A DNA stretch of 63,196 nt, counting the filler, from Sluysia triapertura (taxonomy: Eukaryota): NCBI GenBank assembly GCA_046118255.1. It is 5 parts of 5 records of this genome, joined end to end, with 100 filler letters (N's around TTAATTAATTAA, not from the genome) between each part and the next. Parts side by side here need not be neighbours in the genome. Positions count along the whole stretch, not along the records: positions 22,986 to 34,020 come from JBJNIA010189819.1; positions 34,121 to 49,598 come from JBJNIA010227126.1; 3 more parts are not named here. The stretch is one strand, 5' to 3'. The notes beneath the pieces are model-generated. The model did not search any database and had not been told where the DNA came from. It worked only from the letters and a program-made list of their open reading frames with translations. Position 1 is the first letter of the stretch; every line of letters starts with the position of its first letter. Below, piece after piece: positions 1 to 63,196 of this stretch. The translations under genes were made by a program, and so were the position numbers.

Positions 1-529
1 TAATTTTTATATAATTAATATAATAATAGAAACTAAAATTCTATATAATAAAGTTTGAAGTGAAATTAAAACAACAATTGATAAATAAATCTTTAATTAA
101 TATTAAATTTTTTCTACTTTGTTGTGTAATCTTATCATTGAAATATTTTTTCGTGAGAATTAAATTAAACAATTTTTATTATTTATATTTATAACAAAAG
201 TAAATATTTGAATTCTTCCAAATTAAATTTTTCAAAAAAATATTTTCTGGAATTTAAGTTTTGTCTTTGAAAGTAATGCAAGATAACTCTAGATAACAAA
301 ATAATCACTAAAACAATCATAAAAAATAAAGTTGATGAAATAAGCAATATTAAAAATCGTTTTCACTATGTATTTTAATTTTCACACATTTTTACTTGTA
401 ATAAAAATAGCACCACAATTTTGAAAAAATGGAATTGCTGCTTCAAGAATATATAAATAAACTCAAAAAAAATTTGTTTTAATATTAAATTTTATTAAAA
501 TATTTTTCAACCCTTAAATTATGATTAAT

Positions 530-925
530 TTATAAAAGGTACACTATTAACCAAAACATTCAGGTTATCAAATTCAAAAAATCAATGAAGGTCTTTCATA
601 CTCTGAAAGCGAAATTTAACATGCCTATTGGAGTCATAAACAAAATTCTTAATATAAAATGGATATTTTAAATAAAAATGAGTTCAAAGATGCAAAAAGA
701 GTTTATAATAACTTCACTTTAAAAAAAGACGAAAAATGTCATTATATCTGGCGATATGATTAAGACTGTGGCACTACGATTTGCAGGTAAAATTGGAAAG
801 GATACTTTTAAAGCTTCAAATGGATGGTTTGGATGTTTCCAAAGCATTTATAATCTCAGCTCAAAAGTTTTTTCAGGAGAAGGCTTAGTGGATCAAAGAT
901 TAGTAGAAAATTTCAAAAAATTAAT
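530..925 (+). mobile_element. Tigger/pogo (CENP-B-type HTH) transposase fragment, degenerate
   Basis: Manual translation gives KNVIISGDMIKTVALRFAGKIGKDTFKASNGWFGCFQSIYNLSSKVFSGEG; FKASNGW (807-827) and the following SGE match the Tigger/pogo HTH_Tnp_Tc5 signature. Frameshifted and truncated. Confidence 0.85.
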
Positions 926-2199
926 ATTTTAGCATATTTTTGTCTTATGAATAAATGTTTATTAGACTAAGTTAATTTTTTGGAGAACAAGTTGGTATTC
1001 GTTATATAGAGGTCTTATTCAAAAAATTATTATTTATATTTAATTATTATTAAATTATTAAAAATATATTTAAAACACAAATACATGTGTGCATTATTCT
1101 TGTGTTGTTTTAAAACAGATATTTTTGGTTGTCTCTAAAACGACTTAGTTACGTAAACTTTCAATGTTTGACTTTAAAATTGCTATTTTATCTGCTATTG
1201 AATTTAAAGTATAATTTTGATAGAAGAAATATTTTACTTTTTACAGTTACAATCTATCTTCACAACATTCTTCTTTCAAGTAGAGAAAATGTTTCCGGTT
1301 TTTGTTCGGTAACTATGGTGACGAATAAAATTAAACAATAATTTAAAATTTTATTTTATAATTGTAGAAAATTTTTATGCCTTTTAGACAATTTTACTAA
1401 AACAATTTTTCTTATTTTTAAAAAATAAAATAAATTTCTATAAATGTTGCGATAAATTGATAATAATATATCTAATATAACGGAAACAAAATTTATGCTT
1501 AATATTTCTGATGCACTAATTCACATAGAACTAAAAATAATATTTCTTTACGAATAAATATTATTTTTGAAATCTAAAATTATTTCTAGACCTGTTATCG
1601 GAAATCAACTTAATTAGTAAACTATTTATCTAGACTATCAGAATAATATAATAAGTTTTAATAATTATTTAATAACGACATAATCAATTATAATTTTGAG
1701 ACATTTTATATTTACAATAATTATATTAATTTAAGAAAATTATAAATTCGAATTTATAAATAATTAATAATCAATAATGCATTTTAAAGTTGTAATTTTA
1801 TGAAATTATATTACAAAAATGAAAAATGTGAATGTTTAATAAAGTGCTAAACGCATATTTGATCAAAGTTTAATAAAGATCAATAAAAATAATTTCATTT
1901 TATTCCCTCGATTATAAAACAATTCTTATCAACTACAATTCAAATTAAATATATGTGTAAAAATAATTAATTATTACCCAAAAGTAATTTAATCAATATC
2001 ATTTTCTAATTTTTTTTTATTTAAATTATTCTTTACAACAGTTTTAAATTAATTATTTTATTTAAAATATAAAATTCATTTTTATTAATAATTTGGCATT
2101 CATTATTTATTGAATATCAAAAATACAATATCTCTAGTGACATATTATTAATTACCGAACTACGTACTTAACACATACCACAATTATTATTAATATATC

Positions 2200-2375
2200 A
2201 CATTATTATGCAACTGATGAGTTTGAATCTATTCAGCATTCACCCTATTCTTATAGCTCAGATATCACTCCAAGTTACTTCTAACTCTTTGTCATGTGAA
2301 GAAACATCTGAAACATAAGCAATTTCAAAATAAAAAGGAATAGTTTTTGGAAGAATATATTGATCAAAATTGACT
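2200..2375 (+). mobile_element. mariner transposase C-terminal fragment, degenerate
   Basis: Translates to EFESIQHSPYSYSSDITPSYF*LF then (frameshift) HVKKHLKHKQFQNKKE, a decayed HPPYSPDLAPSDFxLF...LKxxLxGKxF mariner motif. Confidence 0.65.
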
Positions 2376-2653
2376 GTACATTAAAAATAAATAGCTTCAA
2401 AATAAAAACATGTTTAATTATTTAATTAATCTATTTTCTTTTAATTTCTTACAAAAAATTATTATTAATGTAAATTAATGAAAATTAAATTTGTGATTTT
2501 AACAATAGTTAAATAAAAATTTTAAATTTAATTTTGCATTTTTATTGTGCATTTTATAGTTTATATGTTTTTGAAATCATTTATTGTTGCTTTAATTCCT
2601 TGAATTGTTTTATTGTTTTAATACTTTTCATATTTTATAAAATTGAATAACTA

Positions 2654-2697
2654 AATTATTTATAATTATTTATAATTATTTATAATTATTTATAATT
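2654..2697. repeat. Tandem 10-mer (AATTATTTAT) x~4
   Basis: Directly visible. Confidence 0.8.
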
Positions 2698-4102
2698 GAA
2701 ATTATTTTAAGTTTTTGCTTTGAATTTGATTGTTTAATTAATTTGATATCTTGACAAAGTTAATTTTTGTTAAAATCTTTATTGAACGAAAAGTATAAAA
2801 ATAAAAAATTATAATTTATGATTTATAAAATTTATAATTTATTTTTAACATTAATTATTTTATTTAAGATAACTTAATTGTTAATTAATTAATGAAAATA
2901 ATTAATTAATAATTTTTTTTGTTATGCTTCCAACTTTATTTTGTAAATTAAATATAAATTTCATTTTATTTATCAAGAATCCTTTTGTCTTTGAAAAAAA
3001 TATTTATAGTTCTCCGAAATAAACATATATTTATAAATCATAATGTACATTTTCTATAATTTGTTATTTAAATATTTTTCAAAAGATTGTAATTGAACTT
3101 TTACGAAAGTATTTCTTTGTGTATAGTTTATTGTTTTTTACAAAATGGATTTTTCATCAAATAATAATGAATAAACTACATTGTAACTATGTTAAAACTA
3201 AAAAAAGTATTATTTTGATAAATAAATGTATCTTTTAAGTTTAAAATTTTGGTAATTTCTTATTGGATACCATTAATAACATTAATTACTGATTTATTTT
3301 TCTTTTAATTATTATTGAAATTTAATTACCTTTTCGTTATCAACAATAAATCAAAAATAAATAAAAATCAAATTTTTATTTTTCGTAATTTTATAAAATA
3401 AATTTAGCTACTTTTTTATGCCTTATTTCACTCATATATTACGTAAATATATAATACATTATTTATTATATTGTACATTATATAATTTATATACAAATTG
3501 AAAAAGACTTATTAATTGGTTAAGAATAATTTGCATTGAAATTTTTATTTATATTTAATTCTATTTATGAACTACAAAATATTTTCAAATATCAAAGAAA
3601 CTTATGAAACAGTTATTTATTTACTTAAATTTAGACTATAATAATTATTATATGATAATAATATTATTACATAATAATAATTATTATTATTGTAATATAA
3701 GCTTTGATTTAAGTGAAATAAATTGTGGAAAAATTGTTACAATTTTATACTTTGTTTTTTGTTTGAATTTATTAAAAAAAAGTATATTTTATAAACGATT
3801 ATTGTGTCAATAGAATAAAAGAAATGTAGAAATTTAAAAATTAATTGATTTTATTTGTACAATTTATGTTTTCTCCACAAAATAATTTTTACAAATTATA
3901 TTATTACAAAGATAAACAGAATTTTGAATTTCAAATGTAAATATTTGTTTATAAATAAAAATTTCGTTAAAATAGTTCTAAGTATTATTTATTTTTTTTT
4001 CTATTTTAAAATACTATTAATAACAATAACAATATAATGTAATAATAATAATAATAATATATAACAGAAAAAATAAATTGAGTTCATAAAAATATAACTT
4101 AT

Positions 4103-5591
4103 TTAATAGTCTGGTATTTCTATTTCTTCATTTGTAAACTCAAAGATCCACCTACGAACTGCCCTAGTATCACTTTGTAACTCGGAAGAAAATGTCTTTC
4201 CACCACTTTCTAGAAATCTTGCTACATTAATACCACTTGGAACTTCTACTCGACAACGCCTTATCCATCTTGAATTCAGAAGAATTTTTCTAAATTTTAA
4301 TATTGTTTTATTAATTATTATTACATTTATTGATATTATAATTATGATTACTAATTTTAATTTTATAAGTCAAACTTTTAGTAAATCGAATAATTTTATA
4401 AAATTTAATTATTTATGAGTTATAAATAAAAGAAACGAATAAAATCCAATTAAATTCGTTTTTCCAAGGAATAGCCAATAAGAATTTAGTGTGCTTTTTT
4501 ACATGGAGCATTTAGCAAAACACCAGTGTTCTATGAAACACAGTTTGGCAAATTACCCTATAAATCATAGTCATTAAAAATGTTTAGTTATAGGAATGAA
4601 CGAAACTGTTACGATAATTAAAATCCTTTCGATTATTAAATTGTATTTATGAAATTTAAGTATTTCTGGTAGTATATTAACAAAAAATGCAATTATTTAT
4701 AAGTTCATTATACTATTATTCGACATTATTCGAATAGGAAATGATGAAAGTCAAAACACATTGAAAAGCCACAATGAAATTTTAAACATATTTTCATTAC
4801 GCAATGATATTTTTAGCCTTTGTACTGAAAAAGTACATTTTGCACAGTTATATAATATGTTATAAGATGTTTTGAATGCCAAATTTAACAATTTTTCAAT
4901 AAATTTCATTTGTTGATGTTTGTATATCTCCTTAGTGTGTATTTCTAAGTAGATTCAAGGTTTAAATAAATAACAAACATTACAATTTTAAAAATTGTTT
5001 GTGAATATCGAAAATACAATTTCTAACTTTAAGTTAACAAAGGAATGTTATATAAAATATTTTTTGAATAAAAATTAATTAAAAAAAATAGTAACTGAGG
5101 ATTGAATAATCTCGTTGGTTTTTGTTCTCCACATTCATTGGAAAGTCGAATACCCATTAACTGTTTATTTGGCCGTAATTCTACTATAATGGCACTGTGA
5201 AATTTACCTTTCATTGAACCACACGAACTTCTAATCTGATATACTGTCATAGCACTAACTTCCATTTCTTGCAGACTGCGTAAAATTTCAGATCCAAGTA
5301 TTCCATAATTGATTAAACAAATACTCAGTACTACAATAACTAAATATTGTATTAATTATAATATATTTAATGTAATTTTTAAGTAAATATTTACAAAAAA
5401 TCAATATACGTAATTATTTTAATTTTAAAGAATTCTTTAATATATTAATCCATTAGGTAATTAATATATTAATATATAAATTAATTATATTACATAATTG
5501 ATTTTATAAACATATAAATTATCTTAGAACAATAAATTAATTTTTATTCACCCAAACAAATTAAAGTCAGTTTTGCAGAAGAAAAATCCAT
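4103..5591 (-). CDS. Three-exon gene for a 153-aa putative secreted protein of unknown function (exons 5591-5552, 5330-5096, 4289-4103)
   Basis: GT-AG junctions with compatible phases (40+235+187=462 nt) give a stop-free ORF: MDFSSAKLTLICLVLSICLINYGILGSEILRSLQEMEVSAMTVYQIRSSCGSMKGKFHSAIIVELRPNKQLMGIRLSNECGEQKPTRLFNPQKILLNSRWIRRCRVEVPSGINVARFLESGGKTFSSELQSDTRAVRRWIFEFTNEEIEIPDY*. Hydrophobic signal-peptide-like N-terminus; exons are GC-richer than their flanks. Confidence 0.8.
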
Positions 5592-6013
5592 CACTCAAGA
5601 ACATTTACTTATAATAAAAAAATACAAACCATCGCATTTTAATGCATATAAACCTTTATTTTATTATTATTATTTTTAATCTAAAGGTCAAACTGAAAAA
5701 TTGAATCTTTCCGAAAAACTCTTAAAAAATTGATATAAAGATGAGAAATTCAAGGTTGTCAATAAATTGATTTTGTAATGAAATTTAGAATCGTTAACCC
5801 ATATAATATAAATTAACTTCAACAAACAATCAAAATTACGTTGGATTAGAAATTAAGTGAAGAACTATTTCTGAGACTCATAGTAATTGTTATTGTAAGA
5901 ATTTCTAAATTTATAAACATTAAGATTTGTCAATAAAGATTTATATTTTGGAAATATAGAAATAAAGTAGTTAATTTAATAAATAATATATTTATGTTAA
6001 TAAATAATTTATT

Positions 6014-6014
6014 A

Positions 6015-6062
<48 letters not shown>
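6014..6062. repeat. (TTA)n microsatellite
   Basis: Directly visible. Confidence 0.95.
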
Positions 6063-6063
<1 letters not shown>

Positions 6064-8029
6064 AATATTATTATTGATAATAATGGCAATATTACAAAAG
6101 TGTTTGTTTAAAATTTAAATGAAATTATAAATCTTATTCGTATTAATTTGATTAGTATTGAAATATGATAATGACTTTAGAAGTCAAATTATAGAGATAA
6201 TAACACATTTTCTTGCACAACATTCATTTTTGTAATTTAAAAATATAATTTTAACTATCAAATTATTTTACTTCGATGATTAACCCTAAAAATGTACCCT
6301 TGTTTACATAATGGTTCGGTGGTTTGAAGCTATAGATAAACTAATTTAAATTAAAAAAGTCAAGACGAACTTCTTTAATCTTCAATTTTAGATATAATCA
6401 TAAGTGCAATCGAAATCTGTTGAAAATAATTTATTGGTAAAACTGGCTTTGGATATTCATTAATTTTATTTACAATGTTCTGTTCCGTTAAATGTTTCAC
6501 ATTAAAATAAAATAATTACTTTGTTCAATTTTTATTCATTAATACGTATTAATAGTGATAATTTTTTAAGAGATTTAAATGATTTAATTTTTCATTTAAA
6601 AGAATTTTAAAATTAATTTAAGCTAATATAAATTAATATTTTAATTTAAAACTGAGATAAAGTAATAAGAGGTGTACTTTTAATGTAATTTAATATGCCA
6701 AATATTGAGATAAAATTCGAATTATTTAAATTAAATCCATTTTTTAATTGGAATAAAAGAAAAAAAGTATAATAAAAATTATAAAAAAATGCACTTTATT
6801 AATTCTATGACTAAAAAACGAAAATTGAAAATAAAATAATAGTAAAATAATTAATTAGTAAAATAAAACAAAATTTAGAATCTAATATAGAAATATTTTA
6901 AATTAATTCATAATTTAATTAATTATTTAATTTCAAATACATAATATTTAATTAATTCATAATAAATAATATTATTTAATTTAAAAGTATAATGTTTTAT
7001 TGTGAAAGTATAAATTACATAATATACTAATGTTTTTATAGGTTTTTGTATATTTTTGCTGATATTTTATTTTGTGTAAAAATAGAATTTTTAATACTGC
7101 GCATATTAAATTATTTAAACTTTGAAAAAATATTATAATTAAATAAATAATTTACTAAATAAATAAATAGTTTCTTATTTCTTATTTTAATTTTATTTAT
7201 CTTTTTAGTCTGTGTAAATTTTTAAATAAAATTTACAAATGACACATTTTGTTTAGAGAAGTGTTTGTAAAACTATTTGTTTAACATTTATACAATAATT
7301 TGTTAAGATTTTGTTTTCGCTGTATTTAATTTGCTTTAGATAAAAATATTTATTTATTAAACGGGTTTTACTAGACAAAAATTAATAAAAATATATATAT
7401 AAATACTAACCTAATATTGACATGCTGATGAAAAACAGTGATATAAAATTGTAAAAGAAAGTGTCTGATTTATAAAATCAAGAGTTTTATGAATGTCTTA
7501 ATTTGAGACCGATAACAAACTTTATTAATGTGAGTATGGTGGATGATTGTTTATTATTTAAGTTGATACATTATTGATACATACATATTTATACATTAAA
7601 ATAAAAATAACTTGCTAGTTAATCTTATAAGTCATATTAAATACACTGTGTTGTATCAATCCCGGTTACTAAATTTTTGACGTTTGATCTCACCTTTAAA
7701 CGAATACACAATAAAAATTTAATATTGAACTTTGTTATTTTGTAGTTTATACTTTATAGTTTACAAGAATGTTACTAGAAATTATTTTATCGGTTAAAAG
7801 CTATAATCGATTTAGTAAAAATTATTTATACTAAATACATCCCAAGTTTTTATTAATTTATTTCTAAATATAACAATAAATCCAATAATAATAATTATAA
7901 TTATAATAATGACACTTTTTATAATAATAAGTAATTTGAAAATAATAACATTTTAAATTAAATCATATAAAATTTAGATGAGATTGTTCAAAAGTCTTAA
8001 ATATTGAGAGCAAAACATTTATTGATTAT

Positions 8030-8700
8030 ATAATCCATCCGAGTTTTTCCTATATTCCGTCCCAGTTTGTTTAGTTAAGAAAAAATGTGGGTAAATGTGT
8101 TTTTGAATAAATTTCAGAAAGTTGAACGAAGTGACTCGTAAAGAATGATCACCTTTACCCACATATCAGTGACGTGCTAAAAAGACTGAGTAATTCAAAA
8201 TATTTCACTACCCTGGTCTCCAAAGCGGGTATTGGCAAATTTCTATACGAAAAAGTGTCATTCGGTCTAAATGGGGTACCTGCAACTTTCCAAATATGTT
8301 TAAACTTTGTCCTAGCAGAATGCCAGAATGTAATTATATATATCTATGACATCATTATTTATTCAACTTCGAGATTCACCTAAAAGACATAGAAGGCGTC
8401 TTAATAAAATTGGATGAAGCTAAACTTAAGATAAAACCTACAAAATATGTAAGAGGTAAAGAAAAGTTCCATGTAAGACATATTGTATCAGAATACAATA
8501 TCAAGCCTGACCATAAAAGGCTCAGAAGAATTAATGCATTTCCAACACCTAAGAAACAAGTCGACGTACAATCATTCTTTGGACTTGCTAATTATTTCCA
8601 CAAATTCATAAAGAATTTCGCGCATGTAGCCCATCCATTAACAGAACTTGCAAAGCAAGAGCATAAAGATAAAATTGAAAATGGAAAATTAATAAAGAAT
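8030..8700 (+). mobile_element. Ty3/Gypsy reverse transcriptase fragment, degenerate
   Basis: SPVCLVKKK...NFRKLNEVT, SFGLNGVPATFQ, IIYIYDIIIYS (decayed YxDD), LKIKPTK, FPTPKKQVDVQSFFGLANYFHKFIKNFAHVAHPLTEL. Confidence 0.92.
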
Positions 8701-9949
8701 TAATAAAATTAATAAAGAGAATAACAGTAAAAGGCATTTCTAACACTAAAAAATTCACTAGTTTTCGCACCAATTTTGTATTATTCAAATATGGATATTT
8801 TAAATGGTTCATTAACAAAATAAATTTACTATTGATGATATCAAAATTTAAAGTAAAGTTTATATTATCAATGTATAAAATTTGGTAGTCTATATTATGA
8901 TTTCTTTTCGTTTTAGACGATAAAAATTTTTGAAAATAAATTTTAAGTTAAAATGTTGTTGGTGACTTAAGGCCTGGCGAAACTGTATAAGATATTAACG
9001 AGGAAAAGAAAGAAAAATAATATAAATAAATAATAAATAATATTAATAAATAATAATAATAAATAATAAAAGTTAATGTCAAAACTAACATATATAGACT
9101 TTGTCGAACAATCAATATCAAGATAGTGACTGCCTAGTTGCGTTAATGATTTTAATATAACAAAATATTCGCGTTTAAAATCTTTATAAAATCGTTTAAA
9201 ATCGTGCAGTCTTTATAAGTTAAGTAGATCGTAGTTTTCTTGTTTTTTAGCAGACCAGATAAATAAAACTGGACTTTTATTTATCTCCAATATTATTAAT
9301 TATGCAGACTTTTGACAATAAATCAAACTTACCACTATCATCAGTCTATAATAAAAATGGGTTCTGTTACTGATTTGGCACATTTACTATTTTTTTAATT
9401 TCAGATATTTCATGGTTAAATTAAATTGGTAATAAGGTATTATCTGTTCCTTTTTTCTTGAACCTTTTATTTTTAGATATTGAGCTTTTAAAATGACATC
9501 ATTAACCTTTTGTGGTCTTATTTTATTTCCAATGAATCATCGACAGGTCCTATTTAATACCAGCGAAAACACAAAATTTTCACAATTAAACGCCTGACTC
9601 AAAAAAACATAATCAAATCGAATTTAAATTATTTATTTATTAATTTAATTACGTTTATGTTATATTTATGTATTTATGTAAAATTTATATAAATATTTGT
9701 GGCCCTGACAGTGGACCACAAAAGATTAAAGCATAAAACAAAACTCAAAATTTATTATATTCTATTTATTATAATGATCAACAATAAAAATGATCAATAA
9801 AAATAAAAAATTTCATTTTACATCAAAGTTCTACAACCACATTTCGTTGTTTTTGAAACTAATTTGTTTTGTAGGTTATTTTCGTATATTTTTGCTATAA
9901 CGATTACGTAAATGTTTTATAATTTTTTGTAATTCATGCCAATTTTTAT

Positions 9950-10900
9950 TTTGAATATTTTCATCTAATAACTTTTAATGCGTTACTTTTATAATTCGAG
10001 TTTAAGGTTCAATTTCGATTTGAATGATTTTTACTTCATCTTCAGGTTCATTTATAAAAACAAATAAATTCGTTTCATCTTCTAATTTCTGATTTGTTTC
10101 CAATAGTATTTGTTGTTTGTTACTTGTATCAACCAATCGCTTGCATGAATAATTATCGTCCATTGAACAATTACTATAAACTTGGTTTTATTTATCTTTC
10201 TCTTTGAAAAATTTGTTGTTGCTCACTATGAAGATCATTTCATGCATTCTTATTCTCTTGGTTTTAAACATTCGAATTCCGTATCAACATTTTGACGTCA
10301 ACTATTAAGTTTATCCTTGAGACTTTTATTTTTCCAATATATTTTCTAATTCATCATTATCTTTTTGAAAATTTTTAATTTCTTTTAATATTTCTGTTGC
10401 ATCTAATGCTAATTTAATACGCAGCTTTTTGTAAACGTTCTACACAATATATTGTTAGACTTCATAAAATGGGATCGAACCCGGGACCTCTCGCTGCGCA
10501 GTTCGATGCTGTACCACTGAGCTATCAGCTCCATCTAACAAGTTTATTTTATTATAGTCAATTTTTACCAAATGGAACTTTAGGCCTTTTACCCCAACAA
10601 TATTTTATCGTATTCTGTTCTAATAGTTAAAAGTTATTTTTTGGTTACATATCGATGTTCTAAATCTGTGATCTTTTGATTTGTCTATAGAAGTTCATTG
10701 TGACGACATTCTTCCTAATGAGCTCATAATAATTGTACTTTATTATCGGATGCTTGCAAATTCGAAGTATTTTTTCAAGATTATCTCTCAATTCTCGAAT
10801 CAATAAATTTTTACTTTCCATTTTACATTTCGAACCATCACTTTCTGTCCCGAAATTTACAACTTCATTTCAAATAACGGAATTTTTCGTAAGATCCTGA
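9950..10900 (-). pseudogene. Degenerate coiled-coil-like ORF interrupted by the tRNA-carrying LTR-like insertion
   Basis: Protein-like minus-strand pieces (MESKNLLIRELRDNLEK; KKLRIKLALDATEILKEIKNFQKDNDELENILENKSLKDKLNS) with stops and frameshifts on both sides of 10453-10599. Confidence 0.35.
10453..10599 (-). mobile_element. Solo-LTR-like element carrying a tRNA-Ala-derived cassette (copy 1)
   Basis: Ends TGTT...AACA, flanked by ATAT on both sides (10449-10452, 10600-10603). A-box TAGCTCAGTGG and B-box GGTTCGATCCC on the minus strand. Colinear with 60077-60228. Confidence 0.8.
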
Positions 10901-11077
10901 TACTTTTGTTAGTTCAATATTAAGAGCAGTACTGAATACATTGATAAATATTTTTGATGATGCATATATATCCTACATAGGCGTTTCCAGTTTTAGTGAA
11001 CCGGATAAAATATTGATAATAAAGCCACATCTATGAAGAATTATATGTACAATTTCGATCATTGATGTAGAATTACA

Positions 11078-11177
11078 NNNNNNNNNNNNNNNNNNNNNNN
11101 NNNNNNNNNNNNNNNNNNNNNTTAATTAATTAANNNNNNNNNNNNNNNNNNNNNNNNNNNNNNNNNNNNNNNNNNNN
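11078..11177. other. Artificial contig linker (N44-TTAATTAATTAA-N44)
   Basis: Identical 100-bp six-frame-stop spacer, present four times. Confidence 0.98.
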
Positions 11178-11759
11178 AAAGTAGTCAGGAACTTCTTGCT
11201 ATAGGGACGCTGGATTCAACTGAGTTGTGGATAACACTCATTGAATCTTTTTCTGCAGCAATAACTTTAGGGCAAAATAAGTTTACGAGGTTAGTAGAGA
11301 TCCATTTTGTTTTTATTATTATTTTATATTCTGTTTGCGGTAACGACATTTATGTTGTGTAATCCCTGAGACTTTTAAAGAGTTCTATAGTAATTAATTA
11401 AAGAATTTGATTAACTATATAAAAGGTTTCATTTATATAACTATAATTGTGATATAAAGATTTGTCATATAAAGATTTAATTTGTATAATTGTTATATAA
11501 GATTATATAGAGATTCAGTTTTATTTGATTTTTAATTAATAACGAGGGATATCAGTAAGCAAAACAATAAACACAACATAAGTACTATTATAAATAAAAT
11601 AATAAGTTTAATAATTAAAACAATAATATTTTTTTAAATTAATTATTATATTTTTTAAATTTAATAATATTAATACATAAATACATTAATAATTTTAATA
11701 TTTAAAATATCAAAAAGTAAAATATCAAATATGCATAATACATTAATACATACGTTACA

Positions 11760-12200
11760 CAAGAAAACATATAGACTTTATGGTCACCTTTCTAGGTATT
11801 TATGTTTTATAGTTTTTTCTTTGGTTTTTGAAATAATTAAAATTTTGAATTGACACAAAACACACCATTCAAGAATCTTGATCGCATTAATTACATTATT
11901 CATTATCAAAATTATTGAACAAACATCACGATATACATTTCATTATTGTAAGACGTTAAATGATTGAAGTAGAGAAATAGTGTTTAGTATAGAACACATA
12001 GCAATGTGGTACTAAAGTGATTGCTCACTTTATTGTTGTTTCCCAATAGCATATATTTATGAACTTTGTTTGAGGTACTTTAAATGCGATTTATATTAGT
12101 TTGACTGTATTATAATTTATTTACTCTTTTAGTGATTATGAGTTCTTCTGTTAAACAGTTCCATTTTAAAAAAATAATACAGTACTTCTATTTAATCCAT
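11760..12200 (-). mobile_element. Possible Sola-type DDD transposase remnant
   Basis: Fragments FKVPQTKFINICY, ILEWCVLCQFKI and KEKTIKHKYLE-(G/H) loosely resemble the DxCxxQxK and hKfl.xGH blocks of Sola1. Very decayed. Confidence 0.3.
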
Positions 12201-12888
12201 AACCTTCTCTATTGGCTAATTAAATTTGAAAAGTTTGATTCATTGTTTCATACCTTATGTTTTCGTTTTTTAATATTTACTTCTTAAATTAAGTGTACTT
12301 TTGAAATATTTTTTTTCAAGAACTTCTAAGCGGTTTCCTTTGAATTTTAGTTTTATTTTATTAAGACATTGTTTCAATAATTTATCTCACAATAATATCA
12401 TTCTGAGAAGTTCTTTTTAACAATTCTTTTGTCTGATAAATTTCTTCTACAGTTTAAAAATCTTTATAAGTAGAGTATCTAATATTTAAACATCAAAATA
12501 ACTTAATTCAATTTTTACAAAAACTTAAAAGTAACTTTATAAGTAAGTTATGCGTAAATATTCAAAATAAACTTATAATATAAAATGTATTTATTAAATA
12601 TATAATAAAATTTCGAAATAAGTTATAAAATTAATTACTCTTTCTATAACATTATTGCAATAAAAGAATTTAAATTGATTCATTAACAATGTAATTATTT
12701 GAATTAGCATTAATATTTAATTTTAAATATCCAGAAAGTTTTAGTAACAAATTATTTATTTAATGCATTCAGTTTAAATGCTATTATGAAATTAAATTAC
12801 CGATATCAAATTATATTTGAATAAAATTAAACATTCTATTTGTATATTATAAAAATGTTTATATCTCAATAATAAAATTTGACATTAA

Positions 12889-13107
12889 TCCTTTTGCGCC
12901 TAATGAATTGCATATATCTTACTAGATTTTCAAAAAATTACTGAATTCGTTACTCGAATTTTATATACCGAATGGGATTCATTTGTCCCATGGCATTTTC
13001 TTTAATATCTAAAATCAAAAAATTAAAAATTTCGTAGATTTATCTTTTTATTATATATTGATTCTACTTAAATTATAAATCGCATAAATAAAGCCGTTGC
13101 TAAAGGA
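12889..13107. mobile_element. piggyBac-type MITE
   Basis: TTAA|TCCTTT ... AAAGGA|TTAA: short TIR plus TTAA target site. Internal GTCCC motif shared with 49177-49407. Confidence 0.6.
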
Positions 13108-13899
13108 TTAACAAATGTAATAAAAACATAATTACAGTAATGAATGTAATTACAAAAATAATGTAAAAATGTATTTCCACAAAATAATTTGTATTTAATT
13201 AAAATAAATATTAAAATTTAAATATTAGTTGTAGATATTATGATAAATTTAATAAATTAATAAAATTAATGACAAAAACAATAGTGACATATTTACTAAA
13301 ATAATTAATTTGTTTTGAACTTCTATAATTAAATTCTGTTTTGAAATATAATTTTAAATTTTAATCATCATAAATCAAAATGATTCAAATCTATTTAATA
13401 TTAATTATGAAATTTGAGTCAAATTTTAAAAACGAAAAATAATTATATAGCATTTTATATAATCTTTATATTGTATTTTATAAGTAATCTATTTAGTTTA
13501 GATTCAAATAGTTTTAACATATTAGAAGAAATGATAAATAAAATAAAATTAGATTAAATTAAGTAGAAGAAATTTGATATATCTTTAATATAATAGTAAA
13601 ATATTTGTTTGCTTTCACCATGTAGTGAATGAAAAACAAATTTATAATAATCAATAATGTTTTTAATGCATAAGCTATCTAGTATGCATAAATTTATAGA
13701 AATTCTTGTATTAGAGAAAAATAGAACAACGCAAAAGAATTATAAATTATATATAAATTATATTTCTTTATCATATTGAATACAATAACTTTTCATTCTA
13801 GATTATGTAATTATAGATTAGATTAAGTAATTAAATAATGCAAAACTTAAAAGTGATATCTTCTAAATAATTGGAAGTGTTAATATTAGTTTATGAAAT

Positions 13900-15750
13900 T
13901 AGTTTAATCGTAAACTCAGTGTTACCTTGAATTAATGTAATATAATGCACTTCTTGAAACACTTCTTCAATTGAAAATTATCTACACAAACCTTTCATAT
14001 TGTCAAACTTTAACATCATTTTAGTAAGTATAATAATAGACGCGAATCCGTAACTGAAACCAACAAATGAATCAATTAAATAGCTATTCTTCCGTATTTA
14101 ACAAATCCAATTAGTAGAATATTTATATTTCAAATCATTTTTATAATATCTAGCTTTATTTAATATCAATGACAACATTACTGTTTCAATTGATTTAATA
14201 TCACGATAACATCAACTGAAAAATTTCTTCGCGAAGAGTTAAACTGACGTCTCTAATATCTGTATCAGTAATTTTCAAATCTTTACCCAGAAATTTCCGA
14301 AGAACAGAAAAAAATAATTTATAATTTTTAGAATGATACCCAGTAATAGTCTATACCGTAATTTGTTGATTTCCGAGTGTTTGTTCCTTTTTTGAACTCT
14401 GTTTCACAAATACCAACTACATTATACAAAAATGTGTTTCTATGTATAGTATAATAATTTTGTTAGGTATTCGAGATTGAATACTGATGTTACCTAATGT
14501 TAACACTGTAAACTATGCATTCCGAAAAGATTGACTTTTTCGTATTTCTTTAATTACAAGGTGAAAATCTGAAAGTGATTCAGGAATATAGCTTTCTGTA
14601 GACTAGAAATCCATTTGAAATAACCATACACCGAGTCATAACTGAAGAAAATTGATTTGACTGAGTTAATATAAAAAGTTTTCCGCAGCACCAAGACGAA
14701 ACTCAATTCTTCATAGCTTCATTTATTTTTTTCAATTTCTTCGGCTGTCAAATCAACGAATTTTATTTCATGCACACAAAAAGGAAAATAAAGAAAAATT
14801 GTAACGACAACAATATAAACAGTTGCAACAATAACAGTAGTAGAATCGCAATTACAATATAGTATTACAATGACAACAGTTATTATATTTGTGATAACAA
14901 TTATAAAATTAGAATTAAAACAAAATTATAATACAGTTTAATATGACTATATTAGTAATTATTATCGTTATGAGAGTAATTATTATAGTGATGGTAACTG
15001 TGATAAAAATAACTATAACCTTATGGTAATTATACAACATGACTGTATTTATGTTTTGAAAGAATCAAGTAACTTGTTTAGCGTTTTATTTATGTATGAA
15101 ATGTTCATTTGTGAGGAAAAGTGTTTGTGATTGTGATGTGTAGATGTGCAGTGCACTATAGTACATAACCTATCACCTAGCTAATTGTCACTGTGGATTC
15201 TACATATATTATTATGACTTGATAAAATATTCATCTTGGATTCTAAATTTTTTATTATTCAGGACTTATGTAACGTAAGCATTTGTAAATTATTGTCATG
15301 ATTCTGAATTCTAGTCTTTTCAAATTGCAGTTTGTGATATTATTATCAAATTATTTGTGGTACTTATATTAATTTAGTTCTTATTGAATTTAAATAATGT
15401 TTTTATAATGTTTTAAAGATAAAAAGCTTATATTTATTTTTCTACAAATATTTTCTAATTATGTGACACGATTTATAAAAATATATTCAAGGTACTTTTT
15501 AATATTTTGGGAATTTCAAATATATTTTTTTGATGAACTCAAAATTAAAACGCGACATAAAACTAAACAGTGTAGCAACAATCACAAAATCATACAATTT
15601 AGTATTATTATTGGTGTTGTGATAAGAATTGTGATAATAATAATTGTAAAATTATAGTAATTATAAATTATTACGACTGTTTTTATGTTTTGTACGAATT
15701 GAGTAAACTGTTTAGTAATTTGTTTATGTAAGAAGTGTTGCAACAAAAAA
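13900..15750 (-). mobile_element. Fragmented CR1/L2-type LINE pieces (ORF1 C-terminus, APE endonuclease start, RT C-terminus)
   Basis: CIVYSVNIR and NVVGICETE resemble the APE N-terminus (14390-14520). NEH and W..GKLFI-like ORF1 ends lie at 14670-15110. 15160-15330 is a diverged copy of the L2 RT C-terminus at 41970-42150. Confidence 0.55.
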
Positions 15751-16823
15751 ATGTATGTTAGGTCAAAAAAACCACTAACGAATATCTAAAAGATTTGACA
15801 TCCAAATTTTATTCTAGTGCTGTGGACTTGCTTCCAAGACAATTACGAAGGTCAATAGATATATTTAATTCTAATAATCAAAGAATATTTATAGAAGAAA
15901 AGGATAAATAAATAATGGAGAAGTTAAGATTGTAGTGTTAATCAACATTTTCGAAAGTCAATTAGAAATAATCGTTTTTCAAATTGTTATGCTACTAAAA
16001 GAAGCAAGGCTGAAACAGGCACAAAATCTTTGCTGTATATGAATATTAACAGTGTAAATTTATCAATGATTGGTTACAAGATCGGCAATACATTATAATA
16101 CTGAATGACGATTGCTCATTTTCTGATTCTTTTTCAAATAATCTAAAATCTAAAACCCACATATATAATTAAATATTTTATACCAGCTCTGAGGAGCACT
16201 ATTTATGTTTAGGTTGTACTCCTTACGTGGTCCAACAGCAACATCGAATCCTTGCTTTCTAAAACATTATAGATTACTTTAAACTTCAAAGTTTAAATAA
16301 TATTTATTCGTTAAAACGTTGGGTATAAGCTTAATAGATTTAACAAAGTTTGATCGTTTGTATTAATATCAATATCTCATAACGTTTTATGCAATAATTT
16401 AAAATAACTCTTGAGTTATAGTTTCTACTTCGGATATTTTTTATATTTGTTTTTATTTTTTAGAGAATTTAATCAATTTAAAATAAATTAAACATAAAGC
16501 CGGCTTCGGGCCTGGCAAAACACGTATTAAAAGCCACTTCATCAACTTATAGTGCAATAGAAATGTAAACATTTCATTAATTCTTTTTTAATTGAATTAC
16601 ACTCATTTATCTTTTGTAATTATTTAAGAAAATTCTAAAAAAAACGAAATACAAGTAATGAAACTTTAAAAATGTTAAATAATAATACTGTTTTACGACT
16701 GATAAAAATGATAGTCCAAAATTCAATAATTGTTAAATAAGCGTTGTATAAATTAATATTATTATTACAACAATTAAATATTTTATTATTTTTAATAATA
16801 AAACGCAATAAATATTTAAAAAA

Positions 16824-17081
16824 TTAGACAAACCTTCTTTTTTTACCATCTTTGTGAAATTTTGAAATTCCCATTGATTTTAATACATTATCCCATTTAA
16901 TGCAAGTACTATTCTCATTCATTATCTCCGAATCTTGTGCATTACTATTGATTGGTTGTTTGATTATTTCATCAATTAATTCCATAGATAAACGTGGATC
17001 TTCAACATTAAATGATACACTATAAATTTGAGTGCAAGTTAATTTTTTTGGTTGCTCTTCTTCATATGCTGAATTTTCCAT
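16824..17081 (-). CDS. N-terminal exon of an SV2/SVOP-like MFS transporter (downstream exons not identified; possibly truncated)
   Basis: Acidic N-tail followed by IKWDNVLKSMGISKFH, which resembles the f-e-d-a-l-xx-i-G-f-G-k-F-h motif before TM1 of the SV2/SVOP/OCT families. Possible donor GATG|GTAAAA right after it. Confidence 0.45.
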   Translation of the reverse strand: MENSAYEEEQPKKLTCTQIYSVSFNVEDPRLSMELIDEIIKQPINSNAQDSEIMNENSTCIKWDNVLKSMGISKFHKDGKKRRFV

Positions 17082-20000
17082 ATTAATAGATATTTTCTTA
17101 TTAATTTTAAACCAAATAAATTATGATGTAAATATTAAATATTGGTTAGCACATGACCAATTAATTTTTGAAGTCAACTTTATTGAAATTCAATACTTTG
17201 TATTGGATGAGTTTAATATTAATTTGGAAAATTATTAAATGAAATTAATTTCATTTACGAATATTTTTTCAATTACTTTTATAAATTATTTTGTGTCATT
17301 ATATAAATATAGAGTTTGTATATTTCCAAAAGTTTTATTAGTATCGATAATTTAAATCGCACAATGCTTTTTTCTAAACAGAACTAAAAATGTTATGTTT
17401 CACTTAAAGAAATGTTAACTCACGGTCTTATTCATTGTATATTTTTTCAATGGATTATCATTTACTTTTGTACCTATATTCCATAAATTCAGATCATATC
17501 AAAGTTGGTTCAATAATTCAAATCTATAGCAGAATTCATTTATCTCAAAAATGTTACACTTTTTTCTTCTTTAATAAGCAAAAATCAAATAAGATATTAA
17601 TATCTGTATCTTACATTATAAAATAATTACATTTGCACAAATGTTTCAAGTCAAATTATGCAATTGGTATGTTTGTTCTCCAAAAATGAAAGTAATACAA
17701 AAACAATTTATAATAACATAACATGGATTCTGAACATACTTAAATTTTGATTCAAATCGTTTAATTCTGTACAAGTTTGAATATATTGATTCAGAAAATA
17801 TATCTTTTAAACATACCTTTCAAAATCAATCAAACAATAATTGACAAACCATACAATCATTTGGTTTTGGTTTCGAGCAAATTCTTTATAAGTAACAAAA
17901 TCAACTTGTTTTATTTTACTTTTTATAAGATAATTGTAACTTCAATTTTTAATGTATACAATTAATTTTTTAATTCAGAATATAACAATATAACAAATTA
18001 TGTTGTAGTTTAATATTTTGAATATAAAATTATTTTCATTAGTCTAATCTAATTTAAAAATACATGAAATGTATTCACAAAATAATATCATTTCGTATCT
18101 TTTAATAATTCATATAAATCATTAATTGCCTTCAGCTTTATTAAAAAATAATTTTAAAATTCTTTTCCAAAAAATTTAATTTTTAAATTAAATTAATTTA
18201 ATTAAAAGTAAATTTACAACTTCTAAATTTATCGTCCATTAGATTTAATCATTCTGTTAAGGCGTATAATAACAAATTTTCAATTTTTGTAATTTAGATT
18301 TGTAACATAAATCCACTATAAAGTTAGGCCAAATTAATAATCAAAATTAGTGAATCACGTTGATGAAGCTTATTATAAACATGATATAGCTTAAACATTT
18401 GAGTATAAATTTAATTCATGATCTAAATAACATTGATAATTCTACTGCAAGAAAATCTAAATAACTTTGATTAAACTAGTTGTGAACACTAAAATGGTTT
18501 TCCGAGAAATAAAAATAGATAAATTATAAGTAGATAATGTGGAAAACCGAAAGCTAACTATAATTTAACTATAAAAAGATTATACTTGTTCACTAGGTAT
18601 TTTTTATGTCTTCTAATATTGGTTACAAATATATTTTAACAATTACTGATTTATATACAATGTATTCTTGGGCTGTTTCTTTGAAAGAAAAAACAGAGAA
18701 GCAATGAAGAATTCCTGAGTGTTTATGATGTGATAAAGAATAAATGCTTTTAATAAAATATAAAAAATTTAAATTAAAAATTAAATTATAAACAGAAGAG
18801 TTAAACAAAAGTATTGATGATTGAAAGATTTAATAATGTGAATAATTTATGTGGACAAAATTGACTGGAAGCCAGGTTTGAAGGTAGTTTAAGTTATTAT
18901 GAGAATTATTAAATCTTCACGCTAATAATGTTTATTCAAGTATAAATCAAAACCAATGCTTCTAAAAATCATGAAATAAATCAAAAAATTAATCAATTAA
19001 AGAATATAAGGCATAAACATATAATATAAACATAAATATAATATAAACATTTTATATTTATATTTTGGATTGCGAGATGAGATAACGAGTACATTAAAGA
19101 GTAATAGTACGAAAATCAGTTAATGAAAACAAGGTAAATTTAATGTAAGTCAGGACAAATGAACAAGTTGTTTAATAAAAATATCCAAAATCATTTTCAG
19201 ATAACAAATGTTTGCGTAACTGTAATTTAATAAACAAACAAATAAAATTAAATAAAATGTGAAAATTTTATAATATAAAAAATGAAAATCCTAAGATGAC
19301 ATAAGGAGAAATATATTAAAAAATGAACGCTTTTGTTTCTAGACTTGGTAGAATTGTAAGGTCAGTTTATGTAAATATCCAAAATATGTAAATGTATAAA
19401 AAATTTTGTAAAAATTAATTAATGTTACTTTATTATTTAATGTAACAATGATTTAAACTTTATTGAAAATTATTTAATATATTAATAATTTAAAATTGTG
19501 TATAAATTAAATTATGAAATAAATAGTTGAATTGGAATTATTATTATTATTATTGTAATTATTATAAAACATTATTAATTAATTATTATTATTACTACTA
19601 AAAACTAGCTATTAAAAAACCATGAAAAATATATGTATTAATATTAAAATCCATTATTTGTTAGCCAATCACAAATGCCAGAGAAATAGAAAAGATAACA
19701 ATATTGTGTACAATAAATTTTGTAGCTTGAAGAAATAATTTTTTAATTATCGATTGGAATTTTTTTAATTAGAAAAAATTTACAACGCTATATTGAACTT
19801 TTGTAATTTCGAAGATAATCGTTAGTAATTTCTAATATATTAATTTATAAAGTTTAATAAAATTAAATTAAAATTTAGCAAATTTTGTTGCTACTATAAA
19901 GTGAATTTACGTAATATTATTATTAAATAATATTAATAAATTATCTTTCATATTATAATATTTGTTAATTTCATCTATAAGTTTTGTTTTATCTTTAGAT

Positions 20001-20417
20001 TGTACTTTGATTTTTGACTTTTACAATCTAAACTAATTGTAATTTATTGACTACCGAATATTTTAATTGATCATAATTTATTGACACTTTATTCACTAAT
20101 TTATAATTTGAATCATATTATTTTAACCTTTTTATATGTGAATATAATTAATTGTTGGTAAACTATTTGTCCATAATTTATAGTAACATTTGTCGTCTTT
20201 TTATGTGATTTGAATTTTTATAATTTTGTCTTTAAATTAAATTAATTACGCGTCTTATTTAATTTACGAAATTGTAAAGGTTTTGATTTTGATAATTAAG
20301 AATCTAAGTTATATTAAATTAATTCGCAAAAATTTTTAACAGATCTTTTTAGATTAATATTATATTTCAAAAAACATAAAAGCATATATATATATATATC
20401 CTTTGACCTTCAATTTT

Positions 20418-20478
20418 CCATATTTCTTACTCGCTGACATCTATGCGCTGGCCCTTAAGTGCACATAAAGGACTCACT
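20418..20478 (+). repeat. Short dispersed repeat, also at ~61852-61921
   Basis: TTTCTTA(C/A)TCGCTGA(C/T)ATCT...AAAGGACTCAC shared by both loci. Confidence 0.55.
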
Positions 20479-20878
20479 TTATATATTATTAGTTTTCAAA
20501 AAACAAATTTAAAATTCTCACAGAATTATAAAAGGTCTGTGATTGAACATTTGTTACATATTTAAAATAACAAAACCAAAACCAAAGTTAATATCACTGT
20601 CTCTTCGAAAGCAGCGTATGGTAAAATATATCTCTGACCCACGTCACTCTTTTCTTATATATGTATTCATTTAACAGATAAAGCATAAATTGTGGAACTA
20701 AGGTATAGTATTACATGGGTAGGACAATGTAATTGATTTTTTAAAACAATTAAATTAAAAATAGACTTTCAACCAGTTGCGTCAAGCTGCACATATATAC
20801 TGACGAACGCTTTAGAATGAGAGGATTGTGTTAAGGCTGAAAACGTGCCTATTTAAAGTTACATTTATTTATTTAGGA

Positions 20879-22549
20879 CAGTGGAGTCAAAGGTGCGGCC
20901 CAAAAGAGCTTGAGATGCGGCCCGAATCTTGATAACAATGTATAAAATAATATTATTGTTGGATTAGATTGAAATTTTAATTTAAACTATTTTTAAGCAT
21001 TTGAATATACCAGAAATACGAGAAGACAAGTTTAAAAAAATTAAAAAGTGAACTTAAGTCACAACAATCATTTTTTTAAAAAATCGTTTGAAAACACCAA
21101 AGGTCAAGTTCAAACTAGTTTCATTATTTCGAAACTTATATCCAAACGTGCAAAATGTTTCACAGACAGTGATTTTGTTAAGGGATGCATGTTAAAAACT
21201 TCAGAAGTATTCTTTTAACTATGAAGAAATTGTGTAGCTGATAGAATTAATGATATCGCTACTAATATTATTCAAAATCTTGAAAATAATTTGAGAAATA
21301 TTCAACATTTTTCAATTGCTACAGATATTACCGGACAAGAGCAACTTACTGTCTTTATTCGTGCTTGTGACAAAGATTCTACTGTGACTGAAGAACTCCT
21401 CGACATTTTATCTCTTAAAAACACCACTGCAGGTCAAAACTTTTTTGAATCCGTCGACGAGCTTTTAAGTAAGTATAATCTTCCTTCAATTAAATTAGTA
21501 TGCGTAGCTACAGACGGTGCGAAAGCCATGAATTATAGCTAAATTATTAGCTAAACAACACGATATTTCTCCCAAAAACAAATTTCAACCTGTTCACTGC
21601 ATCATACAAAAAGAGATACTATGTTCCAAAGTAATAAAAATGGAAAACGTTCTTCATTTTATCAAAAAAACTATACATTTTATACAATCTCGAGGTTCGA
21701 ATCAACGACAATTTTCAGAAATTGAAAATAAACATGATGACCTAATTTATTATACAGAAGTGTGTTGGCTTTCCTGCCACAAAATTTTGATGCGGTTCTG
21801 GGAACTTCGTAATGAAATCAAAACGTTCTTAGAAATGAAAAATCAGTCAGTTGAAGAATTTAAAAATAAAAATTGGATGCAGGATTTAAGCTTTCTAAGC
21901 AATATTACACGACATTTAAATGAGTTAAATTTAAAACTTCAGGGTCAAAATAAAGATATAACACATTTAAACTGAAACTCGCAATTTGGAAAAAACAACT
22001 AAAAAATTGTGATTTAGTTCATTTTCCCGCTTGTAAAAGTTATAAAGAATCGTATATTAATTGTAATTTTGTCAAATATACTTCATATTGTGACGATCAA
22101 GCAAGTTCCATTTTCGTATAATTGTGAAAAAGCAAGCAGCAAAGTGCAAATGAAGTGGGTAGAAAAATGTAACGAAGTAAGCATACTCGAGTTTTATTCA
22201 TATTTTCCTGAAACCTTAATGAAATGCGACTGTTTGCTTCAAGAATTATTGCGATGTCTGGAAGTACTTATTTATGTGAGCAGCTTTTTACTTTGCTAAA
22301 AATCACATCGATCGAGGTTAACTAATTAAGAACATCATTATCTCAAAACATAAGACCTAACATTATGAAATTATGTAGGGAAAAACGTTGTCAATCTTCG
22401 TCGAAACAATATTAAATTTTTGTACGTTTTTTATAATCAGTTTCTTCAATAAAACAAATAAAAAATAATATATAAATAAATAATACAAATAAAATAATAC
22501 TTTTTATTTATAAACTTCGATTTTGTTTGCGGCCCTCGTGACACCACTA
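20879..22549 (+). mobile_element. hAT (Buster/SPIN, GTF2IRD2-like) DNA transposon, internally deleted
   Basis: Transposase blocks FSIATDITGQEQLTVFIR, VCVATDGAKAM, HCIIQKEILC, YYTEVCWLS, WMQDLSFLSNITRHLNELNLKLQG, GSTYLCEQLF. TIR-like ends CAGTGGAGTCA / TGACACCACTA with subterminal GCGGCCC. The 8-bp flanks ATTTAGGA / CTTTAAAA fit the nnnTAnnn Buster target. Confidence 0.93.
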
Positions 22550-22885
22550 CTTTAAAAGAAACCGAAATAAAATATACAAAATTTGCACGGATCTGTTTAA
22601 TAAAGAATCTTTATAAACTCATTAGAAAGTAATCCGAAGTAAAATTTAAAATTTCAAGCAAGATTTTAATGGACTATCAAGATTTATTTTTAAAATTATC
22701 AAGATATCAAAAAACGATAATGTAACTCAAGAAATGTTTACTGTCACAGAATCAAATTTAGTAATTCCTTACATCCAGTAAACACATGTTACTACTATTC
22801 TTTATAATCCTATGGAGTAGTCGTAATGCGTAAGTCTATATAAACTATTTTATTGTTTTACGAAACATTTTCTACAATTATATAT

Positions 22886-22985
22886 NNNNNNNNNNNNNNN
22901 NNNNNNNNNNNNNNNNNNNNNNNNNNNNNTTAATTAATTAANNNNNNNNNNNNNNNNNNNNNNNNNNNNNNNNNNNNNNNNNNNN
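22886..22985. other. Artificial contig linker
   Basis: Same spacer as 11078-11177. Confidence 0.98.
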
Positions 22986-25015
22986 CTATTTTTATTACTG
23001 AAGATTATAAATTCTGACTTTTCTTCATTGATTTTCAAGTATTTATTTTCAAACCATTTTATCAATTCAGAATAGTATATATAATAATAATTAATTCTTA
23101 AAAATCATTGATACAGCTTTGGTAGTCACATGTAATACAAGTCGAGAGAAAAGATATTGACGCTAACGATTTTTGATTCTACATTAATTGTTAAGAATTT
23201 TTTGGATTTTCTGTGCTTTCAATTACCAGTTCTTTTTAAATTGTAGGACTGTTTGTGATCTCAAAGGATAATATTGTGGAATAATCTTTTCGGGAATTTG
23301 ACGGAACTATATTTAAAATTCTGTAAGTTATTATAAAATCGACTCCAAATCTTTATTATTGACTCTAGTTCAAGCTAGAGATAAAATCTCAAGTAATAAA
23401 CATTGAATTTTCTTATATTAGAATTTTCTATAAATTTTCTAACAAAATTTCTATAAAATTGTATATTAAATTAATTCTTTGCATTTGATATTTAATTTGT
23501 AATAAAAATAGAAACTGTGGTTTTTGCACTATTATTATTATTAATTAAACGATATAGGTTGTAGAATTGTTGATAAGTCAGAAGGTTATATTAAGGTTTC
23601 ATAAATTAATTAACCGTAGAAGTGTTCATAAGTTTAAACGGACACATTAAAGTTTTAGTTTCGTTATGAAGATTAAATAAATCCACATAGCTAAGTGAAG
23701 CATATTCAATATGCATAAAAAATCCCACGAGTACGTCGCCTTACGAATAAATCGTATATCGTAGGTGAACCCAGTAGTAACATGCATTTGCACATTAAGT
23801 AAATAATTTTCACAAAAAAACAATGCAGAATAAACTAAGGCCTTTTTAAGTGGTAAATTTCGAATTAGTTCTTTATGTTGTTAATTTTATGTCAATCTGT
23901 TGAATACATACTTTGAAAATTTTATATCATTATGGCTTCTTATCCGCATCCTATTTTACAATATCAGTCAATATTTAAAAATTATAAAAAATCAATAATT
24001 GCAAATTTAAATTTAATAAATTTAATGAATTATTTTTTAGATACATAAATTCCAGGTTACTCCAAATACCTGTTCAACCGTTCTTAGAGACAATTCCACA
24101 ATGACAACTTCAAGTTCACTACAACAACCAATTAGTTCCATAACAACCAATTTTGCTAACCACAAATGGTGAGGAAAATTAGTAAGTTTCAAAAATTAGA
24201 AACATAGACTTCATGATAAAAATAATGATACAACTTCAGACTTTGGTGACAACCATCAAACTATAAGTTTAGATGTTAGTGACGAAAATGTGAAATTGAC
24301 AAAATTTCCAAACTTTGTATATAAGTTAAGTGGCATAAAATCAAATTTAAGATAAATGAAATATTAGGTTGTTCAAAGATGGATAAAAAATAATTTATAT
24401 TAAAGATAAAATGATAAAAAATTAGTTATATGCATAGAAAAAAATCTTGGACAATTAAAATACAGTGTGGATTTTCTTAAAGATCTAAATTACAAAGTGA
24501 GCATCAAGCACTCAAACCTTGAATAATACAAAGAATGAAACAAAAATATTGACAATATAAGATAGTAGAAAATAAAAAATGAACAATAACTTAAAAGTAT
24601 TATTAAGTAACGTGACACAACTTTAACAAAACATACATGTAGGTAATAAAATGATTAAAAAATAAATAATTATAATATAAAATAATAATTACAACAAAGT
24701 TCCATGTTCATCAATATCATAACAAAACATTTGCGTGAAGCATACACAAAGAATTCAGAAAACCGTAATACGATATGATCGTATAAAGAATATGGAATAC
24801 TAGCAAATACAGCATGAGCTATAATGTGAACAAGAACATGGCCAAAATGACATACAATGTCAGCTACAAGGTCCTATATTGGAAAATATAACCAGTCATA
24901 ACAAGGCAATATGAGCAAGAGAAATAAAAAAAATAGTATGTAAAGTAAAAAGTTTATCACTCACATAATATTGTTTACAAGTTGAATCGCAGTAAATATT
25001 TAGGTCGATATTAAC

Positions 25016-25085
25016 ACATTATGAGCGGGGCGGGTATTATTACCCGTTTTATGTACTGTCACTTAAGAATACCCGCTCATAATGT
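25016..25085. repeat. 70-bp fold-back element / mini-MITE
   Basis: Perfect 14-bp inverted repeat ACATTATGAGCGGG ... CCCGCTCATAATGT with an internal CGGGTA/TACCCG pair. Confidence 0.7.
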
Positions 25086-27116
25086 CATTTCTAAAAATAA
25101 GAATAGTAAAATTCGAGTCATGAATGAAAGACTCAAATTAAATTTATACAATAACTTGATTGAGAATTACGAATTCTCCCAAATTGATTATAATGTGTTG
25201 TTCCTTGTACATAGTCGAAATAATGACTATATATCTACAATCAACTTATGAAATTTATTTTATTGAGTTTATAAAATTTTAAATTGTATTAAAAGGTACT
25301 TTATTATTATTCCTATATTTGTTACTGTAATAAAAATGAGTTTGTGGTTTATTATTTAAGATAAAAACTTTTCTATTATTCAAAGTTTAAATTATACTTA
25401 TTCTTTACTAAAGATTACTAACTCTTATTCGCTGTCAAATTATTCGTAAACTCTGAATAAATAAAACATTTGCTTTTAATTTTCTTAAAATTATTCTGAT
25501 TTAATTCTATAATCTATAACTTTTATTTACTAAACTATCTCAATCCTCAGTCTAACATCTTACTTTAAAACCTTATCTATCTGAAAAATGTAAATTCTCT
25601 TTCAAAGTCTCAATTTTAGTCAAAAACTAGAATGACTAAAATTTATTCCCAAATTTTATTATAAAATATTCAATATAATAATAAAAATAAAATAAATGAA
25701 AATGGTTTATTTTAAAAAACTCGATTTTATTTAATATTTTAATTTTAGAATATTGCACTGCTTGACCAGTTGTTAAGTTCAATGATAATCAGTAGTTGGA
25801 TACCTAAAATCTTTCTTTATATAGTATTTTTCACGGGCACTACATTATAGCCAAAAATTTATTAGTTTATATTTGTCATGTGGTTGTCACTCCTCCACAA
25901 AATGAAAAAAGTAATAATAGTTGAAATAATAATGATAATAATAATAATTAATAATGATAATAATATAAATAATTATTTCAATAAATTTAGTTTAAGATTA
26001 GGGCGTTATGTCCATAAATATTAGGGGTTACGCTTTGTAAAGTAAATATTAAATTTCACATTACGTTGTGACACCCGATTTTGATATAAATAACGAAAGA
26101 TTTCGCTACAAAAGATAAAAATTAACAAAATGACTTATTATAAAGCTACATAGTCCTGCTTATTTGGTTCAATTATAAAGTGTTTTTGCTTAAAGTGTTT
26201 AACGATTTATTTTGAACAGTTAAAAATTGTTAATGGATTTCCGCATTATCTAAGTCGTAAGTTGATTTTGTTAGGTTTTTATCCTTAGATAACATAAGGA
26301 TTAAATTTCTATTTAAAATCTAAAAAATTTTTTTTACTAGAATAACTCCAATATCAGAATAAAATTTATTTTGTTATTAAGAATAATCTCAATAATTTAA
26401 TTCCATATTATTATAATTTTCATCGATTTTGTACATTGTGTATCCGTAATGTTCATTGTTTAATTTATACTTTGTGCAATTTTATTTATTAAATTCATCA
26501 TAAAGTACAGTGTTTAAAGGCAGTATAAACTGCTAGAGATCTGATTAAAAATAAATCTTACTATAAGATATATTAGAGTAACAATTAATGTAATAATTCA
26601 CTATAAAATTTAAGAGAAATAGTAATATAAGAAGACTTTCGATCTAAGATTATTATACACATGCAACAAAACCTTAAAGTAAAATAAATCCTGTAACAAC
26701 GTCTTTCGGAGGGTTATATATGGTTAGTTACAGGCGATTCGATATAAATATATTTGTAAGCTTTCGCAAATTAGGAAAAAAACTTGCATATTCTTAATAA
26801 TCAATATTTTCCTATAATTATTTTCGTCATTTTGCGAAATAAATATTTTATGAAATGCGGGAATAAAATATTAAGGCGAGTTGATTTTATTGAATTTGAA
26901 TGAATCTTAATTATGTTTAAAAATTCTGATAGAAACTCTTATGACTGTGGCTTATACCGTGCTTGGTAACGCATTTCATTCATATATTGATGAAAACGTA
27001 TTTGGTATATGTCGAGGGTTTTATGTAATTTATTATTTTAATTATATGACAAAATCGTGTTCCTATTTTTTAACGTTATAAACTTTTATTTTATGATCTA
27101 ACTTACACATTATTCC

Positions 27117-27401
27117 TTAACTATAACGAATAAAATTAATTCTAAATTTATAACAAAATTTTATATTACACAATAAAATAACAGAAACATGCTTGATAAC
27201 ATCAGGGATTTTCTTAGCATCTAAACGATAACGCATACATATATCCATAACATTTGAATAATCGAACCAACTTTTATCAGTTATATTATCTAATGAATAA
27301 TTTCGTATTAGTGCCAAATTACTTTGTAAAATAACACAGTTTACTAAATTAATTGCCAATTCTTTTAAACATTCGCGATAAACTGTAGCTTTTGAACTCA
27401 T
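27117..27401 (-). CDS. Intronless orphan ORF (94 aa), part of the virus-like cluster
   Basis: ATG-initiated, balanced composition, closely follows the upstream degenerate ORF. Confidence 0.5.
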   Translation of the reverse strand: MSSKATVYRECLKELAINLVNCVILQSNLALIRNYSLDNITDKSWFDYSNVMDICMRYRLDAKKIPDVIKHVSVILLCNIKFCYKFRINFIRYS

Positions 27402-28370
27402 TAAATTATTTCTTCAAAAGATGAGTATAACTATCTATTATACCAAGAATATTGAACACATATATTGCTCCACATTTTCACATCAAAATCACAAACATAT
27501 TTCATTACATATGAACATTTTTCGCATAAACAAAACACTAAGTAAATTACTCGAGTCATTCAGAACATAAACACAGTCATTGTATATAATTATCATTAGT
27601 TATGTTTATGATTACCATAACTTCTATTATAATAATTTCTTATCATCGTAACTCTATCAGCATTATTAAATTAAATCATGTAATACTTTTAATCACACAA
27701 TTGTTATCATTATGTGTGTATGTATGTTTATTCATTTTCTGTATGTATGATAACTTCTAAGTCAACCCATCAGATCAATATTAGTAGCATAATTATCAAC
27801 CCAATTAAATAGTCAATAAGCACCACAATCTGCGTAAATACCAATCAATTCATGTTCAGTGATGATAGCACAATTGCATGTGACGTTTCAATTGGAAATG
27901 TTTTGTAATTATGCTATAAAATATTTTGATTTAAATTTATTTAAAGAATTATTTGTATTTTCTAAACATGAAACACTATTTGACTTAAGCACATATTGAC
28001 TTAAGAATTAAACAAATGATATTAGTGAAGCATAAAGTATCAAGTTATAAAGTTAATTTGCAGTTTTAAATTGTTAATATGAAATATGTTTTTCAAGTCA
28101 AAATGATTCAAATAATGTAACCTTTGAATACATTGTTGAATACTCTTGATGCAGACATTGAAGCTTTTATGTTTTCGGCAAAATAAGTTCAGATGAATCA
28201 GTTACATTCTATACCTTATATCCTTCATAAGATTCGAACATTTCATAAATATTTTCCAAATTTTTAAATGGCAAAAATTTATAAATAATCCAAGTCGAAT
28301 TTGCGATTTTATAATCTAAAGAATTAATGTTCTTATTAAACTATTTACCATAGTTGCATAAGTAATCCAT
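27400..28370 (-). pseudogene. Degenerate intronless orphan ORF (MDYLCNYGK*FNKNINSLDYKIANSTWIIYKFLPF...)
   Basis: One frame stays protein-like for ~210 codons with about 12 in-frame stops and no evident frameshift. Confidence 0.45.
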
Positions 28371-28452
28371 TCATGTCTATTTAATGTGATTTTGTAATTG
28401 AAACACTTTCAAAATGCAATATTTTTTAAGGTAGAATGACACGAAATAATTA

Positions 28453-28505
28453 ACTAAAAATGGGCTTTGTATCACTAAAAATGGGCTTTGTATCACTAAA
28501 AATGG
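28453..28505. repeat. 21-bp tandem repeat (ACTAAAAATGGGCTTTGTATC) x2.5
   Basis: Directly visible; lies between the divergent ORFs at 28370(-) and 28755(+). Confidence 0.9.
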
Positions 28506-28754
28506 ATTACCTTTTTATGACTATGCTTATATTTATTCTTTGTATTTACATTTGATGTTATTTGTCAATTGAATTTAAAATGATCTATTGAATCTGCAGG
28601 ATCCTTCTATCTGAAATTATAAAAATATAAAATTTATAAAAAAAATTAATATTAATTAATTTCTGCAACAACAAAAATTAAAAAATCAATAGTTGTGATG
28701 TTTGAAAATGTATAATTCTATGTGTTATTATTGTAATAATTTCACTTGTATTTA

Positions 28755-29027
28755 ATGAAATTAATCTTACCGAAAATACCTGGACCAATATTTGCAAACA
28801 ATACCCAAACTGTAGATTACCGATATGTACGTGAACCATGTCACAAACCGCAAGTTTTTGAAATGAAAGATTACCACATAAGTAATAATAATTTAATAAA
28901 CATTCGAATAACGGATATAAGTGTATGTATTTTATTATTATGTATCGTTGTTTTATTTATTTTTCTTAATAATATGTTCGTTAAGTTGATTAATATTTTA
29001 TTGTTAAAATTTTTCAAAATGTTTTAA
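28755..29027 (+). CDS. Small single-pass membrane protein, orphan
   Basis: MKLILPKIPGPIFANNTQ...ISVCILLLCIVVLFIFL: polar N-terminal part with NxT, then one hydrophobic helix. Confidence 0.5.
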   Translation: MKLILPKIPGPIFANNTQTVDYRYVREPCHKPQVFEMKDYHISNNNLINIRITDISVCILLLCIVVLFIFLNNMFVKLINILLLKFFKMF

Positions 29028-29044
29028 AAATTGTTAAAAAAATT

Positions 29045-30040
29045 AAAATGTATTGTTTTTTCTTAAATCATGAAATTAAAATAACGCCCTCACTAAAATC
29101 ATCTTCTGGTAAACCACAAAAGTTTGTCACCCGATAAAATATAGAATAGTCGTGTCGATAACTTATTCCACCAGTTAATTGTCTTAAATCGACAAGGAAA
29201 CAACGAAATGCCTATACTAAAGCTCTATCATAAAAAACGTCATATAATACTCGAATGATATTTTCATAATTCTTTGTCTTTGAATTAGGTTGCACAGTTT
29301 CACCAGATGGTCGAAATGATGTTGAAGTAGAAGTATCAATAGAAATACCAGTGGTAGAAGAAATAATAGAAATAGTAGTAAAGTAATAGTGGTGGTAGTA
29401 GCACCTTCATCTTCACCACTCTCGGATTTTGAAATTGTATCGTCCTTAGGAGTTTAGTATTGTTACCATAGGCAGTATCAGAGTCAGATTCTACTTTTTC
29501 GCAACAAGTGCTAGATTTTATACAATTATAATTGCATTCGGTATCGTTATGGGAACTGCAATATTATGCAGAATAAGAATAATTCGAGTTTATATCATTA
29601 GGTACATAGGAATTTATAGAAATTGTATTTGGTTTATCACAATTAACAAATGTATCATTTAAATTTAGATCTAGTTTTATGTAACGTTTACTATTGGTCT
29701 ATTTTTTAATTTTATTAAACAATGATTTTAAACCGTGCTTGCATTGAGAATTTGTTATCAAAAATTGTTTTAAATCATCATCTCTATCATAATTAAACCT
29801 TATTGTTATAATAATTAACTATTATTGTAATGTTGAATAAAATGTTTGATTTTTTCTATATCTTTTTAATTTCTCAGTTGGAATTTCATAGCTTTTTCCA
29901 AATTTATTTTTTGGTTTTTAATCGATAGTTTATAATCCTGTAAAATAAATGTTAAAAGTTCGTAAATGTTTCAGAATCGTATCCAAATGTCATGTAATCA
30001 TTATGACTAAAAGTAAATCAATAAGTTCGTATAACATAAT
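29045..30040 (-). pseudogene. Degenerate intronless orphan ORF with Cys-rich and Ser/Thr-rich linker
   Basis: Manual translation: ...YCSSHNDTECNYNCIKSSTCCEKVESDSD...STSTSFRPSGETVQPNSKTKNYENIIRVLYDVFYDRALV*AFRCFLVDLRQLTGGISYRHDYSIFYRVTNFCGLPEDDF. Confidence 0.55.
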
Positions 30041-30419
30041 AGTTCTTTTACTTGAATTAAATTGGTTATTTAATTATTAATATTGTACATGAATTTCTGA
30101 TACTATTTAAAGTATTATGATTTATATATATTTAATATTTTTAATATATTTTTTCAAAAAATTACAGTTCTTTTTGTTTCAGAAATATTATAATGAATGA
30201 TTTATTTTAAACGATTTTGAGCATAATAGTGAAACATATATAAGTAGAAGTAGCAGAAATAATAATAATATAATAGTAATAAAATGCGACGAACAATAAA
30301 AATATATGTATAGAGATAAATATGCATACAAAAAAGAGCAAACCAAGCATTTCAACAACGATAATATATAAGAGATTAGTAATAATGTAATAATAAAACG
30401 GATTTAGGCAATTATGAAC

Positions 30420-32190
30420 TTATTATGTTTATGTGGCTTGATGTGTTGTAGTTTGTTTAATAGCTTTTCATTTGTGTTGATTGCTATGAGTTGATTTGAA
30501 GTTCACTGTAGTATAATTTAAATTTGTTTTTCAGGGTGTGAATACATAAAACGTTGTCAATGCGTAACTGAGCATCACAAAAAAAACTTCTTTATTATTT
30601 CATTAGATGTATTTAATATTGTTTTCATAACCTTCATCATGTTTGATAATAAACTTTTCCAGTATTAATTTTTTAGTTATACGAGTTAGTACTTGTGAAT
30701 CTAGAATTCATTTTTGACTTGCAACTGAGATTGATTTCGGTCTCTGCCTGATTGTAAGAAGTAAACTTCCATCCCGAGTTTAATTCTCATGCAGCTTAAA
30801 TTTACTTATAATTAATGTTATACTTACTTAATTACTCACCGATACAGGCGCCAAATCATTAACTTTATATCAATGGATTAAGATCATAAAATTCGTTAAC
30901 AATAAAATGATTAACAATAAAACCTATAAGAAACTCATAGGTTTTCGGATCGCTCAGTAGAACTACAGCAAGCTTTGATATTGAGTTTGAAATCTTGAAT
31001 GCTTCTGGATCTCTGGCGAAAATATATTTTTCTCTAGAACAGACTCTAACTAAATTATTTATTCCAATCATATCCTTAAAAAGTTAGGGGTTATTAAACC
31101 CTGACACCATTTATTTGGTAATTTAATTTTGAGGTTATTAAAAAGTCTTTTGAATTTATGTAATATTGAAATATTATAACTATTATTTAGAAAAACTTTA
31201 TTACATTTTTAATTTTTATTATGTATATAAGATTTTTAATCATTAAAAGATTAATACGAAACGTAGGATATTTATTTGCTATTACAAAAATTATTTCAAT
31301 AAAAGGACATTTAATAATATGTAAGTTATGTATTAATAATTGATGGTCCATGTTTACATATGTAGTCTTCCACAATCCAAAAAAATAAGTAAAAGTAAAA
31401 TTATGAAGGTCTAATAAAATAGAATAATTTACCTTGAAATTTAAGTTTTCATTTTTCATAAAATGTTTTAATTTGTTTATTGATATACACCATTTGAAAT
31501 GCTAAAAAAATGTTATCAAATATTGAAGAATTTGTTAGTATTGGCTTTGATCTTGAAATAGTTAACAGGTTTGCACTGCGTTCAGAATTGTAGTTGAACA
31601 TCCGACCGTCATTGAAGTTAGGTTCTGCATCTGTCAGACCATGAAAATAAATACAGCGTGGGCCATAGGTAAGACATTCACCGGAATCTGAGAGACCAAA
31701 AAAGACAGTGGCCCATTTTATAATGACATAGGTTAACGTGTGGTTCTGTATCTGAGTCAATTGGAATATCATTGTACGATCTGTCACTTAGAGGTTTGGA
31801 AACATAAAATACTTGAAAAGGTAAATCATTTTCGTAACATGTCACGATACAGAATAATTCGATCTGTCTATTATGATCCTCTTTAGAGATTATGAACTTT
31901 TTAATATAACTTTTTGATTCATCATAGTTTGAAACGGTTACCTTTTTACATGACGCAGTATCTTCTACAATTTCTTCTAAGCTCATAGGTACAAGTAGGT
32001 AACTAAAATAATCATTATAATCGTTTTTAAATGAATTTTCATGAGGTACAACTATTGTGTACTTGTTTTCGATGGAATAACGTAAAAGAGTTTTCTGATT
32101 TATTCGAAATGTTTGAAAAAAATGTTTTCTAATATATTGACATAGTACGAGTTCGTCATTGATAACTTTAAATGAATTTGATAAAAAGTA
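30420..32190 (-). pseudogene. Frameshifted ~550-codon intronless orphan ORF (joins track ORFs 31678-31986, 31449-31787, 31187-31459, 30865-31071)
   Basis: Consecutive overlapping ORFs on one strand. The frame is open upstream of MSLEE (INDELVLCQYIRKHFFQTFRINQKTLLRYSIENKYTIVVPHENSFKND). Probable distant paralog of 50383-51501. Confidence 0.65.
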
Positions 32191-32779
32191 TAAACTGTAA
32201 AATTTTTAAAAATGCTTTTATAAATTGTTGAGCAGAATTAGCGACTCAAAATAATAATTCTTTTTGAGACTACAATAATACGATTACCTGTGCTTGTTCA
32301 AATGATTGTGTTTTAAATTCTAAAATAATTGCGACAAAAATTTGGTGTATGCTGATTGGTTGGCCAATAATGAGTATGATTATAAAATTTTTATTATTGG
32401 AAAACTGTCATTCGTTGACAGCAATATGAAAATCATTTAATGGTAAACGGAAATTTTTTAAATTAATAAAAATAATTAATATTTGAGAAAATAATAATAA
32501 TATTGAATAATGAAAATAATAATAAATTGAAATAAAATCATAATAATAATTTTAATAATAATAGGAAAAAATAAAATAAAATTAATAATAAAAATGAAAA
32601 TAAAAAATGCATAAAAATTTTTACATAAATTCTTTGCTTTTTATTTATCTTTCTTTAAATTAAAATTCTTTTCCTTTTCTTTGAATATAAAATTAAAATG
32701 TAAAAAGAATTTATGAAGTAATGTCAAGAGAGTGTAATAACCTAGTTAAAGGTGTTAATGGAAATTCTATTTAGTTTAT

Positions 32780-34020
32780 TATCTTCATATTTAAATTTAA
32801 ATTACAATTTAAATTATTTTTACTGGAAAGAAATGCTGAAGTGTAACAAAATGTAATTTTTAATGTGATGTAAAAGTTTGATTTTTGATGTATTGAAATG
32901 AATCTAAAATTTTGTGTGACGAAGTTGGCCACCACAAGATGATTTACAATTAGCTTCAAATACAACATTAAGATAATATCTAACTAATTCATTTATTCTA
33001 ATAACATCTTTAAGCTGAATTATTTCATCTAATGATTTTCATTTACTTTGAAATATATATATCCAACGAAATCGTTCATTCTAATATCTTCAAGCTGAGG
33101 TATTTCATATGTGTTTTAAATATAATAACAGGAAGGTATCAAACTAAACCGTCTATGGTAAATTTTTCATTTATTTTGTGCCAAATTTTATTTTTTATTT
33201 TAATTTCTCTATCTGCCAATAAATTATATTTTTAATTTGTACCAACTTTTGTAATAAAATGTCTACTCCCATGAATTGTGAATTGGCATTGATGTAGCCC
33301 ATTCGCATTTCATTGGTTGTTTGGCAGCTTTTAATTTAAGTATTGCGCAATGATAATTGCGTAATAATTTAAGTAACGATATTATTATGATTAAAATATA
33401 AAATGCAAATAATAATTTTACAGATATCTTGGAAACCGTTGCCTATTAAAATGTGCGAAATTTAAAAACTATGTAAATGCGCAAAATGAAAATAATAATT
33501 ATATTTATTAAGTTCGTATATTTAGCTGAATTAGTTTCCGTGTTTCTTTCTAGTAATAGTTCTTTTTCTGATGTATTTGAGTACTTGGATAAATTCAGGT
33601 TGTAACTTTTTAATGATTTAAAGTTTAGACAAGTATTGAAGAAAGCTGTTGAAATGTGAAATGAGGATAATCTATAGGATAAAATTCTTTAATACGTAGG
33701 TTGTAAATGAATGGTTTGGGAACAAAATAGTTTAATGAAAAGTGTTGTTAGTTAATTGATTGTAAAGTTGTAAGATACATGATGTATAAATGACTATTTG
33801 ATGACCTAAAAATGCGTGATTGAATTGCAGGATGAATTTGTTTCTCGATTGAGTCCTATTGCATTTGAATTTGAGGTATCGTATTTGTTTCTGTTTTCGA
33901 ATTTGGTTAATGCATTAAATAATTTAATGTATGACTTTTATTTTGTGAAATTGTATTATTTGATCATTCGTTCATAATCCAATTAAGAGTTGTTTTTTAA
34001 CGGTTTATTTGTATTATAAA
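32780..34020 (-). pseudogene. Two further degenerate intronless ORFs (about 32780-33300 and 33510-34020)
   Basis: YEIPQLEDIRMNDFVGYIYFKV...ELVRYYLNVVFEANCKSSCGGQLRH; and YERMIK*YNFTK*KSYIKLFNALTKFENRNKYD... with only TAA/TAG stops. Confidence 0.4.
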
Positions 34021-34120
34021 NNNNNNNNNNNNNNNNNNNNNNNNNNNNNNNNNNNNNNNNNNNNTTAATTAATTAANNNNNNNNNNNNNNNNNNNNNNNN
34101 NNNNNNNNNNNNNNNNNNNN
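34021..34120. other. Artificial contig linker
   Basis: Same spacer. Confidence 0.98.
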
Positions 34121-34313
34121 TATAAATCAATTTAGTTCTTTAATAAATGTATTTTACAGGTCTTACAAACTCCTTCGTTGTTATAATGTAACTATAAGTC
34201 TTAAATTATATGACAAGATAAGACGAAATTTCGTCAATCGTAATAATAAAATAAATCACAAAGTTCCTAAGTTAAGCAACCAACAAAAGTTTAACAAAAT
34301 CCTTTGTCCAGTC

Positions 34314-34802
34314 ATGTATAATATTCATACAGTTAATCCACACGATTACGAAATCGAGGTCGAAAATTTGAATGATGAAATGACCGTTGATATTAGAGTT
34401 ACAATTAAGCCAGATGAAGTAGGATTCTTTAAGATACTAAAATTCATTAAATGGTTACATCACAACATTATGATACGCAAACACTTCTACATTGATCACT
34501 CTATAAGTAATTACCACATTCAGAAGTGCAAACTTTGTCGCCCTTGTTTTTTTTCAATCCAATTCAAACTTACAAAACCTTCTATAACGTCAAAGTATAT
34601 TAATTTCACAATAAAATTACCACAAGCCTCCATAAAGTCGACCTTGACTTGCGAAATATTAAAATATGTCGTAACAAAGGAGTCATTTTGCTCAAATTAC
34701 CGATTGATCCACATTATTTTATTTTACTTTTTTGAAGCCCTTAACATTAGTATATATATTTTATATAAGCTTACATTTCTGTTTGATATTTCTAAGATTT
34801 GA
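34314..34802 (+). CDS. Intronless orphan ORF with a His/Cys cluster (HIQKCKLCRPC)
   Basis: 162-aa ORF, with the frame also open ~35 codons upstream; probably continues by frameshift into 34732-35061. Confidence 0.5.
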   Translation: MYNIHTVNPHDYEIEVENLNDEMTVDIRVTIKPDEVGFFKILKFIKWLHHNIMIRKHFYIDHSISNYHIQKCKLCRPCFFSIQFKLTKPSITSKYINFTIKLPQASIKSTLTCEILKYVVTKESFCSNYRLIHIILFYFFEALNISIYILYKLTFLFDISKI

Positions 34803-35039
34803 ACGTGTATCGACTTGTTTCCATCTAAATAGTGTCAATGTAGTGCAAAAGATGTTGTTACTCTCAAACTTCCAAAATAACTTAAATAACTCTAATTATA
34901 AAACAATACATTATCAATATTATCGTCTAAAAACATCTCTTACAAAAACATTCTATCCCATAACCCTAAAACATCATCAAAATCGACGTCTTGACTTATC
35001 TATTAAAAAACCATTTTACCACATAACCCTAAAATTATA

Positions 35040-35620
35040 CGTTGTAAGACGTTTAGTGTAAGTGGACCCTGCTCCATTTTTATTTTGCCGTTGGTTTAGT
35101 TTTAAGAAAACCACAGCATAATTAATCTTCAATGATACAAGGAATGCGAAAAGAGTAGATTAATTGTATAAGGTTTTGTAATTTCTAACATTAACTTGTA
35201 GAAAAAATAACATACTAAAATTTTATTAACTTTCCTGGACCGTAAAAAGGCTAGACTAAGTCCCTTAAGTACTTGGTAAACTATTTATTGATATTATATT
35301 TTTTGTGTTGGATTGATGAAGTTTTTTTGTATTGTTTAGAGGAAAAATGTAGTGAATAATTGTTATGTTTATTTCATTCTTAAGCGTTAATTTCTTAATT
35401 TTTTTGACGTATTTGTCAGACCGTAATAGGATGACTTAAAGTTAGTAATCAGACGCGATTAAGCTCTCACAAACGACGATTTGTTAATAATTCATAAGTT
35501 TCGTAATTACTTCTGAACTTTGGCATGTTATTAAATCTTTCACAAAAAATCCTATTGGAACGCATTCTTTGCAGATTTAAATCGTGTCTATTAGGCGAAC
35601 TAACCTTCAGAATTATTTTG
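35040..35620 (-). repeat. Inverted, diverged copy of the long non-coding repeat family at 54833-56000 / 58640-59480
   Basis: AAACGACGATTT (~35471) is the reverse complement of AAATCGTCGTTT (~58821). TTCTAACATTAACTTGTA (~35183) matches the reverse complement of TACAACGTTAATGTTAGAA (~59111). Confidence 0.5.
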
Positions 35621-37419
35621 TTAGTGTAGGTTTACATCTTAGTATAAACACTTGCATTAATAAATACCACACTCATTCTTGCTTATTAAGTGTGATGTTT
35701 AAATTTTCATTTATTATTATTTAATCAAAATTTAAAATAGTTTTAGTTGTCACTATGCTTCTAAATTTTAATATCATATCACTTCTATCTATTCTACCTA
35801 AACTTAATTTAAAATGGTTTTTATCGAATGTAATGTTTTTAAATTCTGATTACATATTATCTCTATTTAATCCTAATTTAACATGATTTTATTTATTCAA
35901 TCAGTGGTGACAGTAGTGTTTAATGTTTAAGTTAAACACTTTCAACATGAAAATTGGAAAATAACTGTTGCTGCAATTATTATACCCATCGCAGGATCAG
36001 TAATGTTATTAATTAAACGATTTAGTATTTAAACAACACTCATATGTAAATGATAAAAAATTGAAAATGATATAGCACTGGACATATGTAATGATGAAAT
36101 ACCAATTGAATAACAAATAAAGTTAATTTTATTCAACTAATTATTTAAGATTTTATTTTCATCATTTATATTTATTCAACGTAATCAATAGTAATGGCAT
36201 AAATGATTACAAACATACATACGTATTATTCATAAATATCTTAAATTTGTGATAACGAATAAAAAATAAACATTTTAATAGTGGTAATAGTAATGAGTAT
36301 TATCCATAATAAATTTCGCAAAATTAAGAATATCTAAATTAACTTTTTATCACACACAATTTTAGAATATTAAATATTTTTGATATTTATAAACTTCTAA
36401 GTATGTTTAATATTCTATGTATTTCAAGAAATCTGTTTTTAATGAGTGATGCTAAATTCAATAGCATAAGACATACACAAAATCTTTGAAAACAGATTTT
36501 AAAAAATGTGTTAGAACTAAAATTTTACAAATTTACAAAATTTGATAGGCGAAACAAACGAAATAATGAACCTGATAAAAGAAAATGATAAAAAAATAAA
36601 AAGCATCAATTCTTTAAATTTCTCAATATTGAAATTTGTTTTAACGAAACAGCAATAAATTAAATTATTCAATGTCTATAAAAATAAGAATTGGAAACAG
36701 TTATAAATTTTTCATGGACAAAAATATAAATATAAAAATAACAATATTGGTATTTTGTACAAGAAGCATTATAATATAAGATGTTTCATTACCAAAATAA
36801 GAATAAATATTAATTATGGTTGAGTTGAGCACATAATCGATTAATGTTATTACTAATTTTCCGCGATATTTAAATTATTATACTCTTTCTCACAACCTAT
36901 TACCATCGCATCCGATGATTTTTAATTGTATCATTAAAATTAAGGTTAGGGAAATCTTCAGATTTTGATTTTCGAAATGAATCACATTTTTTATGCAAAA
37001 CGAAATCTTCATCAATATGATTTTTCGATTTCATTTCTCGTAAAATAGATTCTGAAAATAGTTCTTCATTAAAAGATTCATTAATGTCATTTTTTGTCTA
37101 TGTTGTCGCTAAACATTTGATTTGTTTTATTTGTCAATTTGCTCGTTCTTTATCAAATTGGTCTGAATGTTCATTCGGCTTATTTTCTAAGGACAGATGT
37201 TCCATCAATAAAATTAACAAAACATTGACTTTTTACAAGAATATAGAGAAAATTCGACAATTTTGGGATGCGATTTATAAAGCCTTCTTTGTCAGATGTC
37301 ACTTTTTCATTCATTAATTTGAAAAAATCTCCATAATTACCAATAATAATAGTTGTAATAGTTCCATATACAGGAAAAGATTTCGAAACTAATTGAAAGA
37401 GTACTTATATTTTTAAAAG

Positions 37420-39010
37420 GTTGGAAGTCGCCCAATTAAAAATAAAGCCAACAACATGCGTCTGGACAGAAGAGCAAGTTGAATTCTAGGGGCATCGCAT
37501 CACGGGATGGTATTAAACCAAATCCAAGTAATCAAAGTTCCATAACCAGAGAACTCAAGTTTTTAGGTCTCGCGAACTACTACCGAAGACAGGTTAAAGA
37601 TGTTGCTAAAATAGCAGAACCACTACGAAAATTAACAAAAAAATGACGTAGAATTCGATTGGACTGACGAACAATCTAAGTCATTTATACATCTAAAAGA
37701 AAGGCTTACTGCTACACTTATATTAATTTTTCCAGATGTTAAGTGATGAAAGTAATTACGCCATTGAAGCAATCTTAGGTAAGAAAAATAGTAATTACTT
37801 AGGAGTTATGGCATATGCAAGCCGTAGATTTAACAATTCAGAAATGAATTATTATACGATAGAGAATTGTTTATGCATGTAAATTATTTAGACACTATAT
37901 ACTAGTACAAAAAGTTTATTTGTACACTAATCAAAAAACTTATTTGCATAATCACCAAGATGAAATAGACTAAATAAATGGTTTACAAAATTATCAGAAT
38001 TCGATTTACAAATTAGACTAACCAACATAGATGAAAAAGGAAATATAAACTTTATAAAATTTATGACAATTTCTGGAAAAGTCGAAGATCCCAATGAAAT
38101 TATTAAGTATCAAAAATAAAAGGAACATTAAACGAAAATAAAGTCAAACAACATGCATTTATTGACGATCTATTAAGATTTAAAAACGCCAAGATGAATG
38201 GAAAACTATTGTCCCTTTTTCAATTCCATGACGAACAACAATTAGGAAGAAATTTATCAACAAGAAAAACAGTGTCCAGAATTAAAAATAACTATTATTT
38301 AGAGAATATGGCAAAGGATTGTGCAGTTTGCTGCCGAAGAAAAAACAGGACAAAGAATAAAAGTACCTTTGAAACCTATGGATATTATGTAACCACAAAA
38401 TATAACAAAATATAAATATAAGTATTATATTAACAAAATATAAGTATTTAACAAAATGCTCTGATTGAGAACGTAGAAAAGCTAGAACAAATTCTTGTAG
38501 AAAAAATTATATACACCAAGAAAACTATTTACTAATCAAAATACCAATTTCATTAGAGAATTTATACGTCTCTAACCATCTTTAGTTAGTGGAGAAATTT
38601 AATCGAACATTTACAAGCCTCTTACAATCATATATTAACGACCGACAGAATGATTGGTACTTATGCATAGCACCATGCTTATTCGTCTACCACAGTTCAG
38701 TACATCCAGCAACAAATTTTACTCCATTTTATCTTACGTATGGATTTTATCTTATATGCTTGTTTATTTAGAATATTTACAATATTTTAAAATCACCGAA
38801 TATGCAACTATCTTTGGAAGTACTATCAAGAAGCTTACAAATACACATATGACAAAAAGCACATGAGCATAAATTTCGGATGGGAGATAAGTATTAGTTG
38901 ATTACCCATTGTAAAAACCAAAATTGCTCTTCAAAATTACATAAACCATTCAAATGCCCACATGAAGTTATGAAAATTACATCCACTAATTGCATTTGTG
39001 ATACATGATA
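37420..39010 (+). mobile_element. Ty3/Gypsy pol remnant: RT end, RNase H, integrase
   Basis: LKIKPTTC..VEF*GH, FLGLANYYRR, IAEPLRKLT, FDWTDEQSKSFIHLKERLT, MAYASRRFNNSEMNYYTIE, FHDE..RKTVSRIKNNYY..CAVC, EKFNRTFTSLLQSYINDRQNDW..HPATNFTPFYLTYG, KLHKPFKCPHEV (decayed GPY/F). Confidence 0.93.
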
Positions 39011-39099
39011 ACAGGTGTAAAATGACACCAAAGAATAATATATTTTACGAAATAGAAAGGTTGGAAATAAAATCTTGTAGGTTAAACCAAAAACCAAGT

Positions 39100-39642
39100 A
39101 CCGACAAAATCTCATCTGTACTATTCATTGAATTTTCAAAGTCATATATTTCAGAACATACATTTAAATGCAGATGGATAAAAGCTGTAATAGATACAGG
39201 AGATACTACATATGCAGTTCACAGAAGTTTTAAACGCATTGAAAGTGACACTGATAAATCAAATAATGCAGTTTAAGATATTAACATATGCCCATACTAG
39301 TGCAATATAATTTTAAGTGAATATACAGTAGTACCTATAAATGTATAGGACAACAGTCCATTTGAATTAATAATTAGCAACTTCGACGATAAAGTTATAC
39401 ATAGTAAATATAGATTTGTCAAATTACCACAAGGATCACATATGATGGTACCAGAAATTGTTGTTCCATGTGTTGAAGATGAATTAACATTGTTACAAAC
39501 GCCGATTCTAAATTCGGTCTTTCAGTTTCCGGAAGCAACAACTCATGTATCTATCTCTCTGATATCAACTCCAGAACTACCCAATATTCAAACTTTGAGT
39601 ACAACATTTGAACCTTCCACTGAATCCATAATCTCGCCGTAA
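39100..39642 (+). mobile_element. Retropepsin-like domain downstream of the integrase, then a Pro/Thr/Ser-rich tail
   Basis: LFIEF...RWIKAVIDTGDTTYAVHRSF; DTG at 39193-39201 in a typical hydrophobic-hydrophobic-D-T-G context. Confidence 0.55.
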
Positions 39643-39709
39643 TAAGCTCCAATTTATCTTAGTAATGTGATGTTTGAGTAAAGACAGAATGACTATACGA
39701 ATTCTCTGA

Positions 39710-40950
39710 ATGAAATTGTTTGTGACACTACTTATTATTGCATCATATTGGACGGTTATAACTGCTACAGAACCGACTGAGAAGGAAGAATTTCGAAATA
39801 TGAATATAGTTATTAACAGCGAAAGAAAACAAGAAATAATATTTACAATAGCGATTGGAAAATCTAATTCATTTCTAAAAACCTTATTTTAAGACACACG
39901 TTTGTGGTTTACTGTATTTACATGAATCCGACCTATGCTAATAGGCTTCACTACAGATAACACCGAAAATTCACGGGCTGTACAAAAATTTAAGACAAAA
40001 CGAAACAATGTGATGATGTAAAGTTAAACGATAAACCGACTTATGAGAAAGCAACAAAGACAGATTCATTAAGGAATATCTCAAACAGACCATGGATAAA
40101 GTTTTACTTTTCGATGTAGTATATGTGATGGGAACTTTATAAAAGGAACTTATTGCCATGGTACTACTAATGATGACTTTTTTAACTTATTATCATAAAC
40201 AGATATATAAATTTGAATATTTTGAGTTTTATAATTTGGATACAGAGCTGAAAGTTAAATTGTTTCATAAGGATATTCGAGTTAAATTTTAGTACTTCGA
40301 TTATTTCGGAATATCACATAAACAATCTAATAAAGCCATACGTTAAATGCTCCGCTTTTCATGCTAATGAGAAACGACATAATACAGCTAGAGCGATTAC
40401 ATTTTGCATATTAGGCACACAAATATCTTTACTTTATTTGAATCTAATTAAATAATATACGCTCAACCTTAGTAGTTTGCATGAGCCTTTCACATATTTC
40501 TGAAATGCATGCAATTCCTACAAATACTTATTTGAAAAACCTAATACCAAAAAATATTCAACATAAAATTACCTTAGAAGCTCATTTATGCTACTATACA
40601 TAGAAACGGTAATAAAATGATCAATATCACAATGCAATGTTGTACTCCAAATTGGTATCGTGACGAATTCCATATTTCAAAGCAAGATTTTATTGGATTG
40701 TATTTTTGAATATCAATTAGAGTTTAAATATAGTCCAAAGGTTGGCTCGAAAAATGTATTAGTGTAAAAACACAAAATTAGAATGAATCCTTTCGTCTTC
40801 CAAGAACTCTCAATGATGATCGAAGTGCCCCTGACAATCTACCGTTGGAAGATAATACCATTATTATCACTTTTGAATTTCATTATGGATTAATATCTCC
40901 TAAGCGCGACATTAAATTATTTCATCTACCGAGTATTAGAATGTTGATTA
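39710..40950 (+). pseudogene. Degenerate extra ORF with signal peptide downstream of Gypsy pol (env-like position)
   Basis: MKLFVTLLIIASYWTVITA|TEPTE signal peptide, basic FKTKR motif ~85 aa in, Cys-containing decayed continuation. Confidence 0.45.
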
Positions 40951-41779
40951 TTTTTTAAAACTTATTTAAAGCCCTCAGCGCCGACCAAAAATACAGTAAT
41001 GTTTTATAAATAAAGAAAAAATAAGTACCTGCTTCAACTTGATTATCTTCGTACAACTTTTTATATAAATATCTGATGTCTTTAACTATAGAATCATAAA
41101 GTTCTGGAATTAAAATTATTTATTGTTTAATAATTCTTACTGTTATTTTCCATGGATTCACTATCGGAATGTCTGAAAATTATTTATCCACTTAAAACAT
41201 AAATAATATATTATTACAATTTATTTACTTATATTATTACTATTATTTTATTATTATTATTTATTAATATTATTTGTGCATTAGCATTAATTAACAAATA
41301 ATACAACGCAAACGCAAATTTTAGATTTTATTCATGAACAGTTTTAAAAATATTCTTAAAACTGTATTACAATTATGAAAAATAATAATTATTTAATATT
41401 ATCAAATTTTGTATTAAAACGTCAGTAGTAAAAATATAAATACATTTTATGATTGAATTTATTTGGAAACTAATCAAAAACATTTATTTCAAGCAATTGT
41501 ACATTTATTAATATTTGAAACATTAAGTTTAGTAAACAAATACCATTTTGAAAAAACGGTACTTACTACTAACTTTTCTGGAAATTGACCGTATCGCAAA
41601 AATAAGACACACTCCAGAGCAATATTCCCTCTAAGCTGCGCACTGCGCGACCGCGTAGTATATTAAAACACACATTATTATCAGTATTATAAATTTTAAA
41701 AATTTGCTCAGATTGCTACAAATGTTCGCCCGTACCTTTAATATTTGCACATAGTTAGTACATCGATGATGGAACACTG

Positions 41780-42413
41780 CTCCAAAGATTCTGGTTTATA
41801 ATATATTATTTCATATTGCGCTCATATCTACTACGAAAGTACTCAAAGGCGCTTAAGGTAAATCATTCACCATAATATTTCTGAAACAGAAACAACTTTC
41901 CCTTTTTCTTATATATTTCATAATCTTCTAATAATTTGACATTCTCTGGTAAGTGGTTGTATATTTTTGATACAGTATACAACCTATCACCTAGTTTGTT
42001 ATCAATGTGGATTCCGTATAGATTATTGTCTCAATGAAATATTCATCTTGGTTTCCAATTTTCGTATTATTTCTAAAAGATATTCAGGACTTTCGTACTG
42101 TAAGCATTTCTAAATTATTGTCATAATTTTAAATTATATTCTTGCTTTTATTGACAATCAATGTAATTCCTTAAGATAAAGATGTTATATGAGATTTTCT
42201 TCCAACTTGGAGAATTAGTCTTGCAGCTTGATTAATTATTAAATGTAATTTTTTCCCTTTTCTATCTGAAAATGAGTACAATAAACCATTGTTAAAATCT
42301 ATGTTACTAGTTATCAATGTATCAACAATAAGTTTAGCTGTTTCTTTATTAATATATTTTCGAATATGCGACAGTATTTTTAATTGATATTTACATTTTC
42401 TAATGTTAGCCAT
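41780..42413 (-). mobile_element. L2/Crack-type LINE ORF2 C-terminal region
   Basis: IRKYINKETAKLIVDTLITSNIDFNNGLL...INQAARLILQVGRKSHITS..LKELH.LSIKARI.FKIMTII.KCL is the canonical post-RT block of L2/CR1-group elements. Confidence 0.9.
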
Positions 42414-43091
42414 ACCTCGAAAACAAGCAATTTCATTATAAAAATTATTATAAAATATAATTTACAGTTTCTTAAAAATAATCCATCACTTGTACCCCCT
42501 ATCTATTTTATAATTATTACATTATTTTACTATTAAAAATTAATATTTTTAATGTTAATTTACGTAAATGCAATCACATTAATATTATCAATATCATAAA
42601 ATACAAAATGTTCCTTTATTTGAATGTTTATTATTGCATTGTAAAAATTTAAATGTTTTTCGAATAAAATATAATTACATGAAAACGCAAAATGTCGTTC
42701 AACAAAAGTATCAATTTCCTAATCACTCTAAGAGTTGCTTCAACAATACGATTAAGACAATTATGAAATCAGAATATAATTTGAAAAATCTGAAACATTA
42801 TTTTGAAAATCAATTAATTCTTCGATACTTAAAATTATACATGTAATATCATTAAGCTTATGTAACATTAAGATTGTAATACATAAAATAAGGAATCTAT
42901 CTAATAAAATATACCACAGATAATAATTTGTACAAAAATTCTATAAAAAATTTATAACATAATATACAAAACAATTTACTTGTAGGTAGTTCAATTAAAG
43001 TAGTTTTAAAATTACTAATGTAAAATTGAGTAAAATTTAGCATAAAATTTGTTTTATTAAATATTATTTTAATACTTTAGTAAAGAAATTT

Positions 43092-45639
43092 ATGGAAGAA
43101 AATAATACTTTTGAAAATATTACATACATATTTAAGTATTTGGATGATAGAGCAAATGAAAACTTTAACCAACTTATGTCGGACTATAATTTTCTAATTA
43201 ATGCATCAGATAAAGATAAGTTTCAAAAATTAAGTAAGAATTTTATTAAATCATTATTTTAAATTAGCTATAGAAATAATTCAAAATATATTTGCAACCA
43301 AGGCATACATAGATTCTGTATATGATTACTTAAAGGAAAACGTTAGACCAAATTTAAGTAATTATTATGTCGATCAGTCAAAAATCGATGACACATCTAT
43401 CAAAAATAATTATTTTGTCACCGATGTAAAATCTATTGGAAACATTACAACTTTTAATAAAAAAGTATGTGCTACAAGTACACCAAAGGCAGTAAAATGT
43501 ATGAAGCGTGGAATTTTGAATAAGACATCTGAAGAGGGCGAAATAAACAGTTTCGGAGATAATTTAAGGTTAATTGTTATTTATTATAATTTAATTAAGT
43601 TTATTTTAGACGTAATGTTGACAATATTATAAATGATCTACAATGTGACGACTTTATTCTTGAGATCAATGATTCTAAATATAACGATTCAAAAATTGAA
43701 AATTGGGAACTTACACAACAAATGTTAGTTTATTATACAAATTAAATTAAGCTCTATTATAATTTTCAGAAGTTTGAATTACATCGAATATGATGATTGT
43801 ATGTTATTAATTAATTTAATTAAATTAAATTCTAGACGCTAGTGATTCAGATCAGTTATCAATTAATGAAACTGAATTAAATAACGAAAATATAGAAGGT
43901 AAAATATATGTACATATAATAGAATAACAATTTAGATAAGTATGCATGCAGTATAAAAAGGATCAATGATTCTATATATAACGATTCAAAAATTGAAAAT
44001 TGGGAACTTACACAACAAATGTTAGTTTAATGCAAATAAAATTCAACTCTATAATTTTCAGAAGTTTGAACTACATCGAATATGATGATTGTATGATATT
44101 AATTAATTTAATTTAACTAAATTCTAGACGCTAGTGATTCAGATCAGTTATCAAATAATGAAACTGAATTAAATAACGAAGGTAAAATATATGTACATAT
44201 AATAGAATAATATTTTAGATAAGTATACATGCAGTATAAAAAGGATCAATGATTCGAAATATAACGATTCAAAAATTGAGAATTGGGAATTTTCACAAAT
44301 ATTGGACGATGAACCAAATAACGAAGACATAGAAGATAGAAATGACTTAAAATGCAATGATGATCAATATATAAATTTTAATGAAAGGAAAGATTCAAAA
44401 TATAACGATTCAAAAGTTGAAAATTGGGACATTTCGTATGAGTATGTATTTGTAAAATAATTTTATAAATTTATTTTAATTTTCAGAAGTTTTAATAACA
44501 TCGATGACGATGATAGTATGCTATTCGTTTAATATATTGATAATTTATAGGTTTTACAAATTCATCATATCATTTATTAAATGAAAATGACGATTATGAT
44601 CTTTTAAATGGTGATCTAGAAACATATGACGATGTAATTGAAGATTACCTGGAAAATATTCGAAAAAATCTAGATTCTGTTAGTGTACACAAATTAACTT
44701 TCCAATTTAAATTTCACTAGTTATTTTCTATTAATGTTACATGCAAGTAAGAACTCTCTTATCAGTCAAAGACGAGACTATGAAAAAATGTCGGCTTTTA
44801 CAGTAAAAAAATATATTAATATCATTAAATAATAAATATTCATAAATTAAACAAAATTTTTGCAAAAAGAAATTTGCAGATTCCCGAAAATGGCGGATAA
44901 GAGTAGCTGCGTATTGAATAAATAGTTTTAATGAAAAAATTAACTTTGTTATTTTGAGTCCAATGGACCTGCATGGTATGCAATACATATTAAAAAACAT
45001 TAATGACAAGGGAACTAGACCAGATAACAAAATAATATTTCTGATTTTTATGTATTTTTACAATTAATACAATTTTAATGTTTAAAATTGACCATATATA
45101 AACAAGTTATTTAATTATATTTGAAATTACAAAATACAGAAACTTATGTGGCTTGTGTTCAATTAATAATTAATTTTTTAATTTTAGTTTTCAAATGAAG
45201 AAATGACTTTGGACACTTTGCATTTTCTCATGAATACAATCCGTATATTTTCTAATAAATTAAAAAACGATAATATTCTTAAAAGATTGCCACAACTGGT
45301 TAGTCTATTGAATCATCTAAATAATTGTATTTTTAGCAATTTCAGAAACAATCCTTTTTGTACAATCACCAATTTTGGGAAAATTTGTACGACATCGTGA
45401 AAATTTTATTTAATTTTGTTGAAACCATTACAGATATTCAAGTTGAGAATACAGAAATGAAAAATCAAATGAAATCACTTTTAATTGAAAATGACGAAAA
45501 ATACAAAACAAACAATGAATTAGAAACTAGAATTTCGTTCAGGAATGATATCATGACCGATATCAAAGAAATTATTTTAATTTTTAATAAAGAACTGAAT
45601 ACATTACGCGAATTTAAAAAAATTAGACACATGCCATAA
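43092..45639 (+). CDS. Multi-exon gene: helical N-terminus, acidic ~55-59-aa tandem repeats, C-terminal coiled coil; function unknown
   Basis: In-frame chain of short GT-AG introns from MEENNTFENITYIFKYLDD through INDSKYNDSKIENWELTQQISLNYIEYDDYASDSDQLS repeats to FWENLYDIVKILFNFVETITDIQVENTEMKNQMK...KIRHMP*. Exons in 44690-45190 are less certain. Confidence 0.75.
43664..44515 (+). repeat. Intragenic tandem duplication of a 3-exon/3-intron unit (~283-297 bp; two full units plus partials)
   Basis: GATCAATGATTC..ATATAACGATTCAAAAATTGA at 43664, 43961, 44244 and a partial at ~44392; intron sequences are duplicated too. Confidence 0.9.
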
Positions 45640-45821
45640 ATATAATAATTTACTAGAATTTAGTTATGAGTTTAAAATTTGTATAAAGATGAAAGAATAA
45701 TACTCATCTATTTCTCCCACCTAACAATCTTATTAAACAAATTTCATCACCATAAATCTAGTAAGCTCTATTTATCTATCTTGTATTCTGTTCAATACCT
45801 AAGAGTGTTACGGAAACTTAT

Positions 45822-46606
45822 AAAATTTTCGATAATATTAAGTGAATATAGAGATATGTAGTCGTCAAGAAAGGTGTCACTTGATATCTAAATGTTTATT
45901 TTTATAAAAGCTATTTAATAAAAGGTGTTTGCGTTTTTTAATTATTATTGCGAGGATTATAAATTAATGTTTGCAACATTAAATAATAAAGTTAAAAATA
46001 ATTTCAAATAAATCAAAATAATCTTAAAATAGCTCAGGAATAAAGGGTGACAGTGAAACTAAAAAACTAAAACCATAATAACAAATATGATAACGAAATT
46101 CCTTCATCCTTTTTCATAATACCCTTATACGCTTTGGTAACCAATAAATTATGTACTAACTATATTACTGTATAAGTGATGGACTTCCAAAAAAAGTAAA
46201 TAATTTAGCAACAGAAAAGAAAGCTAACATGAAAATTTTCGATAATATTAAGTGAATATAGAGATATGTAGTGGTCAAGAAAGGTGTCACTTGATATCTA
46301 AATGTTTATTTTTATAAAAGCTCGAAGATCTTAGAGTTGCATGATTATAAATTAATGTTTGCAACATTAAATAATAAATTTAAAAAAATAATTTCAAATA
46401 AATCAAAATAATCTTAAAATTAAAATAAATCTTAAAATAGCTCAGGAATAAAGGGTGACAGTGAAACTAAAAAAAACTAAAACCATAATAACAAATATGA
46501 TAACGAAATCCATTCATCCTTTTTCATAATACCCTTATACGTTTTGGTAACCAATAAATTATGTAGTGTATATAGACTGCATAAAATAATGGGAAAAGAA
46601 AGCTCT
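45822..46606 (+). repeat. Tandem duplication, ~410-bp period
   Basis: Near-identical copies starting at 45822 and 46232 (AAAATTTTCGATAATATTAAGTGAATATAGAG...CCAATAAATTATGTA). Confidence 0.95.
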
Positions 46607-47229
46607 ATAATGACTAAATTGACTAATTCACAAGTTACTTTTAAAGAATTGAACATTCAAAATCTGGTCATTAGAGTTTTTTTGACAGAACGATTACGAA
46701 ACAATTGCATGAAATCTAGAAATTATTGCATTGCAAATAGTCAATGAATCAAGAGAAGAATATAAATTAATAGAAATCGAATGCAGTCAACTCGATATAG
46801 AATTAACAAACTATCAAATAAATTAACGAAATCATACAGTTCTCGTAATGGCCCATCGCACTTCTAGAAATCATCTTGTATTTTAATTAGTTCTCAATCA
46901 CCCAGATGATCTTCAAGGATCAATGATTCAGTAGTTATCCAATAAAAAAATAATAGAAAAATGGTAGATAATTTTATCGATTTAAGTTGGTAATAATAAA
47001 TAAATGTTGGCATTTGTGACTTCTGTAACATAATTTATTCAAAGTAGTCATGAAGATTTGCAAATAACTTTAATAAAATTTTAATAAAAGTACGAGAAAT
47101 GTGAGAAAAACTACTCCATTACAAGAATGTTAACGGGTGATGTAGAAAAAATTTTATTGCTAAATAATTAATATGAATATTCATCCAAACCTATATCAAT
47201 TATTTCGTGTCACTATATTAAGCATTCAG

Positions 47230-48600
47230 TATCTATTTATTGTTGGAATCAGCTACTTCAGTACCGACCCAGACTCGGTTGTCATCGATTACTTGACAGC
47301 CAACTTTGCCATACATTATGGCACCTAAGCCTTCCTCAACAATTTTCCCTTAATGAAGTGTGCGATGTGACGACATCTCTATATGGTACTAAACATTCAG
47401 CAATGGATTCTACTAATATTCAACAAAGAGGTCAACTTCAACACAATCATCGACTCAAAACTTCAGTACTTGACCTCACCGGGTCACTATATCGGTAATG
47501 TAATAACCACTCATACAATGTTCCCAGTTTACCCAAAGGTACTGGGATAATCATTACATTATCCAACCCAAATTGGACCAACAGACTGGACAATTCAAAT
47601 GCAAAATTGCGTCCCAATACAAAGGAAACATCAACCAATTCATGAAACCAGATATCCCGGCTACAAGATTAGCACTATATAATATTGTATCACAATCAAT
47701 CTACCCCACATCTAATATGAAACCAAAGTAACTGTACCTTCGATTCAATCTTTATGCAGCAGAATTTTCAACATAGAGTAGATGACGTCTATGAACTTAT
47801 ACATCTAATCAATCAAACAAAATTTCCCAACATCGTGACACCACAAAAAGGTTACGATACCAATCTGAAAACCAAGCTGAAACACCCTCCTACCAACTTC
47901 ACAACAGAAGAAATATCCTAATACTATAGCAATAGCTTGATTCTACCCTTTGACCCAACTGAAGTAATCCAACTCTCCACATCCACATACTTCTCGATAA
48001 ATAGAAAATTGCTTCCACTTGGAAACAATTTAAATACCCTGAAATAATTTAAAGAAGTCTAGTATGTTCAGTATCTCCAAAGAAAGCTTGAAAATCCAAA
48101 AAATACCTCAAATGCGCAATTAACTTTAGAAGTAAATTGAAACCAAAACAAAATAGAAATCTCAAAAACGAAAAGTTAAGTATTAAATAGAAGACAAAAA
48201 AACAGTAAGACAAAAAATATGTAATGTTAATATAGAAATGAAAAATGAATACAAGTAAACACAAGGCAGATGAAAATAAATTATATAGAATTTTATATAA
48301 AATGAAATACACTATAAAATGAAATTAACTAATTTATAGAAGAAATGGGTCCTGTAATTAAAAAATACATATTTTAAAATCATATGCATGAAATCAATTA
48401 AGAAATCAAATTTGCTCCACAATAAATTAAATAGGTACGAAATTGGTTATATGAAATCTATCATAGAATCAAATACACAAGTTATTGGTCACAATATAAA
48501 AATTTTCTAGTAGAATTTAGTTGATTGATAGATACTTTTGTCACTGAAAAAATCGATAGAATACTCTACATTCAACAATATTTGGACAATACATGAATTT
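47230..48600 (+). pseudogene. Degenerate A/C-rich intronless ORF; candidate endogenous Mononegavirales-like L protein fragment
   Basis: YELIHLINQTKFPNIVTPQKGYDTNLKTKLKHPP...YYSNSLI and LK*FKEV*YVQYLQRKLENPK(fs)KYLKCAI loosely parallel the GHP-region and F..i.f...l...YLKDKA blocks of L. Composition differs from the flanks. Confidence 0.3.
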
Positions 48601-48715
48601 AAATTGATCATGTGACGATTATTTTCAATTAAGTGTAAAATTAAACAATAAAAAATTCGTATTCTCAGTATTTACTAATTTGAATTAATCGTACTTCAGT
48701 TACGAACAATTTAGT

Positions 48716-49146
48716 GTAATTCTGCAGCTTACGGTCCCAAATTCTTTACATTACTAAAACTGAATTAGAGCACAAACATTAACTACATATTGACAAAATA
48801 CTTTAAAATTGTCACTTACCTCTTTACAAAGGCAGTATGCGCTACTAAAGTGTCAATGAATATCACATACATGCGTTAGTGTCAGCAATCTCTGGAAACA
48901 GAGACGACATGTTGAAACGTTCATTACGCGCTGTCATTTTCATAATAGTGTTGGGATCCACTATGGTTGTCGGTGCGCAGGGACTCCCGGCCATTTCACG
49001 CCATTAAAATTTTTAAATGTCACAAAAGTTTGAAAATTGCGCTAAAAACACTAATAGAAACCGGAAATTAACCTCCCTCAGAGAGATTACCTATTTAATG
49101 CAATAAGCAGTATATAGAAATTTGGGACCGTAAACTACAGTATTGC
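48716..49146. mobile_element. MITE with ~25-30-bp imperfect TIRs
   Basis: CTGCAGCTTACGGTCCCAAATT (48722) versus AATTTGGGACCGTAAACTACAG (ends 49140). Confidence 0.8.
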
Positions 49147-49176
49147 CTACTTTAGTTCAGTTAATGATGTTTATAA

Positions 49177-49407
49177 CCCTTTCAATACGACTTTTGGACA
49201 GAGAAGATATTTCTGCATAATTAAACTAAATGTGCTGTAAATAAGTCAAGGAACATGTTTACGTAATTTCAGATCTTTAGAAAATATAGTTTTTGAAAAA
49301 ATGCCTTTGGACACATATGTCCCTGCAATAGTTTAATTATGGTACTTTTGGCACCAGTAATTTTTGAACATTTTCTGGGACTTCTAAAACTCGCAGTATT
49401 TAAAGGG
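49177..49407. mobile_element. piggyBac-type MITE
   Basis: (A)TAA|CCCTTTCAATAC ... GTATTTAAAGGG|TTAA. Confidence 0.7.
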
Positions 49408-49598
49408 TTAAACGACTTATCTCGAGCAAATAAAAGATTTCGGAAAAAAATTATTCCATCCTCTGTAAATTGTTGAATTAAAATTTAATTCTAAAATTTA
49501 CCTAATATATTAAAAAATTAATTTTCAAGGCCTTAAGCCTAAATTAAGCTTTAATAATTTAAGGATAATAATGCAATCATGCTATAGGTTTAATGCTA

Positions 49599-49698
49599 NN
49601 NNNNNNNNNNNNNNNNNNNNNNNNNNNNNNNNNNNNNNNNNNTTAATTAATTAANNNNNNNNNNNNNNNNNNNNNNNNNNNNNNNNNNNNNNNNNNNN
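49599..49698. other. Artificial contig linker
   Basis: Same spacer. Confidence 0.98.
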
Positions 49699-50073
49699 AT
49701 TACATCTTTCAAAAACAAGTTTAAGATAACTTTAAAGATTTCATTATTGCACTGTGAAGCAACAACTACTAATGATACATCATATATACCTTATCATCGT
49801 TGCTCCTTCACAGTTTATTAATTGGTTTTGTTCCTTTTTATCTCATTCATATGTTACAGAAATTATAAAGAATCGAAAGAATAAGATCGTGTTCAAGAAT
49901 GTCAAAGATTTATGCGAATTTTATTTAAGTAATAATAATAATAATAACAATGTCATCGTTGTTGTTGTTATTATTATTATTACTATCATTGTACTTTTAT
50001 TATTATTAATAATCTAAATATAAAAATAAAAATAATTAAAAAACTTAATCATCGCTGTTCACACTGGTTGCTG

Positions 50074-50249
50074 CCATCACCAACGATGACAGTCTATGTT
50101 CAATTTTCATTAGACTGTCAGCGTTGATGATGGTCAGTGATCAGTCATCAGTTTTCATCATCATTTAAATCCATTTATCTAATAATATCCAATCAGAGCA
50201 CAGCATTAGAAAATAATAAGTACTTACTTTTCAACGCTCTGATTGGATA
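50074..50249. promoter_or_regulatory. Two consecutive inverted repeats upstream of the 372-aa ORF; the second is a pair of inverted CCAAT boxes
   Basis: 23-bp arms 50074-50096 / 50111-50133 (2 mismatches); perfect 14-bp arms TATCCAATCAGAGC 50186-50199 / GCTCTGATTGGATA 50236-50249. Confidence 0.7.
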
Positions 50250-50382
50250 GACAAAAATAAACGACTAAAAACACACAATTAAAAATTTTATGTTATTGTA
50301 AGTATTATTAAAAAATTTTTCCAGACGTCTCACAATTAAAAATTTTATTTATTTCTCAGTTAAAATTAATAAGTTAATTCTT

Positions 50383-51501
50383 ATGAAGAACTTCATGTTT
50401 GGATTTAATGAAGTAGAGAATTGTAATAATGAACATATTACTGTATATAACGTTTTTTGTAATTATTATAATTCAATACCATTAAAATTAAAGTATCAAT
50501 CGTCAGATGAAGCACGATATCATGTTTTGAAACCAATTAAAGTTAATGTTTTTAAAAATCGTATAAATTTCGATCAAGACGTCAACGAAGATTTAGCAAA
50601 CGATTTTAATGAGCTAAAAATTGCAGCATCTTCATATTTAGCAATTTCGGTTAGATGGTATAAAGTACGACGCACTCATCCAATGTTTAACTATTCTCAA
50701 ATATCAATAACAACTCTTTATGCAAAATCGATGCACGAACCTAAGGCACTTATATGGATCCAATTGGCTATCAGCTATGATGTTTTTACCCATGAAGATT
50801 TAAAACTAACAATGGAACAAAGCATTTCAGACTCTCCCAAGGTTTGTTATATCTATAACAATATTCTCTCTAAAACAAATAAGCAATTTATAATGAAATA
50901 CATCAGATTATGGTCATTTTACTTCGTGCTACACAAAAACGAACTACAATATGATGTCTATAATCTTCCATCAATTAATATTAATATTCAAAACAAGATC
51001 CAAATTTTGATCAACTCGTTAACGTCATCAAAACTTGAAATAAAATTGACTAGTTTCCCAAATAAGTCAGTGTTTGATATTCCATATTCTGAAATTAAAC
51101 GTATATATAAAGTTGGAGTTCTGGCTAATAAAGATACAATTTTAATCATTTTTAAAAGCAAATGTGCACATTATGCAAGTAACATATTATTTGTACAAGA
51201 ACAGTTTAAAGTAAATGTCCAGTATCTTACAAACTCAATATTCATTAATGAAAAGTTCCAATTCCTTACGAGTCGCAAATGTCTATCTTTATCTACAAAT
51301 TATATTTCGCAATGTACAATGACACGCCTGTTCACTGATGTATTTTACACTGCTCTGCCAAACAACCGTCGGGAAATCAGACGACTTGGTGATAAACTAT
51401 ATTTAAACATGAATTTTCCTTATACTTTTGACTTGTTTTGTCATTTAGGTAGTGTTAAATTGACATATTTATCTAATTATCATTTAGTTTATAGACATTG
51501 A
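50383..51501 (+). CDS. 372-aa intronless orphan protein (may extend ~47 codons past a premature TGA)
   Basis: Longest ORF in the window, very unlikely by chance at this AT content. Possible 5'UTR intron GTAAGT(50298)...CTCAG(50359). The frame continues NWAMKTQRGMLVRKEIK after the stop. Confidence 0.85.
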   Translation: MKNFMFGFNEVENCNNEHITVYNVFCNYYNSIPLKLKYQSSDEARYHVLKPIKVNVFKNRINFDQDVNEDLANDFNELKIAASSYLAISVRWYKVRRTHPMFNYSQISITTLYAKSMHEPKALIWIQLAISYDVFTHEDLKLTMEQSISDSPKVCYIYNNILSKTNKQFIMKYIRLWSFYFVLHKNELQYDVYNLPSININIQNKIQILINSLTSSKLEIKLTSFPNKSVFDIPYSEIKRIYKVGVLANKDTILIIFKSKCAHYASNILFVQEQFKVNVQYLTNSIFINEKFQFLTSRKCLSLSTNYISQCTMTRLFTDVFYTALPNNRREIRRLGDKLYLNMNFPYTFDLFCHLGSVKLTYLSNYHLVYRH

Positions 51502-52200
51502 AACTGGGCCATGAAAACGCAACGAGGAATGCTAGTCAGAAAAGAGATCAAGACTCCAATAATGAAAAATATTATTAAATTGTGGTTAAAAATACAATGT
51601 ATATTTCAAATTTATAATTGTATAATAAAACGAAAGAGATAAAATTAAATCAAATTTTTGTATACTATGTTGCAATAACTACGAAGCTAAAAAACTTCAC
51701 GAAATCCTAAAAATAGACAAAGTTGAATGTTTATTGAATCTTAGTAAAGCAATTTTATCTTTAATTAAAATTTTATGTTTGTATATGTTCGATCTGCATA
51801 AATGTAAATTTAGTTATCTAACTAATTGTGCTTATCTTATAACAATTTTCAAATTAAAACTCTATAATAATAAATTAAACCCCTCAACACGAACCAGAAT
51901 TTTAAATTTATTTATTGAACCTATTAATACAATTTTGAAATCAAATAGCAAACATGACCTTACTTCTTATAACTCAACAATAAGGCCATCCACCACATTT
52001 ATAAGGATGAGTGTTGTAATGTTGTAAATGATACAGACGAGACTTATTATAATGTAATTTTTGCCATGAGGTTTGTGTAGATGAATGTTATGATTGATGT
52101 GATACATAGGTGGGTGTAGGTTGGGCCACCACAACATGCATATCAATACTTGTATACATACGCAACATGATAACTAAGAAATGTAAAATAAGAGTTCACA

Positions 52201-52269
<69 letters not shown>
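52201..52269. repeat. (AAT)n microsatellite
   Basis: Directly visible. Confidence 0.95.
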
Positions 52270-52270
<1 letters not shown>

Positions 52271-52535
52271 TAAAAGCAATAATATCGACGATAATTTAAA
52301 TGACAATATTAAATTGTGATTGTAAAATTGTGTACAGTTTCTAAGTGTGTAATATTATAAAAATTGTGTATGTGTTTGGCGTGCGTGATGTTTTATTCTT
52401 AATTTTATTTTTTTTGTATAATTTGTTATTAAAACTTTCATCATTATCCTCATTTATAAAAACATTACTTAGGTGCTTAATGCATTTAGGAAAATTATTA
52501 TTATTCTTAAAATTCAAATTATAAATACCCAAATA

Positions 52536-52841
52536 ATGAAAACAATTTTCATTTCTCTTACAAATAAACTCATAAAAAGAGGGCTTGTAGTAATATCGTA
52601 CACAGATCACTTTTGGAGAGAGATGAACAAAAATTTTAGTCATTACGATAAATCTACTAAACGTAACTTTTATTACACAACGTTGATAATTTCCACTTAC
52701 AGTTGCCAGAATGAACGCCTTCACCAGAAGATAACACAGAAAGTCGATGCCATTATACGTAATAGAGGTTTGAAATGTGAAAGATGTCTCCATTCAGTTC
52801 AACATGCAAGCTCAACCATTTGGACCATAATATTGATGTGA
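52536..52841 (+). CDS. Orphan ORF with putative zinc-binding motif CxxCxHxxxH
   Basis: MKTIFISLTNKLIKRG...GLKCERCLHSVQHAS; C-terminus probably frameshifted. Confidence 0.5.
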   Translation: MKTIFISLTNKLIKRGLVVISYTDHFWREMNKNFSHYDKSTKRNFYYTTLIISTYSCQNERLHQKITQKVDAIIRNRGLKCERCLHSVQHASSTIWTIILM

Positions 52842-53039
52842 AACGTTTAACTTTAATTCTATTCGTGCCAACACGAAGAAAGACCTAATGATCTCATTAA
52901 AAACAGTTGACATTACGTAATTTAAAAATGGGCTAATTATTAAAAAATAAAATTTAAAATCATTGAAAACACAAAGACTTTGAACATTTAAAGTATAAAT
53001 ATAAAAAGATGATTGTATTTAGTACTGTATACAAACTAC

Positions 53040-53649
53040 TTTTATCACACGTTTATATATTTTACTAAAAGTGGAGCAGCACATCAAACTACTACGTACA
53101 GAAATCAGAGCCGCATCAGTCACTAGTCATCCTGAACACTGCACCATAATAACACCATATCCACATCTGACACAGTAGACCATGCCAGTTTAATGATTAA
53201 AATGAAACCTTAAGTTATTTATAATTGTCTTCCATATCTGGTATTTTAATAGTCATGTATGAAAATAAGGGACTTTTTATACTCTCGCATACAGGGTAGT
53301 TTAGTAACACGTATGATATCTTTACCAAAAAGCAAATAAAACTTCATAATATATCGGTCTAAAATAATAGTTGTATTATCAGATTTAAAATTTCGAATAG
53401 TGATCACAGAGTAAATAATCTGAACATGGAACTACAATAGTACAATACCTACATCTGACACAGTAGGTCATGCCAGTTTAATGTATCACCTTTGGTTGTG
53501 ATATATCTATAACATTTTAAATTTTCTCTGACATGTGGTTTACCGCATTTCAAACATCTTATACGTGACTCATCATGCCAACAATCTAAAACATTCGGAG
53601 TCACATGGTACACGATCCAATCACCAAATGATGATACTAGTACTGGCAT
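53040..53649 (-). pseudogene. Cys/His/Trp-rich orphan ORF with an in-frame internal repeat
   Basis: CWHDESRIRCLKCGKPH; LNWHDLLCQM*VLYY and LNWHGLLCQMWIWCYY are encoded by 33-bp repeats at 53451-53483 and 53163-53195, 288 bp apart. Confidence 0.5.
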
Positions 53650-54276
53650 CGAGTATGTTATGGTTAACTTGACATGTATATATCATAACTTTGTTCGCAT
53701 TTTGAAAAATCGTTTTAGTAATTTAAAATTTTATAAAAATCTATTAATAGTATCAAGGTCGAAATTTTGACTAGTTTTGACTGATTCAAACAAATTTTTA
53801 TCTTTTTCTTTTGTTAATGATTTAATTCCTTAATAAAGCATAAAAATATGACATAAATACAATATATAATACGACATAATATAACACAATAAAATATGAG
53901 AAAATATGAAACTATAACGATGATAGGATGATAGTGGGGATTATCTTTATTGTAAAGCTTGGAGTGTTATTAACTTGAAATTTAATTTTATTCGATGATT
54001 TTATGACTTTCTTGTTTGTGATGTTGTGACTATAGGATTTGATGTAATGTTATGCGATGGTATAAGTGAAACATGTGATATATTTTTGTGATAAAGTTTA
54101 TGATTGCTGTTATTGATGTAATATGATCTCAATAATCGGCTGAATCACCACAGTATATTTTGCTTTTAAGTGTTTATTTGATATTTTGTGTTAGATTACG
54201 TTGAAGTTTGTTTAAGATTTTATTTATTAGAAATGTATTGGATTGCTTTAATGTTTGTCTGTGAATGTGTTTATGA

Positions 54277-54555
54277 CTAGTGTGTTTTAGTCTTGAGCTC
54301 ACCGCAACAGTCATCGTCCTCGTCGCTGGCAGACAAACATAAATAAATATTGACTATTAGTATTAATATAGCAAGAACAGTAACAAATACTATTACATTA
54401 ACGATTAAGATTGTCCTTGTCGGATCATTTCTAATACTGTTAAAACTTTTCGAGTACCATTTGATGCAAAATGCAGGTGCTCCATTTTTTTGGTTGAAAT
54501 ATGAATTCTTTCTATAATATGTCGTTCTTCGGTGGTATATTGGAGCATATCGCAT
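54277..54555 (-). CDS. Small single-pass membrane protein (92 aa), orphan
   Basis: Basic N-terminus, TM segment ILIVNVIVFVTVLAILILIVNIYLCL, acidic/Cys tail SDEDDDCCGE. Confidence 0.6.
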   Translation of the reverse strand: MRYAPIYHRRTTYYRKNSYFNQKNGAPAFCIKWYSKSFNSIRNDPTRTILIVNVIVFVTVLAILILIVNIYLCLSASDEDDDCCGELKTKTH

Positions 54556-54832
54556 ATAGAGTCATTAAATTATTTATGTAATATTCATAAATAACTCAGG
54601 TACTGAAAGTGAGTCTAGAGGGTTTAAGACAGGTAAACCTAATTCGAATATTTGTCTGTAGTATTTTAAATTTTATATCGTATCTAAATTATGGAACTCA
54701 AAATTATGGAATTCAAAAGGAAGTACCATATATACTAGATTTCTGTTACTTTTTGGTATACGAAGATCTCTACCAAAATTGATCGTACAAAATGCGGTTC
54801 ATTATACACATGAAAATGTAAAATTGTTATGT

Positions 54833-56000
54833 TGTCATCAAAACCATTTTAAAATTACAAAAAAACAAAAAAACAGCTTACAGTATTAATTTAAACCTAT
54901 TTTCTAAAAGAGAAATATGATTTTATAAAAAAGTAAATATCTTACTAAAATATGCTGATGATTTTCTTTTATCTAAAACTGGAAAACTACCTTACAGCAA
55001 AATAAATTAATATTTAGAGCCCGCTTACGGTATACGGCTTTCAAATGGTGTATCTGTAAGTAACGTAAAAATATGCCTAAGGAATAACGATATAAAAATG
55101 TTTCTGTAATGACGTATTTCTCTAACGTCTTTAAATTTAATTCTTTATCAACTGTTACTATAACGAAGTCTAAGTCACGAATTTATATATTTATTACCTT
55201 ACCAGACACTAGGGCCAAAAATCTATATAAAATTATCTCAATTCACACAGTATATAATGATGACCAACTTTTAATATAAATTTAAGGTTTTGGTATTATA
55301 ATGTTACAAACAGATTTATATCGTAACTTTACCTTAACTTTATATCACGTCAATAATTATAGAAGGTGTATTATATAAAATTTAAAAAATAAAATATACA
55401 ATTTTTATCATAATAATAATAGAAACAGTAATAAAAATAATTGATTTTTTAAGTAAAATGGCCTTGCCCAAGGACTCCGTTACGTGAATTTATATTTTAT
55501 AATTGGCTTTACGTACCAACGAAAATAATATGATTTTAGAGTTTAAAGAGATTTTATAATTGTGGGGTTTTTAAGATAAGATACTTATAGAATAAAATAA
55601 GATTTTTAACGTGAGTTCACCAACGTAATAGGCTTACCAGTTAGAGCTAGCAATTGGATTTATAGAAAAAAGATTTTTTAAGTAAAGATGGGAATAACTT
55701 CTTAAGATTCTAAAGTGTCTGTAAATTTATTAGGACACTCTTAACTGTGTAAGACTATTCAAATAATTTTTTCTATTAATTCATAATTTAAATACTTAAA
55801 TGCTTATCAGTCAAATCTGGTTGAGTTCTGGAGGTATTTTAATTTATAAACAAATGGGAGTCACCGCTAACTAAAAAATAGCAGTTAAATTTAATAGTTT
55901 GCGTAAACCCTGTGAAAAGGATTTGTAATAAATGATTTTGGAGTATAAGAATTAAATTCTGATAAGGGAAAACTTTATTGTAGTAAAGATTTTATATTTA
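54833..56000 (+). repeat. Long non-coding dispersed repeat (LTR-like start TGTCATCA); related copies at 58640-59480, 60628-60745, 62984-63050
   Basis: CTTACAGCAAAATA...AGAG(C/T)CCGCTTAC(G/A)GTATACG...AATGG(T/C)GTATCTGTAA at 54991-55058 and 58685-58758. GTGAGTT(C/A)ACCAACGTA..GG.TTACCAG at 55611 and ~62984. The first ~110 bp are shared with 60628. Confidence 0.75.
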
Positions 56001-57455
56001 AAACTATGGAAATTAATTATTAATAAAAATGAATTCTATAACAATTTATATTGTATACTTAATAGGGTACAAATGAAAATATAAAAAATTAATAAGTATA
56101 TTACGGATAATTATTGGTTAATTCTTCAAATAATAACAATTTATTAATGATTTTTCGGAAAACTATTATTAATTACAAAATTTTATTTTAAGTGGATTTT
56201 ATGGGGATATTTTTTATGTCCAAAACTTAACATAATAAACTAACGTAGTATTTTTTTGAAAATGAAAAATTCGGTAAGTTTTATATTCAATTTTCCAAAA
56301 TTTGTGAACTTTTTAAAGATTGTGCCACTCTTATCCACTCTTCGTCCGAATAAAATATTTATAAAAATTTGGTTGAAGCTGTCAAAAAAATATTGTGCGA
56401 AGTTGTAAATTTTATGCCCATTTATACCTAATTTAACTGGCCTTGGCCAAATTAAAACAAAATATTCGTTTTAATTATTAAAACAAAAATAATTCGATTT
56501 TGAATTTGATTGATTTTAAAAATATTAAAATTTATATTTAATTAATAAAATTACTCACGTTAGTTTAGATCCAAAAACAATAATTATAATAAAGCAATAA
56601 TTAATAATTTAGGTCCAAAATTATTAATAAAATCCAAAAATATACAATAAAATCAATATATATACATTAAATATACAATAAATTCAATTAAAAATCAATA
56701 ATTTCGTTACTAAAGTAGTCATTATTAAAATATATAACACACAAATTAATCTTAATCATTGTACTTTGTATATAATTGATCTTAGGGACCAACTGAAATC
56801 GGAAAGTTTACGTTGATTTTATAACTCTTACGAGTTTACAAGCTATTTAAATTAAACTTACTGCTTAACAATGTTCTATAATATGAATACATATTGACTG
56901 AATAAATAATTTCGGTGCTAAATATGAACAGCTTGGTAACCACTTTGATTTGAAATAACTAAATTTTCGCAATGTAAATATTGTACAACCAAAAAGATAT
57001 CTTTGACGCTTAGATTGTATAGCCGGAGTTTTGTATCATAAACATATGTAATATGCTGGAATGCAGAAATCAATCTTTGTTTATTTCTTTATTCTTGATC
57101 AATTAACTATGGCGTCTAACTTGCAAAAAATCAATTGTGTAATTCTTCTTTATCTAATTTCTTTATGAAGATTCTAAAATGGCATTGTTTATTATTAGTG
57201 TCTGAATTGTGTCTTACTACAATTTTTGTAACTTTATTTATAGCATAATGGCTATCAGGAGCCATATTAATAATTTTTCATTTATTCAAACAATTCATAT
57301 CTAGAAGGTTCCTTTTTTGAATTAATTTTAAAATAATTAAATATTTTTTTAATGTTAATGTAATTATAATTTTTATAATACTAATAATTTTAATAATTTT
57401 AACAAAAATATAAAATATAATAAAAATATTTATTTACAAGCTTTACAAATAGAAA

Positions 57456-57480
57456 AGAAGTTTCTAGAATGTTCTGGAAC
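57456..57480. promoter_or_regulatory. Perfect five-unit heat-shock element inside an LTR-like repeat
   Basis: aGAAg tTTCt aGAAt gTTCt gGAAc; TATATAAATA ~130 bp downstream; homologous degraded copy at 60751-60770. Confidence 0.6.
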
Positions 57481-57689
57481 ATTTGTTTTAATTTTCATAA
57501 AATTTGCACTGCCTTAGTCATCCGTGACTGTCAATCAAGACATGTATAGGCTTCGTTGTTCTTATTTCCGAATTTCGATAATTTAGTTTTCTTACCTCAT
57601 CCCGGCGATTATATAAATATATTAGCAGTTTAGGATTAGTATATAAATAAACTTTCGTCATAGTAAATAATGTCTAAACAACTTACATG

Positions 57690-58430
57690 CATACATGTTT
57701 GCCATACATTCTTTCAATTGCGGAGTAGTTCATTTCAGATTTAGTGTGGCATTGAATTGCAGAATCTGGAAAAATTAATATTGGTGCCTTAGTAAGTCTT
57801 TCTTTTAAATATGTAAATGCAATTGTTTAAATTCAACATCCTTTATGTCAGCTTCCATTTTAACGAAATCTTTAACTGATCTTCTATAAGGAACTTTTAA
57901 GCTTTATAAAGTTTTCTGGTTGTGGAAATTTAACAAATTTTTTGGATGCCTCTTGAATTCAATTTTTTGTTGCAATGTTTCTTTAAAATTCCACTTGTTC
58001 TTCGGCTCAAAAATATTTTATCTTCCACAGATATTATCGATATCTTTTACGTTTGTTTCAAAATTTTTCAAAACAAATTATTATACGATCTGTGTAATAA
58101 TCGAATTTTACAAATCGATAGAACAAAGTGTATGCATGTTGAAAAGTTGCTGGGGCGCCCGTTAAGTTGAATAGCATCTTTTCACATTCACCAATAATCA
58201 CTTTGTATGTTGTGTTTACTAGCTGACCTAACATTTCAACTATTTTTGGTAACGGAAATACATCTTTTATTGTTAATTTGTTTAATTCTCTAAAATCTCT
58301 ATTTTTTTACTAGTAATACTGAGGACGATAATGGAGAAAAAATCTAGGCTTTATTACTCCGGTCATTTTTATAGTAACAACTTGATCTTGTATTTCTTTT
58401 TGATTACAAATTGGGGTATTTATGGTTTCT
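57690..58430 (-). mobile_element. Ty3/Gypsy RT-RNase H fragment, degenerate
   Basis: DFRELNKLTIKDVFPLPKIVEMLGQL, MLFNLTGAPATFQ, FTYLKERLTKAPILIFPD, SEMNYSAIE; same lineage as 8030-8700 and 37420-39010. Confidence 0.9.
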
Positions 58431-58639
58431 TAAGCATACTTTATCCTCTGTTAAAGATATTTCACCCATATCGTATTTATTTTTTGGCACGTTCTCTAGG
58501 ATATCTACAAATAACAACATAAAAGTGTTCTTTTTGTTTTTTAATTAAATTTCTATTTGTTACTTTAATTTTTCCGCAGTCTTCATCGTATATTTCGCCC
58601 AATAATTTATAGTATTGCTTTTGCTTGTGTTAGTTTTAA

Positions 58640-59480
58640 TATGTATTTCTACCTGCTGGGAGTTTTCTTAATAAAAGAGCCTAACTTACAGCAAAATAAT
58701 AATAATTATTATTCAGAGTCCGCTTACAGTATACGACCTACTAATGGCGTATCTGTAAAAACAATTATTAAGTTTAATCGTATAAAAATACTCTTTGCCT
58801 TAACTTAACAATAGTGGAAAAAATCGTCGTTTATGTCAACTGATACTAAATAGCTTAAAAATAATTAAGACCAACACTGGCTTATGTAATATTTGAGTTA
58901 ATGTAAAAATCAAGTTAATGATATTTGTATAGAGACGTGTCGTTTTTTAATACTCTCAATTCTTAATTAAATCTTAATATAATGATCGTTAGCTTTTTTA
59001 ATTCTTACTAGAATTTAATGAGATTATATTGTAATCAAGGTATTTTCGATTAAAATGTATTTAATTGTAATTTGACCGTAATCTAAGATAACTATAAATT
59101 TAATTTAACTTACAACGTTAATGTTAGAACAATTATTATAAAAACAGGACTCGAAAGTTTTTAATTTTTTATTACACAATAAATAAAATTAAAATAAAAT
59201 TACTATAAATTTATAAAATTCCAAAAGAGCAATTATTATTAATACCAAAATTTATAAATAATAAAATTATAATAATGATAAAAGTTGAGTTATAATAAAG
59301 ATCTAGCCCTTAGACTCTACCTTATAATAATGATTTTATAGATGACCTTAAGGGCCAACTAAAGAGTAGTGAATTTATATTTTAAATTGATTTTGCGATT
59401 GGCCTAAAGACCAACCGTAAACTTAATATTTTGAGTATAAATTTTACTCAATGTGAGTTTTCAAACTTACGAATTAATTA
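58640..59480 (+). repeat. Second copy of the long non-coding repeat family
   Basis: See 54833-56000; also shares GTGAATTTATATTTTA (~55484 and ~59369). Confidence 0.7.
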
Positions 59481-60076
59481 ATAATGAATATTCGTGTTCT
59501 CAGATTGTCCTTTCTTTTAAATAAATTGATTGCTTGAGAGGGAAAATTATATCCCTCTAATCGTAGACGAGGTATATGATATCGTTGAATGAATTATGAA
59601 CTTGAGAATTACTGGAGCCCAAAGAAAAGGATCAGATGTCGGGAGGTTAAATTGTTGATTTTACTGGCGATGATTGAATTAAACTATAGATGACTAAACC
59701 CAAACAAAGACGTATGATTCAAAATGGCTTAGTGTTATTTTTGGTTTCTTTATTTTTGTCTGCATTTATATACACATAAAGACATATTTTAAATTTTAAT
59801 TTAACTAAACAATTTTCCATTCTTGAACCTTCTTTTAAATTCTTTTTTAATTTATAATAATAATAATTTTAATTTTAATATAATTAGAATAAGAAATTTT
59901 TAAATAATAATAATTTAATAATTTTTACAATAAAATATAAAAATTAAAAAAACTTTTTTGTACACCTTTACGTACCTTATAATCAACAATTCTTTCCAGC
60001 TTAGTTCCTCTATATAATTATGTGTCTCATTAGACCAAAAATAAATTTATTTGTTAAGTATTAACTACTAACATAT

Positions 60077-60228
60077 TGTTGGAGTAAAAGGCCTATAAAG
60101 TGCCAAGTAGTATAATTGAATATATTGAAAATGAAATTGTTAGACGCGGCTGATAGCTCAGTGGTAGAGCATTCGCACTGCGCATCGAAGGTTCGATCCC
60201 CGGTCAGTCCATTTTACGAAGTCTAACA
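60077..60228 (+). mobile_element. Solo-LTR-like element carrying a tRNA-Ala-derived cassette (copy 2)
   Basis: TGTTGG...CTAACA with ATAT at 60073-60076 and 60229-60232. tRNA-like GCTGATAGCTCAGTGGTAGAGCA...GGTTCGATCCCCGGTCAGTCC at ~60146-60210, bracketed by TTGTTAGAC / GTCTAACAA. Confidence 0.8.
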
Positions 60229-60627
60229 ATATAATAAATTGATGCTCCTGAGATAACAATTCAGATATGTTTTTGAAATCGATGTGCAACGTACGGATGA
60301 CCCACAAAGTATTATATAAAATATTTCTATGAAAAATAAATTTATTATTTCATTAGTTTTATCTTTATTTTAAGTTGACAAATTGTAAATTTATTAAGTA
60401 TTAATGTAATAACGATATCTCAACACATTTGTGTGATTAAGGGTTTATTCGTCTGCATTTAAATAAAATTCAAAAAGAAAGATTTTATTTTGTAACCTAC
60501 CGTTTTAATATTTTATTGTGTTGTGTCAGCCCTGACAATTTTGATAGATTTAGAATTTTTTAGTAGTGATTTATAACATTAACTTTATATATTGAGGATA
60601 TTATTAATTGTGATAATTGTGATAGAT

Positions 60628-60894
60628 TGTCATCACAACCATTTTAAAATTACAAAACAACAATTATAACAACTTACAGTATTAATTTAAGTCTATCTTT
60701 ATAAAAGAAACTTATTATCTTAAATGAAAATTCCTTATTAAAAATAGAAAAGAAGTTCCTAGAATGTTTGATTGGCTGTTGGCTTATATAAATAGCTGCA
60801 GTTAATCTTAATGAAAACAAAAAATAATCACAATTTTTTAGACGCCATCTTGGATTTCATTAATTCGATTTATTTACATTTTTTTGGTCGCCAG
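60628..60894 (+). mobile_element. Candidate ~250-bp LTR (TGT...ACA, 60628-60878) followed by a PBS-like TGGTCGCCAG
   Basis: Contains a degraded HSE, ATTGG and TATATAAATA in promoter order; 5' part shared with 54833, middle shared with 57447. Confidence 0.45.
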
Positions 60895-63196
60895 ATTCTC
60901 GTAAAGTATTGATTCTATTGTATTGATTCGTTTCCAGAAAAACTCACTTTTAAATCCATTAATAGCGTAAGTTAGGTTGTTTTTACTGTTCCTAGTGGAA
61001 ATAACAATATTAAAATCAGACATAAAATCTTTAATTTTAATCGTAATTTTAATTTTCAATTTTGAATCGTTACATTTTTTGTCATTATCATCAGTGCTTT
61101 GCAAAATTATTATTAATCTGAGAAAGGTACATTGATACAATTGTTATTAATCTGAGTATCGATATTTTTTGTATATGTCGATTATTAAGTGAATGTCTTT
61201 TAAAAATAATTTAATAATACATATACTAAATATCCTAAATTTAAAGCAAACTTTAATTACACATTTAAATTATATTAATTTTTTCAACAAAATTATTATT
61301 ATTAAGTAATAATAATATTTAAAGGAATATTCTGCTTACAATGTGTGGCTATATATATTTGTAAAATTACGTATTAAATTATTTATTGTTGCATTTTTTA
61401 ATTATTGAATTTTGTATAATTAAATGCTCTTATTGGTTTAATATAAGTTGACTTTTATTTTAAAATAAAGAAATAAAAGATTTTACCGAATTGTATTAAT
61501 AATAAGTAAAAGCACAATTGTTTAAAAGTTTTATTAAAATCATCTCCAAATTATTAAAAAACACAAAATTCGAAAAAGTACAAAATAAATTCATCGTTAA
61601 ATTTTTCTAATTGTTATCAACTATTGTATTCAAGAATCAAAAAATCATACTGGATTTACGTAATTAACCATCTTATATAGTTATATTTTTAATAAATTAA
61701 TCATGAGCATAATAAAAGAAAATTTCTTATAGTAAACTTAAACTCGGTTTTAAAGATCTTTTTAGAACATAATCAAACTATTTGAGAACATAACCTTGCT
61801 AACATTAGCAGAACTATAATTGAAAATATTTTCTTTAAATCTCCATTACTTCCATTTTCTTAATCGCTGATATCTCTGCATCGGCGCTTGACTGTGTAAG
61901 CCCGGTCTCACAAAGGACTCACGAAATACAAACGCATATATTAACACATAAATAAAAATATATTAAAGTTTGTTTATTTTCAAAACGAAATTCTCAAAAC
62001 GAAATACATCTATACGTATCATTTTTGTTGTTAAATACAACCATTAATAAACATAGACATAAATATAAATATAATTCATTACAAACCCTCTCACGAACAT
62101 TTTATCCATTTTAGAACATCATCATATCTCGCCAAACTTACCAAATTCACGTAATTAAATCATTAACGTATAAAAGTTATATTAATTATAAACTAATTAT
62201 AGCTTTTATGCTCATATAGCTTTCTTGGCCTTCCTCGGCAGCACCTCTCAGATTTTAATTTATTATGTATACATTTATATTTTAAAAATGTGTATAAGAA
62301 GATGCATATCAGAAATTTATGTATGATTTATGCTTTTTCAAAAATAAGTTTCCTTTTTTTGTTTGAATTTTTCACTTTTTTGAATATTTGAAAATGTTTA
62401 AAAATGACTAAAAAATTAATTTTAATGTATGTGAATTTTAAAAGCAGTGAAAGAATTTTATGTGGAATTTTATCTGGACTTTATCAAGAGTTTTCTAATT
62501 CAAAGTTGCACAAATTAAGCAAGGTGATGCTAAATTTTGCTGCGAGATATTGTACATTCAATTTGTATTAATTAAATGCGACAATAGCAGTAGTGTCCAT
62601 TGTTAATTAGGACGTCGCACGAGTCGAATTAAATATTTAGTTAAATCAAAATGACGTAAAGCTCAACCAGACAAAATGAAAAATATTTGTTATAAAGTTA
62701 ACTTAGCTGATGCTGTTGATGCATTGCATGAAAAAATGAAAAGTTCTAATGTATGTACAAGTACGCCTTTAAAGAAAGCAGTGGAAGGATCATAGTATCT
62801 AAGTTGTAATGATAGTTTGAGAAAAAGTGTTTATACAACAATAAATCATTTAAATGCAGAAAATGATAATTATGAAAGAAATTGCAAAAATTGAAAGTAT
62901 AATAAATTAAAGTTTTTTAAGCCAGATCTATCTTATGTAATACTTCCTCACGAAATCGATTTGATCAAAGTGAATTTAAAGCTGTGAGTTAACCAACGTA
63001 CTGGGTTTACCAGCGAGGGCCAGCCGTTGGATTTGGTAATATAAAAGTAATGGAGGTTAAGAGAGCTGTATTATTATAATAATACATGAGAGTTGTTTTA
63101 TTATAAAAGAATTTGTTTATTAATTGTGATATTTAAAATATGTTGGGATTCCGCATTTGTTTCATTATTGAATTATAATTTGATATTGTAAAATAG

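Follow-up and report, generated by a model that had tools for sequence, protein, structure and literature searches.

A decayed cluster of intron-free orphan genes in the genome of Sluysia triapertura, possibly of viral origin

A cluster of intron-free, partly broken orphan genes lies at 27117-34020 in the genome of Sluysia triapertura, and part of this block is apparently repeated at least ten times. The cluster may be what is left, after decay, of part of a large DNA virus that integrated here and belongs to a family absent from databases, a tentative reading to which we give somewhat less than an even chance. The window, i.e., the whole 63,196-nucleotide stretch of DNA that was analysed, comes from a very AT-rich genome full of repeats, the host animal being probably an invertebrate, and consists of five contigs joined by four linkers. 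The linker between contigs 3 and 4 is identical in form to the three others, which bears out that adjacency across it is artificial. The features are the following.

27117-27401, minus strand: intact orphan ORF of 94 aa, a probable gene with a multi-copy diverged relative
27468-27640, no strand assigned: high-copy host repeat inserted in the cluster and not a cluster gene, from sequence comparison and depth
27762-28382, minus strand: stop-riddled frame in multi-copy DNA (13 stops in 207 codons), doubtful as a gene
28755-29027, plus strand: intact 90-aa ORF in multi-copy DNA, a probable gene for a predicted small membrane protein with a hydrophobic C-terminal segment
29089-29660, minus strand: broken gene, interrupted by internal stops and by shifts of frame near 29455 and 29385, from Viterbi segmentation and codon model
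30166-30221, no strand assigned: short dispersed repeat that recurs at 41842-41897 (84% identity over 56 nt, E 2e-9)
30390-30680, plus strand: frame proposed earlier as Cys/His-rich, non-supported as a gene
30865-32195, minus strand: long broken gene (~440 codons) or three tightly packed genes, from Viterbi segmentation and codon model
31641-31725, minus strand: single tristetraprolin-like CCCH zinc-finger motif, its first Cys before a frame change
32700-34018, minus strand: possible frame in heavy decay, with 22 stops over 439 codons, indistinguishable from non-coding DNA
34021-34120, no strand: artificial linker joining contigs 3 and 4, a 12-base spacer flanked by N runs
34122-34802, plus strand: 226-codon orphan frame opening contig 4, 162 aa from the first ATG
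34708-35061, plus strand: 117-codon frame, a doubtful gene (p 0.03, Viterbi score 0.2) containing a 63-nt duplication at 34905-35030

Open frames were found to be in excess in 27117-34020. Frames of at least 60 codons number 18 against 6.9 expected and those of at least 90 codons six against 0.6, and the longest open frame, which is also the longest intact frame in contig 3, reaches 175 codons against 91 expected; none of 200 Markov simulations attained any of these three values. An excess is also present in most contigs, for instance at 35062-49598 (36 versus 18 expected) and 1-11077 (21 versus 8.5). Individual frames were scored with a codon-position model trained outside the cluster. Three genes are clearly present, namely 29089-29660 (29220-29453, p 0.0025; 29215-29406, p 0.0075; 29339-29563, p 0.01), 30865-32195 and the contig 4 opener (34122-34799, p 0.0025). 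In the second of these, on the minus strand, the clear frames are 31708-32205 and 31452-31706 (p 0.0025 each) and 30868-31083 (p 0.005). The two small ORFs are borderline (27120-27401 and 28755-29024, p 0.03 each, uncorrected for the approximately 25 frames tested), and coding is unsupported for 27762-28382 (p 0.08), 32700-34018 (p 0.07 by score, 0.10 by stop count), 33501-34019 on the plus strand (p 0.83) and 30390-30680 (p 0.97). The sequence-only reading had counted about eight genes in a dense cluster. Three clear and two borderline genes survive of that count, the other frames being indistinguishable from non-coding DNA, and the density does not hold: about 36% of 27117-34020 is taken up by the five supported genes, and the frame excess is not peculiar to the site. 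The proposed small transmembrane protein was located at 28755-29027, with borderline coding support, while the proposed Cys/His-rich protein gene at 30390-30680, with four stops in 97 codons, is not supported. Alternative stop-codon assignments, such as those of the Spiroplasma and ciliate types, did not lengthen frames beyond the null.

The broken gene at 29089-29660 falls within a Viterbi segment (29089-29800) scoring 12.8 against a null maximum of 8.2. The N-terminal part of its product would contain Cys and then become rich in Ser/Thr, and the C-terminal part would be globular. A BEN-domain reading of 29020-29277 was unsupported by Pfam. The breaks in the gene are reproduced by a short-read contig spanning 28989-29594 with no differences and no gaps, and the gene has no high-depth relative.

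The long gene at 30865-32195 had been described as an ORF of about 550 codons. No intact ORF of that length is present; there is instead a chain of four pieces, some 440 codons in its supported part, with frame changes near 31700, 31450-31500 and 31100 and several stops; the remaining piece (31501-31190) has p 0.13, and the upstream extension at 32206-32436 scores as non-coding (p 0.998). A Viterbi segment at 31494-32181 scores 22.9. Within this gene, the CCCH motif matched four PDB sequences at E up to 10, all four of them CCCH fingers (1m9o, tristetraprolin; 6nzl; 9y10; 1rgo) at E 0.39-2.4, and its Pfam matches, to zf-CCCH_UNK (E 0.011) and to zf-CCCH_2 (E 0.04), fell short of the cut-offs. 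The likeness to tristetraprolin (ZFP36/TIS11) is confined to one finger, in which the residues near the last three ligands are similar, at E values that are not significant. The canonical finger spacing in tristetraprolin, partly read off the PDB alignments, is 8-5-3. Whereas that family has two tandem fingers so spaced, the protein here lacks such a pair and carries a single finger of apparent 9-6-3 spacing in an otherwise orphan sequence. A possible tristetraprolin-like gene of lymphocystis disease virus found no confirmation in the literature.

Copy number was assessed by depth over 22986-30090 in one sequencing run containing the locus (share of words 0.85); among the sequencing runs listed, none of the RNA runs contained it. 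Zero-difference contigs at depth 11-24 tile 23043-30081, and the run is possibly the source of the assembly. One such contig, 25977-27412 at depth 18.5, connects the left flank with the first ORF, which places the cluster in a chromosome: it continues into repeat-rich host DNA at host depth, about single-copy, and host repeats inserted into it later. The local copy has a depth of about 17, while diverged relatives of the left ~2 kb (about 27015-29147) stand 13-30 times higher, i.e., 13-19 times for the first ORF, whose relatives are single contigs at depth 213, 236 and 318, and 13-30 times for the membrane ORF, whose variants sum to 220-515 over 7-12 contigs. At 27800-27877, relatives reach 67-190 from three to nine contigs; the stop-riddled frame 27762-28382 shares its frame with the first ORF across the intervening repeat. 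The next ~1 kb, 29148-30090, is at background (38-56). The earlier suggestion of several decaying copies thus gains support for the left part and none from 29148-30090. A free replicating virus as the source of the high-depth relatives is disfavoured, their contigs being short and unequal in depth. None of the 16 differing sites listed between the first ORF and these relatives creates a stop in frame, and purifying selection is not significant, with five of the 16 synonymous against 23% expected (p 0.29).

Two host repeats interrupt the cluster. That at 27468-27640 matches 14975-15151 at 76% identity and has a further relative at 15619-15739; its summed depth reaches 14,800, and 35 contigs diverge from the stretch at 27468. 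The other, at 30166-30221, resembles what we take to be the 3' tail of an L2/CR1-type LINE.

Homology searches were blank for the cluster. No match at cut-off was obtained from Pfam, PHROGs, NCBIfam, Rfam or a tRNA scan, including for the membrane ORF (Pfam, PHROGs, NCBIfam). A 175-aa query, the sole one in an index-free search, found nothing among 1.84 billion protein representatives. Three word-indexed protein searches (one covering longer proteins only) and exact look-up (0 of 10) were also empty, as were all six scans of viral contigs and those of metagenome contigs, prokaryote genomes and phages. For 30865-32195, the protein searches, including that of longer proteins, and the metagenome contigs gave no homologue; for 34122-34802, neither did the protein, viral-contig, prokaryote-genome and PDB sequence searches. 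The PDB search was blank save for one row at E 0.00025, a designed repeat protein matched by five weak stretches summed. Single-sequence folds were unusable (pLDDT 35.5 for 34122-34802, and 32.4), and searches made with them (Foldseek best E 0.009 and 0.011; VIA best Z 5.0) are uninformative.

In line with the earlier statement, Pfam with stops read as X found no transposase, reverse transcriptase or viral hallmark domain in any cluster frame, and a Pfam frame scan of 22986-37000 found no reverse transcriptase, RNase H or integrase such as a giant LTR element of the Burro/Ogre type would carry. Pfam likewise returned no PolB, terminase, major capsid protein, helicase-primase or piggyBac transposase of the Herpesvirales/Teratorn type, in an element that runs off the contig, and none of the pif genes, lef-8/lef-9, p33 or PolB of Naldaviricetes in the cluster fragment. 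With Pfam and PHROGs, the fragment showed no protein-primed PolB, rve integrase, packaging ATPase, protease or jelly-roll capsid of Polinton/Maverick type. A TAAG late promoter motif was present within 120 bases of none of three frame starts tested, and TAAG density, a weak feature in decayed DNA, is 6.7 per kb in the cluster against 6.9-12.1 in six other regions. The proposed resemblance to herpes-, nudi- or Polinton-like genomes therefore gained no support, with no hallmark, homologue, usable fold or late-promoter signal behind it. The literature gave no description of the element, a result that is not a test of novelty in print.

The neighbouring contigs provide a background for these observations. 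The contig 4 opener is open from the contig start, as had been noted, and its link to contig 3 is not apparent; the same is true of a gypsy pol at 37370-38900 in contig 4. Contig 5 holds a second orphan cluster of the same style (372, 132, 150 and 92 aa, on mixed strands); a match to ac78 there, at E 0.084, is at chance level. The clusters of contigs 3, 4 and 5 gave no non-self matches to one another. At least one spliced host-type gene was found in the window, 5098-5310 joined to 4109-4291 through a GT..AG intron of 806 bases (21% GC, exons 35-37%). The contrast drawn earlier with spliced host genes is weaker than claimed: none of seven host-type exons tested reached the Pfam cut-off, so the orphan status of the cluster frames proves little.

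An integrated virus is favoured by the frame excess, the codon-model support for three genes, the intron-free coding signal in mixed orientation, the join to the host chromosome, the association of a small membrane ORF with a Ser/Thr-rich protein and a zinc finger, the short-read confirmation of the breaks in 29089-29660, the diverged high-depth relatives of the left 2 kb, and the second cluster of like style, unrelated by sequence, in contig 5. Against it stand the lack of any hallmark or homologue, the sparse gene coverage, the GC content (24.8% versus 24.3% in the left flank), the absence of a TAAG excess, the uneven copy number and the non-significant purifying signal. In addition, decay differs between frames, an unevenness that a single neutral insertion does not predict. 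Altogether, a decaying, multi-copy, intron-free element gained independent support, and its viral class did not. On the viral reading, a virus genome would have entered the germ line and its accessory region, landing here, would have decayed without selection; part of the region, or a sister element, would have multiplied, and the cluster would now have no activity. Judging from composition, envelope or surface accessories of the virus when alive may have included the small membrane ORF and the Ser/Thr-rich protein, and the CCCH protein, given one weak motif, might have bound host or viral mRNA.

Known integrated viruses offer partial parallels. Ant endogenous naldavirus elements, related to CjLGDV, are stop-riddled, transposon-invaded viral gene tracts, some of which gave rise, once integrated, to clusters of copies 81-100% identical; a sequenced virus with 22-77% protein identity allowed their recognition, core genes included, whereas no virus match exists here (PMC12548425). 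Crustacean endogenous nimaviruses are large DNA viruses that persist in chromosomes at 22-477 copies per haploid genome and hold many hypothetical genes, but they have 31 core genes, an integrase and set repeat targets, none of which is seen here, where copy number is uneven (PMC10871703). IVSPERs are compact chromosomal viral gene clusters at host coverage, too divergent for core-gene searches, so a real viral tract can fail hallmark searches; unlike the broken, sparse cluster without homology described here, they are syntenic between wasp species and make particles.

Two other origins are each rather unlikely, to a similar degree. The cluster could be the accessory (cargo) region of a giant transposon, such as an LTR element with extra ORFs, a Helitron or a Maverick-like DNA element, whose enzymes would lie outside the contig and whose internally deleted derivatives would multiply the terminal block only, as the confinement of high copy number to the left 2 kb would suggest. 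Decayed transposons (Tc5, gypsy reverse transcriptase, RNase H, integrase zinc domain, hAT) fill the genome, and long orphan frames (38974-39900) come after the gypsy element at 37370-38900 in the same orientation, which indicates that elements here carry orphan ORFs. The mixed gene orientation is less usual in LTR-element cargo, and contig 3 lacks transposase and reverse transcriptase past 22986. No terminal repeat of at least 12 bases was found between 26601-27200 and 27201-37000 under the filter used, the right end lying outside the contig. There are documented cases of giant elements whose extra ORFs have no known function, and Teratorn, Polinton/Maverick and planarian Burro are large multi-copy elements with accessory ORFs and decaying fragments bearing stops and frameshifts; they differ in having transposase, PolB, terminase, capsid, gag-pol, BIR/MATH/ankyrin domains or terminal repeats, none found in the fragment, where Pfam too gave none of the three Burro domains (PMC6431247).

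Alternatively, the frames could be host genes particular to this lineage, intron-poor or intronless, of which some have died and others lie in a segmental duplication, encoding proteins too divergent for databases. This would accommodate the orphan host-type exons, the frame excess in most contigs, the absence of a compositional step at the cluster and the lack of a high-depth relative for 29089-29660. CCCH finger and Ser/Thr-rich proteins are, moreover, common and fast-evolving in animals. However, the sole traceable host gene, with its long intron and GC-richer exons, does not resemble these long single blocks, no paralogy was detected among the clusters of contigs 3, 4 and 5, and adjacent unrelated orphans, two of them dead, with 13-30-fold relatives would be more typical of mobile DNA. 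It is improbable that the cluster is mostly a reading artefact, made of one spliced host gene or pseudogene (exons ~32194-31491 and 31074-30865), chance frames and small repeats. The edges of the Viterbi segments do coincide with a strong acceptor at 32194, a GT at 31490 and an AG near 31075, GC falls to 11-18% in most 60-base windows between 31490 and 31075, and four frames of the sequence-only reading score as non-coding. The supposed intron, however, is a same-strand piece of 19% GC open for 104 codons, a length matched by one of 3000 simulations and exceeding the longest frame (87 codons) in 139 AT-rich windows elsewhere; the intron is disfavoured on this ground. Such an artefact would also leave 29089-29660, the two small ORFs and their relatives unexplained, and alternative stop codons rescue no frames.

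At present, the cluster is a lead without an identifying gene. If it proves to be transposon cargo or dead host genes, it would be the ordinary genomic litter of a divergent lineage. That the clusters of contigs 3, 4 and 5 are all pieces of one undescribed family, either of large DNA viruses or of virus-like mobile elements, with many colonisations of the genome and no relatives of the genes seen here among billions of catalogued proteins, we regard as unlikely. Since orphan frames occur in three of the five contigs, such an element could form a real share of the genome and be mappable in a better assembly. If viral, the cluster would mark, in an under-sampled animal group, a lineage of large DNA viruses invisible to homology screens.

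The gene cluster at 27117–35061 is real yet overstated in the sequence-only reading: it comprises orphan genes lacking introns, three clear and two probable, which are decaying and partly multi-copy. Its larger portion is the rightmost 6.9 kb of contig 3; a further 0.9 kb opens contig 4, joined to the former only via an artificial linker. The cluster is interrupted by two host repeats. Genes were recognized with a codon-position model trained on 16 frames outside the cluster and each candidate was compared with the top-scoring of the six frames of simulated DNA; because the model is small (<2,000 training codons), a heavily decayed gene could escape detection. Together, the five genes account for about 36% of the stretch.

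Genes of the cluster under the codon-position model
29089–29660, minus strand, clear gene
30865–32195, minus strand, clear gene
34122–34802, plus strand, clear gene on contig 4
27117–27401, minus strand, borderline intact ORF of 94 aa (p 0.03, uncorrected)
28755–29027, plus strand, borderline intact ORF of 90 aa with a hydrophobic C-terminal segment (p 0.03, uncorrected)

Under the same model, the frames at 27762–28382, 30390–30680 (the Cys/His-rich frame), 32700–34018 and 33501–34019 could not be separated from non-coding DNA. Within 27117–34020, 18 open frames reach at least 60 codons (6.9 expected) and six at least 90 (0.6 expected), the longest having 175 codons (91 expected), values attained in 0 of 200 simulations. 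The identical test also revealed an excess in 35062–49598 and 1–11077, so open-frame excess alone does not mark out this stretch. A 21-base perfect tandem duplication (2.5 units, 28453–28505) lies between two cluster frames.

The supposed 550-codon ORF, to which the long gene at 30865–32195 belongs, was found to be four pieces separated by three frame changes, no open frame in the contig 3 part of the cluster exceeding 175 codons. In a spliced model of this long gene, the acceptor (32194), a GT (31490) and an AG (near 31075) fall at the edges of coding segments, and GC drops to 19% between the GT and the AG. The AT-rich middle of the gene holds 104 same-strand codons uninterrupted by a stop, a length matched in 1 of 3000 simulations and greater than that of any frame in 139 comparable windows elsewhere (87 codons at most), which favours the intron-free reading. 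The favoured interpretation is thus either a single broken gene of some 440 codons or a set of three tightly packed ones. For the cluster as a whole, a spliced gene plus chance frames is disfavoured and improbable. For the first broken gene (29089–29660), a short-read contig matched 28989–29594, which contains both frame changes and one stop, with zero differences and zero gaps. This excludes long-read errors, yet the match is not independent, since the run is possibly the source of the assembly. Alternative stop-codon readings did not lengthen the frames beyond the null.

Copy number was assessed in one sequencing run containing the locus, whose contigs were aligned to 22986–30090 at 85% likeness. 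The eight longest zero-difference contigs had depths of 11–24 (mean 17), and one connects the left flank with the first ORF, which places the cluster in a chromosome. Single diverged contigs covered the 94-aa ORF at depths of 213, 236 and 318, implying some 13–19 near-identical relatives for each unit of unique depth. Summed depth, which is not equivalent to copy number, reached 220–515 over the membrane ORF (28755–29027; 7–12 contigs) and 67–190 over 27800–27877 (3–9 contigs), and fell to 38–56 at 29148–30090, as in quiet flank bins (35–54). Within the 22986–30090 measured, the left 2 kb is thus part of a multi-copy family, unlike, at this likeness, the gene that follows it. Among the differences from a relative that were listed (40 of 125), 16 fall in the 94-aa ORF; five are synonymous (23% expected, p 0.29), none creates a stop in its frame, and these listed differences carry no selection signal in either direction. 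Very high-copy repeats also occur at 22986–23222, the contig start (contigs summing to a depth of about 299,000), and 24882–25118 (about 28,600), unique DNA standing at about 17.

No cluster frame, intact or with stops as X, matched Pfam, PHROGs or NCBIfam at cut-off, and searches of word-indexed protein databases, viral contigs, metagenome contigs and prokaryote genomes returned nothing. With the 175-aa piece as query, 0 matches came from 1.84 billion representatives searched without an index, and single-sequence fold predictions were unusable. A single CCCH finger at 31641–31725 gave the sole consistent signal: all four PDB sequence matches at E ≤10 are CCCH fingers, tristetraprolin being the top one and none significant, and the tandem fingers of tristetraprolin were not found. 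As a control, 0 of 7 host-type exons of the window reached the Pfam cut-off, and two searched against the PDB gave no match; host-type exons being orphan too, the orphan argument for the cluster is weakened. A spliced orphan host-type gene lies at 4109–5310 (minus strand), with two exons of 35–37% GC, an 806-base GT..AG intron and matching phases; it matched nothing in the PDB, nor any Pfam family at cut-off.

Contig 5 carries a second intron-free orphan cluster on both strands (50302–54561), better preserved than the first. It is alike in style; no sequence relation between the two and no homologues were found.

ORFs of the contig 5 cluster
50383–51501, plus strand, 372-aa ORF (part of the model training set, hence without its own p value)
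51629–52027, plus strand, 132-codon frame
52341–52793, minus strand, 150-aa ORF
54277–54555, minus strand, 92-aa membrane-type ORF

Four artificial linkers connect the five contigs of the window (21–27% GC each), which contain, besides at least one spliced gene, decayed transposons of the Tc5, gypsy and hAT types; we infer an invertebrate animal source. Decayed transposons at 723–929, 8135–8700, 21225–22300 and 41842–42461 include a Tc5 DNA-binding domain (E 9e-7), RT (E 2e-5) and hAT-type DUF4371 (E 2e-6); the last stretch, without a Pfam match, is presumably an L2/CR1 LINE end. A short dispersed repeat (10448–10607 and 60069–60233, 79% identical), which we take to be tRNA-derived, gave nothing with ARAGORN or Rfam. 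A decayed gypsy pol occupies 37370–38900, with matches to RNase H (E 3e-7) and an integrase zinc domain (E 6e-5). Long orphan frames on its strand come next (38974–39900), possibly an env-like or accessory ORF. A weak dDENN match at 37183–37404 (minus strand, E 5e-4, below cut-off) is possibly a host exon adjoining this element. Orphan coding-like frames at 43143–44705 and 45418–46931 contain internal duplications (43664–44015 versus 43961–44298, 91%; 45822–46175 versus 46232–46584, 83%), and a GC-richer (35%) orphan coding-like stretch with stops lies at 47094–48134 (plus strand).

The cluster itself is chromosomal, invaded by host repeats and partly multi-copy; its orphan genes lie on both strands, lack introns and in two cases are broken. 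Tentatively, a large DNA virus may have become integrated in the germ line; its accessory region would then have decayed at this locus, and part of that region would have been multiplied. The mix of a small membrane protein, a Ser/Thr-rich protein and a zinc finger fits such accessory regions. Against viral origin count the lack of any hallmark in the cluster frames, the low gene density, a GC content equal to that of the flank (24.8% versus 24.3%), the lack of TAAG excess or TAAG promoters, and the uneven copy number and decay along the cluster. As ichnovirus regions show, a true viral tract can evade core-gene searches (PMC8325570).

Giant-transposon cargo would agree with a copy number that varies along the cluster and with the orphan frames that follow the gypsy pol (37370–39900), and is conceivable, if rather unlikely; its parallels are Teratorn, Polinton and Burro (PMC6431247). 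Equally doubtful are dead or duplicated host orphan genes, which agree with the orphan status of the host exons. The tentatively preferred viral origin likens the cluster to the decayed, sometimes multiplied viral tracts of ant genomes (PMC12548425) and to multi-copy crustacean nimaviruses (PMC10871703). As the DNA covers a fragment of the element, membership in any of these viral or transposon groups would be putative.

No account of this element was found in the published literature, by which absence from print is not established. The boldest reading, in which large DNA viruses of an undescribed family have spread through the genome, is unlikely; the cluster is probably what is left of a large mobile element or virus.

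Follow-up and report, generated by a model that had tools for sequence, protein, structure and literature searches.

The region from 49699 to 54290, at the start of contig 5 of the Sluysia triapertura window (the whole stretch of 63,196 nucleotides that was analyzed), is a multi-gene, mobile-element-like region that is integrated and repeated. It is an integrated, repeated element and not contamination or an ordinary gene because there are many diverged copies of it and because a cassette that it carries is missing from some of these copies. We propose, with about even confidence, that it forms the accessory region on the 3' side of a Ty3/Gypsy LTR retrotransposon of unusual size, with an antisense, likely spliced, gene for a 372-aa protein. 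The features are listed in Table 1.

Table 1. Features of the region and of the Gypsy remnants, in window positions
Feature	Position	Strand	Remarks
Very-high-copy block	49699-50230		From contig depth; may be the edge of a 3' LTR or of another terminal repeat
81-aa ORF	49772-50017	+	Hydrophobic C-terminal segment, hydropathy 3.96; within the high-copy block; absent from the earlier note's list
Long imperfect hairpin, pre-miRNA-shaped	50063-50145		Fold of 50040-50260
Inverted CCAAT-box pair	50186-50249		CCAATCA at 50189, TGATTGG at 50240; second stem of the folded segment
Candidate 62-nt intron, 5' untranslated region	50298-50359	+	GT donor; AG acceptor rich in pyrimidines, 23 nt upstream of the ATG
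372-aa ORF	50383-51501	+	Unbroken, beta-rich, no TM segment; antisense to pol; summed depth 401-643
Post-TGA extension	51502-51642	+	46 extra sense codons, then TAA
132-codon open frame	51629-52027	+	80 aa from its ATG; Cys/Leu-rich; no significant family
56-aa His-rich ORF	51967-52137	-	Hydrophobic segment, hydropathy 2.41; high-copy block, bin depth 6,060; convergent with the 372-aa unit
280-codon frame with 4 stops	52341-53183	-	Cys-rich motif at start; C-terminal half is a 150-aa ORF; no Pfam family
Variable 1.8-kb cassette	52378-54170		Other copies fuse 52317-52377 straight to 54170-54201
101-aa CxxCxHxxxH ORF	52536-52841	+	In register over the 280-codon frame
64-nt direct repeat	53132-53195, 53420-53483	-	81% identical; starts of two tandem Cys-rich frames
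66-aa Cys/His/Trp ORF	53449-53649	-	CxxCxxxH motif resembling a knuckle; length not beyond chance; ZZ-finger match weak (E 0.066)
A/C-rich high-copy block	54171-54290	-	Directly behind the env-like stop; bin depth 5,714; skew block
Broken env-like gene	54277-54717	-	Interrupted by stops and frameshifts from 54717 to about 54500; depth 35-45
Decayed Ty3/Gypsy RT and RNase H	57617-58429	-	Same strand as, and upstream of, the env-like remnant
Related decayed Gypsy, contig 4	37515-40353	+	RT end, RNase H, integrase zinc finger, second protease-like motif, then signal-peptide ORF from about 39710

Open reading frames

The four ORFs that an earlier note had reported in 49699-54600 were all recovered by ORF listing where it had placed them. 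Chance was modeled by 500 dinucleotide-preserving shuffles of this segment. Since the longest ORF in any shuffle was only 159 aa, the 372-aa ORF is far beyond chance. Seven ORFs of at least 66 aa were observed as against a mean of 0.86 in the shuffles; singly, the small ORFs are within chance, because 58% of the shuffles had at least one ORF of at least 66 aa, 8.8% had one of 92 aa, and 5% had one of 101 aa. The G+C content of the block resembles that of the rest of the window. TGA terminates the four longest ORFs of the cluster and makes up 23% of the stops in the window. Two alternative codes were tried and rejected: with table 4 the ORFs would lengthen by 10-47 codons only and internal Trp is written TGG, and table 6 is unnecessary, there being 15 CAA codons and no in-frame TAA.

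The 372-aa gene had been described as intronless, and this holds for the coding part, but the 5' untranslated part contains a candidate intron, as read from the sequence. The CCAAT-box pair upstream of it is likely the promoter of this gene. Read-through of the TGA at 51499 (written as X), which the note had suggested as a check, gained nothing in the family search, and this TGA does not appear among the 40 copy differences listed (991 more exist). Nine of the listed differences are private to this copy, two synonymous and seven non-synonymous; this synonymous share seems to fit neutral decay and is no proof of selection.

The note had also recommended the 372-aa protein as the best query for identifying the element, and every search with it came back blank or spurious. 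The homologue search found no relatives among 906 candidates, and the single match among 1.84 billion representatives, P0001, was a tandem-repeat artefact. The Atlas query with the whole protein was blank, the best hit of the PDB sequence search had an E of only 1.7, and NCBIfam, PHROGs and phage genomes gave no match. Pattern scans for related loci yielded no relatives in prokaryote genomes (0/93), metagenomes (0/277) or viral contigs (0/6). The two findings that the note had named as fatal to its reading, namely, host-gene orthology and a foreign organism, were not obtained: no orthologue of the 372-aa protein was found, and neither contig depth in one public run nor the prokaryote, metagenome and viral scans gave any sign of contamination.

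There is one weak lead, that residues about 181-306 are possibly PH-like. They match Pfam SSrecog with E 0.047, and the Atlas scores them at 0.75-0.76 to PTB, IRS, RME-8_N and syntrophin PH, which is under the lead level of 0.9, with one clan supplying eight of the ten best matches. The model of this region (pLDDT 46.6) has strands only, as against the seven-strand sandwich and closing C-terminal helix of the PH clan, and the fold search with this low-confidence domain model reached a best Z of 5.4 with no PH entry among the top 50. Single-sequence folds were poor in general (pLDDT 32.4 and 46.6). Matches to the sliding-clamp fold (best E 0.06, TM 0.09) and to galectin and propeller folds (Z at most 5.4) were discounted as evidence, and suspected likenesses of the C-terminus to the Polinton capsid and of the middle part to the PH domain of eukaryotic RdRP were unsupported in Pfam.

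High-copy contig end and copies of the region

Copies were surveyed in the contigs of one public run that contain the region, which are short pieces, none of those listed spanning the stretch. They comprise many diverged copies, with thousands of related contigs around this copy; the contigs identical to this copy have a depth of 16.8-28.1. Summed contig depth in the first two bins is 34,219 and 17,003, figures that a microsatellite at 49921-50044 may inflate, and at 49770 it is 85,089 across 81 contigs. Depth runs from 17,000-34,000 at the contig end down to 401-643 over the 372-aa gene. The hydrophobic segment of the 81-aa ORF may be an artefact because the microsatellite encodes this stretch. 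A second copy of 49699-50230 was not found within the window, and the contig stops inside this block. The fold of 50040-50260 has a z of -7.5, and none of 200 shuffles folded equally well. Rfam miRNA models fit the hairpin by shape only (29 bits versus cut-offs of 54 and 88), and its pattern had no matches in metagenomes.

The joint that lacks the cassette was seen in at least six rows among 15 joints listed (132 more exist), and 70 loose contig ends lie just before 54171. Within the cassette, the probability that the 280-codon frame would have four or fewer stops is 7e-7 at the stop rate of the window; a scan for loci related to its 150-aa ORF gave 0/32. The CxxCxHxxxH ORF is present as the note described it, but the longer opposite-strand frame that overlaps it in register had been missed. 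Both strands are open across 107 codons of this overlap, and TTA, CTA and TCA are used on neither strand (0/15 and 0/13 Leu/Ser codons), as against 10/24 in that half of the minus frame where the two do not overlap. The repeat thought to be internal to the Cys/His/Trp ORF turned out instead to be the 64-nt repeat covering the starts of two tandem minus-strand frames, both of which open with M-x-Y-C-V-R-C; in the frame of the 66-aa ORF none of its nine changed codons is synonymous.

Link to Gypsy pol and an env-like gene

On the minus strand the order is RT/RNase H, other repeats, the env-like gene, the A/C-rich block, the Cys-rich cassette, the small membrane-type ORF, the opposite-strand 372-aa gene and the very-high-copy end. 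The earlier note had missed this link to the Gypsy pol and env-like gene of the same contig. Its 92-aa single-pass TM protein (54277-54555, minus strand) does exist as an ORF, and its TM segment is strong (19-residue hydropathy 3.35), but it is the C-terminal piece of the longer, broken env-like gene. The segment 58061-58429 of the minus strand is heavily deleted and matches the Ty3 RT 4ol8_A with E 4e-4, and the adjoining RNase H (Pfam E 0.072) has two patches that are 82% identical in DNA to the contig-4 pol. Between this RNase H and env no integrase match was found.

The contig-4 element shows the domain order RT, RNase H, integrase, with RT_RNaseH at 31.2 bits (cut-off 24.8) and Integrase_H2C2 at E 6e-5. 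Contigs 5 and 4 share only two long matches, one in RNase H and one in the env-like segment, which are collinear and alike in orientation and lie 2.9 and 2.3 kb apart; the env-like segment is 71-73% identical to 40206-40353, with a z of 13.9 against shuffles. The env-like ORFs of contigs 4 and 5 have no matching Pfam family, and the name env-like is based on position, on the signal peptide in contig 4 and on the TM segment in contig 5. Contig-4 pieces as queries gave 0/343 and 0/21 candidates. The segment 41802-42143 has matches in contigs 2 and 3, which were at first taken as pieces of the element and were reread as 3' ends of what we take to be L2-type LINEs, a label for which there is no fitting Pfam match.

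These data lead us to the Gypsy retrotransposon reading. The element would have spread by reverse transcription, and the high-copy contig end would be the edge of its 3' LTR. LTRs outnumber the internal parts of LTR elements in copy depth, and solo LTRs would account for the excess copies of the contig end. The promoter and intron signals, which point inwards from the high-copy end, favor this reading. The CCAAT promoter would drive a spliced antisense transcript encoding the 372-aa protein, which would be soluble and might serve, through a PH-like module, as an adaptor that engages proteins or membranes of the host. Counting against the Gypsy reading are a mismatch in age and copy number, since pol and env are decayed and env has a depth of 35-45 versus 401-643 for the unbroken 372-aa ORF; the missing LTR pair, since neither a second LTR nor a primer-binding site or polypurine tract was identified in the window and the motif scan was indecisive; the missing contig-5 integrase match; the env-like ORFs, for which no family matched; and the contig-4 Gypsy, behind which no similar block lies (0/5 comparisons exceed z 1.1). 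A high-copy block starts at the env-like stop and other copies link this block to 52317-52377, and the present copy may be a chimera in which an old pol-env part and a younger tail meet at this shared block.

Relation to the cluster at 27117-35061

The note had regarded this region as another segment or copy of the element at 27117-35061 in contig 3. In favor of this, both have an A/C-rich leader at the contig end, a small membrane-type ORF, CCAAT boxes, a short intron and a main ORF in parallel layouts, and leader versus leader was the sole one of 17 DNA comparisons above all 150 shuffles (z 3.5). Against it, no protein similarity was found between the ORFs of the two clusters. A/C-rich blocks are weakly alike between clusters, z exceeding 3 in one of 14 comparisons (the env control aside) and one of 17; 54171-54290 has a weak likeness to 14975-15151 (z 3.3). 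For a protease-like remnant that lies upstream of the contig-3 cluster, Pfam gave no match. At best, the contig-3 cluster would be a distant relative, its kinship suggested by layout only.

Alternative explanations

The main rival to the Gypsy reading, which we consider rather unlikely though the strongest of the three, is that a separate DNA-type element, or an endogenous DNA virus (Maverick/Polinton-like, Helitron-like or of unknown type), inserted where an old Gypsy env ends and that 49699-54290 is one of its two ends, the high-copy blocks being the parts retained by many deleted, non-autonomous copies. It accounts for the mismatch in age and depth without a chimera, and the contig-3 cluster, with its parallel layout and no recognizable pol, agrees with it. 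Gene blocks that converge, carry promoters of their own and include short introns and hairpins, as seen here, suit DNA elements. However, no transposase, polymerase, integrase, ATPase, capsid or helicase family was found in the ORFs tested, the insertion site would have to lie only a few bases from the stop codon of the env-like gene, and no terminal inverted repeat linking both high-copy ends was found. The Maverick/Polinton markers, namely, pPolB, rve integrase, ATPase and jelly-roll capsid, were absent from the ORFs tested and from low-confidence fold searches, for an element that may exceed the contig. As for Helitrons, hairpins are present, which are longer than the typical Helitron 3' hairpin that precedes CTRR, and no RepHel match was found among the ORFs tested.

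It is less probable still that the region is a mosaic in which a lineage-specific host family, the 372-aa gene, was amplified by duplication amid unrelated repeat fragments, with the small ORFs being chance or remnants. The Pol II promoter and intron signals, the individually unexceptional small ORFs and the several other unrelated repeats that contig 5 carries would agree with such a mosaic, but against it stand the 1.1 kb coding part without introns, the excess of ORFs together with the nearly open 280-codon frame, a defined cassette that is present or absent between copies, and private differences of which 7/9 are non-synonymous. Foreign DNA (a symbiont, a free virus or an organelle with another code) misassembled onto host contigs, to which the TGA ends of the four longest ORFs might point, is very improbable given the rejection of tables 4 and 6, a G+C content like that of the window, the depth of this copy's contigs amid thousands of related contigs in the same run, and the empty prokaryote, metagenome and viral scans.

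Comparison with known elements

To our knowledge, descriptions of animal LTR retrotransposons usually list gag and pol and, at most, env or a single additional ORF. The comparisons that follow draw on portions of the cited papers. Plant Retand, a non-chromovirus Ty3/Gypsy, has ORFs antisense to pol in a pol-to-3' LTR region of 2.9-6.6 kb (PMC11963269). The element here likewise has a long region, about 4.6 kb behind env, and antisense frames (372, 132, 101 and 81 aa on the plus strand, with pol on the minus strand); unlike Retand, a plant element whose ORFs have TRP28 domains (PMC11963269), it is in a host that is likely an animal, judging by the repeat types, has an env-like gene first and genes on both strands, and has no family match. 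Neither TRP28 nor any other family scored above cut-off in the ORFs here, and membership in Retand is not claimed. Errantiviruses, the env-carrying metazoan Ty3/Gypsy elements, share the signal-peptide/TM ORF after pol; they are described with three ORFs, gag, pol and env, the words "accessory" and "extra" being absent from the main text, and their env is of the F or HSV/gB type (PMC13524379). For the env-like gene here, position, signal peptide (contig 4) and TM segment (contig 5) fit such an env, and no Pfam family matched.

For ORF capture behind pol or env there is precedent (PMC6431247). The planarian giant Gypsy Burro is similar in being an animal element with large additional coding capacity and many copies, but its MATH, BIR, BCL2, ankyrin and env domains precede pol in a single polyprotein of some 4,900 aa (PMC6431247), whereas the extras here follow env, on both strands, as small genes separate from one another, in which the Burro domains were undetected. 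Short TM ORFs inside an LTR element recall the insect sORF2/FAST-like proteins; those candidates were filtered for an N-myristoylation motif and are in the sense of gag-pol, whereas the 81-, 56- and 92-aa ORFs lack a Met-Gly start, and of these three the first runs antisense and the last is a fragment of the env-like gene (PMC11952523). Rotifer LTR elements have separate spliced ORF3 units, and thus resemble this element in having family-specific extra genes behind pol as separate spliced units, but they differ in having a single extra ORF, known domains (GDSL, DEDDy, TM) and a low copy number (PMC5408684). Among literature titles and abstract openings, of partial coverage, no comparable two-strand accessory region behind env in an animal was found.

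Significance

If a family with a long two-strand accessory region is real, animal LTR retrotransposons can hold virus-like gene sets, and there would be new protein families for testing in host defence or transmission. More tentatively, there may be "complex" Gypsy retroviruses of invertebrates, with a swappable set of at least five two-strand accessory genes behind env, of which the contig-3 cluster would be a distant subfamily. Besides a CCAAT promoter of its own, such a family would possess a PH-like adaptor encoded by a spliced antisense gene, genes that overlap in register on opposite strands and a hairpin resembling a miRNA; it would be the invertebrate counterpart of the complex retroviruses. 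If the separate DNA-type element is the correct explanation, it would be an unclassified multi-gene DNA element that is also worth describing. With either of the two, several orphan clusters of this genome would be explained as one repeat class.

The orphan ORF cluster at the start of contig 5

Contig 5 (49699-63196 of the window) begins with a cluster of orphan ORFs. This mobile region is real and integrated, is present in many copies, and contains several genes, one of which is an intact orphan. The four ORFs described in an earlier note, namely, the 372-aa ORF, the CxxCxHxxxH ORF, the Cys/His/Trp ORF, and the 92-aa membrane protein ORF, are all present. The 372-aa ORF is far above chance, as none of 500 shuffles gave an ORF longer than 159 aa, and the region has 7 ORFs of at least 66 aa against 0.86 expected from shuffles; taken singly, the small ORFs are within or near chance by the same test. 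The 64-nt repeat is not internal to the Cys/His/Trp ORF, as had been described, but heads two tandem Cys-rich frames on the minus strand, the second of which has 280 codons with 4 stops and takes in a 150-aa ORF. The CxxCxHxxxH ORF does not stand alone but overlaps this 280-codon frame in register on the opposite strand. From 52473 to 52793, 107 codons are open in register on both strands and TTA, CTA, and TCA are absent from either; possibly, this is a true two-strand gene overlap.

Features of the contig-5 cluster, in order from the contig end, and of the other parts of the window
Feature	Position	Strand	Remarks
A/C-rich leader		+	first from contig-5 end inwards
81-aa ORF		+	
Long hairpin	50063-50145	+	fold analysis
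Inverted CCAAT boxes		+	
Candidate 62-nt intron	50298-50359	+	
372-aa ORF	50383-51501	+	followed by 132-codon frame (+)
280-codon frame	53183-52341	-	
Cassette	52378-54170		
101-aa CxxCxHxxxH ORF	52536-52841	+	
64-nt repeat	53132-53195, 53420-53483		
66-aa ORF	53449-53649	-	
92-aa TM ORF	54277-54555	-	
Env-like gene	54717-54277	-	
High-copy repeat	55555-55798		between pol and env; summed depth up to 255,134; A-rich loose end
RT and RNase H, Ty3-type	58429-57617	-	decayed
Contig-4 Gypsy	37515-40353	+	
Decayed frame, contig 4	38965-39642	+	
Contig-3 cluster	27117-35061		
Contig-3 main ORF	31449-32205	-	
Decayed remnants	23930-25290	+	upstream of contig-3 cluster; coiled-coil-like part, protease-like motif; no Pfam match
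Gypsy RT fragment	8135-8703	+	third, decayed; kin to contig-4 and contig-5 RTs
hAT-type transposase	21225-22299	+	decayed; DUF4371, E 2e-6
LINE 3' ends	41800-42461 (-), 15157-15318 (-), 30157-30252 (+)		presumably L2-type, from the translation
Common repeat, likely SINE	60069-60233, 10448-10607		79% identical; tRNA-like head; ARAGORN on 57400-63196 gave no tRNA
Tandem duplications	43661-44538, 45822-46584		periods ~290 and ~410 bases; 83-99% identical; adjoin open frames 43041-43632 (+), 45337-45639 (+)
A/C-rich block	14975-15151, 15619-15739, 27468-27640		69-76% identical; then hydrophobic Ile/Thr-coding stretch

The plus-strand units of this tail converge with minus-strand units extending from the env end. 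A similar layout is seen on the minus strand of the contig-3 cluster, the first orphan ORF cluster of the window. The suggestion that the two are copies or segments of one element agrees with the layout, but they may at best be distant relatives. No protein matches were found between them; leader against leader (z 3.5) was the only one of 17 DNA comparisons to stand out. The main ORF of the contig-3 cluster has a frameshift inside a CCCH finger (Pfam zf-CCCH, E 0.011-0.04), which we take to be of the TIS11/TTP type, and CCAAT boxes (near 32353-32364) lie upstream of it, as does what may be a short intron.

The 372-aa protein had been put forward as the best query for identifying the element, and sequence searches for its relatives gave only blank or spurious matches. 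The 40 differences between copies that were listed (there are 991 further) do not include the TGA at 51499, which is followed by 46 sense codons; reading through it (with X), as had been proposed, added no family. The protein has no TM segment. Its middle matches Pfam SSrecog weakly (E 0.047) and gave weak Atlas matches (0.75-0.76), 8 of 10 being in one clan. A PH-like module may lie there, which we treat as a lead only; fold searches with single-sequence models, which are unreliable for this protein, returned no PH domains.

Linkage to Gypsy remnants and copy state

The window, in which N linkers separate the five contigs, has a G+C content of ~25% throughout and is not depleted in CpG. Remnants of Gypsy and hAT elements and of LINE-like and SINE-like repeats occur on it, which makes an AT-rich animal the likely host. 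On contig 5, an RT of Ty3 type and an RNase H survive in decayed form. A kindred pol on contig 4 includes an RNase H that passes the Pfam cut-off and the zinc finger of an integrase, and from ~39710 a signal-peptide ORF follows it. Long matches between contigs 4 and 5 are limited to the RNase H patches (82% identical) and an env-like segment, 54717-54542 against 40206-40353 (71-73% identical, z 13.9 against 200 local shuffles), which lie in like order and orientation. In the alignment the frame of the contig-4 signal-peptide ORF runs into that of the 92-aa ORF; the initial residues of the latter are read in a shifted frame. Therefore, the ORF exists but the small membrane protein is not a separate gene; it forms the TM-bearing end of a broken gene, here called env-like, a provisional label taken only from position, signal peptide, and TM segment. 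The orphan cluster begins directly at the stop codon of this gene. Between the contig-4 integrase and the ~39710 ORF is a decayed frame, without Pfam or homologue matches, whose D-T-G is presumably a second aspartic-protease-like motif; a protease is not usually placed behind the integrase.

Copies were compared using contigs from one public run, X1, whose kind is unrecorded; it contains 70% of sampled words and may derive from the source sample. On 49699-57000, 7,042 records were placed, 5,598 of them less than 95% alike; three listed contigs identical to the contig-5 copy have depths of 16.8-28.1. Summed contig depth, which is not copy number, is 401-643 for the 372-aa gene, ~6,000 at 51895-52138 and 54091-54334, 17,000-34,000 at the contig-5 end, and 35-45 for the env-like part (54335-54822). 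Read loosely, the 372-aa gene has tens of copies, the short blocks have hundreds to thousands, and the env-like part has one or two. Since 6 of the 15 joints listed skip from 52317-52377 to 54170-54201, the stretch between is a cassette that other copies are without. Nine of the 40 listed differences fall within the 372-aa ORF and are borne by all or nearly all placed contigs. Two of these nine are synonymous. The contig-5 copy thus differs by ~1% from related copies at the sites listed, and its decay is neutral.

Origin of the cluster

The best explanation, for and against which we hold the case to be evenly balanced, is that the cluster consists of accessory genes between env and the 3' LTR of a large Ty3/Gypsy element. 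Against it are the mismatch in age and copy number between the pol-env part and the tail, the absence of an integrase match from contig 5 and of an LTR pair from the window, and the DNA comparison, in which no similar block was found behind the contig-4 env-like gene. The mismatch would be accounted for more simply if a DNA-type element of separate origin had inserted at the end of env, but no motor gene was seen among the ORFs tested and we think this rather unlikely. A host gene family within a repeat mosaic fits more poorly and is improbable, and foreign DNA, also a poorer fit, is very improbable.

The tail resembles plant Retand, which has antisense ORFs beyond pol in a long pol-to-LTR region (PMC11963269), and rotifer elements, whose extra ORFs are spliced (PMC5408684), while the pol-env order is that of errantiviruses (PMC13524379); long elements may be among the 1,512 in the supplements of the latter. 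The element is not Burro, whose extras sit in the polyprotein before pol (PMC6431247), and the small membrane ORFs of the cluster lack the myristoylation motif by which sORF2 candidates are selected (PMC11952523).

If the cluster is the tail of a Gypsy element, the element would have spread by reverse transcription, with cassettes and tails swapped at shared high-copy blocks. Such swapping would be needed to explain why the contig-5 copy couples an old, near-unique pol-env to a young, multicopy tail. The 372-aa protein would then be made from a spliced antisense message driven by a terminal promoter, and it may serve as an adaptor on host proteins or membranes.
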